Source: Eledone cirrhosa (lineage: Eukaryota). Taken from it: a DNA stretch of 64,000 nucleotides. This document shows positions 1 to 64,000 of the stretch, one piece after another. The notes under the pieces were generated by a model. The model had not been told where the DNA came from. It worked only from the letters and a program-made list of their open reading frames with translations, and searched no databases. Every line of letters starts with the position of its first letter. Position 1 is the stretch's first letter. The position numbers and the translations under genes are program-made. The DNA is taken from assembly GCA_964016885.1 (NCBI GenBank), contig OZ024742.1, positions 203,670,001 through 203,734,000 of the forward strand. Direction: 5' to 3'.

Positions 1-206
1 AATATACGCCATAACATATACAATCAAATATACGTACGAGAAAGTATACGTACCTTCACAAAACATACAGCTAATATATACTTACCTATACAAATAAGTA
101 ATGGTATAAACATAACATATACTTAGCTACAACATCAAGACGTAAAATATCCGCGTATAGATCGTACTATCCGTTAGGGTATAATGTGGGGCTGTAATAC
201 ACGAAA

Positions 207-1444
207 GTGAGTATGGGCGCCAGCGATTCTGCGGAGGTTACTGATCTTATCGGCCTTTTCCTTCTTTTCTCTATCAAGGACGAATTCCCCAACGTGGGCG
301 GTGGTTTGTACCGTGATGATGGTCTTTTGACCATGACTAAGTGCGGCCCACGTGCTTGCGACAGGTTCAGAAAAGAATTCACAGCCTTCTTTAAAGGCTT
401 CAAACTCTCTATACAGGTTGAGACCAACCTCTCGGTCGTTAATTACCTCGACGTTACCCTCAATTTATCGAATGGCTTGCATTACCCGTATAGAAAGCCG
501 AATGATACGCTTAATTACATAAGTAAGCATTCTAACCATCCTGCCAGCATAACCAAGAACCTGGTAAGAAACGTTTTTTTAGGCTTTCCCGTCTATCTAC
601 TAACGAGCATATTTTCAACGACCATTCCACATATTACAATGAAGCTCTTGCTCGGAGTGGATTTGTCGATAAGGTAGCATATACAGAGTACGAGAATAGA
701 CCTAGAAGAAATAGATCCCGACGCATTTGTTGGTATAACCCACCATATAATATGGAGGTGGCCACACCATTAGCTAAGATCTTTCTCTACCTTATTACGA
801 AGCATTTTCCCCCTACACATAAATATAACATTTTTAATAGAAATACTATTAAAATGTCTTACTCTACGACTCCTAACCTTGCACATAACATCACAGCTTC
901 TAATTTAGCTAAACTACCTAGCCGTAAGAACACGTGCAACCCTGTAGTTAGTACTAACTGTAATTGTAGGAATCGGGTTGACTGCCTCCTATCCGGGAAA
1001 TGCCTCTCTAGTAACATTGTCTACAAATCTAGGGTTGAAACACCCACGTCCCGTAGGGCCTACATAGGGTTAACCGCCAATAGATTAAAGCAGCGTCTTT
1101 ACATGCATACCCATTCTTTTCGTTACCCTCTTAAAAGGAATATGACGTCACTTTCAGCTTATATCTGGAGTCTAAAAGACAACCACACCCAATATAAGTT
1201 ACACTGGGAGATCCTAGCTAGGGCTAGATCGTATAACGGAAATAAAAGACCATGTGACCTCTGCGCCGCTGAGGCTCTGGAAATACTCTACGCCACAGAC
1301 CACATCTTAAACAAAAAATCTGAAGCAATTTCGGCTTGTAAACATGAATTGCGCAAAACTTTCCTATACGATCTATATGCGGATATTTTACGTCTTGATG
1401 TGGTAGCTAAGTATGTTTATACCATTACTTATTTGTATAGGTAA
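207..1444 (+). pseudogene. PLE RT C-terminus + GIY-YIG endonuclease (one frameshift)
   Basis: RT motifs SMG..S, GLYRDDGL, VNYLDVTLNL, YRKPN, SNHP. A frameshift in the T run at ~574-580 leads into WYNPPYNMEV, in frame with ORF 752..1444, which has CNC..C, NIVYK, YIGLT, CDLC..E, LNKKSE..S.CKH. Confidence 0.9.
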
Positions 1445-1920
1445 GTATATATTACCTGTATGTTTTGTGAAGGTACGTATACTTTCTCGTACGTATAATT
1501 GATTGTATATGTTATGGCGTATATATTATATATTCTGGTACATATGCTTTTGGTTATGTGTATACCTGAGTTTTGCGTCTGTGTGGGTATGCGGGTTCGT
1601 ACGTATGTAGGGTGTGTGTATATGTGTACTTTGTGTTTTGGTTGACGTTCGTCTCCGAACATATGTGTATTTACATGTAGGTATGTGTGTGCGCTTGTTA
1701 TATACGTATTTATTTATTTATATACGTTTATTTAAGTTTTGTATACACGCACACACACACATATTTATATGTGCGTGTATTTGTATACCTATGTCGAGTG
1801 TTTTCGCGTATGCTTGTGTGTGTACGTATATGGATGCGTGTATTTATTTATTTAATTTCAATTGCCTCTGTATTTTATTTACTTTATTCTTAACTCTGAA
1901 GCAGAGAATCATTCGGTTTC

Positions 1921-2200
1921 CTAGTTAGAATTTTAGTCTACGACTTCTGCTATACCATTTACGTAGTTTTGTCTTTGCGTGCAGTTCTCCACGCTCCACA
2001 TATGACGTATTTTCTTCGTTTTTTCCGTTCATTGCCAGAGAACGTCTCTATGAACCACCTAATAGAATATTAGTCTACGACTTCTTTTATACCATAAACG
2101 TGGTTTTGTTTTTGCGTGTAATTGTTTTTCACCGCTCCAAATAATGACGTATTATATTCGTTTTTTTCCCGTTCTTTGCCAGGGAACGTTTCCACGAACC
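1921..2200 (+). repeat. Imperfect tandem duplication (~135-140 bp x2) in the PLE 3' region
   Basis: ttagtctacgacttct...ataccat...gacgtatt...gaacc occurs at ~1932-2058 and again at ~2070-2200. Confidence 0.7.
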
Positions 2201-2279
2201 AAAGTAACGTCTTCCTGTCTTCCTCCGGCTGCAACGTTTTTTGAAATATTCACTTCTGCGTTCACAGATTGACTTTGTT

Positions 2280-2330
2280 AGTTTCAGAAGATCCCGTTAA
2301 GGGTGAAAGCAGCGATTCTTTGCTTAAACT
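2280..2330 (+). ncRNA. Type I hammerhead-like motif with variant core CAGAAGA
   Basis: agttt-CAGAAGA-tccc gttaa gggt-GAAA-gca..tgc-TT-aaact. Stems I, II and III all pair. A second, 5'-clipped copy lies at ~32443-32490. Confidence 0.6.
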
Positions 2331-2724
2331 TTAATCTGTTATTTTAATAAATATTTGCTCTACGGTACTTATATATTTGATATATATTTATCCTTACCCA
2401 ACCCTCTTTGGATTTTAGTCTTCAAATTTATTATTATTACTATATATATATATAGGCACACGGACACAAACATATACATATTTATGTGAAAAGTCAACAA
2501 TGAGTAATATGAGAGAACTATAGAGTACAATGATGGTATATATTAGTTTAATGCTAGATATCAAAGGAAGGGAGCCGAAACGTTTTGTACGTTAGTCCTT
2601 CGTCAGTAGATAGAATGAAAATTAGAAGAAATAGATAATCGATATTCAAAAAAGAAGATGACAGAAAAAAGTTTTTAAGATTTCACTAGGGGAAAGCATA
2701 TTTATATTTAATCAGCTAGTTTGG

Positions 2725-2759
<35 letters not shown>

Positions 2760-3192
2760 TAATATATATATATATATATACGCATATACATATATACATA
2801 TATTTATACACGTACATATATATATTTATATGTACGTAACATGTATCTGGGTGTATAAATGTGTGTGTGCATACAAATGTATATACTTTTATGCATTTTC
2901 TTAAATATTATTTTATGCTTTATCTATTTAAGTGTTTTTACTTCCATATGACATGCTGGCTCATTTATTTAATTTTTTGAAAAAATGATTCGTTTGATCT
3001 GCGGAGAAACAACTGATCAGATGTGTTTTGTGGAGGCTGATGGTATAGTGTTGCATAACAGACATTCCCTAGTTTAGATGTGGATAATGGTGTCCCCTGA
3101 ATCGATCGTAGATGAATGGATTAACTAAATTACCACGTCTTTTTTGTTCTTCTTTCATTGTATAACATTATATATATATATATATATATATT

Positions 3193-3330
3193 ACAAAAGA
3201 GGTGTGGTAAGGAACCAGATGGCCCATAACGCACCAGAGTACTCAATACTTAGAGTAGTAGAGTGGGTAATAGGAAAATGTTTAACCTCGACGGCAGAGC
3301 TCAAGCCGTTTCGACGGCTATTTCTGGACT
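3193..3330 (-). mobile_element. Short dispersed repeat carrying the 3' half of an HHR, inserted in (TA)n
   Basis: Homologous to 33823-34022 and ~44732-44811. The minus strand reads GAAA-cggc ttgagctct gccg-TC. Confidence 0.7.
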
Positions 3331-3450
3331 ATATATATATATATATATACCCAGGGGGTGTAACTCGGAGTTACTGCAGGTTCACCTGGGAGAGCACTCG
3401 ATGTTTAGGTTCACTTCTGTGATGAGGTGTAGAGCTATACAGAGTGTAAT

Positions 3451-3691
3451 ATATAGAAAGGATAAAAAGGACGATTGATTATTCCTTCATTGCATTTATT
3501 GATAGGTGACGCACGTTTCGCCACTGATCAGCTCAAGGTTCGATCTATATCGATCCTACACGACTCAATAATCCGCAGCTGGACGGACCCGATATAGATC
3601 GAACCTTGAGCTGATCAGTGGCGAAACGCGCGTCACCTATCAATAAATGCAATGAAGGAATAATCAATCGTCCTTTTTATCCTTTCTATAT
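3451..3691. repeat. ~100-bp-arm inverted repeat with HHR 3' half (GAAACGCGCGTC) and AATAAA
   Basis: 3451-3552 is the near-perfect reverse complement of 3590-3691, with a 37-nt spacer. Both outer ends run into TA repeats. Confidence 0.85.
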
Positions 3692-3703
3692 ATATATATA
3701 TAT

Positions 3704-3778
3704 AGGGTGTCCCCCAAAGCTGTATAGACTCTTCAACAGCATTCTAATCGATGTGTGAATATATTTCTTTGGGACACC
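3704..3778. mobile_element. Tiny Tc1/mariner-type MITE (~75 bp)
   Basis: Ends agggtgtccc / gggacacct. A related copy lies at ~44636-44708. Confidence 0.5.
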
Positions 3779-4060
3779 TCTTCTTTTCTCTTTTCTTCTC
3801 TCTTTCCTTTCTTCATTTTTTTTCCTTCTCCCTACTACCTCCGCGTATAAGGAACCACATATGCACGTATATGTGCTCGGGCACGTAGGAATCACATGTC
3901 TGTCACCGTGTATATACCTGTCGGTGACCTATAATGTGAAATATAGGTCAAATGTACCTCCGCATATAACCGATATATGACTATGCATACAACCACATGG
4001 CTACGTCAACGCGAATGCACTATCCTTAGATCTGAATCGCACGTGTGTGTATATCTAAAA

Positions 4061-4340
4061 AGTCTAAAGTCTGTCTTAAGCCAGGAGGTTCATTTGGCCG
4101 GTGCTTATCCTGGTTTCGTGGCGTGAAGCGACTGAGAGTACAAGATACCCCCTGGACAGGACGCCAGTCCATCGCAGGGTTAAACCCCCAACTATTGCTG
4201 GTACTCATTTTTAGCTGAGTATACTGGAGCAACGTGAAAGGAAGTGTTTTGCTCAAGAACACAACACGCAACCCAGGAATTGAACCTACAACATTATGAT
4301 CGTAAGTCCAGCACTCTTACCACTAAGCCACGTGCTTCCG
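4061..4340 (-). mobile_element. tRNA-derived SINE
   Basis: The minus strand has A box TGGCTTAGTGG and B box GGTTCAATTCC, then GTGTTCTTGAGCAAAACACTT and GCGATGGACTGGCGTCCTGTCCAGGGG blocks resembling conserved SINE central domains. Confidence 0.8.
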
Positions 4341-4734
4341 TGTGAGTATATATATATATGTGAGTGTGTGTGTGTATGTGTATGTGTGTGTGTGTGTATA
4401 TGTGTGTGTATATATGTGTATGTATATATGTCTGTGTGTGTATGTGTGTGACACCCTCCAGTTGTGGCTTTTGCTACCAGTGCATCATTGCGTCACGCTG
4501 ATTCAACTTGGGAATCCCGTCTGTGACATACTCAAACACTTGCACGGTATTGGACGTTGACTTGCTCGAACAGCCGAATGCACATCGTCGAATCCGACGG
4601 AAGATCCGTCACCATCCCACACTTGTTATATTAAATGCCAGCTCAGTGTGTTTTATTTTACCGAACACCAGACAGCTGTCTGATGTATTGGTCTTAACAT
4701 TCACTTTCTCTTTTTCCGATTCTCACATAACTTA

Positions 4735-4903
4735 CCATATTTCCCGGCGCCCAAGACGCTTCGTCCTCGAGAACGCACCCTAATTTTGACAACCAAAAAT
4801 TTGAAAAAATAAAAATGAACAACCTTTGGCCTCCAGGACGCATGGTAGATTTTTTAGACTTATTTTAGGAAAAAAGTAGCGTCTTCGACGCCTGGAAATA
4901 CGG
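4735..4903 (-). mobile_element. Tc1/mariner (pogo/Tc2-like) MITE, copy 1
   Basis: ~26-bp TIR ccgtatttcc(c/a)ggcg.cgaagacgct, with TA at the left flank. Same family as 40038-40220 and 62516-62682. Confidence 0.85.
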
Positions 4904-5099
4904 TGTTTTCCATGGTTGATACATTTTTTTTTGGGGGGGGGGGGGGGGGTAGATTTAAACACGCCTAGAGGGAGTTTATATCTACTAATTATAATGATAA
5001 TCTTATTTGATCGAAGTTTTTAAATCAATGGTGCTGGTGTCTACAATGAAAATTAAAGATTGTTTTCAGAACGCTCCTGGCAATTTTCTGGTTAGTGCC

Positions 5100-6020
5100 A
5101 GTGGTCACAACAAGAACGGTGATGGCGGAGTGGAGTGGGGCGATTGAGCGGGGAGTGGTGGAAGGGGGTGGTATTGGAGTGGAGTGGGCTGGTTGAGGGG
5201 CAGTTGTGGTAGGGGTGGTGCTGGTGATGATGTTTTTGTTGTTGTTTGTGGTGGTGGTGGTGGTGGTGGTGGTGTTGGCGGTGGCGGCAGTGGTGGTGGT
5301 GGCGGCGGCGGAGTGGAGTGGGGTGTTTGAGGGGCAGTTGTGGAAGGGATGGTGGTGATGTTGTTCTTGGCGGTGGTGGTGGCGGTGGTGGTTTTGTGTA
5401 GTGGTGGTGGTGGTGGTGATGGTGGTGGTGGTGTGTGGGGTGCTTGAGCGACAGTTGTGGTGGTAGTGATGGTGGTGGTGGTGGTTATGGCGGTGGTGGT
5501 GGTGGCGGCGGCGGTGGTGGTGGTAGTGTTGATGGTGGTAGTAGTAGAAGGTGAAATGGTCAGGGATTTCGTATTTACTTTGGTTCAAATTAGCTGGCAG
5601 GTAACCGTCCTGATTTTTAGACAACCTTCCAAGAAATCATTGGTTTATTTGGAGGTGAGATAGGTGGAATAATGGTGATTGTGTGGTGGTGGTGGTGGTG
5701 ATATTGTGGGGAATAGGGGTGGTGTTGGTGGCATTAGAGTTAGTGTTGGGTGATGGTGATAGTGTGCTGGTGGTATTGAGAATAGGGGTGGTGTTGGTGG
5801 CATTGGAGTTAGTGTTGGGTGATGGTGCTGGTGGGGATTATTAACGGGTGGTCGTGATGCTGGTGGTGGTGATAGCATTGACAGGCGGAGAGGGGTGTTG
5901 GTGGTAATGACAGTGGTATTAATAATCTTGATGGCGGTGTTGGTGGTGGTGGTGTTGCTAGTCATAATAGTAGCAATATCCACAATGGACATAGCAAACA
6001 TTGTGATGGTGGTGGTGTAA
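5100..6020. repeat. (GGT)n-rich low-complexity region
   Basis: Degenerate GGT/GGC/GAT triplet runs with short internal duplications. Confidence 0.85.
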
Positions 6021-6062
6021 GACATTATTATCTAATATGTCCTTTCAGTATTTGCACACACA

Positions 6063-6250
6063 AGGGCGGTAGATTGGCAGCATCGGTAGAGCGCCAGACA
6101 AAATGCTTTGCGGTATATTGTTACGGCCCTTTAAGTTCTGAGTTCAAATCCCGTCGAGTTTAGCTTTGTCTTTCATCCTTACAGCATCAATACAATAAAA
6201 CACTTCTTTTAATATTGCTGGCCTTGTGCCAAGAGTCGAAACAATTATTT
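6063..6250 (+). mobile_element. tRNA-derived SINE (second family), internally deleted
   Basis: ggcggt..TGGCAGCATCGG A-box-like motif, GAGTTCAAATCCC B box, then gctttgtctttcatcctt. Homologous to 54640-54830. Confidence 0.75.
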
Positions 6251-6292
6251 GCAAACACACACGTGCATCAACCATGTATATATGCATGTATA

Positions 6293-6333
<41 letters not shown>

Positions 6334-6449
6334 AGATAAGCAGAACAAGCAAAAATTCAATCAATTTTTCAAAATAAATCAAAATTAATATACAATCAAA
6401 ATTAATCAAAATTAAAAAATATAATATAAATATTTACCTATTCAAATGG

Positions 6450-6527
6450 CCCTAACTGTACAGTTTCACGGTGCAAAACATTAAATATCACCAGGATATT
6501 AATGGAAAAGCAACGATCATCAGAGAA
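6450..6527 (-). ncRNA. Type I hammerhead ribozyme motif (long stem II, palindromic stem III)
   Basis: Minus strand: ttct-CTGATGA-tcgttgc..cattaatatc/gatatttaatg..gcaccgt-GAAA-ctgtacag-TT-aggg. Confidence 0.65.
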
Positions 6528-6666
6528 GCATTTTCCTGTCCTAGGGTTAAAAACCCCAGGAACGACAAAATATATGACCTCACTCCAACTAATACAGGTC
6601 TGAAAGGTCGTGAAAGTGACCCGTAAATACATTGGTGATATATATATATATATGACAGTTTGTCAG

Positions 6667-6732
6667 GTGAACAGTGAGCTGTACTGATGAAGGGTGATAC
6701 CAAGAAACATTAGTGTCTGCAGTTCTGTTCGC
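6667..6732 (+). ncRNA. Type I hammerhead ribozyme motif with long bulged stem I
   Basis: gtgaaca(gt)gagctgta-CTGATGA-agggtgataccaa-GAAA-cattagtg-TC-tgcagttctgttcgc. GUC cleavage triplet; stem II is weak. Confidence 0.7.
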
Positions 6733-6942
6733 ATGCCAACACAAGAGCAAGAATGAAGTGTTCATTCTACTGACATGGCTATAAAATTGAGGCTTGTTTG
6801 CATAATTGCAACCGAATTGAATGTTAATATTAATATTCGAAAAACTCAGATTACATTTATATATATGTATATATATATTGTGTTAAGTATTTCCGTAGAA
6901 AGGTAAAGGAAAGAAGCTTGGTCTATGTATAGTACATAACTA

Positions 6943-7102
6943 TTTAATTACATAATAAACAACACAATATAATTATTCCATTACCAAAGGTTTCCAGAAA
7001 CTAGTCGGTTCTTACAGAAACGTCTCTGTAAGAATTGTCTAGTTTCTTGAAAACTTTGGTAATGGAATAATAACATCGTGTTGTTTATTATGTAATTAAA
7101 TG
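6943..7102. repeat. ~160-bp imperfect palindrome
   Basis: atttaattacataataaacaacac...cttacagaaacgtctctgtaag...gtgttgtttattatgtaattaaat. A related arm lies at ~10515-10575. Confidence 0.8.
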
Positions 7103-7289
7103 TATATATATGTATATATACGAGCAATCTCAAAATTATTTTTGAAAAGCATAAGAAATGCGCAACCGGTAAAGTCTTAAAACTAAAACTGAATACTAAC
7201 CAATACTTATTACTAATTTATACTTATTCTTAATTAAAATATTTTTCACTAGGAAAAATTTGCCAGCATTTTCTTTTCCTTTTTACTAA

Positions 7290-7399
<110 letters not shown>

Positions 7400-7900
7400 A
7401 TATAACATCAAAAGATGGTTAAAAGAGTTCCAAGTTTTTTATTATGCGCATTTCAAAAACAAATATCATCATGGGATGATATCTGCGTTCTCATCAGATA
7501 AAATAGGGATACATGATATGAAGCTTAAAAAACACTTGTGAATAGTGAAGATTTAAATCAACATATGAAAAATAATTTAAGATTGATGTATGAGATTGGG
7601 AAAAAGTGAGGGGGGGGTGGAAAAGGTAAGGAAGAGGAGGAGATGAGAGTAAAGAATGGTGGGGGAGGAGTATATATATAAGGGATAATAAAATATCGTT
7701 ATAGGTAATCCAGTTAGAGGTTGTGAATACTTCTTATAATGGATAGTTTTAACGTACGGCGTTGTTTGACTCAACAAGAGGTTTACGTAGATGACGAGTT
7801 TATGATTTCACTTGTATTCCTACGTAAGTTTATCTTGGAGTAATAAAATTGACAAAGTGGAGAATAACATGGTCAACAGTACAAAAAAGGGGATTTATTT

Positions 7901-8012
7901 ACAGTCTAACAATTGTTTCACTGATAAAGTTGTCTAAAAATAGCTGAACACTAGAAGCAGTGCCACTCAATTTTAAATACGATGTTAGCTCGATCAGATC
8001 TTCCGAAACTGT
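7901..8012 (-). ncRNA. Hammerhead-like motif (core CGGAAGA), inverted copy
   Basis: Stem I acagttt/agactgt, stem II base ctgat/atcag, GAAA-caattg-TT. Confidence 0.5.
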
Positions 8013-8978
8013 TATAAAAAATATATATAACCGGCAACAGTAAAATTGAAAGAACAATTTCTGTCGACATAAATCGGCGACCAAATTTGAGAACTATAGA
8101 CCAGCTTAATTCCATCTTATCTATTCCATAACCCAGATTGTACCACTTAGATCTATTATAATATCACATTATCAGCATCATCATCATTATGATTATTATT
8201 ATAATTATAATTGACATCATCTATCAAAGAACAACATCAAAACCTCTTATATTTACATTCTTATTTTATATATATATATAATATATTATATCTTTCACTC
8301 TCTATCTTTATATTGCTCTCCCTAAATTTATTTCATCTCTGTCATTTTAATTTATCATATAAAATAACTTAAAACTAATTAATTTATTTATTTATTAAAA
8401 TAACCAATACACACATAAATATATTTAATATTATCATATTTTTACCTTCATATCTCTCCATATATTTTAACAATTCTCAAAAACCACTCTCAATAATTTT
8501 AATATGTTTAAATATTCTTCGTACATTTTTGCTTCTTTTACTTATTTATTTTCACTTTTCATTTTTCACATTTTATACTATTTTATATCACGTTAGATGT
8601 AATTTATTTATTTATCTATTTTTATATATTTTTTATATATTTATTTTTATTTATATTTATATTTATTCATGTATTAACGTTTATTCATTTATTGCTGATA
8701 TCATTATTTTTCCCTCTATTTTTCTTTCTATTCTACGTTATTTCTACTTATGCTTGTCTTCCATATATTTTCTTCTCTTTATATTTTTCTCTGTAATAAT
8801 TTCTCCTTTTTCTTCTTTCTCTTTTTCTTTTTCTTTTGTCTTCTTCTTTCTTTTTCCTTTCCTTTCTTTCTTTACTGTATCTATGTCCCTTTCTACCTTC
8901 TTTTCTCTTTATTATTAATATTATTATTGATGATGTAATTTGAATTTGTAAATTTGCCGGTTATATATATTATTTATA

Positions 8979-9090
8979 ACAGGTTCCGAAGATCTGATCG
9001 AGCTAACATCGTATTTAAAATTGAATGGCACTGCTACTAGTGTTCAGCAATTTTTAGACAACTTTATCAGTGAAACAATTGTTATACTGT
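8979..9090 (+). ncRNA. Hammerhead-like motif (core CCGAAGA)
   Basis: Same fold as 7901-8012: CCGAAGA-tctgat...atcagt-GAAA-caattg-TT. Confidence 0.5.
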
Positions 9091-9140
9091 AAATAAATCC
9101 CCTTTGTTGTACTGTTGACCATGTTATTCTCCACTTTTTC

Positions 9141-9223
<83 letters not shown>

Positions 9224-9959
9224 TGTATATACATATATATATATATACATATACATTCCCATTTGCCCTTTAAAGCATAACTTTCTGTATTTACTGTGGT
9301 TATGAGATGCGGTTCTTATTCGGGTACAACTTCTGATTTAGCCTAAGAAAATATCTATATGCGTGTGTAATTTATACAACCATATATTTATATTTTTTTT
9401 ATTTTCAATTGAGTTCTTAACACGTTGGATTGATAATGTTTTCAAAAAAACTAATTAACCCGCGTGTATATTATTTTTTTCCTCACTTCGTGGATCGTAG
9501 TTTGTCTCCCCTTCCCGCTTCGTGTCGCTATGATACTTCCTCAGTCAAAAACTGCTGGAATTTCAAATTTGGCGGTCATTCGAGGCGATAAGGAGCAACT
9601 TAACAGACATGATTTTTGACAGCGGTAAGAAATTCTTTTCTTATATCAAAATTTAACGGGCTTCCACTGATGATTTATAAGCGCCCACCTAAATATATTC
9701 TTACATGAATATATATTAGGCTTCTACATAAACTGGAAATATTCTCCCAACTTGTAGAAAACTTATAATGAAACAATTGTTTGGAAAGAGAGATATACTT
9801 TAACTTTAATTATATCTCATAAAATAATACAACTGGTTTTTCCACATTATACATATTGTTAGCATAAATTAAATTAGGTTTATATTTAAATATAACTTAA
9901 TGTTTGTTGAGTGAGATGGTTACCAGTCAGAGTTTAGCTTTAAACTATCTCTGTTATTG

Positions 9960-10003
<44 letters not shown>

Positions 10004-10373
10004 TTAGCGAGAATCGCATTTCGGCGAGTAGAAATTAGCGAAACGCAACTTCCGATTTGTGTTGGCAAGCGCTCACTAGATACTAAGATACCAGAGCTAT
10101 AAACATAAGTTTAAAAGGCCATGCAAAACTGAGACGGTGGTTAAGAAGCCATTAACCACCTAAGCCAAAAAAGCGATAAGATATGATTGAAATATTTACC
10201 TGGAACTTCGGGAATGATGGTAATATATATATATATAAATATATACATTATTATTATACTCTGACTTAGTACAACATCAATATACCTACAAGAAACTATG
10301 CATCGAGTGCTCACGTTGGTGAGCCTACAGTAACTGGACGTTACCATCCCTAAACTATATATATATGTATATA

Positions 10374-10452
<79 letters not shown>

Positions 10453-11188
10453 TGAAGTGATTCCGTCGGAAAAAGTCCAGGAAAAAAGAGTGCTCTATGT
10501 AGGTTACAGAGCTTATTAATTATGTAATAAACAACAAAAGATAATTATTTCATTTACCAGTGGTTTCTTGAAAGCAACCAAAATTGCTTTCATTCATCAG
10601 AATGAAAAAAACCTGGTCTCTTTAATGACAGTGGACTTGAAAAACAAAAATATAACAGATATATGTGAAGCTACAGGAAAAAAATAGGGGAGGGGGGGGG
10701 AGAATAATAAATAAGAATATATAACAACACACACGTACACACGCACACGCACACACGCACACACACACTCACATATACACATATATACATATATATATAC
10801 ATATATACACGCATATATACACATATATATACACAGAGACACATATACACACATACATATTCATATATATATATATCCATACATAAATACACCAACACAC
10901 ATATATATATATACATATATATATACATGCACACACATACATATATATATATATACATATATATACACATACACATACATACATACACACCCACATACAC
11001 ACATATATACACACATGCATACGTACTCACATATAAAAGGATACATATGCACACACACAAATAAGAATAAATATACCGTCACATACAAATAAGCAAATAA
11101 AAAATAAGGATTAAAATAATAAAAAAATTAAAAATATATTATTAAGTTGACAGCGATACAAGACGGCAAAATTTAAAATAAAGATAAA

Positions 11189-11233
<45 letters not shown>
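11189..11233. repeat. (AAT)15 microsatellite: 3' tail/target of LINE 1
   Basis: Perfect triplet run directly abutting the element end ...AATAAAGAAAAC(ATT)n on the minus strand. Confidence 0.95.
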
Positions 11234-11234
<1 letters not shown>

Positions 11235-11476
11235 TTTTCTTTATTAACCACAAGGGTTCACATACAGTAGACATTAAGAACAGTACAGGACAATACAGGA
11301 CGGTACAAATGGGCATTTCTGCGTGTAAAAAAACAGAGGTTGAAATAAAATAACAAAGAAAAATTCCCCAATAGGGGGGAGACTTCCAAGGGACATTTGT
11401 GGAGAAAGCCCATTAAAAGACCACAGTGGCCCTGACCACCAGGGCAAGTGCCCTCTCCCAGTTTTCCACCTTTAAT

Positions 11477-14400
11477 TTACAGACACATACTCAGAGAAGG
11501 CCCATTCATTCGGGCCATACTTGCTTCTCTCACCCATCTTTCAACAAAATGCTGGGAAGAGAGCACTTCCCTCTCTACCCTGATTTTCCTTTTCAAATGA
11601 AATTTGAAAAAGTTAATCAGGGCATCACCGAAGAGGTAAGTGCTCGTCTTCAGCCCTTTCAAACGTGTCCACCATACTATCTCTTTCGCAATGGCCACCA
11701 GACAGATAAAAACTGCCTGCCCTTCCAGGCTAAAGGAAGGGGGCGGGGCAATCCTCACGATGGACTCAGCTGATAGCTGGATCCGTCCTACACGTGACAG
11801 CAGGTGTTCGACTTAAACCCACAAGTCAACAATGCTCGGACACTGGACGAGTGCGTGCAGGACTGTTTCGTCGCCCTGCGCGCATCTCGGACATGCCCGG
11901 TTGACGGCACCTCCATGCCTGTAGAGTTTATCCCGAACTGGCAAAGCTCCTCGGTAGCACTGCCAGGCCAGGGATTTCTGGAAGTTGTCCATAGGCCCCG
12001 GCCCGAAAGTCCTTCCGAAGAGATTGGCTAGTTGATTTTCGTCGACGCCTAGAGTTTCTCCAAGTACGTCGTCGCTCTTCCCCTCCACTAATCCCCTATA
12101 GAACGCCAAGGTGGAGTTTCCACCGATCACATTGCCCGATTGGTCGAGGGCTGTGAGCGCCTGAAGACATTCCAGTCTCCAAGCGCTCCCTCTCGGTCTT
12201 CGCTTGACCCAGGACTGCAGCTCCGTCAAGGAGACGAGCTGGGGAAAAACGTGTCTTGCAAACGGCGACCACACCTGATCACCGTCGAGGAAGAGGTGGA
12301 GATGTCGTAGCCTGAGCGCGTGTCTGCGCATCATCAGCCACGGCATGCCCAGCCCTCCACGTAGCGGGTGTTGACAGCAGATGGACCGCCTGACCATCGG
12401 AGCGCGTCCCTTCCACAAGAAGCGAAAGAGCAAACGCTCCAGCGCAGTCAGGCGGGGCTTAGGACAAGGTACGACGGTCAGGCGGTAGTAGATGACGGAT
12501 GCGATGTACGCATTCGCCACCTCCGCTCGACCTTTCAGGGATAGCTTCCTCTCGGCCCATTTCTGGGTGAGAGAAGCCACCCTGCTCGTCACCTCGTCCC
12601 AGTTTTTGTCCGTCTGGAGGTCTGGACCGAACCAGACCCCTAGCAATTTAACCGGTCCGTCCGTCCAGCGCCCGACGACGCTGTTGGACGGCATGGACCT
12701 GCCTCTCCAGGTGCCGAGCTTCAGGCCCACTGACTTTTCCTGGTTGATCATTGCTCCTGTCAGCGCTTCGTATTCTCTTAGTGTAGTGCCGATCGCCTCG
12801 ATGTGTTTGGCGTTCGACACCACTACGGTGACATCGTCGGCATATGCTGACACGGATCTTCCGCATTCTAGTTCGCGCGGGACCCCCCTCAACGTCTCCA
12901 GTTTGTTCAGTAATGGCTCGAGAGTCAATACGTACAATAGGGACGAGAGGGGACATCCTTGGCGGACCGAGCGCATGATGTTGAACGGTTCCGAAAGGTG
13001 ACCGTTCACTCTCACTACAGAGCAGATGTCGCTGTGCATGGCAGCGATCCAGCCTTTGAAGACGGGCCCAAAGCCAGTCGCCCTCAGGACTGCCGCTAGG
13101 TAACGATGGTCGACCCTATCGAAGGCTTTCGACTGATCTAAATTGATCAAAGACCCACCCGTGCCAGGTTCCCTAGCTACCCTCTCTACGATGTATCGCA
13201 TGAGGTGGAGGTTGTCGTGGATGGATCTGTCGGGAATGGCGCATGTCTGTGCCTCTCCCACCAGACCACCAACGACAAGCGCCAACCTCTTTGCTAGCAC
13301 CTTGGCCAAAATCTTGAACTCTGTGTTTAGCAGAGTTATGGGCCTAAAATTATCTATGTTATCCCCCTTGTTCGGATCCTTTCTCAGCAGCGCCACCGCT
13401 CCTCGGCTCACAGAGCTGGGAATTCTCCCGTTCTGTTGCCAGTTGCAGTAGACGTCCGCCAAGAGGCCTCCGAACAAGTTTGGCATTTGTACGTAAAGTT
13501 CATAGGGCAGACCATCCAAACCAGGCGATTTACCCCTTGTGCAACTAGTCATTGCATCCCGTACTTCAGCGGTTGTTATCGGCTTTTCGCAACACTCCGC
13601 CTCAGTGGCCGAAAGCCGCGGCAGTCCGTCGAGGTAGACACTAAAGTCCATCCCTCGATCCGGCCCGCCACTGCCCCCGAACAGTTGAGCGAAGTGTCGC
13701 TGAAAAGCTTCACACATTTGCCCGGGATCGAGTAGCATGCGCCCGTCGTGGTCCACCAAAGACCGGATCGTGGCTTTGTTGCCACGACGCGCCTCCGCCA
13801 CTCGGGCCCATTGAACGGCTTTCGTCCCCTCGTGTCTGAGAGCACGCACCCTAGCTCTGACAACGCAGCCTTCGTGCTTTGCATTGAAGAATTGGTCAAG
13901 GGCCAATTTCGCCGCAAGTACGTCGGTCGCGATGCCTTTGCTAAGCGCCTCATCTAATTTTCTAACTAATTCTCCCTCTGCTCTATTTTTCTCTATTGCT
14001 AAAGTCTTACTAAACCTAATGGACTCTATTCTAATTGCTCTTTTCAGAGCAAACCACCACTTGTTGTTGACGATGGCCCCCGTCAAAGCCCGCTTAACTA
14101 GTTCGCTAATCCGGTCTCTGTAGGCCTTGCGCGCTGGTAAGGACGCGTTTAGCTTCCAGTAGCCGGGTCCTCGTCTATGAAGCCTATCTAAATCAAGCAC
14201 ACAGATCACGAATTTGTGGTCCGTGTAGCTGACTATCTTGAATTGTGGACAGCCTATGCTAGACCTATCTATTTCCCTACAAAATACTCTATCTAGATAT
14301 GATCTGGATGACCCTATGCGATTTGTCCAAGTCCACATTGGTACATTCGGGAAATCCATTCGGTACCTGTCAGACAGTTCAAAACGTCTGAGCAGGTTGG

Positions 14401-14896
14401 TGAGACTCTTGCACCCTCCTTCCCTATCCACTAATCCCACACAATCCCAGCGTGCATCTAAGATCCCGTTCCAGTCGCCCACTAACACTAAAGAGCGGGA
14501 CGTTCCAAGAAAGGTCTCCAGACGCCGGAAGAAATCAGGCCGCCCTGCTCCTGTCGGGACATAGACGGCCACTAACCTGAAAGCTTGCCCGTCTCCGCTG
14601 GTCACGTCCAGCACCACCAACTTACCTTCTGGGTCCAGGAAGATGGCCCGTATGGCAAAACCCAAACCTCTCCGAAAAAGCACAGCAACTCCTCCCCCCG
14701 ATCCCGGACGGCTGGGAGATGCGTACACATCGTAGCCGCCGAAGATCGGTGCGAAAGCCTGTGCTTCGGAGATTCTGGTCTCGCTGATGGCCACTACATC
14801 TATGTTTAGTGACCTGAGGTCGTTGAGCAGGTGGCCCTTCTTCCATGACGACCCCAAGCCACGCGCATTTATGCTGCCTATTCTGAGTGAGGTCAT
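11477..14896 (-). pseudogene. LINE ORF2 (AP endonuclease + reverse transcriptase + C-terminal Cys/His motif), one in-frame stop
   Basis: SINARGL, ISET, VGDWN, SYLDR, TDH (APE); KSPGLDG, NFRPITLLN, DQSKAFDRV, VRQGCPLS, YADD (RT); CPRC..ETVLHALVQC. ORF 11477..11758 is in the same frame after the TAA at 11813-11815. Confidence 0.93.
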
Positions 14897-14930
14897 GTTG
14901 AAAAGGAGTGGAAAAGATGGGAAAGACCAC

Positions 14931-16886
14931 TTACCTTACTTCTCGTAGGGGAAGGACGGTTTCTCCATCCTTTTCACTGCTTGTGGCCTCCTCAGGAAGG
15001 ATGTCCTTATAAATCCTCCTGGAGAGTGCTTGTCGGAAGTCTCCGATGTCTTTGGGGAATTTTTGTTTTAGTGTCATGTACGTTTTCTGTGTGATGCGAG
15101 TGATTTGTATGTGTGGAGGTGGTGTGAATTTTGGGGTTGTTGTGTAGTCTTTTTCTGTGATGCTGGTGTTGTGTTGGATGTAGTGTAATAATTGCTTGTT
15201 GTTCAAATTTAATGCTGTGTAGTGTGTATCGTTTTGGTTGTTTTGTTTTGTTTGCGTTTGTTGTGGGTTTGTTTCTGTTTCGCATTTTGGTGACTTTTGT
15301 GGTATAGGTGATGGTGGTGCTGGGGTTAATGTTGGTGATGGTGTTGGTGTTTGGGTTGATGGGGTTGGTGATGCTGGTGTGGATGGTGGCATATCTGTCC
15401 TAACTTTTTTGTTTCTTAATTTATTTGTTTCCCTCTGTATTTTGTTTTTGGAGGGGGAAGGAAGAACATTTTTTTTGGGGGGTTTCTTTTTTTTTTCCGG
15501 ATATCGTTTCCCACTCCTCGTCGTCACAATCTGTCTCCAGTTGTGATAGGCCGGGGAGTGGAAAATTCTCCACAGCCGTTAGTTTTGGTTGTGGTGTGGT
15601 GGATGGTGTAGGCGCTGGTGCTAGTTCTGAAGCGTTGGGTGGTGGTGGTGTTGGTTTTGCTGGTGGTGGTAGTGGTGTTGGTTTTGCTACTGTTGCTGGG
15701 GTTGTTGCTGTTATAGTTGCTTCTATTGTTGCTGCTACAGTTGTTGCTGCCATCTCTGCTACTGGTGGTGTTGATGGTTGTGTCACTGGGGTGGGTAGGA
15801 GAGGTGGCCTCAACCTTTTAGCCTGAGGGCAGAAAGTCCTTAGGTGGGTTCCTTCACCACAAACGACACACCTAGGTCTTCTGCCCTCGACAATTACCGT
15901 GAGGTGGCTGCCGTCAGTGAGGTCTATTACCTCTGGGATCTCCTCAATGCTTTTTTGGTCCGCTTGGATCAGGAGCTCCATCCCAGAACCGGACCAGTTC
16001 TCCTGCTTTTCTTTTGCTATTGCTATTATTTTCGTGTTGGCCTCGATGCCGGCGAGGACAGCCGCTATTAGCCAGGGAATTTCGATGGCCGGTGGAACGT
16101 GGGTCACCCTGATCTTTACGAGTCTCTGGCCACAATAGCTTGGGACGAGTGTGAAGTCGTCACTTCTTAATGGGGCCATGGAGTGTTCTCTAGCCTCCTC
16201 TGGTGTTTCAAAGAACACGTCTACGGTTCCATACTTTTGCCCACGTCTGATGTGGGTTTTTCTTGCCCACACATGTCCCAAAGCTTTTTGGATTTGGGAC
16301 TCGGATACCCGTTCCACTCGGCGCGATTTTACATTTATTGTTCTATACGACACGGTGCATAGGCGCCGATGCTCCATTTTATTAGGTGGGGGGGTGAGGC
16401 TGAACCTGTACCCATCTTTCTTTACCATTTGTTTGGCATTTTCTAAATCTTCCTGAGTTACCGTAAATGCTTCGAACTGTTTTGCTACTCTGGCGAAACT
16501 GAGGGGGGGGGGGTTTATAATGTCATTGTTGTTGTTGTTGCTATCGTTAATATTAATTTTAGTTTCAGTTGTGGTGGTGGTGACGTCAGTCGTCTTTGGT
16601 GGGGAAGAGTCCATTTTGCTTGATTTCATTTCGACATCACGAGTTAATTTATTTTTTTCTTCTTTTGTTTCTGTTGTCGCGGTGGTGGTGGGGTGGTCGT
16701 GGTGGTGGTGGCGGCTTTAACACCTGCAGTCATTGGTAATGGCGGGAAATGAAAGTCTGCCTGAGACAAATTCAAAATATTGCTACTGCTTAAATTTTTA
16801 GTGTTGGCAAACGTAGTAATATTTATAATGGTGGTGTCGGTGTGAGGAGTTAGTTTGTGAGAAAGGAGTGATTCTGAGTCAGCCTT
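14931..16886 (-). pseudogene. LINE ORF1 (gag-like, single CCHC zinc knuckle), frameshifted
   Basis: EGRRPRCVVCGEGTHLRTFC in ORF 15421..16629. The C-terminus continues in 14931..15527 after a shift in an A run at ~15490. An upstream frame from 16886 (KLTPHTDTT) matches the N-termini of copies 2 and 3. Confidence 0.8.
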
Positions 16887-17100
16887 GATTTTTCAAAGAA
16901 AAATTTTTGTTTGATAATTATAAAAGTTTAAATTTTGGGCACAACGCCCCAATCTTTTTCGGTGTCCTTTTCAGATAACAATGTATGTGCACTTATATAC
17001 AGCTAACAATAAAAAGTTTCCATGAATGGCAATTTTAAACAACTGAAAATAACAAACCTTTACGGAGCTCACGATGATACGATTTACTACGTAGGTGGCC

Positions 17101-17154
<54 letters not shown>
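17101..17154. repeat. (AAT)18 microsatellite between two element 5' ends
   Basis: Perfect run separating the 5' end of LINE 1 from the truncated 5' end of the RLE element. Confidence 0.95.
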
Positions 17155-17159
<5 letters not shown>

Positions 17160-18640
17160 CAAATATCTAGGTGTTTGTGAAGGAGACGGAATCAAGCACT
17201 CGACAATGAGGGAAAGGATAAGGAAGGAATGTTACCGCAGAGTCAGAGCAATCTTAAGAACGGAATTGAATGCAAGGAATAGGATCGATGCCATAAACAC
17301 GCTTGCCATACCAGTAGTAACCTACAGTTACAATGTCATCAACTGGTCAAGCACAGAGATCCGTAGGCTCGATACAAAAATCCGAAAATTCTTAACCATG
17401 CACAGAATGCATCACCCTAAGGCAGACATAGATAGAATATATCTCCCTAGGAAAGAAGGAGGACGTGGGTTAATCCAGTTAGACATTGCGTTGAAAACTG
17501 CAACAATTGGATTATCCACATATCTAAGGGAATCACATGATTGGGTGATCAAACTCGTTTTGAAACACGAAAGCACCAAAAGATCATATTCCATTACAAA
17601 AGATGCACAAAGATACAGTAATGGACTACAAATTTCAGAAGTCCCATTTACTGCTGAAATGGAAAACACAGAAAAAGCAAAGCAGGTAAAAGTAACTGCA
17701 AAGAAAGAACTGCTACAGAAACTGGCTAAGAAATGGCAAGAAAAGCCTCTGTATGGAAAATACCCAGAGCGAGCTAACAATCCTGATGTTGACAAAACTT
17801 TAACCCATCAGTGGTTGGCATCCTCTGGACTGAAATCGGAGACTGAAGGACTGATTATCTCCGCACAAGATCAGTGTCTGCCAACAAAAAATTACCAAGC
17901 CAACATAATAAAAAATGGGTGCAGCCCATTATGCCGTGTATGCAAAAAACAACCAGAGACCATTGACCATATAATTTCAATGTGCAGTCCTATAGCTCCA
18001 ACCGAATACCTAAACAGGCATGACAGAGCTGCACAATACATACATTGGATAATGTGTAAGCATTTTGACCTGCCCCATCAAAAGAATTGGTGGGAGCATC
18101 AACCACCTCCCATACTTGAAAAAGATCACATCTCAATCTTGTGGAACTTTAGCATCCAAACAGACCGAAAAATAGATGCAAATAGACCTGATATAATATT
18201 GAAGGACTTTCAAAGGAGGGTATGCCTGCTAATTGATATGTCTGTTCCAATAGACAAGAATGTATCTATAAAAACATTTGAAAAATTGAGCAAGTATAAG
18301 GACCTGGAGATAGAAATTGGAAAAATGTGGAAATTGAGAACTAAAACAATACCAGTGGTTGTAGGCGCTCTGGGAATGATACCTAAGGGGTCTAACGACT
18401 ACTTATCGCAAATCCCAGGAAACCCGCGTATAGGAGAAATACAAAAGATAGTACTAATGGGAACTGCCCATATACTAAGGAAGATCCTGTCAATATAAGT
18501 ACATCACAAGTCTAAACACTAAGGATGCATGTGTGAATATGTGTGTTCTTTCTTGAACATGGCGGACCTTGTTGTCTCTTGAGGTCACTGGTTGTGACTT
18601 GGTGATAACTCGTATAAACATAAAGCAAGATAAATGCAAA
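17155..18640 (+). mobile_element. 5'-truncated R4/Dong-like non-LTR retrotransposon (RLE class)
   Basis: Open frame to 18498 with YKYLG, RIYLPRKEGGRGL, CRVC..ETIDHIISMC, RHD, RPD..LIDMSVP, K..KY (PD-(D/E)xK endonuclease). The 3' UTR is followed by (TAA)n. Confidence 0.9.
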
Positions 18641-18661
18641 TAATAATAGTAATAATAATTA

Positions 18662-19447
18662 TATCAGGACAAGATCAGTGTCTGCCAACAAAAAATTACC
18701 AAGCCAACATAATGAAAAATGGATGCAGCCCATTATGCCGTGTATGTAAAAAACAACCAGAGACCATTGACCATATAATTTCAATGTGCAGTCCTATAGC
18801 TCCAACCGAATACCTAAACAGGCATGACAGAGCTGCACAATACATACATTGGATAATGTGTAAGCATTTTGACCTGCTTCATCAAAAGAATTGGTGGGAG
18901 CATCAACCACCTCCCATACTTGAAAAAGATCACATCTCAATCTTGTGGAACTTTAACATCCAAACAGACCGAAAAATAGATGCAAATAGACCTGATATAA
19001 TACTGAAGGACTTTAAAAAGAGGGTATGCCTGCTAATTGATATGTCCGTTCCAATAGACAAGAATGTATCTATAAAAACATTTGAAAAATTGAGCAAGTA
19101 TAAGAACCTGGAGATAGAAATTGGAAAAATGTGGAAATTGAGAACTAAAACAATACCAGTGGTTGTAGACGCTCTAGGAATGATACCTAAGGGGTCTAAT
19201 GATTACTTATCGCAAATCCCAGGAAACCCGCGTATAGGAGAAATACAAAAGATAGTACTAATGGGAACTGCCCATATACTAAGGAAGATTCTGTCAATAT
19301 AAGTACTTCACAAGTCTAAACACCTAAAGATGCATGTGTGAATATGTATGTTCTTTCTTGAACATGGCGGACCTTGTTGTCTCTTGAGGTCACTGGTTGT
19401 GACTTGGTGATAACTCATCTGAACATAAAGCAAGATAAATGCAGCTG
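18662..19447 (+). mobile_element. Second, shorter 5'-truncated copy of the same R4/Dong-like element
   Basis: Near-identical to ~17867-18640 (QDQCLPT...ILSI* plus 3' UTR), with (TAA)n on both sides. Confidence 0.9.
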
Positions 19448-19746
19448 TAATAATAATAATAATAATAATGATTTCATTTATTGGCCACAGGGGCCGACAT
19501 ATAGATGACAATACAAAAGACTGGGACAGTGGGGTTTTACAGAAAAATCGAGTAAACAATATGAATAACAAAAACAAAGTAACAATAACAAAGTAATAAT
19601 AAAGTAACAAGAAAATTACAAGAAAAAATTCCCCAATAAGGGGGATCACCACCTAGGGTTCGCTCAGGTACCCCACCAGTCCTGAACGACCCGACGCTTC
19701 GAGAGCACCCTGGAAGGGCACCCCTCTCTTCTTCAAATTTACCTAC

Positions 19747-22700
19747 CTACAGCCGCATGACCAGAGGAGGCCCACTCACACGGGCCATTCTTGCCACATT
19801 CACCCACCTTTCAGCAAATGTACTGGGGGGCAGCACTTCTCTCGCCACCCTCACCTTCCTTTCCAAGTGAAACTTGAAAAAGTTGATGAGGGATTGGCCG
19901 AAGAGAAAAGTGTCTGTCTTCAGTCCTTTCAACCTCGTCCACCATACAATCTCTTTCGCTACTGTAACCAGACAGAGGAAAATTTCCTGCCCTTCCTGGC
20001 CAAAAGAAGGCGGCGGGTCGATCTGCACTATGGATTCGGCCGATAGTCGGATCCGTTCTACACGCGACAACAGCTGTTCAACATAACTCCTCAAGTCAGT
20101 AATGCACGGACATTGGACAAGTGCGTGCAGAACGGTTTCGTCGCTCTGCGCGCATCTCGGGCAGGTCAGTCTGACAGCACTTCCGTGCCTGTAGAGTTTA
20201 TCTCGAACCGGCAGTGCCCCCCGGTAGCACTGCCAAGCGAGGGATTTTTGGAAATTATCCATCGTCCCCGGCTCGAAAGTCCTCCGGTACAGACTGGTCA
20301 GTTCGACTTCGTTGACTCCCAGAGCCTCTCCGAGTGCGTCGTCACGCTTGCCCACCACTAATCCTCTATAGAACTCGAGAGTGGAAGTTCCACTGACCGC
20401 ATTGCCCGCATGGTAGAGGGAAGTGAGTGCCTGGCAACATTCCAGATGCCAGTCACCCAGTCTCGGTCTCTTCTTGACCCAGGACTGCAACTCAGTCAAA
20501 GAAACGAGCTGCGGAAAGGCCCGTCTGACAAACGGCGACCACACCTGTTCACCGTTTAAGCAAAATATCTGGAGATTCCGCAGCCTCAGCGCGTGCCTGC
20601 GCATCATTAGCCACGTCATGCCCAGCCCTCCACGTAGAGGGTGCTGGCAGCAGATGGACCGCCTCACCAGCGGAACCTGACCCCTCCACAAGAATTTGAA
20701 GAGGAGCCGCTCCAAGATGGCGAGGCGCGAACGGGGGCAAGGGACGACAGTCAGACGGTAGTAGATGACGGACGCGATGTACGCGTTCGCCACCTCCGCC
20801 CGACCTTTCAGTGATAGCTTCATCCCAGCCCATTTCTGGGTGAGACTGACTTCCCTGCCCGTCACCTCGTCCCAATTCTTATCCACCTGGGGGTCTGGCC
20901 CGAACCAAACCCCTAGCAACTTTACCGGTCCGTCCGTCCAGCGCCTAACGACGCTGTTGGACGGCATGGACTTGCCTCTCCAGGTGCCGAGTTGCAAGCC
21001 CACTGACTTTTCCGGTTTAAGTTTTGCTCCCGTCAACCTTTCATATTCCTCCAATAAGTTGCCGGCCACCTCGATTTCTGAGGTGTCCAACACCATCACG
21101 GTGATGTCGTCCGCATAAGCCGACACAGCCTTTCTGCGTCCCGGTTCGAGCGGGATGCCCTGCAACAGCTCCAGCTTCCGTAGTAAAGGCTCGAGAGTCA
21201 ATACGTACAGAAGGGGGAGGGGAGAGGGCACCCTTGATGGACCGATCGGGAGACCTGAAACGGTTCCGAGAGGTGGCCATTAATTTTGACCATCGAGCAG
21301 GTGCCGCTATGCATTGCAGCGATCCAGGTTCTGAAGACGGGGCCGAAGCCAGCCGCCTTGAGGACAGCCTCCAGGTACCGATGGTCGACCCTATCGAATC
21401 CTTTCGATTGATCTAAATTGATCAGAGTCCCACCGAAGCCAGATTTACACTCTACCCTCTCTATGATGTATCGCATTAGGTGGAGGTTGTCGTGTATGGA
21501 CCTGGTTGGGATTGCGCAAGTTTGCGCCTCCCCAACCAAATCCCCGACGACAAGCGCCAACCTCTTCGCTAACACCCTGGCCAAAATCTTAAACTCTGTG
21601 TTGAGCAGAGTTATGGGCCTGAAATTGTCTAATGTGTCCCTCTTGTTCTCGTCTTTCCTTATCAGCGTCACTACTGGGAATACTCCCGTTTTGCTGCCAG
21701 TTGCAGTAGAGCGCTTCGAGTAGATTGGAGAACAAGTCTAGCATATTGACGTAAAGCTCGTAGGGCAGACCATCCAAACCGGGTGACTTGTGCCTCATGC
21801 AGCCTACCAGGGCATCCTGAATCTCGGCTGAAGTAATTGGCCTTTCGCAGCGCCCAGCGTCAGCCGTCGAGAGTTGCGGCAAGCCATCGAGGTAGGGACT
21901 GAAGTCCGCCACCATCTCAGACCCGCCACTTCTCCCGAACAACTGAGCAAAATGTTGGCGAAAGGCCTCACACATCCTCTTGGAATTGCTCAGCTCGAGC
22001 CGGTCTCGGTCCGTCAAAGACCGAATCGTGGTTTTATTACCACGCTGCGCCTCTGCCACGCGGGCCCATCGAACAGCTTTGGTTCCCTCGTTTCTCAGAG
22101 CACGCGCCTTAGCTCTGACAATGCAACCTTCGTGTTTCGCATTGAAGAAATGGTCTAATGCCATTCTCGCCGCTAGCACATCAGTTGCAATGCCACTAGC
22201 AATAGCCTCGTCTAACTTATCTACCAACTCTCCCTCCTTTCTATTTTTCTCTAACGCTACTTCTTTCCTAAACTCTATCGATATTACTCTAATCTCTCTT
22301 TTGAGAGCCCCCCACCATCTATTGTTGACGACTCCCCCTGTCAACTTTTTCTTACTAAATTGTTGACCTGGTCCCTGTAAGCCTTACGTGCCGGATATGA
22401 CATGTTTAGCTTCCAGTAACCAGGTCCTAACCTATGCGTCTTATGTAGGTCGACCATACAGATCACAAGCTTGTGATCTGAATAGGCGACCGTTTCAAAA
22501 CGTGGACAGCTTACACTATTTCTGTCTATTTTCCTAATGAAGATCCTGTCTATATACGATCTAGATTACCCTATGCAGTTAGCCCAGGTCCACACTGGCG
22601 CATTAGGGAGACCTAGTCGGTAGCTGTCAGACAGTTGGAACTGGCTGATCAGGTTCTTGAGGCTTTTGCACCCCCCGCTCCTATCGGATACTCCCACACA

Positions 22701-23153
22701 GTCCCAGCGTGCGTCTAAGGTGCCGTTTCAGTCCCCCGCTAACAGTAAAGGGCGAGACGTACCCAGAAAGGCTTCCAGGCGTCTAAAGAAGTCCGGCCGT
22801 CTTTCCCCAGTAGGAGTATAGACGGCCACCAGTCTAAAGTCACCACCTTGATTATTGTTCACGTCCAGGACCACCAACTTCGCGTCCGGGTCCTGGAAGA
22901 TCGACCTTACCTCGAGATCCAGGCCTTTCCTAAACAGCACTGCCACCCCGCCTCACATTCCCGACTGGCTAACAGATGCAAAGATCTGATAGTCGTCGAA
23001 AATGGGGGCTAGTGCACGCGTGTCGGAAATCCTGGTCTCGCTGACTGCAATTACATCCATTTCTAGAGACCTGAGGTCGTTGAGCAGGTGACCCTGCTTC
23101 CAGGACGATCCCAGGCCTCGAACATTTAAACATCCTACTCTTAATACGGCCAT
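19747..23153 (-). pseudogene. LINE ORF2 (APE-RT), several frameshifts/stops
   Basis: Five collinear ORF fragments align to ORF2 of copy 1. Confidence 0.9.
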
Positions 23154-23184
23154 GTTGGCAGGTTAAACAGAGAGAGAGGAAGAT

Positions 23185-25132
23185 TTACTTACCTTCCGGG
23201 CTCTTGTGAAGGTCGGGTTGTTCGACCTCCATAGTTAGTGGGGTTTCTTTTGGGAACCCCTTTAAAAGTCTTGAAGTGGGTTTTACGTTCGGGGTTCCCA
23301 CGTCCCGAGGAAAGCTGTCTCGTATTTCTTTGAATATGTCGAGCGACATTTGCACCAGAACCAAATCTTCCGGCACGCGAAATGTGCTCGATTTAAACAT
23401 TTCCCCCTCTTTTTGTATATTTTCACTTCGTGCTACGAGGGCCATCAGTTCCTTGTTGGCCCTCCTGACGAGCACGAAGTTTTGTATGTTTTGTTGGTGT
23501 GATTTTATTTGTTTGCGTGGCTGTGGTGGTGATGGTTTTGGTGGTGTTGTTTCGGTTGTATCTGTGTTTGTTGTGAGTGCGGTGTTTGGTTTCAGATGTT
23601 TGTGTGTATATTAGTTCTTGCGTCTGTTTAGGTTGTTTGCGTTTGGGGGATTCTGGTGATGGTGATGGTGGTGTTGATGTTGGTGTTATTGGAGAGATGT
23701 TTGCGTGGGTGGTGTCTGCGTTTTTTATTGTGGGTGCTTTTGTGCTTTGTTGAGTTTTTTTTTTTTCTTTTTGTGTTTCCTTTTTTGTATTTTGGGGGAT
23801 TTGGGATTTCCCTCATTTTCACTACTGGTAGATGAGGGATCTGTGTCTGTAAGTGTGCCTGTATGTATGCTTATGGTTTTATTGGTGTGTGTATTTGGGG
23901 GGGGGATTTGACAGCTTTCCTCGTTTCCTCCCTGGGTGGTCAATGTTGGTGGTGGTCTTTCTATTGGTGTTGTTGTTGGTGGTTTTGCCGGTGTTGGTGT
24001 TGGTTGTGGTCCTCGCTCCGGCGACGGCAGCAGTGGAGCCTTTCGACCCCTTGCCTCTTTCAGCAGTTGAGGGCAGAAGGCTCGCAAATGGGTTTTTTCC
24101 CCACAAACAAAACACTGCGGCCTTTTGCCTTCGGTCATAATGTGAATGACCGTCCCATTCTGAAGGCGGATGTGGTGCGGGATTGTCTTCAAATTCTCGG
24201 GCCTGATCTGGAGAAGGATCTCAAGGTCAACCCCGGACCAGTCCTCTCTGGCAGTTCTAGTCACTTCTATAGGGACTTTATCCGTCCCCTCCACAATCAC
24301 ATATCCCAGAAGCCACCACATGTCAAGTTCTGGTGGGATTCTGGGAATGCAGAGACGAGCCGTTCTTTTTCCCATGTGGGAGGGGTACATTATGACCTTG
24401 ATGGTTTTGCAAGGAGTCATGGCGTTTCATCGCGAGGGCTTCTGACTTGAACAACACCGAAATGGTGCCGTACTGTCTGCCCCTCTCTATGTAGTGGGTG
24501 TCTTCTCTGATGCACCTCAGCGCGACTTCGACATCATCTTGTGGGATTAAAGCTGCCCCTTTGGTTTGTGCTGAGATGCATCTATAATGCACCGTTTTGC
24601 GCTCCACTGCCTCAATAGCTCCTACCGGGACAGTTAAGTTGGCCCAGGTTTGCTCTTGCCTGGGCCAACTTTTCATCTTTGTTTGAGAGGTCCATGTTGA
24701 AGCATGGCCTCTTTTTTGCTGCTGCCGCAGCGAAAGTGTTCTTCGTGTTTTCGTTGGGGGTTTTGTTGTCGTTGTTCTTCTTGGTGTTGTTGTTAGCACT
24801 GTCGCTGTTGTTGTCTTTGTTGCCACCGTTGTTCTCGGTGCAGTTGGTATTGTTGCTGTTGGTGTTGTCGCTGTTTGTTTTCATGTTAGTGGTATTGATA
24901 TTGTTGTTGTATTTGTTATTTTTTTTTTTGTTATCTGTATTTCGTTGTCGCTGTTACTGTCATTTTTTTCAAAATTAGAATTCTTATTGGTATCATTGGT
25001 GTCTTTGTTTACCTTGTTTGTGGCGGTGTTTGTGTTATCAATGTGTGTTAATTTCGCTGTAGCGCTCCTCTCAACTTCTACGTCGCTGTCGCACCACAGC
25101 CGACATATTGCTGGGGGGCGTGGCTCAGCCAT
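23185..25132 (-). pseudogene. LINE ORF1 with CCHC knuckle, frameshifted
   Basis: MAEPRPP..., Asn/Thr-rich tract, ERGRQYGTI, EGKRPQCFVCGEKTHLRAFC, ending SPEGK*. Confidence 0.8.
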
Positions 25133-25339
25133 GTTTTTTTTTTCTTCGTAAATTTTTTAACATGTAAAAAAAAGTTCAAATATTTGGGCCAAAAGGCCCA
25201 AATATTATACTTTCCCCTTCACGGGGCAAAGTCTAAGGGCTTATATCCCTTACACAACAAGAAATATTTAACAACAAATAATTTTAACAGGCAAATAAAG
25301 CGACTTACTGTGAGCGAGCAAAATACGTCCGCTTAGACC

Positions 25340-25384
<45 letters not shown>
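25340..25384. repeat. (AAT)15 microsatellite between LINE copies 2 and 3
   Basis: Perfect triplet run. Confidence 0.95.
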
Positions 25385-25386
<2 letters not shown>

Positions 25387-25677
25387 TTTCTTTATTGGTC
25401 ACAAGGGCTGACATCAAGAAAAACATTACAGACGGTACAGGACGGTACGATGTGGGTTTTGTGCGTGTAAATATTTTTATTATTTATATATGAAAAGAAA
25501 AAAAAGACATAGAAACATATATATATATAAACAATAAAAATGAAAATCGAAACAATGAAAAATTCCCCAATAGGGGGGAAACCTCCGAGGGTTACTCGTG
25601 GCGAAAACCACACAAAAGACCACGGCCACCCTGACCACCAGGGCAAGCGCCCTCTCTCAATTTTTCCATCTCTCAAA

Positions 25678-28600
25678 CTACAGACGTATATTCAAAGTGT
25701 TCACTCGGACCATTCTCGCTACATTCACCCACCTTTCAACAAACTGGCTCTCCACCCTGATTTTCCTCTTCAAGTGAAACTTGAAACAGTTAATTAGGGA
25801 TTCGCCGAAGAGGAATGTGTCTGTCTTTAACCCTTTCAACCTTGTCCACCACACAATCTCTTTCGCCATGGCCACCAGGCAGATGAAAACCGCCTACCCT
25901 TCCTCCTCGAAGGAAGACGGCGAGACCATCTGCACAATGGACTCAGTCGACAACCGGATCAGTCCTACACGCGACAGCAACTGTTCGACATAGCTCCACA
26001 AGTCAGCAATGCTCGGGCACTGAACGAGTGCGTGCACGACGGTTTCGTCGCTCTGCGCGCATCTCGAACAGGCTCGGCTGACGGCACTTTCGTGCCTGTA
26101 GAGTTTATCTCGAACCGGCGGCGCTCCCCGGTAGCACTGCGAGGCCAGGGATTTTGGGAAGTTATCCATAGGCCCCGGGCTGAAAGTTCTCCGGAAGAGA
26201 GCAAACAGCTGATCTTCTTCGATGCCGAGGATCTCTCCGAGAATGTCGTCGCTCTTCCCCTCCACTAGTCCTCTATAGAACGCCGAGGTGGATGTTCCAC
26301 CGATACTGGTGCCCAGCTGGGAGAGGGCAGTGAGCGCCTGGAGACATTCCAGCTTCCAAGCGCTATCCCTCAGTCTTTTTCTGACCCAGGACTGCAGCTC
26401 CGTCAAGGAGGCGAGCTGTGGGAAAACGTGCCTGGCGAACGGCGACCACACCTGTTCACCATCAAGGAAGCACCAGAGATGTAGCAGCCTCAGCGCATGT
26501 TTGCGCATCATCAGCCATGGCATTCCCAGTCCTCCACGCAACGGGTGTTGACAGCAGATGGATCGTCTGACCATGGGAGCGCGTCCCTTCCACAAAAAGC
26601 GGAAGAGGAGGCGCTCCAGTTTGGTGAGAGTTGGGCTGGAGCAAGGGACGACGGTGAGGCGGTAGCCGATGACGGATGCGATGTACGCATTCGCCACCTC
26701 CGCCCGGCCTTTCAGGGACAGCTTCCTCTCAGCCCATTTCTGGGTGAGGGAGGCCATCCTGCTCGTCACCTCGTTCCAGTTTTTCTCCATCTAGAGGTCC
26801 GGCCCTGAGCAATTTAACCGGTCCGTCCGTCCAACGCCCCACGACGCTGTCGGACGGCATGGACTTGCCTCTCCAGGTGCCGAGCTGCAAGCCCACCGAC
26901 TTTTCCTGGTTTATCTTTGCTCCTGTCACCGCTTCGTATTCCTTGAGAGCGGTGCCGAGCATCTGGACGTGTCTTGTGCTCGACACCACCACGGTGACGT
27001 CGTCAGCGGAAGCCGACTCGGATTTCCCGCATCCTAGTTCGCGTGAGACGCCCCTCATAGCCCCCAGTTTGTGCAGTAACGGCTCGAGAGCAAATACGTA
27101 CAAGAGGGACGAGAGGGGACAACCCTGGCGGACTGAGCGCATGATGCTGAACGGCTGCGACAGGTGACCGTTCACCCTCACAACTGAGCAGATGTCGCTG
27201 TACATTGCTGCGATCCAACCCCTGCGATTCAACCCCTGAAAACGGGCCCGAAACCGGCTGCTTCGAGGACCGCCGCCAGGTACCGATGGTCGACCCTATC
27301 GAATGCTTTGGATTGATCCAAGTTGATCAGTACCCCACCCGTGCCAGGTTCCTTAACCACCCTCTCTATGATGTATCGCATGAGGTGGAGGTTGTCGTGT
27401 ATGGATCTGTCCGGAATGGCGCATGTCTGCGCCTCTCCCACCAGACACTTGACGACAAGCGCCAACCTCGTTGCTAACACCTTGGCCAAAATCTTGAACT
27501 CTGCGTTTAGCAGTGTTATGGGCCTGAAATTATCGATAACATCCCCCTTGTTCGGGTTTTTTCTCAGCAGCCCACTGCTCCCCGGCTCACAAAACTGGGA
27601 ATGCTCCCGTTCTGCTGCCAGTTGCAGTAGACGTTTGCCAAGAGGTCACCGAACAAGTCTGGCATAAATGCATAAAGCTCGTAGGGCAGACCATCCAAAC
27701 CTGGCGATTTACCCCTTGTGCAGTTAGCCATCGCTTCCCGTATTTCACCGGCTGTTATTGGCTTTTCGCAACACTGTGCTGCGGTCGTCGAGAGCCGTGG
27801 CAGTCCGTCGAAGTATGCACTGAAGTACATGCCCCGATCCGGGCCGCCGCCGCTCCCGAACAGTTCAGCAAAGTGCTGCTGAAAAGCTTCACACATCCGC
27901 TCGGGTTCGAGCATCACGCACCTGTTTTGGTCAGACAAAGACCGAATTGTGGATTTGTTGCCACGTCGCGCCTCTGCTACCCGGGCCCATTGGACGGCTT
28001 TTGTCCCCTCGTGTTTCAGAGCACGCGCTCTAGCTCTGACAACGCAGCCAATCTCGCCGCAAGCACGTCGGTTGCGATGCCTGTCCTAAACGCATCTTCT
28101 AGCTTTCTGACTAGCTCTCCCTCTACTCTATTTTCCCCTATCACTACTCCTTTGCTAAACCTAATCGACTCTACTTTAATTGCCCTTTTCAGGGCGAACC
28201 ACCACCTGTTGTTGACGATCGCTCCCGTCAACGCCCGCTTACCTAATACGCTAATCCGGTCTCTGTAGGCTTTGCGCGCCGGGAAAGACGCGTTGAGCTT
28301 CCAGTAAACAGGCCCTTGTCTATGAAGTCTGTCTATGTCGATCTCACAGATCACAAATTTGTGGTCTGTGTAGTCGACTATTTTAAATTGTGGACAACTT
28401 ATACTAGCCTTATCTAGTTCTCTGCAGAATACCCTATCGAGATACGATCTGGATGACCCGATGCGGTTTGTCCATGTCCACATTGGCACATTCGGGTGAT
28501 CCAGTCGAAACCTGTCAGACAATTCAAAACGTCTGAGCAGATTGGGGGAGGCTCTTGCATCCTCCTCCCCTATCCACTAGCCCCACACGATCCCAGCGTG

Positions 28601-29042
28601 CATCCAATATACCGTTCCAGTCACCCACCAACACTAAAGAGCGGGACGTTCCAAGAAAGGTCTCTAGACGTCTGAAGAAATCTGGCCGTCCTGCCCCTGT
28701 TGGGGCGTAGACGGCTACTAGCCTGAAAGCATTGCCATCGCTGCCGGTCACGCCCAGCACCACCGACTTACTTTCTGGGTCTAGGAAGATGGCCCGTATC
28801 GCGAGATCCAAGCCTCTCCGAAAAAGGACGGCGACCCCTCCCCCCGATCCTGGACGGCTGGGAGATGTGTATACATCGTAGCCGCCGAAGATCGGTGCGA
28901 AGGCTTGTGCTTCGGAGATTCTGGTTTCACTGATGGCCACCACATCTATGTTTAGTGACCTGAGGTCGTTGAGCAGGTGACCCTGCTTCCAAGATGACCC
29001 CAGGCCAGGCGCATTTATACTGACTATTCTGAGTACGGCCAT
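25678..29042 (-). pseudogene. LINE ORF2 (APE-RT), multiple frameshifts and short deletions
   Basis: Collinear fragments closely similar to copy 1 ORF2. YADD is mutated to SADD. Confidence 0.9.
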
Positions 29043-29074
29043 GTTGGATGAGAAACGGGGCAAGTGAGAAAGGG

Positions 29075-31198
29075 TCACTTACCTTGTTCGTGTGGTGAAG
29101 GGACAGTAGAACCGTCCCTTTCGCTGGTCATGGGTGTTTCCAAGAGGATGTCAGTGTATATCCTCTTGGTAACCGACCCTCTGAAGTCTCCAACTGCGTT
29201 GGGAAATTTTTGTTTTAAAGGTTTGTACTGTTCTATTGAGATTTCGATGATGCTTATGTTTGTCGGGAGAGTTCTTGGTGTCGGTGGGGTGTAGTAGTTT
29301 TTTTCTGTGATGTCTGTGTGCTGCTTTATATATTGTATGAGTTCTTTTTCTGCGATGTTTATGGCTGTGTACTTTTTGGGGGGAGGGGTGATTTTGTTGC
29401 TGTTTTCTTCTTGTTGCTGTTTGGTGTGTGTGTCTTGTCGTGTTTGCACTGTTGGTGTTTTTGGTGATGCTGGTGGTGGTGTGGTTGTTGTTGTCAGTGG
29501 TGCTTGTGGTGGTGATGGTGGTGATGTTGCTGCAAGTTTCCTTGCTGCCTTTACCCCTCTTTGTATGCCTTCGCTTTTGGAGAGTGAATCTAAGGGTTTT
29601 TTTCTTTTTTCTTTTTTGTGGCAGATCGTTTGCCACTTTACTCCCGCCTCTAACTCCATGTCGGATTCTGTGGCATCTGGGAGGGGTATGTGCTCCACGG
29701 CTGTTGGTGGTGGTAGTGGAGCCCTCTTCGGCAATTTTGTTGCTGGTGTAGCTACTTCAAATGTAGCTATTGGTGTTTCCGCCACTGATGATGCTGCTTT
29801 AGTTGTCCGTGGCCTTGGTACGGGTGCTACAGAAGTTGCCCTGCTACTCACGGTGGAAGGGCTTCGTTTGTTGCCTGCCCTGCTCTTGGTAGCAGCGGAC
29901 CAGGTATTGGAAGGAGAGGGGCCTTCTTCGCTGTCTTCAGCGGGCAAAAGGCCCTGAGGTGACCCTTCGACCCACAGAGATAACATTTTGGCCGACTTCC
30001 TTCTACACTTATAGGGAGTTGGAGTCCTTTCTCGATGTCTATGATACCGGGGTAGCGTCGATACATTCCTGGTCAGTTTGCATAAGCATTTGCATGCCTA
30101 TACCTGACCAGTTCTCTCTCCCTATTTTTTCTACTTGCAGCATGGTCGTCCTGTTCTCGATTCCAGCGAGGACAGACGCGGCCAGCCAAGGCATGGGCAC
30201 GTCGGGTGGGACCTGGGTCACTTTGACCCTCACAATTTTCTGCCCGCAGTAGGAGGGCACCAAGACTATCTCCTCACACTTTAGGGTTTCCAAAGAGTGA
30301 GACTTTGCTTCCTGGGGGTGGCGAAAAGTACGTCTACTGTGGCGTACTTTCTGCCTCGGGTGATGTGGGTTCTGCGTGCCCAGACGCATCCCAAGGCCTT
30401 TTGGATTTGAGCCTCCGTGGCTCTCTCCACTCGATGTGAGATTTTGCTTACGGTGCGGTAAGTCACCGTCCGTAGCTGCTGGTCCTTGAAAAAATCGGGT
30501 GGAGGTTTCAGGGAAACTCTATTTGCGCTTCTTGTCACCATGGCCCTTGCGACTGCCATCTCCTCCTCTGTGACTAACACTGTCTCGATATTTCGGGCGA
30601 CACCTGCAAAAGAAATGGTCCCTTTTTCAGCAGCACCACTATTGCTGCCGCTACTGGTCTTACTGGTGGTGCTGAGATCGCTATTACAGGTATCGGTGTC
30701 ATTGTTGTTGTTTTCGTTGGTACAGTTGTTGGTGTTGTTGTTGTTTTCGTTGATACTGTTGCTGTTGTTACTGTTATTGTGACTGTTGTTATTATTGTTG
30801 TTTTTGTTGATATTGTTCCTACTATTATTATTGTTGTGGCTGTTGTTATTGTCATTGTTATTGTCGTTCTCGACCTGACCGCTGTTATTTTTGTTATTGT
30901 CGTTCTCGACTTTACCGCTGTTATTTTTGTTATTGTCGTTCTCGACTTTACCGCTGTTATTTTTGTTGTTGCTGTTGTTATTGATGGTGTTGATGTTGGT
31001 GTTGTTGTTGGTGTTATTGTTGGTGTTGTTTGTGTTAGAAATATTTGTTAATTTTAAATCTGTAACAATCTTCTTTTCCTTTGTAATATTTTCGTTTATA
31101 TTTACCTCCGCTGGAACGCTGTCTTGTTGACATGCTGAGAAAGTCTCCTTCTCTCTGTGTTGTCTGACAGCGCTCTCTCCCTTTCTTGTGTTATCCAT
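29075..31198 (-). pseudogene. LINE ORF1 with CCHC knuckle and Asn-rich N-terminus, frameshifted
   Basis: SFAGVAR, QIQKALGCVWARRTHITRGRKY, LVPSYCGQ and EGSRPKCYLC match copy 1 ORF1. Ends EQGK*. Confidence 0.82.
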
Positions 31199-31377
31199 GT
31201 TGAAATTTTTCAAAAAAATATTTTTACACAAATACGAATACGACACCCCGTAAAGGGGTGCCGTATTATTTACTAGTGAAACCCTGTATTAGGTGGGTCA
31301 CTTCTAAAGTTTTATCAAATTTAAAACTTAAATAAAAGGTTTAGAACGGTTGAAAATTTCTAATTTTCTTTGGCAAT

Positions 31378-31408
<31 letters not shown>

Positions 31409-31505
31409 AGAGATGGCAACATGAATGGACCTGTTATTTTTATCTAAAGACATCGTTTCAAAATTCCACTCCGCCCGTCCCTTCAATCTAGGATTTCTTA
31501 TTGTT

Positions 31506-31541
31506 TCTTCTGATGAAGGACTAGCGTCCGAAACGTTAAGA
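31506..31541 (+). ncRNA. Minimal type I hammerhead ribozyme
   Basis: tctt-CTGATGA-aggac tagc gtcc-GAAA-cg-TT-aaga, with palindromic ACGT in place of stem III. A decayed relative lies on the minus strand at ~2578-2610. Confidence 0.8.
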
Positions 31542-31628
31542 CTGTCTTCCTGCTATTTCAAGCGTTAACCTAATATATTACTTCCATATACTGTACCGAT
31601 TGTGATGTTATTTCTGTTTACCTTTTAC

Positions 31629-31720
<92 letters not shown>

Positions 31721-32380
31721 ATCGATCTTTTACCACCTTTATGTAAGTTCTTTCACTTACCTTCAGATCTTATGTCATTTCACCTATATAAGTCTACATA
31801 TATACATGCTATTTGGATACAGTTTGTCCTGACACTTCTTTATCCTTCAGTTATTGTATTATTGCTCCTAATGAAAGGTTTTCATTGTTAATTTAATAGA
31901 GCTGACTTTAGGTTCAAACAGTGGCTATTTTAGCATTCTGATTGACCTGTGCATTTGTCAGATATCATTAATAATGTTACGTATTAATCAAAATGTTAAT
32001 GGATGTGCTTCTGCTTCAAACATTAAATATCAGTAGAGCTGCTTCATTTTAGACCAAGCGCCCTGCTACTTCTAGCAATACCGTTGACCTGCCTGTATCC
32101 TTATATAATATTATAACGTCCTTACCATGTGACTTTTAGATCTATAACGTCCTTACCATGTGTCTTTTGGATCCATGGTGGCTAACTATTTCTAATGCGT
32201 TTAGTAAGACACATTTCTGGTTGGTTTTACTTAATGGTGCCAGTTGTTTTCATTTCGTATTTGGCACCAGTTCTCTTACTCTCTGAAACAGCTGTATAGA
32301 AATAGAGTCGGAATTTTACCATTTTTATGTAAGTACGTAAGTTCTTTTAATTGCCTTCTTTGGCAATATATATATATATA

Positions 32381-32512
32381 TAGTAATAATAATAAATTTG
32401 AAGACTAAAATCCAAAAAGGGCTCGATAAGGATAAATATATATCAGAAGATCCCGTTAAGGGTGAAAGCAGCGATTCTTTGCTTAAACTTTAATCTGGTA
32501 TTTTAATAAATA
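32381..32512. mobile_element. Head-to-head fragment pair of the PLE pLTR seen at 2284-2441
   Basis: ~32381-32442 is the reverse complement of ~2381-2441, and ~32443-32512 is a direct copy of 2284-2352. TA repeats lie on both sides. Confidence 0.8.
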
Positions 32513-32944
32513 TATATATGTATACATATATATCAAAAGTATATATTGAGTTAAAAACTCACAATAGCTGAAGGAAAACAATTTTTCCGGGCCTTATAAT
32601 ATATTCCATTTATGTTAGGCTGTTTAACAATGGGTGCAACTGGTACTTCGGTTTGGTAAACAATTATGCAATAAATTCATTAAAGCACTCAATGTGATGC
32701 AAATCATCCATCATTGGTGTGGTATCCATTGGTTGGTGCAGGAACAGAGTTAAGTATTCATTAAAACAACAACAGAAGGCCGGACAGGAAAATTTACCTT
32801 AGAATTTTAATTCCGCGAAATCACTATACATATTTCGATATATACATATATGTGTGTGTAAGTGGATAGTAAGAATCGATATTTTACTACCTTTATCTAA
32901 GTTCATTCGCTTAACTTCAGATCTTCACCTATATAAGTTTACAT

Positions 32945-33232
32945 CAGTCATGGGCAACCTGCGGCCCGCGAAGCTTTCTAAATGACTCGCCTAAGTCACC
33001 TAAGTGAAATCTTTCTGATTTTTTTACTCCAACTTTTCAGTCGCAATTTATCTTTCTATCATTCTTACGGTCGAGGAAAACAACGTGTACGAATTCTGAG
33101 GAAACAAATCAAAATAACCTGAGTTACCGCCTTTTTTTATGTGGACACGAATATAAATTAGTGCTTGCGGCCCGCCTGATGATGAACCAAATCTCATGTG
33201 GCCCGCTTCTCGAAAAGGGTTGCCCAGGCCTG
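32945..33232. mobile_element. hAT-type MITE with 8-bp TSD
   Basis: TIR cagtcatgggcaacc / ggttgcccaggcctg, subterminal ggcccgc motifs, flanks gtttacat / gtcgacat. Confidence 0.8.
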
Positions 33233-33587
33233 GTCGACATATATACATGGTATTTGGATACATTTTGTCTTAATCTTAAAATACTGTATTACTGCTTCTA
33301 ATGAAATATTTAAAATGTTAAATTAGTAGAGCTGACTTTAGGTTCTAACAGTAGCTACTTTTAGCATTCTGGTTGACCTGTGTATTTAACAGGTCAACCA
33401 TATATTTATATATACACACATAACTCCTGGTGCCGTAAAGCACTGCAGTGACATACGACGCGTCTTAGGCGTGTACTGTTATATAGAGAGAGGAAGAGTG
33501 GAGTTAATGGATGAGAAAGAGTGATAGATAGATAAATAGTTCTATAGACTGTTAGACAGGTAAATATATACACGCGCACACACACAT

Positions 33588-34054
<467 letters not shown>

Positions 34055-34955
34055 TTATATATAGAGAGAGATTTATATATATGCTTATATACATACATAC
34101 ATATATATTTATGTATATACATATATACATACATATATATTTATATATAATGGTGGCTGCCAACTCGTTTTCGAGTACGGCCACTACTTTATATCCATGT
34201 AGGAGAACCCCTACCGATGCGCTGAACGAGTGTGACTTTTTAGTCCAGCCAGCGACTTGAAAACTCTGGTACAAACACTACACTTGTGACAATTATTGAC
34301 ACATAGTGCTGGGCCCATGGTACCATGTGACGACAAGTGCAGAGAGATCTCCAGATATAAAGCAATGCCTGTGCCTTGAAGCTTTTATAGTGAGCAAAGG
34401 CACTGCACAAAGCCAGTCCCACTCTCTTAACCAAGATGATATTTACCAAAAAGAAGAACAAGTCAACATCATTGGATACCATCAGGGTTGCAGGTGTTAT
34501 ATCAGAGTTTTCCTTATAGAATTCTGCCTTGACAAAGGCTAAGGGGTCATCTCTCCCGGTGATTTTGGATGGCCATTGACTCTTAAGAGTAGCTTTGCCC
34601 TTTGACAGGTTTTGTTTTTAGTCCTGCAGGATGTCCAAAGTCACTCTCCTCACCAAGAAACCTTGGTAGGGCTGCCAGTTTAGTCGCATACATATATACA
34701 TACATATATATTTATATTTATATTTATATATTTTTTATCATTCTGTCTGCTTCATGGTTAAATATTTCAAACAAATGTGGTTTTTCAACCCTCGTAATAT
34801 TAGACACACGGTTTACTGTGTTTCTTACTACATATATATTATTATTATAATGCTCAGTATTTATACTTGGAGCTTATTGATTACAGGGTTTCAGTAAGAG
34901 TTATTAACTCTAACTTTCATTTATATATAAATATATATATATGCATATATATATA

Positions 34956-35007
34956 TAAGTATGTATGTATACGTACATACATATATGTATACAGACGTAC
35001 AGTAGCA

Positions 35008-35045
<38 letters not shown>

Positions 35046-35477
35046 CATACAGGTACACATACATATATGCACGCATCAGTTTAGCGGACGCTTATTATAA
35101 CGCCGCTTTGTTCGTTTGTAAACAAACTGAACAGCCTGAATTTATGCCATACGGTGTTAAGGCAACCACGTCACCTTTTTGTTCAACACTGACACAGGAA
35201 CGATGTACTAGTTTCAAGCTTGTTAGCTATCATCAGCACCGTATACCCATCTGCCAGATAGTTGAACGTTCGAAAGTATATACTTTCCTTATGAAAATTA
35301 ACGGCTGAGCAGCCTAATTTGCATATTGAGTGAGTTAAATCGGTCAGGCATACCGAAAACGATAAGTTGAAAAAAATGAAAACGAAATTTCATTTCTCAC
35401 TCTTAGTATGGCACTTACTTAAATGTAAGTATGTATGTATACGTACATACATATATGTATACAGACGTACAGTAGCA

Positions 35478-35523
<46 letters not shown>

Positions 35524-35633
35524 CATACAGGTACACATACATATATGCACGCATCAGTTTAGCGGACGCTTATTATAACGCCGCTTTGTTCGTTTGTAAA
35601 CAAACTGAACAGCCTGAATTTATGCCATACGGT
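34956..35633 (-). mobile_element. ORF-less tandem repeat (470-bp period, ~1.4 units) containing an HHR; retrozyme/pLTR-like
   Basis: 34956-35153 recurs at 35426-35633. The whole unit is homologous to 58596-59195 on the opposite strand. Confidence 0.75.
35200..35242 (-). ncRNA. Minimal type I hammerhead ribozyme
   Basis: acggtg-CTGATGA-tagct aaca agctt-GAAA-ctag-TA-catcgt. Confidence 0.85.
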
Positions 35634-36240
35634 AGGACAATGTAGAGATAAAAATATAGTGTACATAGGTGAGACAGCTCGTAGTATAGGGGAACGGATA
35701 AATGAACATTGGCGAGACCTTCAAGATAGTAAAGAATCATCTGTACTCTACCAACATGCTAAAATAGAACATAAGGGTAAATTAGAGAACATAGAAATAA
35801 AAATAGAATCTACACACAGAAAAGACGCAATGTTTAGACAAATCACAGAGGCAATAAACATAAATGAATTACAACCCAAATTAAATAGAAAACATGAGTG
35901 GAACAGCAACATCACAACTTACAATTAAGGACAAAATGAAAACACACACGCACATAGAACAAACAACCAACCAGTAACATGTAAATAAACAAATAAATAA
36001 ACGAATATAAACACACACAGACACCCGGATGTAACACATGCGCAAACTAAGCACACAACACACACACAAAAACAAGATGCCGTAGGGCAGAACAAAGGAG
36101 AGGCACAAAAAACAAAGAAAAGAATCCCCAGTCACTGAAGAGGTCACAGAATGTGTGACGAAAGAACTTTGACAATATATAAACAACCATCTGGTTGTGG
36201 AACCAACCAACCAACCGGAAATTTATAAATTCCTAAATTT
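35634..36240 (+). mobile_element. PLE 3' end: GIY-YIG endonuclease remnant + pLTR with HHR
   Basis: ORF 35659..35928 reads YIGETARSIGERINEH..RQITEA..LNRKHEW. Upstream, CRDKNIVY is fused directly to IGET, which suggests a deletion. Confidence 0.85.
36131..36173 (+). ncRNA. Minimal type I hammerhead ribozyme
   Basis: gtca-CTGAAGA-ggtcaca gaatg tgtgac-GAAA-gaac-TT-tgac, ~200 nt downstream of the GIY-YIG stop. Confidence 0.8.
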
Positions 36241-37159
36241 ATAAATTTATTATAATAAATTGAAGTAAAAGTAACTTGTGCATGTGTTTCTTATTGGCAA
36301 CATGACCCACCCAAAGTATAACAATATCGGCTTCAACACACGTTTTCAGATAAAGAATCTTGCTAAACAAATTCAGAAAGGAAATATATATATATACATA
36401 TATACTATTAATAATGAGTTCAAATCTCAAGTAGTCCTTTACAATGAAATAGCTGAGATTTGAACTCATTATTAATAGTATCACTGCTCCTTACGTAGAG
36501 CTAAATTTAACCCCATATAAACGGCTGTTATTTCTAGCAGCACGAGTATGCGGTAGCTAGACACTGGATAACCATGTGTGAAAAACCATGTGCGTTAAAC
36601 AGTCTTTTTAAATATTTTGAAGTGAAACACCAATTTTTCTGGTGCTGGCTGAGGAGATAGAAATGCGGTATTCTTTCACTTTCATTTTTCGAAACTTATT
36701 TGGATTTTAAGGTTTAAACCAGTCTACGGAACAGGTTTGATTTTGAAATTTAAATTTGTCCAATCACCACGGCCATTTGCCAATATACTTTGTTTTTATT
36801 GATTTATTATTTTAAATCGAGACAAGCAAACTGTATTATTATAATTAGTATTTTTCAATCGAGCTAACTTAGTCATTTACAATACAAACATGGATATGTT
36901 GGTATTTGTGTTTATCAAATATATTAATTTACATTAACTTGTATACAAATATATATATTTATATATATATATATTATATATATGTATATATGTATATATA
37001 CAAATATATATGTATGTATTATATATGTATATATATATATAAATATATATGTATGTATGTATATATGTATATATATATAAATATCTATGTACGTATATAT
37101 GTATATACATAAATATATATGTATGTATATAAGTATATATATAAATCTCTCTATATATG

Positions 37160-37268
<109 letters not shown>

Positions 37269-37435
37269 ATGTGTGTGTGCGCGTGTATATATTTACTTGT
37301 CTAACAGTCTATAGAACTATTTATCCATCTATCACTCTTTCTCATCCACTAACTCCACTCTCCCTCTCTCTATATAACAGTACACGCCTAAGACGCGTCG
37401 TATGTCACTGCAGTGCTTTACGACACCAGGAGTTA

Positions 37436-37524
<89 letters not shown>

Positions 37525-37839
37525 GCTTAACTGTTTATTTCATCTATCTATGTGTGTCTGTCGAAATATATACACAGATAGATAGGTAGGTAGAGAAATA
37601 GCTTGAGATAGGTAGAGAAATGTGTGATAGAGAGGGGGATTATTAGCAATTTAGTAAGGCAGCTGTAACTAAGAAGATATAACCTAGAATTTACAATGTT
37701 GGCACCATTACAAAGAAATAGGTAGTGCGTGTGTGTGCGTACATAAATATATATAGATACATATACAGAGAGAGAGGGGGGAGGTGTGCTCTTTCTACTT
37801 ATATAAATATATATACATATGCGGGGAGAAAGTGAAAGT

Positions 37840-37904
<65 letters not shown>

Positions 37905-37906
37905 AC

Positions 37907-37941
<35 letters not shown>

Positions 37942-37992
37942 TATATGCATGCTTGCATACACGCTTATTCCACTCTCACTTTTCTCCACGCT

Positions 37993-38025
<33 letters not shown>

Positions 38026-38289
38026 GTGTATATATATATATATATACCTCTATCTCTCACCTCTTTATCTCTGTCTTCATTTCCTTCTGTTCCTTACTTC
38101 AACTCTCCCATCGACACCCACCTTCATTCCCCCACCACCAAACCCCCACCCTCCATCTGCACCCAAGAATTTCTGAAGCCCTAAGAAAACAACGAAGACA
38201 CGTGCACCAAAAGTAAGGCAACTGTGAAATTACGTAAATGTTGTAATGGGGTGGCAGGAAGAGCTGGGTGGATTGTACGATAGAAGTTA

Positions 38290-39090
38290 TAGTATAGTGC
38301 TTCTGGATGGTGGTGGCGTAATGGTATGGTGAACGGTAGGGTACAGTAGGCTGGATGGCAGGGTGAGTGGTAGGGTTGATATAAGGGTATAGTAGATTGG
38401 ATAGCTGTGTGAATGGTAAAGTAGATCAGGGTGGATGCTATAGTACAGCATGGTGGGTGGTAGCATGCTGCTAGGGTGAATGGTGGGGTACAGTAGGGTG
38501 GATGTTAGGGTATCGTAGGTTGGATGGCTGGGTGAATGGTAGAGTAGGTCAGGGTGGATGCCGTAGTAAACCATGGTGGGTGGTAGCGTATTGGTACGGT
38601 ACAACAGGGTGGATGGCAAGGTGAATGGTAGAGTAGATCAGGGCGGATGCCATAGTAAAGCATGGTGGGTGGTAGCGTATTGGTAGGGTACAACAGGGTG
38701 GATGGCAAGGTGAATGGTACAGTAGATCAGGGTAGATGCCATAATACAGCATGCTGGGTGGTAGCGTATTGGTAGGATGAATGGTAGGGTACAGTAGGGT
38801 GGATGTTAGGGTATCGTAGGTTGGATGGCAGGCTGAATGGTAGAGTAGTTCAGGGTAGATGCTATAGTTTAACTGGGTTGGCGGTAGCGTTCTGGTAGGG
38901 TGAATGGTATGGTGGATGTTAGGGTACATCAGGGTGGATGATAGAGTAGGTAGTAGAATGAATTGTATGTTGAATTATAGTGTGTATTGAATGGGGAATA
39001 GAGAAGTAGATATTTGTGTGGATGGTAGGGTAAAACTGTATGGTGAAAGGTAGGGTGGGTGTTAGGGTAGATTCTAAGGTGGATGGTGGC
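38290..39090. repeat. Degenerate G-rich tandem repeat (89-bp and ~123-bp periods)
   Basis: gtgaatggta.agtag.tcaggg recurs at ~38409, 38532, 38621, 38710 and 38834. Confidence 0.8.
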
Positions 39091-40037
39091 TTGATAGTCT
39101 TTTGATCGTAGGTTTGCTTGACCATGACTGACCTAGGGCTAAATAACAACAAAACAAAATGAGAATGGAGTCGAATTTCGGATTGGACCAAAGGAATAAT
39201 GTTTCTGTTTGTCTTTTCCACAGTCATGCTGAATCTCCCTGAGAATTATGTGGGCAGTACAAATGTCTGTGAAATACTCAACTACAATACAAGATAGGCT
39301 ATACCTGTAATTGAAAAAGCTAGCCTTGTCACACGCTATATAAATCTCTATGAGAAATATTTAACATCCACGTGTCTGTGAAATACTCAGCCACTTACAC
39401 TATAATATAAGATTTATTTTATCTGTTTTAGCAGAAAAATAATAATATGCCTACGTGGCATAATATTAATAAGAAAGAATATATGTCATTGTTGTTATTT
39501 GTTATAGTGAGAAATGTAAGGTTTGTTAAGTGAGAGAGAGGCCAAGTTAGCCATAAAGTGAATGTTTGTTGAAGTAGTTGGAGTTCATTGTAGGCTTTGT
39601 AGAACATAATATTATGAGACTTTATAATATTTTACAAGCTTTATTTACAACCGACCACAGAAGTTAAGCTGGGTTGACAAGTCAAGGAAAAGAACAAACA
39701 AAATTAAGAGTTTTAAGAAGTAAAGAAAAAGCACTGTGCCAGGCCAAAAGAGGCCAACAGGTCAAAGTGAAATTCTCACAGTCACATAATTGCATGTTGA
39801 CTTTTCAGAGTCCAAAGCAACAAGAGAGAGATTTTTTAACCGCCGCGGGAATTTTTCCCTCTGGGCCGAAGTCGAGATACATTCACCTACGCCGATAGCG
39901 ATTGGCTGAACTGAGCCAAAACACGTACGGAGAATGTATCCATGAGCCCTCGGAATGTAGGTTACTACACTGTATTAAAAAGAGCCAGTTTTGTCCCATA
40001 TTATAACATGGAATCTCCCTGAGAATTATATTAACTA

Positions 40038-40220
40038 CCGTATTTCCCGGCGTCGAAGACGCTACTTATTCCTAAAATAAGTCTCAAAAATCTACCATGC
40101 GTCCTGGAGGCTGAAGGTTGTTTATTATTATTTGTTTTTTGTTTTTTTTTTCAAATTTTGGGTTATCAAAATGAGGGTGCGTCCTCGAGGACGAAGCGTC
40201 TTCGGCGCCGGGAAATACGG
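40038..40220 (+). mobile_element. Tc1/mariner (pogo/Tc2-like) MITE, copy 2
   Basis: TIR ccgtatttcccggcgtcgaagacgct / agcgtcttcggcgccgggaaatacgg, with a TA duplication on both sides. Confidence 0.9.
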
Positions 40221-41307
40221 TAAACACATATCTCTGGAGGTCTCAACTTTCACGCTAATTTAACGAGCATGATGTTTCCTTGATGAGACAACTGAAACAC
40301 ACACTCGTTGTCGAAGCCGACGGAGATCCATTCCATGTCATATTGTACATTTTAAACAAATACTGACTAACTTATAGATGGTTAAAAAGCAAATTCTCTG
40401 AAGCTAAAAATAGTATAACAATTTCTATATTAGTCTTTTAACATATTGTTTATATATATATACATACTGCAAATGCAACTATGCATGCATATTTATACAT
40501 TCCACAGAACCTTCCATTCCTACCACACCGCATCTGTCTTTCAGTTTCATACACACACACGTAAAGTTCAGAAGTATACCATATCCCTGCTGTGTTGTTC
40601 ACTTTAAATTCTACTTCACCTGCAATATCTTATTATATTATCTGTCTGTCTGTCCGTCTGTATACATATACAGATATTATGTATATATCTATCTATTTCT
40701 GACTATCTGTATACTTATATAGTTTACCTATGTATCTATATATCTAAGCCGTTTATTTTTTATCAACATAATCATATAATCACCTCCTCCTCCACTATAT
40801 AAATAAATAAATACACACACAGACAGACACACACACACACATATATATATATATAATTTGCATTTCCTTCTGCCTCTTTCACTCTCTAACTCTCTCTCTC
40901 TCTATCTCTCTCTCTCTGTATATATATATATATATATGTGTGAGTGCATGTGCGTGTGCATTTGTATAATACACATATATACATATATCTATACACTCAA
41001 ACATTCATATATATATACAGACACATACAAACACACATATATAAATATTTATGCATACACACATACATACACACACAACACACATATATGTGTGTGTATG
41101 TGTGTCTGTATAAATATTTATACGTGTATATATATATATACACAAGTACAGCCTAATCGAAGCTCTGGTTGCGGGCAAGCTGACGAATGTTGTCGGGAAG
41201 TCCAGCCAAAAGCACTCAATAAGGAATTTTACCTTAGAGTTATAACATTACGTTTAGACAGCTATGCAAATTGAAGCCAACGACCGAAAAGCGAGCCACT
41301 AGGACCA

Positions 41308-41344
<37 letters not shown>

Positions 41345-41665
41345 TATATTTGTGTGTGCGTGTGAATGCGTACGTCTACCTCAATCTACTACCCTACCAC
41401 AACACCTTACTAATCAATGTAAAGTCTTCACACAACACATCTCTGCCACCACCACAACCACAACTTATATGAAACTGTCTGACTGAAACATTGGTGGTCT
41501 GCTCAATCAGTGTTCACATCATATTTACGGAATATTGGCAACAGCATTGATAAATGCAAACATAACACCAAATGGCTCTGTTTAACTGCATTGAGCTATA
41601 CCTTTTACTGTCATTTCTATAATACGAAGAGGGTGTTTGACTCAAACACGCTCCAGTATTCTAAT

Positions 41666-41721
<56 letters not shown>

Positions 41722-41724
<3 letters not shown>

Positions 41725-42535
41725 TACGAGTAGGACCCCAGTCTCGTTTGTCCTCCATATTGCTGAACCATGAGATTACTTCCTGGGTGTTGACCCATAG
41801 GCTAAGTCTGGCGTTTTGCTTAACTTTTGGTATAACGCGGTCTAGGATTTTTTTACTGATTCTCCCTATGTCGGACTTTGTTTGGTTTATAAGCCTGATA
41901 GAAGGTTTACGGTCGAAATCGGATTTGTGGTCCTTCAGTGTGAAATAGGGAGTCCGTGGGTCTAGGGGTTCCGTGCGGTCGGCGACCCCGAGGCTGGAGG
42001 TAATTTGTTGTCCATCTCGATTTATGTCCTCGATGCTTGAATGGTTAGCCTTTTTATAGGTGGAGTTTAGGCTGCTCCTGATCAGTGTGTGGTATCTGTC
42101 GGGGTTGACGAAGTAGAGGTTACCAGTTTTATCCAAGTGCACCATGATGTCGTTGGTGTTTTCATACTCTGTTAATTTGCTACGGAGTTTTTGTAGGAAT
42201 CTGTTGTATCTGGGTTTGAATTTAATGCTCTTGACCAGTTGGAAAAGGTTATTCTCGAAGGGTGAGAGCATAGGGTTCGGAGGGGGAGATTTGTAGGTAT
42301 TAAATCCGAATCTCTCCTTGGTATCGAAGTCCTGATTTTCGCAATATCTGTCGTAGAAAAAAGTTCTCCATCTAAGTCTTTTCGCAAAGAGGTCGATCTT
42401 TTGCGTGAGCATCCGAAGGTAAAGTTTTCTCGGTGGAACTGGGGTGTTCTTGGTGGAGAAGTCGATGTTGTGTTTTCGCATGGTGCGGGTGAAAGAACTT
42501 GAGCTTAGCGGAAAAGTCTGGATACGGCGTGGTAG
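41722..42535 (-). mobile_element. PLE (Naiad-like) ORF N-terminal fragment
   Basis: ORF from 42481: FSTKN.PVP, KRLRWRTFF, FGF, DKTGNLY, YFTLKDHK.DF..KPSIRLIN.TKSDIGRISK.ILD. Truncated into (TA)n before the RT core. Confidence 0.85.
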
Positions 42536-43048
42536 GGTTATTTTATTAATATTAATAGAATAAATAATAGGAACTTAAAACCTAGTGGTAATAGCATAAA
42601 TAATGTACAAGATAACAAATGTAACTGTAGAGATAGATCTAAATGTCCGTTAAATAACAACTGCTTAGTTAAAAATATAGTATACAATTGTAATGTTAAA
42701 ACTGACTCTAATTCTTTTAACTACGTCGGTTCCACATCGACGGAATTTAAACTTCGCTATAATAACCACAAGAATTTTTTCACAGATCCAAGCAAAAAAT
42801 CTTCAACAGCACTATCAGGCGTACTCTGGCAACTTAAGCTAGATAACGTTAGATATTCGACGGCTTGGAATATAGTCTCAAGAGGTATTCCTTTTAATTC
42901 ATCCTCCGAGACATGTGACCTCTGCGCAGAGGAGATATTCTTTATACTAAAATCTAAAAATTCCCTTAATCTACGGACAAATTTATTCAGTTGCTGCAAA
43001 CATAGATTAAACTCAACTTTTAAATATAAATTTAAATTTAAAATGTAG
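42536..43048 (+). pseudogene. PLE GIY-YIG endonuclease, open frame without start codon (absent from ORF track)
   Basis: Manual translation: CNCRDRSKCPLNNNCLVKNIVYNC..YVGSTSTEFKLRYNNHK..CDLCAEE..LNLRTNLFSCCKH, stop at 43046-43048. Confidence 0.85.
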
Positions 43049-44377
43049 TATATTTAGTTTGATTTATAATTATTTGGGAAACTAGCCGATAAATCTTTCG
43101 TTTTCTTCTTTTTATTCTTCTTTTTATTTTTATTTATTTTTATTTTTATTTAAACATTCTTCATGAAAAATTAAACTACCCTAAAAGTTGATGCTCCAAA
43201 TATTTCGAATAAACGTTACACTAGATAAACTTCTATATTAAATATAAGAACACATGTAGACCAAATGGGCATCCTAAACTTTTTGAAATGTTTTTTACTA
43301 GACGCGATTTGATAAATAATTTTTAGCTTTATCTGTTTTCGACTCTGATGCTTATAATGAACTTGGCAATATATTGTCAATTAATTTCGAAGGGTTGATC
43401 TTTGTGGTTTATTTTTATTATTGTAGTATTTTCTAATATTTTTATTTTTAATATGTAATATTTTTTCGTAATATTTTTTAGTTTTCTATTTTATTATTAT
43501 TTATTATTATTATTGTTATTATTTTTTTGTTTCTGATATTTTTATTAATATATTGAAATCTGTTCTCTATTTCTGCTTGATAGATAATCATGTGGAGTAA
43601 AGACAAGAATAGTATTGTTAAAATTAATATAGACTCTATATATATGTGTATATATATACACATATATGTATACTTAAATTTTTATAGCACATTGAGAATG
43701 TTCTCCATGGAAAATTGTGATTTGCAGAGTTGTTCACGTAAATTCACATCGATGTTTGTAGTTATCATATAAACATATGAATTTTTAAAACTAAACATAA
43801 GATCATTACTTTTCACACATTATGGATACGTGTCTCATTCAGGAATACTGATATTTACATTATAGTGCCTGGTTTTTATACATACTAATACTTCTACATT
43901 AAAACATAGGTTTTTATGCCTCGCCTATGTCTGGTTACTTTTCATTTTTCTCTCTATATAACAGCTGGTTTCTCTCCTAACCACATATATCTCCCTTACA
44001 TTAATACTAGAGCTAAATAAATAAATAAATAAATAAATAAATGTATCATTGATACGTTTATTCAACGGATGTCCAACTACCCACTTTTCTCTATATATAT
44101 CTATCTCTATCTATTTCCTCTCTCTATATATATCTCTCTCTGTTTCTTTACATGAAGTTCTTCTCTTTTTCTATCTTTCCATCTCTCTATTTTGTTACAT
44201 GCATTTCTTCTTTTTCTTCTTTTTCTTCGTTTTCTTTCTTTCTTTTCTTTCTTTCCTTCTTTCTCTCTTTTTTCTTTCTGTTTACAATTTTTTTTCACTG
44301 CCAAATCAACTTTTCAAATACAAGTCGATGTTGAACGGTATGTCAAATCTATTTATCTATAAAACTGTCTATATTGT

Positions 44378-44441
44378 ATTTTGTCTGAGGAAGGCATAGC
44401 ATATTGTTAATATGATATCCCTGAAATATATATAATGAAAT
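44378..44441 (+). ncRNA. Type I hammerhead ribozyme motif in PLE pLTR
   Basis: attttgt-CTGAGGA-agg..catatt gtt aatatg..cct-GAAA-tatata-TA-atgaaat. Confidence 0.7.
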
Positions 44442-44569
44442 AAATATGGTTTTATAAATATAGTTTCCATTTATTTAATATCGTAAATATACTCCAAATA
44501 CTTGTTGAGTGCTTTTATATCAGTTATAAATATTTACTAGTTGTAACCCAACAATTTAAATATAACTTT

Positions 44570-44603
<34 letters not shown>

Positions 44604-44832
44604 TCACACATACATATACATATATAGAGAGTTTGCTCCCCCCAAAATTGTGTATACACTTTGATTCCCTGGCTGTTAAATTATGTACACATTTTTGGGG
44701 ACACCCTGCATGTATATATATATATATATATATTACCCAATCTACTACCCTAAGTATTGAGTACTTTGGTGCGTTATGGTCCATCTGGTTCCTTACCACA
44801 TTTCCTTCGTTATATATATATATATATATATG

Positions 44833-45605
<773 letters not shown>

Positions 45606-45624
45606 GTAAATGTGTATATATCTC

Positions 45625-45655
<31 letters not shown>

Positions 45656-46307
45656 GGAGAGGAAGAGAAAGAAACAGTTGCATGTAAATACAACCCTATC
45701 CGTAACCAGAAAATTAACCTAACACTAACACCATAGGCGCTGAGCTGGCCAGCCGCAGGTGTGAGCCCCGCGAGTTGGAGTGGCTTTTCCAGCGCGTCTC
45801 CCTCGCATCCTCCGGGGAAACGCCTTCTCCATTCTGTCCGCCGGGGCTGTGGGTGGGCCCCATCGCGTACCGTTGTAGTTGTTGTATACAGATATTAACT
45901 CATCAATCCCATTGTCCTAATACTTAGTGGTTATTTCAAGTTTTTTATACCGCGTTGTGGCGATAACGTGGAACGAAACCAGGAAGAACTAATAGTGACG
46001 TTACAGTATGAAGAGTTATATACTTGAGAGAGAACAGAATTATTTTCTGTTATCTACTCGTAATACGTACCTGGATACTTATTTTCATACATACATGCAT
46101 ACATTAATACAGATAAACATATATACGTACATACATGAACCCTAAAACTGACTCTAATGCTAAGCCGAACATTAAACGTATCCCAAGCCTTAACCCCATA
46201 CGTAACCATATCTCTAACCTGAACCCCAACTCTAGCTATAACCCCAAACTTACAGCTAATTTTTAACTTAACAATAACATATGTGTGTCCAGATGTTTCT
46301 GTGGATG

Positions 46308-49300
46308 TTGTAAAGGTTTGTGTGGGTGTTGTGGTGTATGGTGTATATGTAATATAGTGTAAAGGTTTGTGTGGGTGTTGTGGTGTATCGTGTATATGTA
46401 ATATAGTGTAAAGGTTTGTGTGGGTGTTGTGGTGTATGGTGTATATGTAATATAGTGTAAAGGTTTGTGTGGGTGTTGTGGTGTATGGTGTATATGTAAT
46501 ATAGTGTAAAGGTTTGTGTGGGTGTTGTGGTGTATGGTGTATATGTAATATAGTGTGAAGGTTTGTGTGGGTGTTGTGGTGTATGGTGTATATGTAATAT
46601 AGTGTGAAGGTGTGTGTGGGTGTTGTGGTGTATGGTGTATATGTAATATAGTGTAAAGGTTTGTGTGGGTGTTGTGGTGTATCGTGTATATGTAATATAG
46701 TGTAAAGGTTTGTGTGGGTGTTGTGGTGTATGGTGTATATGTAATATAGTGTGAAAGTGTGTGTGGGTGTTGTGGTGTATGGTGTATATGTAATATAGTG
46801 TAAAGGTTTGTGTGGGTGTTGTGGTGTATGGTGTATATGTAATATAGTGTAAAGGTTTGTGTGGGTGTTGTGGTGTATGGTGTATATGTAATATAGTGTA
46901 AAGGTTTGTGTGGGTGTTGTGGTGTATGGTGTATATGTAATATAGTGTAAAGGTTTGTGTGGGTGTTGTGGTGTATGGTGTATATGTAATATAGTGTGAA
47001 GGTTTGTGTGGGTGTTGTGGTGTATGGTGTATATGTAATATAGTGTGAAGGTGTGTGTGGGTGTTGTGGTGTATGGTGTATATGTAATATAGTGTAAAGG
47101 TTTGTGTGGGTGTTGTGGTGTATCGTGTATATGTAATATAGTGTAAAGGTTTGTGTGGGTGTTGTGGTGTATGGTGTATATGTAATATAGTGTAAAGGTT
47201 TGTGTGGGTGTTGTGGTGTATGGTGTATATGTAATATAGTGTAAAGGTTTGTGTGGGTGTTGTGGTGTATGGTGTATATGTAATATAGTGTGAAGGTTTG
47301 TGTGGGTGTTGTGGTGTATGGTGTATATGTAATATAGTGTGAAGGTGTGTGTGGGTGTTGTGGTGTATGGTGTATATGTAATATAGTGTAAAGGTTTGTG
47401 TGGGTGTTGTGGTGTATCGTGTATATGTAATATAGTGTAAAGGTTTGTGTGGGTGTTGTGGTGTATGGTGTATATGTAATATAGTGTGAAGGTGTGTGTG
47501 GGTGTTGTGGTGTATGGTGTATATGTAATATAGTGTAAAGGTTTGTGTGGGTGTTGTGGTGTATCGTGTATATGTAATATAGTGTAAAGGTTTGTGTGGG
47601 TGTTGTGGTGTATGGTGTATATGTAATATAGTGTAAAGGTTTGTGTGGGTGTTGTGGTGTATGGTGTATATGTAATATAGTGTAAAGGTTTGTGTGGGTG
47701 TTGTGGTGTATGGTGTATATGTAATATAGTGTGAAGGTTTGTGTGGGTGTTGTGGTGTATGGTGTATATGTAATATAGTGTGAAGGTGTGTGTGGGTGTT
47801 GTGGTGTATGGTGTATATGTAATATAGTGTAAAGGTTTGTGTGGGTGTTGTGATGTATCGTGTATATGTAATATAGTGTAAAGGTTTGTGTGGGTGTTGT
47901 GGTGTATGGTGTATATGTAATATAGTGTAAAGGTTTGTGTGGGTGTTGTGGTGTATGGTGTATATGTAATATAGTGTAAAGGTTTGTGTGGGTGTTGTGG
48001 TGTATGGTGTATATGTAATATAGTGTAAAGGTTTGTGTGGGTGTTGTGGTGTATGGTGTATATGTAATATAGTGTAAAGGTTTGTGTGGGTGTTGTGGTG
48101 TATGGTGTATATGTAATATAGTGTGAAGGTTTGTGTGGGTGTTGTGGTGTATGGTGTATATGTAATATAGTGTGAAGGTGTGTGTGGGTGTTGTGGTGTA
48201 TGGTGTATATGTAATATAGTGTAAAGGTTTGTGTGGGTGTTGTGGTGTATCGTGTATATGTAATATAGTGTAAAGGTTTGTGTGGGTGTTGTGGTGTATG
48301 GTGTATATGTAATATAGTGTAAAGGTTTGTGTGGGTGTTGTGGTGTATCGTGTATATGTAATATAGTGTGAAGGTTTGTGTGGGTGTTGTGGTGTATGGT
48401 GTATATGTAATATAGTGTAAAGGTTTGTGTGGGTGTTGTGGTGTATGGTGTATATGTAATATAGTGTGAAGGTGTGTGTGGGTGTTGTGGTGTATGGTGT
48501 ATATGTAATATAGTGTGAAGGTGTGTGTGGGTGTTGTGGTGTATGGTGTATATGTAATATAGTGTAAAGGTTTGTGTGGGTGTTGTGGTGTATGGTGTAT
48601 ATGTAATATAGTGTAAAGGTTTGTGTGGGTGTTGTGGTGTATGGTGTATATGTAATATAGTGTGAAGGTTTGTGTGGGTGTTGTGGTGTATGGTGTATAT
48701 GTAATATAGTGTAAAGGTTTGTGTGGGTGTTGTGGTGTATGGTGTATATGTAATATAGTGTGAAGGTTTGTGTGGGTGTTGTGGTGTATGGTGTATATGT
48801 ATATAGTGTGAAGGTTTGTGTGGGTGTTGTGGTGTATGGTGTATATGTATATAGTGTGAAGGTTTGTGTGGGTGTTGTGGTGTATGGTGTATATGTATAT
48901 AGTGTAAAGTTTTGTGTGGGTGTTGTGGTGTATCGTGTATATGTAATATAGTGTAAAGGTTTGTGTGGGTGTTGTGGTGTATGGTGTATATGTAATATAG
49001 TGTGAAGGTTTGTGTGGGTGTTGTGGTGTATGGTGTATATGTAATATAGTGTGAAGGTTTGTGTGGGTGTTGTGGTGTATGGTGTATATGTATATAGTGT
49101 AAAGTTTTGTGTGGGTGTTGTGGTGTATCGTGTATATGTAATATAGTGTAAAGGTTTGTGTGGGTGTTGTGGTGTATGGTGTATATGTAATATAGTGTGA
49201 AGGTTTGTGTGGGTGTTGTGGTGTATGGTGTATATGTAATATAGTGTGAAGGTGTGTGTGGGTGTTGTGGTGTATGGTGTATATGTAATATAGTGTAAAG

Positions 49301-52300
49301 GTTTGTGTGGGTGTTGTGGTGTATCGTGTATATGTAATATAGTGTAAAGGTTTGTGTGGGTGTTGTGGTGTATGGTGTATATGTAATATAGTGTAAAGGT
49401 TTGTGTGGGTGTTGTGGTGTATGGTGTATATGTAATATAGTGTAAAGATTTGTGTGGGTGTTGTGGTGTATGGTGTATATGTAATATCGTGTGAAGGTGT
49501 GTGTGGGTGTTGTGGTGTATGGTGTATATGTAATATAGTGTAAAGGTTTGTGTGGGTGTTGTGGTGTATCGTGTATATGTAATATAGTGTAAAGGTTTGT
49601 GTGGGTGTTGTGGTGTATGGTGTATATGTAATTATAGTGTAAAGGTTTGTGTGGGTGTTGTGGTGTATGGTGTATATGTAATATAGTGTAAAGGTTTGTG
49701 TGGATGTTGTGGTGTATGGTGTATATGTAATATAGTGTGAAGGTGTGTGTGGGTGTTGTGGTGTATGGTGTATATGTAATATAGTGTAAAGGTTTGTGTA
49801 GGTGTTGTGGTGTATCGTGTATATGTAATATAGTGTAAAGGTTTGTGTGGGTGTTGTGGTGTATGGTGTATATGTAATATAGTGTAAAGGTTTGTGTGGG
49901 TGTTGTGGTGTATGGTGTATATGTAATATAGTGTGAAGGTGTGTGTGGGTGTTGTGGTGTATGGTGTATATGTAATATAGTGTAAAGGTTCGTGTGGGTG
50001 TTGTGGTGTATCGTGTATATGTAATATAGTGAAAAGGTTCGTGTGGATGTTGTGGTGTATGGTGTATATGTAATATAGTGTAAAGGTGTGTGTGTGTGTT
50101 GTGGTGTATGGTGTATATGTAATATAGTGTAAAGGTTTGTGTGGGTGTTGTGGTGTATGGTGTATATGTAATATAGTGTGAAGGTTTGTGCGGGTGTTGT
50201 GGTGTATGGTGTATATGTAATATAGTGTAAAGGTTTGTGTGGGTGTTGTGGTGTATGGTGTATATGTAATATAGTGTGAAGGTTTGTGTGGGTGTTGTGG
50301 TGTATGGTGTATATGTATATAGTGTAAAGGTTTGTGTGGGTGTTGTGGTGTATCGTGTATATGTAATATAGTGTAAAGGTTTGTGTGGATGTTGTGGTGT
50401 ATGGTGTATATGTAATATAGTGTAAAGGTTTGTGTGGGTGTTGTGGTGTATCGTGTATATGTAATATAGTGTAAAGGTTTGTGTGGGTGTTGTGGTGTAT
50501 GGTGTATATGTAATATAGTGTAAAGGTTTGTGTGGGTGTTGTGGTGTATGGTGTATATGTAATATAGTGTAAAGGTTTGTGTGGGTGTTGTGGTGTATGG
50601 TGTATATGTATATAGTGTAAAGGTTTGTGTGGGTGTTGTGGTGTATCGTGTATATGTAATATAGTGTAAAGGTTTGTGTGGGTGTTGTGGTGTATGGTGT
50701 ATATGTAATATAGTGTGAAGGTTTGTGTGGGTGTTGTGGTGTATGGTGTATATGTAATATAGTGTAAAGGTTTGTGTGGGTGTTGTGGTGTATGGTGTAT
50801 ATGTAATATAGTGTAAAGGTTTGTGTGGGTGTTGTGGTGTATGGTGTATATGTAATATAGTGTAAAGGTTTGTGTGGCTGTTGTGGTGTATGGTGTATAT
50901 GTAATATAGTGTGAAGGTTTGTGTGGGTGTTGTGGTGTATGGTGTATATGTAATATAGTGTGAAGGTTTGTGTGGGTGTTGTGGTGTATGGTGTATATGT
51001 AATATAGTGTGAAGGTTTGTGTGGGTGTTGTGGTGTATGGTGTATATGTAATATAGTGTAAAGGTTTGTGTGGGTGTTGTGGTGTATGGTGTATATGTAA
51101 TATAGTGTGAAGGTTTGTGTGGGTGTTGTGGTGTATGGTGTATATGTATATAGTGTAAAGTTTTGTGTGGGTGTTGTGGTGTATCGTGTATATGTAATAT
51201 AGTGTGAAGGTGTGTGTGGGTGTTGTGGTGTATGGTGTATATGTAATATAGTGTAAAGGTTTGTGTGGGTGTTGTGGTGTATGGTGTATATGTAATATAG
51301 TGTGAAGGTTTGTGTGGGTGTTGTGGTGTATGGTGTATATGTAATATAGTGTAAAGGTTTGTGTGGGTGTTGTGGTGTATGGTGTATATGTAATATAGTG
51401 TGAAGGTGTGTGTGGGTGTTGTGGTGTATGGTGTATATGTAATATAGTGTAAAGGTTTGTGTGGGTGTTGTGGTGTATGGTGTATATGTAATATAGTGTG
51501 AAGGTTTGTGTGGGTGTTGTGGTGTATGGTGTATATGTATATGGTGTAAAGGTTTGTGTGGGTGTTGTGGTGTATCGTGTATATGTAATATAGTGTGAAG
51601 GTTTGTGTGGGTGTTGTGGTGTATGGTGTATATGTAATATAGTGTGAAGGTGTGAGTGGGTGTTGTGGTGTATGGTGTATATGTAATATAGTGTAAAGGT
51701 TTGTGTGGGTGTTGTGGTGTATGGTGTATATGTAATATAGTGTAAAGGTTTGTGTGGGTGTTGTGGTGTATGGTGTATATGTAATATAGTGTAAAGGTTT
51801 GTGTGGGTGTTGTGGTGTATGGTGTATATGTAATATAGTGTGAAGGTTTGTGTGGGTGTTGTGGTGTATGGTGTATATGTAATATAGTGTAAAGGTTTGT
51901 GTGGGTGTTGTGGTGTATGGTGTATATGTAATATAGTGTGAAGGTTTGTGTGGGTGTTGTGGTGTATGGTGTATATGTATATAGTGTAAAGTTTTGTGTG
52001 GGTGTTGTGGTGTATCGTGTATATGTAATATAGTGTAAAGGTTTGTGTGGGTGTTGTGGTGTATGGTGTATATGTAATATAGTGTGAAGGTTTGTGTGGG
52101 TGTTGTGGTGTATGGTGTATATGTAATATAGTGTAAAGGTTTGTGTGGGTGTTGTGGTGTATGGTGTATATGTAATATAGTGTGAAGGTTTGTGTGGGTG
52201 TTGTGGTGTATGGTGTATATGTATATAGTGTAAAGTTTTGTGTGGGTGTTGTGGTGTATCGTGTATATGTAATATAGTGTAAAGGTTTGTGTGGGTGTTG

Positions 52301-54589
52301 TGGTGTATGGTGTATATGTAATATAGTGTGAAGGTTTGTGTGGGTGTTGTGGTGTATGGTGTATATGTAATATAGTGTGAAGGTGTGTGTGGGTGTTGTG
52401 GTGTATGGTGTATATGTAATATAGTGTAAAGGTTTGTGTGGGTGTTGTGGTGTATCGTGTATATGTAATATAGTGTAAAGGTTTGTGTGGGTGTTGTGGT
52501 GTATGGTGTATATGTAATATAGTGTAAAGGTTTGTGTGGGTGTTGTGGTGTATGGTGTATATGTAATATAGTGTAAAGATTTGTGTGGGTGTTGTGGTGT
52601 ATGGTGTATATGTAATATAGTGTGAAGGTGTGTGTGGGTGTTGTGGTGTATGGTGTATATGTAATATAGTGTAAAGGTTTGTGTGGGTGTTGTGGTGTAT
52701 CGTGTATATGTAATATAGTGTAAAGGTTTGTGTGGGTGTTGTGGTGTATGGTGTATATGTAATTATAGTGTAAAGGTTTGTGTGGGTGTTGTGGTGTATG
52801 GTGTATATGTAATATAGTGTAAAGGTTTGTGTGGATGTTGTGGTGTATGGTGTATATGTAATATAGTGTGAAGGTGTGTGTGGGTGTTGTGGTGTATGGT
52901 GTATATGTAATATAGTGTAAAGGTTTGTGTAGGTGTTGTGGTGTATCGTGTATATGTAATATAGTGTAAAGGTTTGTGTGGGTGTTGTGGTGTATGGTGT
53001 ATATGTAATATAGTGTAAAGGTTTGTGTGGGTGTTGTGGTGTATGGTGTATATGTAATATAGTGTGAAGGTGTGTGTGGGTGTTGTGGTGTATGGTGTAT
53101 ATGTAATATAGTGTAAAGGTGTGTGTGGGTGTTGTGGTGTATGGTGTATATGTAATATAGTGTAAAGGTTTGTGTGGGTGTTGTGGTGTATCGTGTATAT
53201 GTAATATAGTGAAAAGGTTCGTGTGGATGTTGTGGTGTATGGTGTATATGTAATATAGTGTAAAGGTGTGTGTGTGTGTTGTGGTGTATGGTGTATATGT
53301 AATATAGTGTGAAGGTTTGTGCGGGTGTTGTGGTGTATGGTGTATATGTAATATAGTGTGAAGGTGTGTGTGGGTGTTGTGGTGTATGGTGTATATGTAA
53401 TATAGTGTAAAGGTTTGTGTAGGTGTTGTGGTGTATGGTGTATATGTAATATAGTGTGAAGTTTTGTGTGGGTGTTGTGGTGTATCGTGTATATGTAATA
53501 TAGTGTAAAGGTTTGTGTGGGTGTTGTGGTGTATGGTGTATATGTAATATAGTGTAAAGGTTTGTGTGGGTGTTGTGGTGTATGGTGTATATGTAATATA
53601 GTGTGAAGGTGTGTGTGGGTGTTGTGGTGTATGGTGTATATGTAATATAGTGTAAAGGTTTGTGTAGGTGTTGTGGTGTATGGTGTATATGTAATATAGT
53701 GTGAAGTTTTGTGTGGGTGTTGTGGTGTATCGTGTATATGTAATATTGTGTAAAGGTTTGTGTGGGTGTTGTGGTGTATGGTGTATATGTAATATAGTGT
53801 AAAGGTTTGTGTGGGTGTTGTGGTGTATGGTGTATATGTAATATAGTGTGAAGGTGTGTGTGGGTGTTGTGGTGTATGGTTTATATGTAATATAGTGTAA
53901 AGGTTCGTGTGGGTGTTGTGGTGTATGGTGTATATGTAATATAGTGTGAAGTTTTGTGTGGGTGTTGTGGTGTATCGTGTATATGTAATATAGTGTAAAG
54001 GTTTGTGTGGGTGTTGTGGTGTATGGTGTATATGTAATATAGTGTAAAGGTTTGTGTGGGTGTTGTGGTGTATGGTGTATATGTAATATAGTGTGAAGGT
54101 GTGTGTGGGTGTTGTGGTGTATGGTGTATATGTAATATAGTGTAAAGGTTTGTGTAGGTGTTGTGGTGTATGGTGTATATGTAATATAGTGTGAAGTTTT
54201 GTGTGGGTGTTGTGGTGTATCGTGTATATGTAATATAGTGTAAAGGTTTGTGTGGGTGTTGTGGTGTATGGTGTATATGTAATATAGTGTGAAGGTGTGT
54301 GTGGGTGTTGTGGTGTATGGTTTATATGTAATATAGTGTAAAGGTTCGCGTGGGTGTTGTGGTGTATGGTGTATATGTAATATAGTGCAAAGGTTCGTGT
54401 GGGTGTTGTGGTGTATCGTGTATATGTAATATAGTGTAAAGGTTCGTGTGGATGTTGTGGTGTATGGTGTATATGTAATATAGTGTAAAGGTGTGTGTGT
54501 GTGTTGTGGTGTATGGTGTATATGTAATATAGTGTAAAGGTTTGTGTGGGTGTTGTGGTGTATGGTGTATATGTAATATAGTGTGAAGG
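46308..54589. repeat. 49-bp satellite array (~169 units)
   Basis: Unit gtgtaaaggtttgtgtgggtgttgtggtgtatggtgtatatgtaatata. Highly homogeneous, with almost no C on the plus strand. Confidence 0.97.
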
Positions 54590-54639
54590 CAGTTTAAATA
54601 TAACCTGTATAATGCTTTCTTAAATAGGCACAAGAACAT

Positions 54640-54830
54640 CAATTTTGGGGGCGGGGAAAGTCGATTAAATCGACCCCAGGACGTGACTGCTACTTTATTT
54701 TATCGACCCCGTAAGGATGAAAGGCAAAGTTAACCTCGGCGGGATTTGAACTCAGATCATGAAGAGCCGTAACTCTATGCCGCAAAGTATGGCGTCCAAC
54801 CCTCTACCGATACTGCCAAAACACCGCCCT
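54640..54830 (-). mobile_element. tRNA-derived SINE (second family)
   Basis: Minus strand: ggcggt..TGGCAGTATCGG, GAGTTCAAATCCC, gcctttcatcct..ggggtcgataaaataaagta (resembles a Nin/Deu-type domain). Confidence 0.75.
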
Positions 54831-56089
54831 TATATCCCCTCTAATACAACTGGTATCACTCTACAATCCAAAAGCTTACATCATTTGTGTGCGTGAGGGT
54901 CCTCTATCTAATATACACATGAGCTAATGAGGGAGACGTTATGTAGGTACACAACTTGCTATAAATAGGTATATCTCCCTTAAATATTACATTACTTGTG
55001 TGAGTCGATGAACTGACGAGGGTATTCAATCTGCTAGAAATAACACCTGAGTCTTCCTCAAATCACAACTTAGCGTCTCAAAAAAGGACATATTCGTTGG
55101 CATCAACCCCTCCACCATCAATACAGCCACGATCAACACCGCCACCATCACAGCCACGATCACCATCAACACGATGTTCCTACCACCATCACTATCACAA
55201 CAACAATTACCCCTACCTCCACCACTACCACACCCACCACTATATAGGTGTGCTATGTTGTAGGGTTTGAGGAGCTGTTGTGTGTGTGTGGGGGGGGGGG
55301 GCAGGAAGGAGGAGGCCGGCTGGTTATGTAATTAACAGAAGATAATTGGACAACATTCATATCATCGTCATCATCATCATCATCATCGTCGTCGCCACAA
55401 CCAGCATCACCATTCACATCATCATCATCATCCTCATCATCATCACCGCATCCATCATCCTCGTTGCCACCAAGATCAGGAACATCGGTTTTTACAGGGC
55501 GAGCGTAATATAGAATAAAAAATATTAGTTTTAATGTGCACAATTAGCTGTCGTGTGTGACCCTCAGACAACACATATGTGACCCATGTGGCCCTCGGGG
55601 GACCCTCAGTTTGACATGCCTGTTCTACAGCCTTTGGTTGACAAAATAGCTTACGAGAAATTTGATAGTCGGTAACTGTGCGAAAGTCCATTTATTTATG
55701 CAACTGTATTCGTACTACACTTCGCATTAGTTTGCCCAAAGTTTAATTCCTGATCCTATAGCATCTTGGATGGTTCAATTCCTTCTCTTTACTGATTATT
55801 GGACCATATTCAACTTGAAAATTGATGGCATAACTTTGCCCACTTCATTATATATATATATATAAGGAAAAAATTAACTTCGTTTACATGTAGTTGGTTT
55901 TTTGGGTTTTTTATTGTATATCGGCCTGTTACGCACGTTTTGCAGAGGATTGGTTGCGAAACTCAAAACTCATCGTTTTTCTTAATATATACACTCTGCC
56001 TGTACATCGAGTGGTCGTTTTGGTACCACCACCAGTAATTCACTGAATCATATACACACACATGTACATACATACGTATATATATATGT

Positions 56090-56128
<39 letters not shown>

Positions 56129-56393
56129 AGAAAGAGGGTCAAGAACCGAATGTGCCAGAGAATCGGCAATGTAAGTATGTGTTTGTGTGTTACTACTGCC
56201 CTCTCAAGATAACCAAATAAAAGTCAGAATACAAGGGAGGTAATTTCCAAGGGAAAGAACTTTACACTACTAGAATCGAGTATTTTCCCTTGACGTCGTG
56301 AAATATCATAAAGCAAACAATTCACAAATAATTGAATTTCAACACTTAACGCCTCCATCGACACCCACATCCACTGTTTAATCGCACAAACAT

Positions 56394-56593
56394 TATGGTA
56401 ATTTTGGCGTTCAATGGAAGATTCTAGAGTGTTTAGCTAAATTTGATATTCCTATAAACAGTATGGTAATTTTGGAGTTCAATGGAAGATTCTAGAGTGT
56501 TTAGCTAAATTTGATAATACTATAAACAGTATGGTAATTTGGGAGTTCAGTAGAAGATTCTAGAGTGTTTAGCTAAATTTGATATTCCTATAA
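56394..56593. repeat. 68-bp tandem repeat x3
   Basis: tatggtaattttgg.gttcaatggaagattctagagtgtttagctaaatttgata...ctataaa repeated three times. Confidence 0.9.
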
Positions 56594-57083
56594 AACCTTC
56601 TAAATGCCAATTGAATTATATTAGAAAACTTCTGTGTTGTTAAAATATTGTCGCAAAAGTGTTGATAAATTAATGATGAAATGGGTTAAATTTAATATTC
56701 CCATATGTGAATGGAATTATGATAGATCAATAAAACTGTCTTTAACTGTCGTTTTTAAAATGCCAGTTAAATATTGGAGTAGAGTTAGTATTCTTATAAA
56801 ACACCTTCGATGTGAACAGAGTTATTTCTATCGTTTTGGAGTTGATAAAATAAAGTAGACGAATGATTATACTGTGGCAGGTATACTATTGCTAGATGTG
56901 AATTCAATTATAGTAGAAAGCTAAGGCTAAATTTACCATAGACCATCTGGAACTGATAAAATGCAATACCAGTCATATAATAAGACATCTATTATTACCA
57001 TAAAACAATCTAGATGTGAATGGAATACATCTCTAAAATTGTCACGAAAGCCGAGGGTGTCTTAGCATCACTCAGTAGGACCT

Positions 57084-57330
57084 TTGTCAGCCTCCACCAG
57101 GCATCTACCATACTCTGAACGCCTTGCTTCCCTGGACATGGATACATTAAACTCCGACATTTGGCAATTGACTAACACCCGTGGACATGTCCACAAAATC
57201 AGAAAACAGTACAGCTCCCATGACTTTCGGAAACATTTGTTCATGCTCAGTGTTGCTGTAGCATGGAACAACCTTTCGGGACACTGCATCTTTCAAAACT
57301 TGCATGTTTCCCGAAATTCGCCAACACTAA
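57084..57330 (+). pseudogene. CR1/L2-type LINE ORF2 3' remnant
   Basis: LPYSERLASL, TRGHVHKI, RKHLF..V..WNNL are typical of the CR1-type C-terminus. Confidence 0.7.
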
Positions 57331-58123
57331 ATCATATATTCCTCCTCCATACACACACACGTGTGTGTGGTACATGTGTGTGTGTGTGTGTGTGTTTGTG
57401 GGTGAGTGTGTGTGTCTCCGTCTATGCACCATGACTCATAATGTTCGCTTTCCTGACTTCTGTATTTTATTCTATGTACTATACATGCACCTTTGATGTT
57501 GCAGTGCACCTGAACACTGTACACAATAATTTCCATTATTATCATTATCATAATAGAAGACTAAAACTTGCTATATATTTTATTCTTCCAGGAGGTATAA
57601 AATAAAGTACCAGTGAAATACTGGGGTAGATTTAATATTGCTGTAATATATCCTAAATGTGAATTGAATTAAATAGAATAGTAAGACTCACTTTAATTAT
57701 CATCGTTTTGAAGTTGATAAAATACAGCAGCTGTTATATACGGTGATAAATTAAATATTGCTTTAAAGAATCATAGATGTAGAGTGGACTTTAATAGAAG
57801 GCTTAGCTAAGGCTAAGACTAACTTCACCTTTTATCGTTCTGGGCTTGATAACGTTTAGTACTAGTGAAATTCTGGGGTAGATTTAATATTTCTAGGTAT
57901 GTAATGAATTATAATAGAAATCCAGGATTAACTTTTTACCTTCTTCTGGGGTTGATATAAGTACAAGTAAAATTCTGAGGTAGCTTTAGTATTTATATAA
58001 AACAACTTAGATGTGAAGGGAATTATGACAGAAGACTAAGGATAATTTTACTTTATTCATTCTGCAAGTGAATAAATATAGTCGTGTGTGAGTGTGAGAG
58101 GGAGATAGAGAGATTCAAAAGTA

Positions 58124-58305
58124 TAAGGTCGGCTGAAAAGTCCATTGGATGACCAAGATACTCTCATGGTATGACCAAATGAGGTTTATTTTTCAACATA
58201 GCCTGGAAAGAAACAATTCAGTTATTAATAAGATGATCTGAAGATAATGCATGCAAGATTTCACAGTTTATCATAGTCAGCCTATGATCTTTTCAGCCAT
58301 CCTCG
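58124..58305. mobile_element. Mariner-derived MITE
   Basis: Imperfect TIR aggtcggctgaaaagtccattggatgac / gtcagcctatgatcttttcagccatcct, with TA flanks. Confidence 0.65.
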
Positions 58306-58595
58306 TATCTTTTTAATTTTGAAAATCGCTCGAAAAAACAGTACAAAAAAAAACTGTTAAAGGAGGTTACTCTTTCATTCACTCTTCCTGATTATCTCCC
58401 TTGGCACAATCTATATACAATATTAAGTTCGCTTTTTAAACATACGATTCGAGGTTCGATACCACTGTATCGATACCACCTTGGATGAATATTTCCTATT
58501 GTAGACTCAGGTTGACGTATGTGTGTGTGGGGGGGGGGGTTGCGTGTGTGTGCGTGTGTATGTGTGAGAGAGACAGAGAGATAGTGTATGTGTTT

Positions 58596-59189
58596 AACAC
58601 ACCGAGCATTATAATAAATGTTTGGTGAATCCATACGTACATATATATATGTGTGCATGTATGTATATATATATACATACTACTGTACGTCTGTATGTAC
58701 GTATACATACTTATATTTAAGTAACAGCCGTACTAAGAGTGGGAAATGACATTTCGTTTCATTTTTTCCGTTTATCGTTTTCGGTGCACCCGGCCGATTA
58801 ACCCACTCGATATGCAAATTGGGCTACTCAGTCCTTAATATGCATAAGGTAAGTATATACGTTCAACAATCTGGCAGGAAGGTATACGTTGCTGACGATA
58901 GCTAATAAGCTTGAAACTAGTACAGCGTTCCTTTGTCAGTGTTGAACAAACGAGCAACGATGGTTGCTAGACACTACGGCTTAATATGGGATGTTTGTTT
59001 ACAAACACACTGAGCATTATAATAAATGTTCGGTGAATCCATACGTACATATATATATGTAAGCATGTATGTATATATATATACATACTACTGTACGTCT
59101 GTATACATGTATGTATGTATGTGTACATACTTATATTTAAGTAACAGCCGTACTAAGAGTTGGAAATGAAATTTTGTTTCATTTTTTCC

Positions 59190-59195
<6 letters not shown>
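58596..59195 (+). mobile_element. ORF-less tandem repeat (408-bp period, ~1.5 units) containing an HHR; retrozyme/pLTR-like
   Basis: 58596-58775 recurs at 59004-59195 and ends in (TA)n. Homologous to 34956-35633. Confidence 0.78.
58886..58928 (+). ncRNA. Minimal type I hammerhead ribozyme
   Basis: acgttg-CTGACGA-tagct aata agctt-GAAA-ctag-TA-cagcgt. Confidence 0.85.
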
Positions 59196-59230
<35 letters not shown>

Positions 59231-59452
59231 CTCAAAGATTCCAAGTAATAAATTCGAGCACTATTAACATTAAATTAAAAGTCGAATGACATATATATAT
59301 GAAATAAAAATATAAAACAATTACAGAGGATAATTAAGGTTACATTTACCAAGACATGTATATTCAGCCTTGATAAAATTAATATTAATACTCTACTCCT
59401 GTACTGAATACTCCTTTCTCTCAGCCGTCAACCACATACGGATATATATATA

Positions 59453-60351
<899 letters not shown>

Positions 60352-60646
60352 AATATATCAACTAGCATAAGCGCACAGATGCACGCCTATGCCAGCAAAT
60401 ACACAGGTTATGTTATTTTTTTTTGGGGGGGGGGTAGTAGGCGTCTGTCATCTTACCATCCCATTCCTTCTAACTAGCCTCTGTGTCACGTGATTGATTC
60501 TTTAGAATCGGCCATTTGACTAGAGGCAGTGAGGATTTCAGTGCATGGAATTTAGTCCTCGCTAGCTGTTCCATCTACCGAATTATTATTATTTTTATAT
60601 GAGCCGCCAGTGTCCGCGCATTGCCTGGAGACTTAGCTGAGAATAG

Positions 60647-60728
60647 ACTCCCTGATGACGCAATGAATTCTCGACAGTTAGATTACGTAACTGTCTTTAT
60701 CCCATTGCAGAAACTAATTAGTTGGAGT
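60647..60728 (+). ncRNA. Type I hammerhead ribozyme, copy 1
   Basis: actcc-CTGATGA-cgcaatg..gacagtta/taactgtc..cattgca-GAAA-ctaattag-TT-ggagt. Confidence 0.85.
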
Positions 60729-61201
60729 GAAAATTTAAGTAAGTAAGTAAACATTTTTTTTTTTTAATTTTTTTAAAAGGATTTTCTTATTTTACGTCTT
60801 TTATATTATTGTTCTGCATCCTCCTGCATTGAAACACCTAGGTACTATGACATAACCTGTGTATTTGCTGGCATGGGCGTGCATCTGTGCGCTTATGCTA
60901 GTTGATATATTAAATTATCTATATTTATCTCCAAATCACTGATTTGTCGAGCAAACCTGCCAAAACCACTTCTAAAAAAATTTTTTTTTTGGGGGGGTGT
61001 TAGTAGGCGTCTGTCATCTTACCATCCCATTCCCTCTGTGTCACGTGATTGATTCTTTAGAATCGGCCATTTGACTAGAGGCAGTGAGGATTTCAGTGCA
61101 TGGAATTTAGTCCTCGCTAGCTGTTCCATCTACCGAATTATTATTATTTTTATATGAGCCGCCAGTGTCCGCGCATTGCCTGGAGACTTAGCTGAGAATA
61201 G

Positions 61202-61283
61202 ACTCCCTGATGACGCAATGGATTCTCGACAGTTAGATTACGTAACTGTCTTTATCCCATTGCAGAAACTAATTAGTTGGAGT
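61202..61283 (+). ncRNA. Type I hammerhead ribozyme, copy 2
   Basis: Same sequence and fold as 60647-60728, with one substitution in stem II. Confidence 0.85.
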
Positions 61284-61351
61284 GAAAATTTAAGTAAGTA
61301 AGTAAAAATCTTTTTGAAAAAATTTTTTTAAAAGGATTTTCTTATTTTACG

Positions 61352-61444
<93 letters not shown>

Positions 61445-61599
61445 TATTGTGATCTCCCTAGAGTAACTGGTAATTCCTAATCTATATAGCTTCTATATGG
61501 CTATCCTTGTAGTAAAGCACTCTCGGGCCTTCTTTACATCTCTATCTCGGATCTACCCACTGGTTTGACATTCACCTCTCGCCTAACCCACAGACAACA

Positions 61600-63300
61600 C
61601 CATGCAAAAACAAACTATTACCATCTTCATGAAGAATATCTCCATACCTCGAGAAAAGTCTACTTGCAAGCGATGTTACAGAAAGCTGACACATTCGTGA
61701 AACTCATGCGGTGGCGCGCATACTTCTTCGACAAACTCAACCAGACTCAAGAACGTGACCAACAGGAGATATGCGGTTTTAAAACCTACTATTCGTCACA
61801 ACCCAAGCCTCCGTTATCGTTCTTTGAAGTCGATCTTTTAACATGATTAAAGGAGTCAAATTCAAACGCTACTCTAACAGAATCCAGCAACCCCTATTCC
61901 ATAAGATAAGGGAATACCGAAAACCAACGACATCCTTGTGCTCACCGACTAAACCGGCAACCTATACTTTGTCAAGCAGGGTAGGTACCACACACTGATT
62001 AAATACAGTCTGGCTTCCACTTATAGAAAGTCCAATTGACGTATGATCCACGAAATTAACGACTAAGGATGCACCATCATTTGAAGACCGAACTGAATCT
62101 CTAAAATAGCGGCAAAGGTATTTTACACTTAACGGCCATAAGTCAGACTTTGATAGAAACTCCACTTTCCGGCTCATAAATCCTATGAAGTCCAACATCG
62201 GGAGGATCTGTAAAATAATCTTGGATAGGATCTTACAGAAAGTAAAACAAGTGAGGTTCAGCCTCCGAGGGCTATTATCAAATACTGTTTAAATACATCT
62301 CCCTCCGAATCTCACGCCTATCCGCCTATGTTTGGATTTTTCAGGAATATGCACCACACTACAATGTTGCCCTGCGGAAAAATGGATTCAATGAGGGACC
62401 CACCTACTACACCCATTCCCCACCAACCGAGGACCTGGGAGACCCCACCGCACCCTAAATATTATCTTGTTTAACACTCCTCACAACGCTGAAGTCGCCA
62501 CATGAATCACAAATACCGCATTTCCCGACGTCGAAGACGCTACTTTTTTCCTAAAATAATTCTCAAAATCTACCATGCGTCCTGGAGGCCGAAGGTTGTT
62601 TATTATTTTTTTTCAAATTTTGGGTTGGCAAAATTGGGGTGCGTCCTCGAGGACGAAGCGTCTTCGGCGCCGGAAAATACGGTACCTTCTTTAAACTACT
62701 GAATAAACACTTCTCCTTACACCACCGTAGCCACAAAATCTTCATCAAAAACTCAGTCAAACTCTCGTTAAGCACAACACCTAACTTCGCACAAACATCG
62801 CCTTTTTCAATATAACTAAAATCAACTCTAGCAGAACACCCACACAGACTAAGACGTTATCCCAACCAGGCAATGCAAATACACCGACCCAAATAAATGC
62901 CTTCTCGACACCAAATGCAGAGAAATGAATTTGGTATATAAATGTAACGTAATAACGGAGCAATCCAACAATGCCTATAAAGGCTTCACTGCTTGTGAAT
63001 TTAAAACAAGATTCCACCAACACTAACGCCAACACAGCTTATGAAACCTGGCCCGTAGAAACGCTACCAGACTATCCAGACACATATGGGACCTACGCCA
63101 TAACAATAAGACCTTCAAACTGCAATTAGAGTCTCTTCACAAAAGCCAGACCATACACCGGGAGTCACCTCCCGTGTAACCTCAGTTACGAGGGACGACA
63201 GCTCAACAAAAAGAGCGAACTCATCACTTCCAGCAAACACGGCATTTACAAGACCTACCTCTACCTCAGACCTCTACACGGCCCCAGAAGGTAAGACCAC
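61600..63300 (+). mobile_element. Decayed, internally deleted PLE (Naiad-like)
   Basis: N-terminal FVKLMRWRAYFF and HKSDFDRNSTFRLINPMKSNIGRI; the RT core is absent. GIY-YIG remnants (C..KC..NLVYKC, LNKKSE) lie at ~62870-63250. Interrupted by a MITE. Confidence 0.75.
62516..62682 (+). mobile_element. Tc1/mariner (pogo/Tc2-like) MITE, copy 3
   Basis: Same TIR and body as 40038-40220, with a TA duplication. Nested in the PLE. Confidence 0.9.
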
Positions 63301-64000
63301 TAATTACTATACACCCATTTCCCCTTTACACCCCCACCCCGTTGTACATACACACACATACATACCAACGCATAAATAATAATAAAAAAGAAGACGAGCA
63401 CTCTAAAACAGCTAAAGTTCCTTTGTTGGATCTTTTACTGGCCTACATGTACTGAAAGATCTTGTTGATAGTTGGTAAATCCATGACAATATATTGTATC
63501 TTTAATCTCGTTAGATTTTTAAAGACCTGCTTCAAGACTGATAGTTTCTGCATTGGAACAAATAGTGTTAAAGAGATTCTGGGTAATCTCCACAAGAACA
63601 TACAGGTAATTCTCTACGACCTGTTCTTTATAAAATATAGTCCAACTGCATATGACCCTTTCGAAGCTAGCATAGTCTTTGCTTATTAACATTATTCAGT
63701 ATCTAATACATTTTAAAAGTTGACAGAACTAGTTTAGACAATGGGGCATTGAGACTTGAGAGCTAATCTCTACATTCTTTCTAAATTTTTCCCACATTTG
63801 ACTAATCGTTTTAACTGAATGATGACTTGCGATGGGTTTGAAATATAGTCTGTATCTATTATTTCCCTTTGTGCTTCCTCTTTTACTAATTCACCTGCTT
63901 TCCTATTTCCCCTAATATATATTTAGCCTGGAATCCAAATCATCGTTATTTTCTCATAGATAGTTATCTATTCTTAGAACATACCCAATACCCCTAACCT

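Follow-up and report, generated by a model that had tools for sequence, protein, structure and literature searches.

An open question is how LINEs obtain far more protein from ORF1 than from ORF2 when a single RNA encodes both. In the accessible parts of the reports cited here, four systems come closest to the arrangement that we describe. The Arabidopsis Ty1/copia element EVD carries a conserved splice donor from which a gag-only mRNA is made, and U1 also guards its full-length RNA (PMC5580714). Splicing of L1 has been described as harmful to the element, and the spliced human L1 RNAs that are copied into the genome as SpIREs use 5′ UTR donors and are described as dead ends (PMC5860796). SART1 couples its two ORFs by a UAAUG stop-start (PMC3894237), and Kibi and Koshi are Tx1-clade non-LTR retrotransposons that target the microsatellites (TC)n and (TTC)n, respectively (PMC4494074). 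Judged from its sequence, the motif studied here is a splice-donor sequence that lies on the stop codon of ORF1 and is conserved in a LINE lineage of the L1/Tx1 group.

Elements in the window and position of the donor motif

The window is the whole 64,000-nucleotide stretch of Eledone cirrhosa DNA that was analysed (contig OZ024742.1, positions 203,670,001 to 203,734,000). It contains three LINEs of the L1/Tx1 group lying head-to-tail on the minus strand, with the following features.

11234..17100, minus strand: LINE copy 1, family F1, full length, with (ATT)n before it and an (ATT)n tail (11233-11184) after it
14931..16629, minus strand: ORF1 of copy 1, with a frameshift near 15500 (frames 16716-15421 and 15578-14931)
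11477..14896, minus strand: ORF2 of copy 1, with a premature stop at 11815-11813
14929..14937, minus strand: AAG/GTAAGT donor or U1-type site of copy 1, GT at 14934, 38 nt before the ORF2 ATG at 14896
14897..14928, minus strand: pyrimidine spacer of copy 1
19470..25339, minus strand: decayed LINE copy 2 of family F2, its insertion site lying behind copy 3's (ATT)n tail
23187..23195, minus strand: AAG/GTAAGT donor of copy 2, GT at 23192, 39 nt before the ORF2 ATG at 23153
23186-23154, minus strand: spacer of copy 2
25385..31380, minus strand: decayed LINE copy 3 of family F3, with an approximately placed 5′ end adjoining an (AG)n run
29077..29085, minus strand: AAG/GTAAGT donor of copy 3, GT at 29082, 40 nt before the ORF2 ATG at 29042
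29076-29043, minus strand: spacer of copy 3

Many copies of family F1 have an ORF1 that is open for more than 1350 nt, and intact ones encode an ORF2 protein of 1139 aa. The ORF2 stop lies at 19749-19747 in copy 2 and at 25680-25678 in copy 3 (both minus strand). Two sets of traits agree with assignment to the L1/Tx1 group: ORF2 has an N-terminal APE domain (PF03372), an RT domain (PF00078), and a C-terminal zf-RVT domain (PF13966), and the elements have a separate upstream ORF1, no LTRs, an AATAAA poly(A) signal, and (ATT)n tails. The ORF1 product of ~640-700 aa includes a Cys/His knuckle-like motif and matches no Pfam family above the cut-off. All nine recognised 5′ ends among 20 fetched loci abut (ATT)n, a target preference of the Tx1 type. 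Copy 3 in the window lies behind (AG)n instead. We presume the narrower label Tx1 to be appropriate; the RT tree, made by a quick method, held no named reference elements, Tx1 included.

The earlier note had proposed that a perfect 5′ splice site overlaps the ORF1 stop in all three LINEs, and the GT positions and the distances of 38, 39, and 40 nt proved correct. All three spacers are pyrimidine-rich and end in CAAC, as was also claimed. The stop codon TAA of copy 1 sits within the motif. The differing codon phases (AGG TAA in F1, GGT AAG followed by TAA or TGA in F2 and F3) are traits of the families rather than private indels, with copy 2 ending in GGT AAG TAA and copy 3 in GGT AAG TGA. The statement that the 9-mer is kept holds for GGTAAGT, which is invariant across subfamilies, but not for positions -3 and -2, which vary (AAG, ACG, GAG, or CAG). 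In most families the site matches the donor consensus, as commonly given, at eight of nine positions, and it is the best or joint-best site of each element. Chance would account for 0.09 exact 9-mers across the sense strands of the three LINEs and for ~0.002 GGTAAGT 7-mers per 30-nt window. The whole window contains six exact 9-mers (five minus, one plus), and the three besides the LINE donors are at 14628 within ORF2 of copy 1, at 31763 outside the LINEs, and at +58846.

Conservation among subfamilies and relatives

Because the three window copies share ancestry, the real test of the motif is a comparison across greater divergence. When the boundary was compared across further subfamilies, as the earlier note had suggested, GGTAAGT was present in all eight sampled in the same genome (F1, F1b, F2, F2b, F2c, F3, F3b, and F3c). 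A script count on fetched loci gave the donor motif in 122 of 129 distinct junctions, which are not independent, since the loci were chosen by similarity, and which leave out one false start. In a more distant relative called M, whose ORF2 is 42% identical, AAG/GTAAGT occurs in 15 of 15 distinct junction sequences. There the ORF1 stop lies just upstream of the donor, which makes a third codon phase, and the spacer is 13 nt long, giving a range over lineages of 13-41 nt (37-41 nt in the elements of the window). Identity at fourfold-degenerate sites is 0.57 between F1 and F2b (n = 411) and 0.29 between F1 and M (n = 225). The latter value is near saturation, and the 9-mer is still kept in M. This retention over three codon phases, various spacers, and near-saturated silent sites supports selection at the RNA level on a 5′ splice site or U1 site, as had been suggested.

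It is highly improbable that the motif persists through shared ancestry or chance and serves no function. Such a reading could draw on the small number of independent deep lineages with the motif, which is two (F and M), and on the occurrence of the same 9-mer by codon chance in ORF2 (14628) and also outside the LINEs. However, 32 of 191 fourfold sites are identical across F1, F2b, and M1, such that seven together would be expected at ~4e-6, a rough figure that treats sites as independent.

The motif is absent from the ORF1 end of lineage N and from 34 distant elements. N is sister to M, so the donor is dispensable in the wider clade; N has instead an overlapping, in-frame TAATG stop-start at the ORF1/ORF2 boundary. 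One distant element (L205) has TAAGT, pyrimidines, and CAAC-ATG, without the G. Searches of the same genome with divergent queries recovered the same lineages only, and a search of viral contigs gave no relative.

Acceptors, genomic copies, and a hybrid family

Three explanations for the donor had been offered. In the first, a mini-intron of 52-59 nt is removed, joining ORF1 to ORF2 in frame. The acceptors proposed are indeed in frame in all three window copies (52, 58, and 59 nt), but in copies 2 and 3 the in-frame AG is not the first, and 15-25 nt separate it from the end of the pyrimidine tract. ORF1 is not open through the donor in all relatives: it stops upstream of the donor in M, which leaves a fusion intron unsupported. 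Furthermore, given the cis preference of L1, a spliced RNA that makes ORF2 should be preferentially copied, yet among 50 genomic variants that lack GT after the exon end, none is joined to the proposed acceptors (against 1112, 976, and 3187 reference matches). The mini-intron is thus largely refuted by the genomic copies, and we consider it very unlikely. A pyrimidine tract plus CAG directly precedes the ATG in F2b and F3b, and not in F1, F1b, F2, or F3.

In the second explanation, splicing removes ORF2 to yield an ORF1-only mRNA. We tentatively favour this proposal. The 3′ UTR of copy 1 has an acceptor-like stretch ending at 11319, a site restricted to F1 and F1b. Two features bear on what follows.

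11319..11332, minus strand: possible 3′ splice site within the 3′ UTR, present in F1 and F1b only
14977..14979, minus strand: CAG in F1 ORF1, 42 nt before the donor; the F1-type sequence of F1b starts directly after it

Within this genome the 3′ UTR CAG is confined to F1 and F1b; the corresponding triplet in F3 is CAC, and the last ~170 nt of F2b contain no AG. Acceptor candidates within ORF2, at -616 and roughly -250 relative to the stop, are codon-constrained and were set aside. From its sequence, a complete donor/acceptor set exists in M: a GTRAGT donor on the ORF2 stop is followed by a pyrimidine tract and TAG acceptor ~240-250 nt into the 3′ UTR (six of six diverse variants shown). In N, a perfect donor lies ~40 nt after the ORF2 stop, and a long pyrimidine tract with TAG follows.

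Retrocopies of spliced RNA were sought with patterns that miss acceptors followed by GT or by T in second place. Within that scope, none of the 50 variant donor sites has a canonical join to an acceptor in ORF2 or the 3′ UTR, none of 12 variant 3′ UTR acceptor sites is joined to an ORF1 end (versus 7908 intact matches), and no ORF1-only retrocopy was found among these sites of the same genome. Four loci were set aside as ordinary deletions (L302, L310, L312, and L333); L333 joins the donor position to ORF2 with no AG and with a near-repeat at both ends, and it shows, together with L312, that deletions unrelated to splicing can also start at such a position. In contigs of unspecified kind, which say nothing on splicing, the 15 joints inspected of 1081 include none at the copy 1 donor. 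The same holds for a locus with both F2b and F1 donors (L137), where contigs of the same type, equally uninformative on splicing, have no joint, and no loose end at either donor, among the 9 of 10 inspected.

A different kind of trace is provided by F1b, an abundant hybrid family joined exactly at the donor and just after a CAG. Its ORF1 is 88-91% identical to the parent F3c up to the exact donor position, whereas in ORF2 it shares 97-98% identity with F1 and 85% with F3c. Of 88 matches, 15 loci were sampled; 13 of these are the parent family and carry a donor at the join position. The junction arose once and shows a 2-nt overlap (AG), and its acceptor side lacks a pyrimidine tract. The family likely originated from rare splicing that joined adjacent tandem copies.

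The third explanation, that U1 binding suppresses premature polyadenylation, can be put more broadly: U1 would dock at the motif without productive splicing, protecting the full-length RNA from premature cleavage or aiding its production, with splicing as in F1b being accidental. The invariance of the donor beside an acceptor that is not conserved would fit, as would the lack of spliced retrocopies among the sites searched. U1 at the EVD donor is also described, in the accessible part of that report, as repressing premature termination (PMC5580714). However, poly(A) hexamers are few in ORF2 (0-2 per element), most being upstream in ORF1, and full sets of donor and acceptor are present in the 3′ UTRs of M and N. 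On balance, we regard docking alone as possible but rather doubtful.

The motif may well act as a regulated donor: splicing from it would delete either the start of ORF2 or ORF2 as a whole and so produce a message for ORF1 alone. U1 would bind the donor during transcription, and splicing to any downstream acceptor would leave ORF1 whole, with at most a short new tail, and lose ORF2. Because any downstream acceptor would suffice, this would explain a conserved donor without a conserved acceptor.

A predicted long-range helix and comparison with known systems

Pairing is predicted between the spacer plus donor and the initial ~50 nt of the 3′ UTR.

14945-14906, minus strand: predicted 5′ helix arm of copy 1
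11433..11471, minus strand: purine-rich 3′ UTR start, predicted partner in copy 1 (-42.4 kcal/mol)
19701..19748, minus strand: 3′ UTR arm of copy 2, predicted to pair with the spacer and donor region (-43.6 kcal/mol)
25626..25679, minus strand: 3′ UTR arm of copy 3, predicted to pair with the spacer and donor (-48.6 kcal/mol)

When each whole element was scanned (564-577 windows each), the best duplex partner was the ORF2 stop and 3′ UTR start in all three window copies, with z values between -3.3 and -4.4 relative to either kind of shuffle. Six of seven subfamily representatives have the same best partner, and partners pair better within a lineage than across the divide between F1/F3 and F2. 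The helix appears in two of three global folds, including the global MFE of an F1 copy. It was not found in the F2c representative, which carries a deletion at this place, or in M (0 of 4). Such pairing offers an explanation for the pyrimidine tract other than a mini-intron.

Might the motif be kept for this helix, or for ORF2 termination-reinitiation, with its donor likeness incidental? All of GGTAAGT is predicted to pair with the 3′ UTR in F1, F1b, F3, and F3b, the motif sits on a stop codon, the TAATG of N recalls SART1 (PMC3894237, accessible part), and L205 retains a similar boundary without the G. However, the 7-mer stays constant while the remainder of the helix differs from one lineage to another, part of the 7-mer is unpaired in F2 and F2b, M has no helix that we could find, and the F1b junction lands on the splice position. 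We therefore judge this alternative to be unlikely.

Returning to the regulated donor, the 3′ UTR would be made ~3.5 kb later and would then fold back onto the spacer and donor. ORF2 would thereby be enclosed in a loop and the donor hidden. A masked donor would leave most RNA unspliced, which we propose is the form copied into the genome. We tentatively combine these elements into a splice switch, in which the U1 site yields ORF1-only messages, the helix spanning ORF2 masks it, and new families are founded when adjacent tandem copies exchange their ORF1 and ORF2 modules by splicing. This complete scheme is possible, although speculative. It is testable on thousands of young copies and, if true, would provide a route for module swapping between families.

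A literature search whose scope lay outside most subscription papers, Repbase, and supplements returned no description of the motif, and splicing is not mentioned in PMC3894237, PMC11203168, or PMC13282606. The comparisons below hold for the accessible parts of the reports. Like SART1, these elements have a signal at the ORF1/ORF2 boundary, and lineage N has the in-frame TAATG overlap; the window elements differ in that a donor motif and a spacer of 37-41 nt take the place of an overlap. They share with Kibi and Koshi two ORFs, an APE-RT-zinc finger ORF2, and simple-repeat insertion, but their target is (ATT)n, and the available text on Kibi and Koshi mentions neither an ORF1-end donor nor a 3′ UTR helix (PMC4494074). 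SpIREs set the precedent that spliced LINE RNA can enter the genome. Unlike the SpIRE donors, the donor here is conserved and sits on the ORF1 stop, and the only candidate for a spliced product, F1b, gave rise to an abundant family.

EVD differs in that it belongs to the LTR elements and that its short intron and premature termination have been demonstrated experimentally (PMC5580714), whereas the window elements are non-LTR and have two separate ORFs and a predicted helix in the 3.5-kb range over the donor. A conserved acceptor and a defined short intron, as in EVD, were not found here: the 3′ UTR acceptor is confined to F1 and F1b in these elements and is conserved in M. In both systems, nonetheless, the structural ORF ends with a conserved U1-type donor, a short message (proposed here) would supply excess structural protein, and U1 may protect the full-length RNA. 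If the proposal is true, a selected donor with a masking helix would be the LINE counterpart of the copia gag strategy.

The ORF1-stop donor motif and its conservation

The three LINEs that carry the donor motif lie in the 3.0-Gb genome of an animal host (G000), within a window that also holds other repeats. Relatives were found in a further assembly.

11184 to about 31380, minus strand: three diverged LINEs (copies 1, 2 and 3), head to tail, each ending in AATAAA + (ATT)n
17095-19447, plus strand: 3′ part of another non-LTR element, between copies 1 and 2, with an 800-nt internal duplication (17854-18666 / 18658-19476), between (AAT)n runs; presumably R4/Dong-like (weak zf-RVT hit only)
46309-54589: 49-bp satellite in 169 copies that are 96% alike; its strand skew is extreme, and on the minus strand it yields long open frames that are spurious
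536-1444 (plus) and 41642-42574 (minus): open frames with no Pfam hit, which we take to resemble Penelope-like element fragments
31698-31956 and 32851-33387: a short non-LINE repeat, with AAGGTAAGT at 31763 in one copy
L232-L273 (G001): tandem arrays of relatives at about 42% ORF2 identity, on contigs assigned to a bacterial MAG

The ORF2s of copies 1-3 are 72-79% alike and have APE, RT and zf-RVT domains. We take the elements to be Tx1 from their domain layout and their preference for (ATT)n targets, seen at all 9 of the 5′ ends recognised, and not from a tree with references. Each copy is part of a large young family (F1, F2 and F3, respectively), with F1b, F2b, F2c, F3b and F3c as sister families; a first-look search with the ORF2 start gave 26012 candidates, and ORF2 is intact in many. 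Among family representatives, the start of ORF2 places F1 nearer to F3 (0.88-0.90), but mid-ORF2 it is as near to F2 (0.83 vs 0.81), a shift in identity hinting at further mosaicism within ORF2.

The coordinates, spacings, phases and frames that the earlier note gave for the motif are all correct, and the difference in codon phase between copies is a family trait. GGTAAGT forms the invariant core, and a scripted count (one false start dropped) places GTAAGT in 122 of 129 distinct junctions of the fetched loci; L097, one of the 7 junctions scored as misses, has it at shorter spacing. In the more distant lineage M, with about 42% ORF2 identity to the window LINEs, all 15 distinct junction sequences carry TAAG|GTAAGT, 13 nt upstream of the ATG, with the ORF1 stop immediately upstream of the donor. 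Because the motif is kept in M despite a four-fold-site identity to F1 of 0.29 and a different spacer and phase, it has persisted where silent sites, the length of the spacer and the coding phase have changed, which supports the proposed selection at the RNA level. On these comparisons, we regard it as a real, selected donor-type motif. It is not universal, since lineage N (3 copies), sister to M in a quick tree, has no ORF1 donor and instead shows an in-frame TAATG ORF1/ORF2 stop-start overlap (L264:2030-2045) like that of SART1, and none of 34 distant L1-like elements has the motif within 70 nt of the ORF2 start.

Intron-less copies and the hybrid family F1b

One role suggested in the earlier note was a mini-intron fusing ORF1 to ORF2. 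Were ORF2 made from spliced RNA, the genome should collect copies that lack the intron. Exon ends without a following GT, fetched lineage by lineage, number 1 + 9 of 1112 in F1, 3 + 10 versus 976 intact in the F2 group, and 19 + 8 in the F3 type (3187 matches of a similar pattern). All 50 variants are point changes, F1b-hybrid variants or small deletions, and none is joined to a proposed mini-intron acceptor. For this reason, and because the ORF1 stop of M precedes its donor, we reject the fusion. An F1 copy at L333 (G000:C4:91549486-91552503) has a deletion from the donor position into ORF2 that leaves ORF1 and the remaining ORF2 in one frame, with no AG at its right end.

In the hybrid family F1b, the final 100-300 nt of ORF1 are 88-91% identical to the F3 sister subfamily F3c, and the match runs to precisely the base at which the F3c donor lies. 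Beyond this position lie 43 nt of F1-type sequence, which in F1 follow a CAG (14979-14977), and then the donor, spacer and ORF2 of F1; the F1b ORF2 is 97-98% identical to F1 and 85% to F3c. Since the F1b/F3c type accounts for 78 of the first 100 matches listed (for a pattern with 3187), and just 88 overall continue with G, we extrapolate to roughly 2400 F1b copies. This structure is the expected outcome of splicing a read-through RNA across tandem neighbours, and F1b is likely splice-derived; we estimate, after the fact, that such a coincidence would arise by chance in a few percent of cases. A template switch may instead have made the junction, given that it is a single event in which the two sides overlap by 2 nt and the acceptor is poor.

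A candidate ORF1-only message and a predicted helix over its donor

Splicing to any downstream acceptor would take out the ORF2 start, and the removal of ORF2 to leave an ORF1-only mRNA was another suggested role. Neither the donor side, with its 50 variant exon ends (F1, F2 group and F3 type), nor the F1 acceptor side, with 12 variants versus 7908 intact sites, yielded an ORF1-only retrocopy. As ORF1-only RNA has no ORF2 in cis, this lack counts weakly to moderately against the message. The 3′ UTR acceptor is not conserved among the families of the host genome. We infer a splicing role for the donor, and our preferred reading is a regulated donor for an ORF2-less ORF1 message, which a helix is predicted to mask.

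When each element was scanned with its own pyrimidine spacer plus 12 nt of exon, all three window copies had their best partner in the stretch beginning at the ORF2 stop (-42 to -49 kcal/mol), with z-scores of -3.3 to -4.4 and no more than 1 of 200 shuffles doing as well. The same partner is best in 6 of 7 subfamily representatives, F2c having a deletion at that place. The predicted helix spans the entire donor in F1, F1b, F3 and F3b and only part of it in F2 and F2b; the global MFE fold contains it for F1 and F3b and lacks it for F2b. Pairing of F1/F3-type spacers is stronger with UTRs of the F1/F3 type than with those of the F2 type, and F2 and F2b spacers pair best with F2-type UTRs, though within a lineage the cognate pair does not always rank first. 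A search for the helix in M did not find it.

The L232-L273 contigs are made up of intact Tx1-like LINEs (69 matches) arrayed head to tail over long stretches; they belong to a GTDB genome and are very likely host DNA assigned to a bacterial MAG. Both M and N have a donor at, or about 40 nt past, the ORF2 stop and a strong acceptor deeper in the 3′ UTR, which suggests that splice signals close to stop codons are a recurrent feature of this clade. The donors of the F families, M and N all lie at most about 40 nt from a stop, a distance at which an exon junction would not be expected to trigger NMD. Complete sense-strand intron signals in the 3′ UTRs of N and M (L264:5501-5720; L238, L251, L255, L258) are present in all copies seen, and their retention is unusual for an RNA-copied element. 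At L267, tandem M-type copies show the same internal deletion twice, with element position about 263 running straight into position 3554.

Comparison with known systems

No description of the motif was found in the literature searched. SpIREs are spliced LINE copies but are described as dead ends (PMC5860796). Our analysis points to a real, selected donor-type motif, a helix predicted to mask it and one hybrid family that probably arose by splicing. The closest working model is the gag-only mRNA of EVD/copia, in which a single donor is used for splicing and also for U1 protection (PMC5580714). By analogy, splicing and the suggested U1 protection from premature polyadenylation need not be mutually exclusive for the LINE donor. 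Because the window LINE is a non-LTR element without a fixed intron, it is not a member of the EVD/copia system.

What the first reader, a model, noticed from the sequence alone, without database searches (positions are those of the whole stretch)
58596..59195. Second tandem HHR repeat family with covarying stem I and a conserved octamer
Seen: two diverged copies (here on plus, period 408; 34956-35633 on minus, period 470), each ~1.4-1.5 units but starting at different points of the unit, as expected from a circular or multimeric template. Stem I differs by a compensatory change (acgTtg/caGcgt versus acgGtg/caTcgt) while the core, stem II and ACTAGT are kept. Both retain ATGCAAAT (58812-58819; 35317-35324) about 70 nt upstream of the HHR. 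Established: the HHR-containing newt satellite 2 uses an snRNA-type promoter with an octamer element. Inference: a self-transcribed retrozyme-like family.
Basis: partly seen in the sequence, partly recalled or inferred. Interest (0 to 1): 0.7.

Follow-up and report, generated by a model that had tools for sequence, protein, structure and literature searches.

The report
Penelope-spread retrozyme with U6-like promoter box
These two stretches are copies of a very abundant 420-480-base non-coding repeat with a hammerhead ribozyme motif (predicted to cut its own RNA); its copies end exactly as Penelope-type jumping genes of the same genome do, so those likely paste it, and each unit carries the DNA word found upstream of this animal's U6-type small-RNA genes, so it likely starts its own transcription.

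Summary
Observation largely confirmed. Both copies (1.4 units, one hammerhead each) belong to a non-LTR retrozyme family with 24,749 exact hammerhead matches; a sister family adds most of 11,340. Stems I and II covary, but A/B close stem II with U·U, not G-C. The start points are not a permutation signal: 5' ends are random truncations, while 150 of 185 3' ends fall at two fixed sites next to (TA)n, and no two-armed insertion uses the same site twice. A young Hydra-type Penelope element in this genome has the same footprint. The octamer is the longest or joint-longest word shared with the sister family, and it matches a box at -76 to -78 of five host U6/U6atac/MRP promoters; U1 and U2 lack it. 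Against: box-TATA spacing is 40-41, not 45-47, and the box also lies in an RNA hairpin. One insertion has 20 boxes with identical A>G changes, favouring a circular template; another array does not fit simply. Transcription and cleavage are untested. This scan found the same system earlier on other DNA of this genome.

The parts
58596..59195 (+). Copy A: 5'-truncated 1.43-unit insertion of subfamily A (unit about 420 nt); 3' end at fixed site 2
58811..58822 (+). Box TATGCAAATTGG (octamer 58812-58819); matches the -77 element of host U6/U6atac/MRP genes; also the 5' arm of an RNA hairpin
58828..58832 (+). TCAGT, same word and distance to TATA (26 nt) as the U1/U2 upstream core; most family copies read TCAGC; weak signal
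58835..58846 (+). 3' arm of the box hairpin (one mismatch to the box)
58853..58860 (+). TATA-like GTATATAC, 41 nt after the octamer start; predicts a start near 58884 (inferred)
58861..58947 (+). Extended stem I enclosing the hammerhead (z -3.4); its outer part needs RNA from upstream of the predicted start
58886..58928 (+). Type I hammerhead motif: 6-bp stem I, CUGACGA, stem II with U10.1·U11.1, GAAA, palindromic ACUAGU helix III; predicted cut after 58922 (GUA)
59126..59136 (+). Fixed 3'-end site 1 (unit position about 214), passed through in this copy
59137..59195 (+). Tail between site 1 and site 2, with a GAAA..TTTC hairpin and a T6 run (59182-59187); site 2 lies about 8 nt beyond the T run
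59193..59228 (.). (TA)18 tract at the 3' end (target)
34956..35633 (-). Copy B: 5'-truncated 1.42-unit insertion of subfamily B (unit 470-480 nt); 3' end at site 1, followed by TA-rich DNA
35314..35325 (-). Box TATGCAAATTAG of copy B, identical over 12 nt to the box of host U6 locus L152
35276..35283 (-). TATA-like GTATATAC of copy B (spacing 41)
35200..35242 (-). Type I hammerhead motif of copy B; predicted cut after 35206

Best explanation
The two stretches are 5'-truncated copies of an abundant non-coding hammerhead repeat (a non-LTR retrozyme) that is likely transcribed from a promoter inside each unit, predicted to cut itself into unit-length and probably circular RNA, and likely pasted into (TA)n by Penelope-like (Hydra-type) enzymes supplied in trans. 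Shown: tandem non-coding units, covarying hammerhead stems, two fixed 3' ends about 57-72 nt apart, random 5' ends, head-to-head arms that use one site each, the same footprint on an intact Penelope-type element, and a box matching host U6-type promoters just upstream of a TATA-like word and the ribozyme. Inferred: transcription starts about 10-30 nt before the core and reads through the T run into the next unit; two hammerheads (probably acting as a dimer through the palindromic helix III) release a monomer that contains the next unit's promoter; the monomer is ligated; two reverse transcriptases prime from both sides of a cut in (TA)n at the two internal sites and run one or many rounds. The two window copies hold one hammerhead each, so neither can by itself release a doubly cut monomer. 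Step odds: PLE-type mobilisation 0.9, own promoter 0.6, circular monomer as the main template 0.6, ribozyme active in A/B 0.65.
For: Copy number and arrays. Covariation: 7 of 14 pairs with changes on both sides, 96% of cells paired, slid controls 35-50% (12 hand-picked variants). Ends: 150 of 185 3' ends in two windows covering 2-8% of the unit; 23 of 189 5' ends there (KS for uniformity p 0.34-0.72); 39 of 60 head-to-head pairs use site 1 plus site 2 and none uses the same site twice; 1 of 185 3' ends near the cleavage site. (TA)3+ within 40 nt of 143 of 150 site ends. Site-2 ends followed by TA also appear in runs X1, X4 and X6. A 784-aa element with RWR, DKT and CxCx5C motifs (Hydra features in PMC8557442) ends at two fixed sites 80 nt apart in (TA)n, as described for PLE internal initiation (PMC11167929). 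Promoter: box at -76 to -78 and TATA at -31 in three distinct U6 loci, the best U6atac and MRP; unit scores 14.9-19.7 bits against 14.1-18.3 leave-one-out, reached by 5, 1, 0 and 0 of 2000 resampled units; longest or joint-longest word shared between A/B and C; no variant shared by 3 or more loci in the octamer of any family, against 23 of 100 columns after the cleavage site in A; 31,579 box+TATA matches versus 2 control. RNA intermediate: one two-armed insertion has 18 identical units and 20 of 20 boxes with the same three A>G changes in the hairpin. Units within a locus are closer than units between loci.
Against: Box-to-TATA spacing is 40-41 in the repeats and 45-47 in all five host promoters; family C has CATATAA and scores only 4.7 there. 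The box is also a hairpin arm whose partner is nearly as conserved (11 nt between B and C), so RNA structure or RT binding could explain it. 14 other U6 hits and 7 of 8 U6atac hits lack the box; I set them aside as probable retrocopies (inference). The matrix was defined after seeing the octamer. The distal CCTCCCTT-type word of host snRNA genes was not seen in the printed units. Template must extend past T5-T7 runs, awkward for Pol III. Zero inherited variants in 8 columns is weak on its own. A/B have U·U at 10.1-11.1 where PMC4209133 calls G-C highly conserved. A 31-unit array has 19 distinct units with recurring, roughly 3-4-periodic variants, and L091 has one intact box among mutated ones: these fit multimeric templates or later DNA-level rearrangement. 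The Hydra element examined shares no significant sequence with the unit (best E 0.24), so the partner is not identified. End windows were drawn from the data; the sample is biased to young copies, mostly on one contig.
Confidence: 0.68

Rival explanations
1. Same PLE-mobilised retrozyme, but the octamer box is kept only as an RNA hairpin (structure or protein-binding site); transcription comes from outside promoters by read-through.
For: The box folds as a hairpin in A, B and C; clustered A>G changes show it is paired in RNA; spacing to TATA differs from all five host promoters; arrays with a changed box exist.
Against: The 5' arm is invariant over 10 nt while the 3' arm changes and always leaves one mismatch; a 12-nt identity to a host U6 box with a TATA-like word downstream in the right orientation is unlikely by chance.
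Confidence: 0.25
2. The template is a linear or multimeric read-through RNA in which the ribozyme is slow or dispensable; long arrays grow partly by unequal recombination after insertion.
For: Heterogeneous, semi-periodic 31-unit array and mixed L091 array; hammerhead mutants did not affect insertion by the anole PLE in vitro (PMC11167929, part 2 read); non-canonical 10.1-11.1 pair; 8 of 9 Xenopus retrozymes showed no cleavage (10.64898/2026.07.22.740005, part 3 read).
Against: 20 identically changed boxes on both arms of one insertion; compensatory changes in stems I and II across families.
Confidence: 0.25
3. These are solo or tandem pseudo-LTRs (truncated 3' ends) of an autonomous PLE, not a separate non-coding element.
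For: Identical insertion footprint to a PLE; PLE fragments lie near some copies.
Against: Units repeat head to tail up to 31 times without an ORF (longest ATG ORF 49-64 aa; 137 in B across the TA tract); no recurrent ORF junction in 113 loci; the one apparent junction (L113) is an insertion into an older PLE with a 9-bp duplication.
Confidence: 0.05

Closest known systems
Metazoan non-LTR retrozymes (Cervera and de la Pena 2020, PMC7229834: passages and part 4 of 6 read; Li, Clavereau and Pollet 2026, 10.64898/2026.07.22.740005: parts 1-3 of 5 read)
   Same: Low-GC (35-38%) non-coding tandem units with one type I hammerhead each, short palindromic helix III, thousands of dispersed copies, highly paired fold, proposed PLE dependence.
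   Different: Unit at or above the upper size range (420-480 nt); U·U at 10.1-11.1; the parts read describe no internal promoter, no two fixed 3' ends and no two-armed insertions. RNA, cleavage and circles are shown there and untested here.
Newt satellite 2 and schistosome hammerhead satellite (original papers not held; one passage in PMC2220036 read)
   Same: Hammerhead repeat with an internal promoter: snRNA-type Pol II in newt, Pol III in schistosome, as cited in that passage.
   Different: Here the box matches the host's U6/U6atac/MRP class, while spacing and a TCAGY word resemble the U1/U2 class.
Hydra-clade and Poseidon Penelope-like elements (PMC8557442, passages; PMC11167929, parts 1-2 of 4)
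   Same: Inverted 5'-truncated arm, tail on one arm only, two internal RT start sites, (TA)n targets, hammerhead.
   Different: No ORF; tail 57-72 nt against the 30-40 nt described; no sequence homology to the one Hydra-type family examined.

Membership tests
Non-LTR retrozyme | Type I hammerhead motif in every unit | tested here: met
   Core and covarying stems; 10.1-11.1 is non-canonical in A/B
Non-LTR retrozyme | Short low-GC tandem units in dispersed multimers | tested here: met
   420-482 nt, GC 0.35-0.38; arrays
Non-LTR retrozyme | No protein coding | tested here: met
   Longest ATG ORF 49-64 aa, 137 aa across the TA tract of B
Non-LTR retrozyme | Self-cleavage of the transcript | not testable with these tools
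   Needs an in vitro assay
Non-LTR retrozyme | Expression as linear and circular monomers | tested here: inconclusive
   Indirect only: 20 identically A>G-changed boxes against heterogeneous arrays
PLE-mobilised element | Two fixed 3' ends with a tail on one arm | tested here: met
   150 of 185 ends; 39 of 60 pairs one site each, none the same site twice
PLE-mobilised element | Inverted 5'-truncated arm and (TA)n targets | tested here: met
   62 of 113 loci head-to-head; 143 of 150 site ends next to TA
PLE-mobilised element | Sequence shared with the pLTR of an autonomous partner | tested here: inconclusive
   One family examined, best E 0.24
Autonomous PLE | RT plus GIY-YIG ORF linked to the repeat | tested here: not met
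Host U6-type (Pol III type 3) promoter | Upstream box TATGSWAATKAG as in host U6, U6atac, MRP | tested here: met
Host U6-type (Pol III type 3) promoter | TATA box 45-47 nt after the box | tested here: not met
   Spacing 41, 41, 40, 40
Host U6-type (Pol III type 3) promoter | Transcript ends at the first long T run | tested here: not met
   Copied RNA extends past the T run and through whole units; in A and B the first T4+ run does lie just before site 2
Host U1/U2-type (Pol II snRNA) promoter | TCAGT at -56 to -58, about 26-28 nt before a TATA-like word | tested here: inconclusive
   8 of 8 tabulated U1/U2 loci; TCAGY at 26 nt in A and B, CCACT in C; a 5-nt word has little power
Either promoter class | Box-dependent transcription from a defined start | not testable with these tools
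   Needs 5' mapping and reporter assays

The most novel reading that the evidence does not exclude
A retrozyme that carries a captured, hybrid host snRNA promoter (U6-class upstream box on U1/U2-like spacing) inside its own circular RNA. Because the ribozyme cut places the promoter of the next unit inside the monomer, an upstream-type promoter survives retrotransposition, every multi-unit insertion is a new self-transcribing source, and two Penelope reverse transcriptases copy one circle from both sides of a break. Tens of thousands of such promoter boxes now lie across the genome.
Probability: 0.4. Interest if true: 0.72.

Novelty: new variant of a known kind. Interest (0 to 1): 0.52.

Why it matters
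How animal retrozymes are transcribed and which enzyme copies them are open in the papers read (PLEs are proposed, not shown). Here both become testable at base resolution: a predicted start near 58884, a box and TATA to mutate, two RT start sites, and an intact young Penelope-type element in the same genome. It also defines this animal's U6-type promoter, and shows a natural 10.1-11.1 series (G-C, U·U, C·A, C-G) in hammerheads that spread to many thousands of copies.

Tried and rejected
Rfam found no hammerhead in the window; only TA-repeat miRNA matches below gathering score. A DNA search of the genome with copy B returned nothing, an artefact of common-word skipping, since the pattern search found B-type copies. 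No RNA holder listed. First end mapping was spoiled by TA-only matches for A/B and redone. Pfam gave no family for window PLE fragments. A possible chimeric PLE/retrozyme two-armed insertion at L113 was rejected: the repeat sits inside an older PLE with a 9-bp duplication. Permuted ends as evidence of circularity: rejected. 3' ends at the cleavage site: rejected (1 of 185). Pol III termination as the origin of 3' ends: rejected, since site 2 is about 8 nt past the T run and site 1 has none in A. No target-site duplication seen by eye at the two window copies. Coats 1994 and Ferbeyre 1998 are not held. Paper searches (listings only) showed no cephalopod retrozyme paper, no mollusc U6 promoter paper and nothing on U·U at 10.1-11.1; subscription journals and supplements, including closed bioRxiv ones, were not seen and may bear on novelty. 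No covariance model was built. How many loci carry the A>G-changed box genome-wide was left open.

Full report
Observation. Periods are 408/420 in A and 478/470 in B. Each copy has one hammerhead motif. Stem I swaps U·G for G·U; an A-U allele exists elsewhere in the family. The octamers are at the stated places. Rfam does not detect the motif.

Family. The 31-nt core pattern has 24,749 exact matches in the 3.0-Gb genome and 0 for the control. A relaxed pattern excluding U at 10.1 gives 11,340 (control 7); the first 100 listed are mostly a sister family C (466-470 nt, G10.1-C11.1) with a few copies of a variant D. A and B are 85% identical in aligned columns, and each is about 72% identical to C (global alignment, gaps excluded). 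Units are non-coding, 35-38% GC, and fold well (A: z -6.5) with a similar hairpin layout in A, B and C. On 12 hand-picked hammerhead variants, 7 of 14 pairs change on both sides and 96% of cells pair, against 35-50% for slid controls. The exception is 10.1-11.1: 7 of 12 rows are unpaired (U·U in A/B, C·A in one D). PMC4209133 (passages) describes 6-bp helix I, 4-bp helix II and a short palindromic helix III needing dimers as typical of metazoan type I motifs, and G10.1-C11.1 as highly conserved. Activity of A/B is therefore likely but uncertain. The organism is probably a cephalopod; that label comes from earlier scan notes and was not tested.

Ends. I mapped arms in 113 loci: 112 of the 150 fetched (overlapping duplicates dropped) plus window copy B. 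Thirty of the fetched loci were best matches to copy A; the rest were the first pattern hits on contig C1, so the sample favours young copies. 3' ends fall in two windows: A 88 of 113, B 27 of 35, C 22 of 24, C2 13 of 13. The windows cover 2-8% of the unit and were drawn from the data, widened in A/B for diverged copies. 5' ends are consistent with uniform scatter (23 of 189 in the windows). Of 60 head-to-head pairs with both ends visible, 39 use site 1 and site 2, 21 have at least one end elsewhere, and none uses one site twice. 143 of 150 site ends lie next to TA repeats. Window copy A ends at site 2 and copy B at site 1. So the differing start points are truncations, not permutations.

Mobilising enzyme. 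A PLE fragment in the window led to a young family with an intact 784-aa ORF in many near-identical copies. It has RWR, DKT, YRDD, CxCx5C and YIG motifs, matching the Hydra description in PMC8557442 (passages; no tree built). In 18 stretches its arms end almost always at two sites 80 nt apart, directly before (TA)n, one site per arm. PMC11167929 (parts 1-2) shows that a PLE RT starts at two internal sites that bound the genomic tail. The retrozyme therefore bears a PLE footprint. This PLE shares no significant sequence with the unit, so it is an example of the mechanism, not the identified partner. No recurrent ORF junction was found in 113 loci; the best candidate was an insertion into an older PLE.

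Promoter. Three distinct U6 loci, the best U6atac hit and the single MRP gene carry TATGSWAATKAG at -76 to -78 and a TATA box at -31. Fourteen other U6 hits and 7 of 8 U6atac hits lack it and were set aside as probable retrocopies; one array copy has it displaced by an insertion. None of 10 distinct U1 or 6 U2 upstream regions, nor RNase P, has it; 8 of 8 tabulated U1/U2 loci have TCAGT at -56 to -58, and two further U2 loci read TCAAT. A matrix from the five promoters scores the repeat boxes at 14.9-19.7 bits, reached by 5, 1, 0 and 0 of 2000 resampled units (the matrix was defined after seeing the octamer). The box is the longest exact word between B and C (12 nt) and joint-longest between A and C (10 nt), longer than most hammerhead blocks. 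Box plus TATA-like word occurs 31,579 times against 2. But the spacing is 40-41, not 45-47. A and B have TCAGY 26 nt before TATA, as U1/U2 do; C does not. Both geometries predict a start near 58884, just before stem I. The polymerase is unresolved: the box argues for Pol III, read-through of T5-T7 runs and the spacing for Pol II. The box is also one arm of a hairpin whose other arm varies yet always leaves one mismatch, which fits sequence constraint on the box plus pairing, but does not exclude an RNA-only role. PMC2220036 (one passage) cites internal promoters for the newt (snRNA-type, Pol II) and schistosome (Pol III) hammerhead satellites, so the idea has precedent.

Template. One family C insertion has 13 plus 7 hammerheads on two arms, 18 of 18 full units identical, and all 20 boxes carry the same three A>G changes, seen in none of 16 other C loci. 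Clustered A>G in a hairpin is what A-to-I editing gives (established knowledge), so one edited RNA was most simply copied 20 times, which favours a circle. A source locus that already had the changes is the alternative. Against a simple picture, a 31-unit arm has 19 distinct units with recurring variants, and a family A array has 8 changed boxes and one intact. Mean divergence in A is 3.0% within an arm, 3.5% between arms and 6.9% between loci; in B 0.2%, 1.3% and 8.0%.

Verdict. A real, young, very abundant non-LTR retrozyme with a clear Penelope-type insertion footprint and a probable internal promoter related to host snRNA-class promoters. The kind is known; the promoter match, the two-site footprint and the U·U core variant were not in the papers read. 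I reached the promoter and end results before reading earlier scan notes, which report the same system on other DNA of this genome; they are not counted as support. Novelty: new variant of a known kind. Interest 0.52.

Noticed in passing
window 31506-31541 (+): A separate compact hammerhead-like motif with an extra A after CTGATGA, as in PLE minimal hammerheads; not related to this family by BLAST.
   Followed up: no
window 198-1444 and 41642-43048: Fragments of Penelope-like elements (RT and GIY-YIG); the second is two-armed and belongs to a young family with intact 784-aa Hydra-type ORFs and 3.53-kb tandem units.
   Followed up: partly
L275, about 60 nt upstream of the PLE's hammerhead-like motif: An inverted TGCAAATTAG, resembling the box hairpin's 3' arm of family C (E 0.93; may be chance).
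   Followed up: no
L202, L203, L192, L193: U6 and U6atac copies without promoter that start right after (TA)n tracts; possibly retrocopies made by TA-targeting enzymes.
   Followed up: no
L151-L153, L171, L173, L199, L215-L219, at -255 to -286: A shared distal word (A)CCTCCCTT upstream of U1, U2, U6 and RNase P genes; RNase P has a U1/U2-like rather than U6-like upstream region.
   Followed up: partly
window 11189-15376, 19448-23195, 25340-29532: Three diverged copies of an L1/Tx1-like LINE, one with a 1040-aa open frame (family label from recall).
   Followed up: no
window 46309-54589: A 49-bp satellite of 169 copies with extreme GC skew.
   Followed up: no
L113 5100-6970: A single-arm retrozyme copy inserted into an older PLE with a 9-bp target duplication, inside a larger inverted duplication.
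   Followed up: yes

Follow-up and report, generated by a model that had tools for sequence, protein, structure and literature searches.

Within the 64,000 nucleotides of Eledone cirrhosa genomic DNA analysed here (the window) lies one copy of a non-coding repeat that carries a predicted hammerhead and is present in high copy number; its arms finish inside (TA)n tracts, at two fixed sites each marked by a hairpin. On balance, we take it to have been inserted by a Hydra-clade Penelope enzyme that copied a self-cut, probably circularised RNA of unit length. Its insertion ends are like those of an intact Penelope element, so that the enzyme of the latter likely copied the unit from RNA. Mobilisation by Penelope-like elements via circular RNA has been proposed for metazoan retrozymes (PMC7229834, 10.64898/2026.07.22.740005), and the present family, which has every feature of a metazoan non-LTR retrozyme that can be tested in genomic DNA, is classed as one here.

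The insertion in the window

The copy in the window is a 1.7-unit arm joined to a short opposed arm, the two lying inside a (TA)n tract. Its parts are given below, with unit positions counted from the base after the predicted cut (position 1).

60291..60347, no strand: left part of the (TA)n target tract, in which arms end across the family
60348..60416, minus strand: short opposed arm covering unit positions ~125-205, with start site B as its 3' end, beyond which (TA)n follows
60416..61361, plus strand: long arm of 946 nt (1.7 units), 5'-truncated; its 3' end is start site A
60631..60744, plus strand: hammerhead 1, core motif 60647-60728, predicted cut 60723/60724
60631-60635 with 60740-60744, plus strand: distal stem I of hammerhead 1
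60639-60644 with 60667-60672, plus strand: candidate pseudoknot of hammerhead 1
60724..61278, plus strand: predicted cut-to-cut monomer, 555 nt, 37% GC, non-coding, folding z -6.2
60806..60834, plus strand: start site A at 60806 (unit position 83) and bulged hairpin A at 60811-60834
60859..60910, plus strand: long G-U-rich hairpin (predicted fold) within the 122-nt tail between sites A and B
60928..60951, plus strand: start site B at 60928 (unit position 205) and bulged hairpin B at 60929-60951
61186..61299, plus strand: hammerhead 2, core motif 61202-61283, predicted cut 61278/61279
61362..61447, no strand: right part of the (TA)n target tract

Two type I hammerhead motifs 555 nt apart in a direct repeat had been predicted here, and both were found in place, the repeat having 97% identity over 300 nt at that spacing and each motif having the expected palindromic stem III and bipartite stem II. 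Their description as intact needs qualifying at two points: between the core and the first G-C pair of stem II a C faces an A, and the triplet is GUU. Also borne out were the (TA)n on both flanks, the inverted piece on the 5' side (60335-60416, mirroring 60847-60928, with short-arm homology reaching to ~60335 through TA) and the lack of an ORF between the motifs, the longest ATG ORF of the circularised unit being 27 aa in sense and 36 aa in antisense, which leaves no coding capacity. What had been read as a dimer proved instead to be the long arm (60416-61361), which crosses two predicted cut sites, together with the short opposed arm. A unit of 555 nt is true of the window copy and not of its subfamily, whose median is 562 nt (34 monomers), since the spacing reflects an 11-nt deletion near 61034 that is private to the window copy (1 of 87 segments). 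The G-U-rich hairpin at 60859..60910 is kept in all subfamilies; target-site duplications are unreadable inside (TA)n.

Several other repeats occupy the same window. Next to the insertion, at 59442-60300 on the minus strand, is the decayed remnant of a mariner-like DNA transposon, whose terminal inverted repeats are 68 nt long and which matches helix-turn-helix weakly, and at 58596-59195 a direct repeat of ~408-420 nt, of very high depth in DNA runs, is perhaps a further retrozyme-like family. Positions 46309-54589 hold an 8.3-kb satellite (49-nt unit, 169 copies, 96% matches) with extreme G/C strand skew.

A dispersed family of tandem units

The unit belongs to a dispersed mobile family and not to one locus: in the 3.0-Gb assembly, 4,343 sites match exactly a 25-nt piece spanning the cut and 0 match its control, and family copies are spread over many contigs. 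They consist of head-to-tail tandem units with one type I hammerhead per unit, in arms of up to 2,052 nt (3.7 units); the window unit is of low GC content (37%, below 50%) and holds no ORF. LTR-type ends, that is, fixed 5' and 3' ends with a 4-bp duplication, are absent, the 5' ends being scattered. Related subfamilies, two of which were met by BLAST in flanks and then searched for, have units of 523-554 nt that are 69-88% identical over their length.

An E-box-like CACGTG palindrome at window 61044-61052 recurs in the majority sequences of almost every subfamily and may be part of a promoter inside the unit. In the 523-nt sister family (L172-L191, 99% identical), the three bases at unit positions 472-474, where the strand of the candidate pseudoknot meets distal stem II, vary strongly and have been substituted in several different ways, and at position 473 the units of one insertion differ in 6 of 12 cases; this looks like an error hot spot of reverse transcriptase (RT) or a modified base, and is absent in the window's subfamily. 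A 331-nt contig of sequencing run X5 (organism B) aligns at low depth to most of the unit (window 60994-61308), with 12 differences and 11 gap letters, and another species may hold a relative.

The hammerhead motif and its predicted cut site

Each motif is made up of stem I (ACUCC/GGAGU), CUGAUGA, a two-part stem II, GAAA and the triplet GUU before the predicted cut, with a 3-bp stem III inside the 10-nt palindrome ACUAAUUAGU. The type I hammerhead signature is present in its core CUGANGA, GAAA, A15.1-U16.1, NUH triplet, stems I-III and open stem I. Both 82-nt motifs fold with z of about -4, and 0/200 shuffles did as well; it counts against the favoured explanation that, at minimum energy, the CUGAU core is folded onto AUUAG, which hides the active form. 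Rfam gave no match at gathering score and no hammerhead at E up to 10, since so long a stem II falls outside its models. At the base of that stem the Watson-Crick pair (usually G10.1-C11.1) is absent, C (27/28 aligned rows) facing A (28/28), a variant such as occurs in some natural motifs; like the GUU triplet, it counts against the favoured explanation.

When 28 diverse copies are aligned, 92.6% of cells are paired, against 32-42% in slid controls, and 7 of the 31 pairs have two-sided changes; the second pair of stem II, for instance, is found as U-A, C-G, G-C and A-U. Invariance of the core within these rows is circular, because they were selected by the core pattern. Sister families found by BLAST, at ~70% overall identity (69-71%), keep the core, the C-A facing and the palindrome alike. 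Distal stem I is 97% paired and, with a candidate pseudoknot, extends the motif to ~115 nt. For this pseudoknot we hypothesise a GAGAAU:AUUCUC helix between the internal loops of stem I and stem II, which is 90.5% paired and conserved, with two-sided changes in 0 of its 6 pairs. So modelled, the predicted hammerhead would be a new architecture, combining a C-A closing pair, a 50-nt stem II and a stem I-stem II pseudoknot.

Genomic copies carry traces of the predicted cut. Genome-wide, 3,560 copies contain the 20 nt after it, 3,428 also 5 nt more upstream and 3,359 10 nt more, so that 132 are lost over the first 5 nt upstream of the cut versus 69 over the next 5 (p=3e-5); ~96% of copies run through the cut site and ~2% of passages end there. 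Three of the 85 sampled insertions (L004, L006 and L102) have one arm each that stops at the cut, where a hand estimate expects ~0.4 among ~120 arms, and in L192, picked from the genome-wide listing, both arms stop there, one base apart. An impression that 5' ends do not pile up at the cut (2/82 within 5 nt) was discarded, that sample being biased by its cut-spanning pattern and the unbiased counts having a small excess. These stops point indirectly to a true break or junction of the template at the predicted bond, and we hold cleavage at this site to be highly probable. Published systems count against the favoured explanation: in Xenopus, 8 of 9 predicted dimers did not cut in vitro (10.64898/2026.07.22.740005), and the anole Penelope element used mainly uncut RNA as its substrate and still inserted normally when its ribozyme was mutated (PMC11167929).

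Two start sites, one for each arm

Insertion anatomy was read from 59 loci taken in order along contig C1, which after removal of two duplicates left 57, and from 28 best-hit insertions, 85 in all. The 59 loci comprise 110 segments, 41 of which end at unit position 83 (site A) and 45 at 205/208 (site B); ends at these positions almost all run into (TA)n, and 5' ends are scattered. Two-armed insertions pair one A end with one B end in 42 of 44 cases, two A or two B ends in none, and have one other end in the remaining 2. The window copy follows the pattern, its long arm starting from site A and its short arm from site B, and a young sister family with a 523-nt unit has the same two-site pattern at positions 61 and 181. 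At both A and B a UA-rich stretch provides microhomology to the target, and a separate bulged hairpin lies just 3' of each.

This is Penelope-type anatomy: a tail lies between two internal 3' termini, copies are truncated at the 5' end and occur in tandem and head to head, and the target is (TA)n. Truncation, partial tandems, head-to-head inversion and a tail at one end are described as Penelope hallmarks (PMC8557442, PMC3846280), and in vitro the anole Penelope protein cuts and extends both target strands, starting at two internal sites that bound the tail (PMC11167929).

A Penelope family with the same hairpin

The same genome contains a young Penelope family (L082-L101), reached by way of the broken ORF downstream of the insertion, with an intact 784-aa ORF in tandem 3.54-kb (3,542-nt) units; at L093 more than 2.6 such units stand in tandem. 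The protein carries RWR, DKT, CxCX5C, CxxC and CxH, as described for the Hydra clade, and its placement in that clade rests on these motifs (PMC8557442); Pfam matches neither it nor the ORF pieces in the window. Copies of this family end in (TA)n at two sites 83 nt apart, and a hammerhead-like fold, with GAAA, stem III and GUC intact and a deviant 5' core, ends 20 nt before the first of them.

A bulged hairpin lies 3-5 nt 3' of all four termini, two in the retrozyme unit and two in the 784-aa Penelope element. Written as a descriptor (a 3-4-bp stem ending TC/GA, a 2-nt bulge and a 4-5-bp upper stem), it matches the 555-nt unit twice and the 3,542-nt Penelope unit twice, all four matches falling directly 3' of a terminus, and two matches were reached in 0/300 shuffles of the former and 4/300 of the latter. 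The descriptor was drawn up after the four termini had been seen, which counts against the favoured explanation, and for this reason out-of-sample flanks are the fair test: across 0.77 Mb of masked unrelated flanks, 25 of 95 matches lie 55-115 nt upstream of (TA)n versus 5 downstream (p=0.0003), in 13 sequence groups; the next distance bin has 3 upstream and 13 downstream. At least 12 other repeat families were noted to have this bulged hairpin at a distance of 60-105 nt on the upstream side of (TA)n, examples being L038:752, L052:837, L090:710, L097:6789, L130:4458 and window 34853 (plus), 41239 and 10511 (both minus). Such matches suggest that a large guild of Penelope-mobilised elements may inhabit this genome.

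Beyond the shape of the hairpin, blastn of the unit against 20 Penelope loci of the 784-aa family found no sequence similarity; because no alignable sequence is shared, this family is a candidate helper and not a proven one, and the actual helper may be another Penelope family. Further Hydra-like Penelope fragments lie in the window at 207-1366, 41741-43018, 33825-33932 and 44721-44810, one of them 91% identical to the intact family. That the repeat is a non-autonomous element mobilised by Penelope, as had been predicted, we nevertheless consider very likely from the genomic record: the insertion anatomy, the hairpin common to the unit and an intact Hydra-clade element, and the failure of the pseudo-LTR alternative (below) all back it.

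Template and alternative explanations

Most arms run over the predicted junction. Among 82 arms sampled by a pattern across the cut, 66 cross one cut site or more and 22 cross two or more, and none of 129 copies retrieved by DNA search has an insertion or deletion at the junction. When 17 polymorphic columns are compared, units within an arm differ in 3 of 501 comparisons (218 expected) and opposite arms of an insertion in 9 of 289 (125 expected); 19 haplotypes occur among 48 insertions, and 37/37 common alleles were seen fixed across tandem units. With one haplotype per insertion and alleles fixed across units, each allele seems to have passed through a one-unit stage and then been re-multiplied, a stage that a circle would explain directly, and a circular template is on this reasoning probable. 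Several observations count against it. Arms of L004, L006 and L102 cross one or two cut sites and stop at the next, for which partly cut linear multimers account at least as simply, a circle needing a slight pause at its ligation junction; the two arms of the window copy differ at polymorphic column 151 and its two units by the 11-nt deletion; and among rare variants in multiply covered columns, 16 of 211 are common to all units. Counting likewise against the favoured explanation, private variants have no excess of A-to-I editing scars (A>G 13 vs T>C 25, p=0.33). A>G makes up 4/16 of the variants common to all units versus 7/195 of the rest, too few to rely on, and 10 of the 17 polymorphic columns are A/G, unpolarised. 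Sequencing runs X1 and X2 have even coverage over unique flanks and are in appearance DNA runs.

The same element and helper might instead use a linear read-through of a tandem array, cut at some hammerheads, with no circle in mobilisation. The arms of L004, L006 and L102 fit such a template, as does L192, whose arms both stop as on linear cut RNA; it is plausible that the motif cleaves weakly or needs a dimer to do so, uncut RNA is the main anole substrate in vitro (PMC11167929), and multimeric RNAs exist in axolotl (PMC7229834). Yet a daughter copied in this way cannot outgrow its source, whereas 33/82 arms exceed one unit after several subfamily generations, and new alleles would be expected first in one unit, whereas within-arm differences are no commoner at polymorphic columns (0.6%) than at invariant ones (0.8%) and all 37 common alleles are fixed across units; we regard this reading as rather unlikely. 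A cut linear monomer, from which RT rebuilds tandems by repeated jumps from its 5' end to a 3' end, would account both for one haplotype per insertion and for the surplus of arms that stop at the cut. As R2 elements illustrate, untemplated bases usually mark such template jumps; here ~96% of copies cross the junction, with neither insertion nor deletion in the 129 examined, and jumping is improbable.

Two further explanations deny the element its independence or its ribozyme. The unit could be the pseudo-LTR of an autonomous Penelope element, joined here to the broken Penelope ORF at 61.6-63.3 kb, which the original prediction does not mention and which lies on the same strand 290 nt downstream of the insertion; the Penelope-like behaviour of the termini also agrees with this. 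However, 90 nt of (TA)n separate the two, and the ORF belongs to an old Hydra-like Penelope copy (window 61448-63460, plus strand) with stops, frameshifts and a repeat inserted near 62.56-62.69 kb, its pieces being 38-67% identical to the intact 784-aa family; this downstream copy is a separate, older insertion sharing the (TA)n tract with the retrozyme copy. A decayed minimal-hammerhead-like motif was noted in it near 63390-63410. The original prediction had proposed searching the genome for a unit attached to an RT/GIY-YIG ORF, and with one Penelope protein as probe and flanks of 1.5-3.5 kb, 0/85 insertions were joined to one without (TA)n between; a Hydra-like match lies within 1 kb of 8/85, all 8 with intervening (TA)n, though other clades could escape a single probe. 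Nor do the scattered 5' ends share an upstream continuation, and the 20 Penelope loci gave no blastn match, so that the pseudo-LTR reading is already largely refuted and stands as very improbable. A dead or non-catalytic motif, with tandems arising by DNA-level duplication of short insertions, would agree with the non-canonical base of stem II and the silence of Rfam; against it are a core and palindrome unchanged across families at ~70% identity, covarying stems, the excess of stops at the predicted scissile bond, and 3' termini that are fixed where 5' ends vary, which leave it scarcely credible.

Comparison with known systems

As in metazoan non-LTR retrozymes, a tandem non-coding unit of low GC with one type I hammerhead each occurs in thousands of dispersed copies (PMC7229834, 10.64898/2026.07.22.740005). 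The unit is longer (~560 nt) than the 170-400 nt of metazoan retrozymes and within the 51-972 range of Li et al. (10.64898/2026.07.22.740005), and unlike in the retrozymes of the portions of these papers compared, stem II is oversized and bipartite, C-A is invariant at the foot of that stem, a candidate pseudoknot is present, and short two-armed insertions in (TA)n replace long arrays. Two mapped start sites with a shared signal are not described for metazoan retrozymes in the parts of PMC7229834 and 10.64898/2026.07.22.740005 covered here. Relative to the dimeric minimal hammerheads of newt, axolotl and Penelope elements (PMC4209133), helix III has 3 pairs and the motif may work as a monomer, and there are an extra A between 11.1 and G12 and a stem II of ~50 nt.

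With Hydra-clade Penelope elements (PMC8557442) the family shares 5' truncation, partial tandems, a head-to-head inverted copy, a tail at one end, (TA)n and a hammerhead upstream of the termini, and it differs from them in a unit without ORF; its tail of 122 nt compares with 83 nt in the local Hydra family and 30-40 nt reported for other clades (PMC8557442). A further parallel concerns anole Poseidon PAc (PMC11167929), where two internal RT starts likewise bound the tail, both strands of an AT-rich target are cut and extended, and the protein is a predicted dimer, as proposed here for the helper. PAc (PMC11167929) differs in that no strand preference for a start site was seen, whereas here the two arms of an insertion use different sites in 42/44; the ribozyme was dispensable there, and some arms here stop at the cut; and here a hairpin and UA-rich microhomology to the target accompany each site.

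Proposed mechanism and significance

The favoured course of events, a self-cut and probably circularised unit copied by a Hydra-clade Penelope enzyme, would begin with transcription of a tandem copy, whose hammerheads are predicted to cut after GUU, with the arms stopping exactly there as indirect support. A host ligase would then close the monomer, by analogy with coral, mussel and axolotl retrozymes. A Penelope RT-endonuclease, likely as a dimer, would bind the two bulged hairpins and cut both strands of (TA)n, one cDNA being primed at site A and one at site B, in keeping with the A-B pairing of the arms. Each RT would go on across the cut site, presumably circling, for up to nearly four units before a variable stop, and the two truncated ends would join head to head, as the insertions have them.

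A broader and more tentative idea, which we put forward as possible but somewhat doubtful, is that the portable bulged hairpin is the RT loading signal of Hydra-clade Penelope elements, and that, with a pair of them, one per dimer subunit, any RNA can be inserted at the two ends of a break in (TA)n. The retrozyme would then be a ribozyme-made circle bearing such a pair, copied repeatedly from both sites, with a signal common to a dozen other repeat families and a new hammerhead architecture.

The retrozyme class is already known, and what appears new here is the length of the unit, the excess size of its motif and the occurrence of start hairpins in a pair. In the titles and abstract openings of the literature compared, there is no description of the family, of the shared hairpin or of a one-site-per-arm rule, and the supplements of PMC8557442, PMC7229834 and PMC11167929 may show related motifs. 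Copying of retrozymes into DNA by Penelope enzymes, or from a circular template, was proposed earlier but not demonstrated at insertion ends in that literature. The present family offers exact start sites, a candidate RNA signal in common with an intact young candidate helper, and genomic traces of cleavage, so that helper, signal and circle can each be tested in the existing in vitro Penelope assay, and its strict rule of one site per arm explains the Penelope "tail" as two-ended priming.
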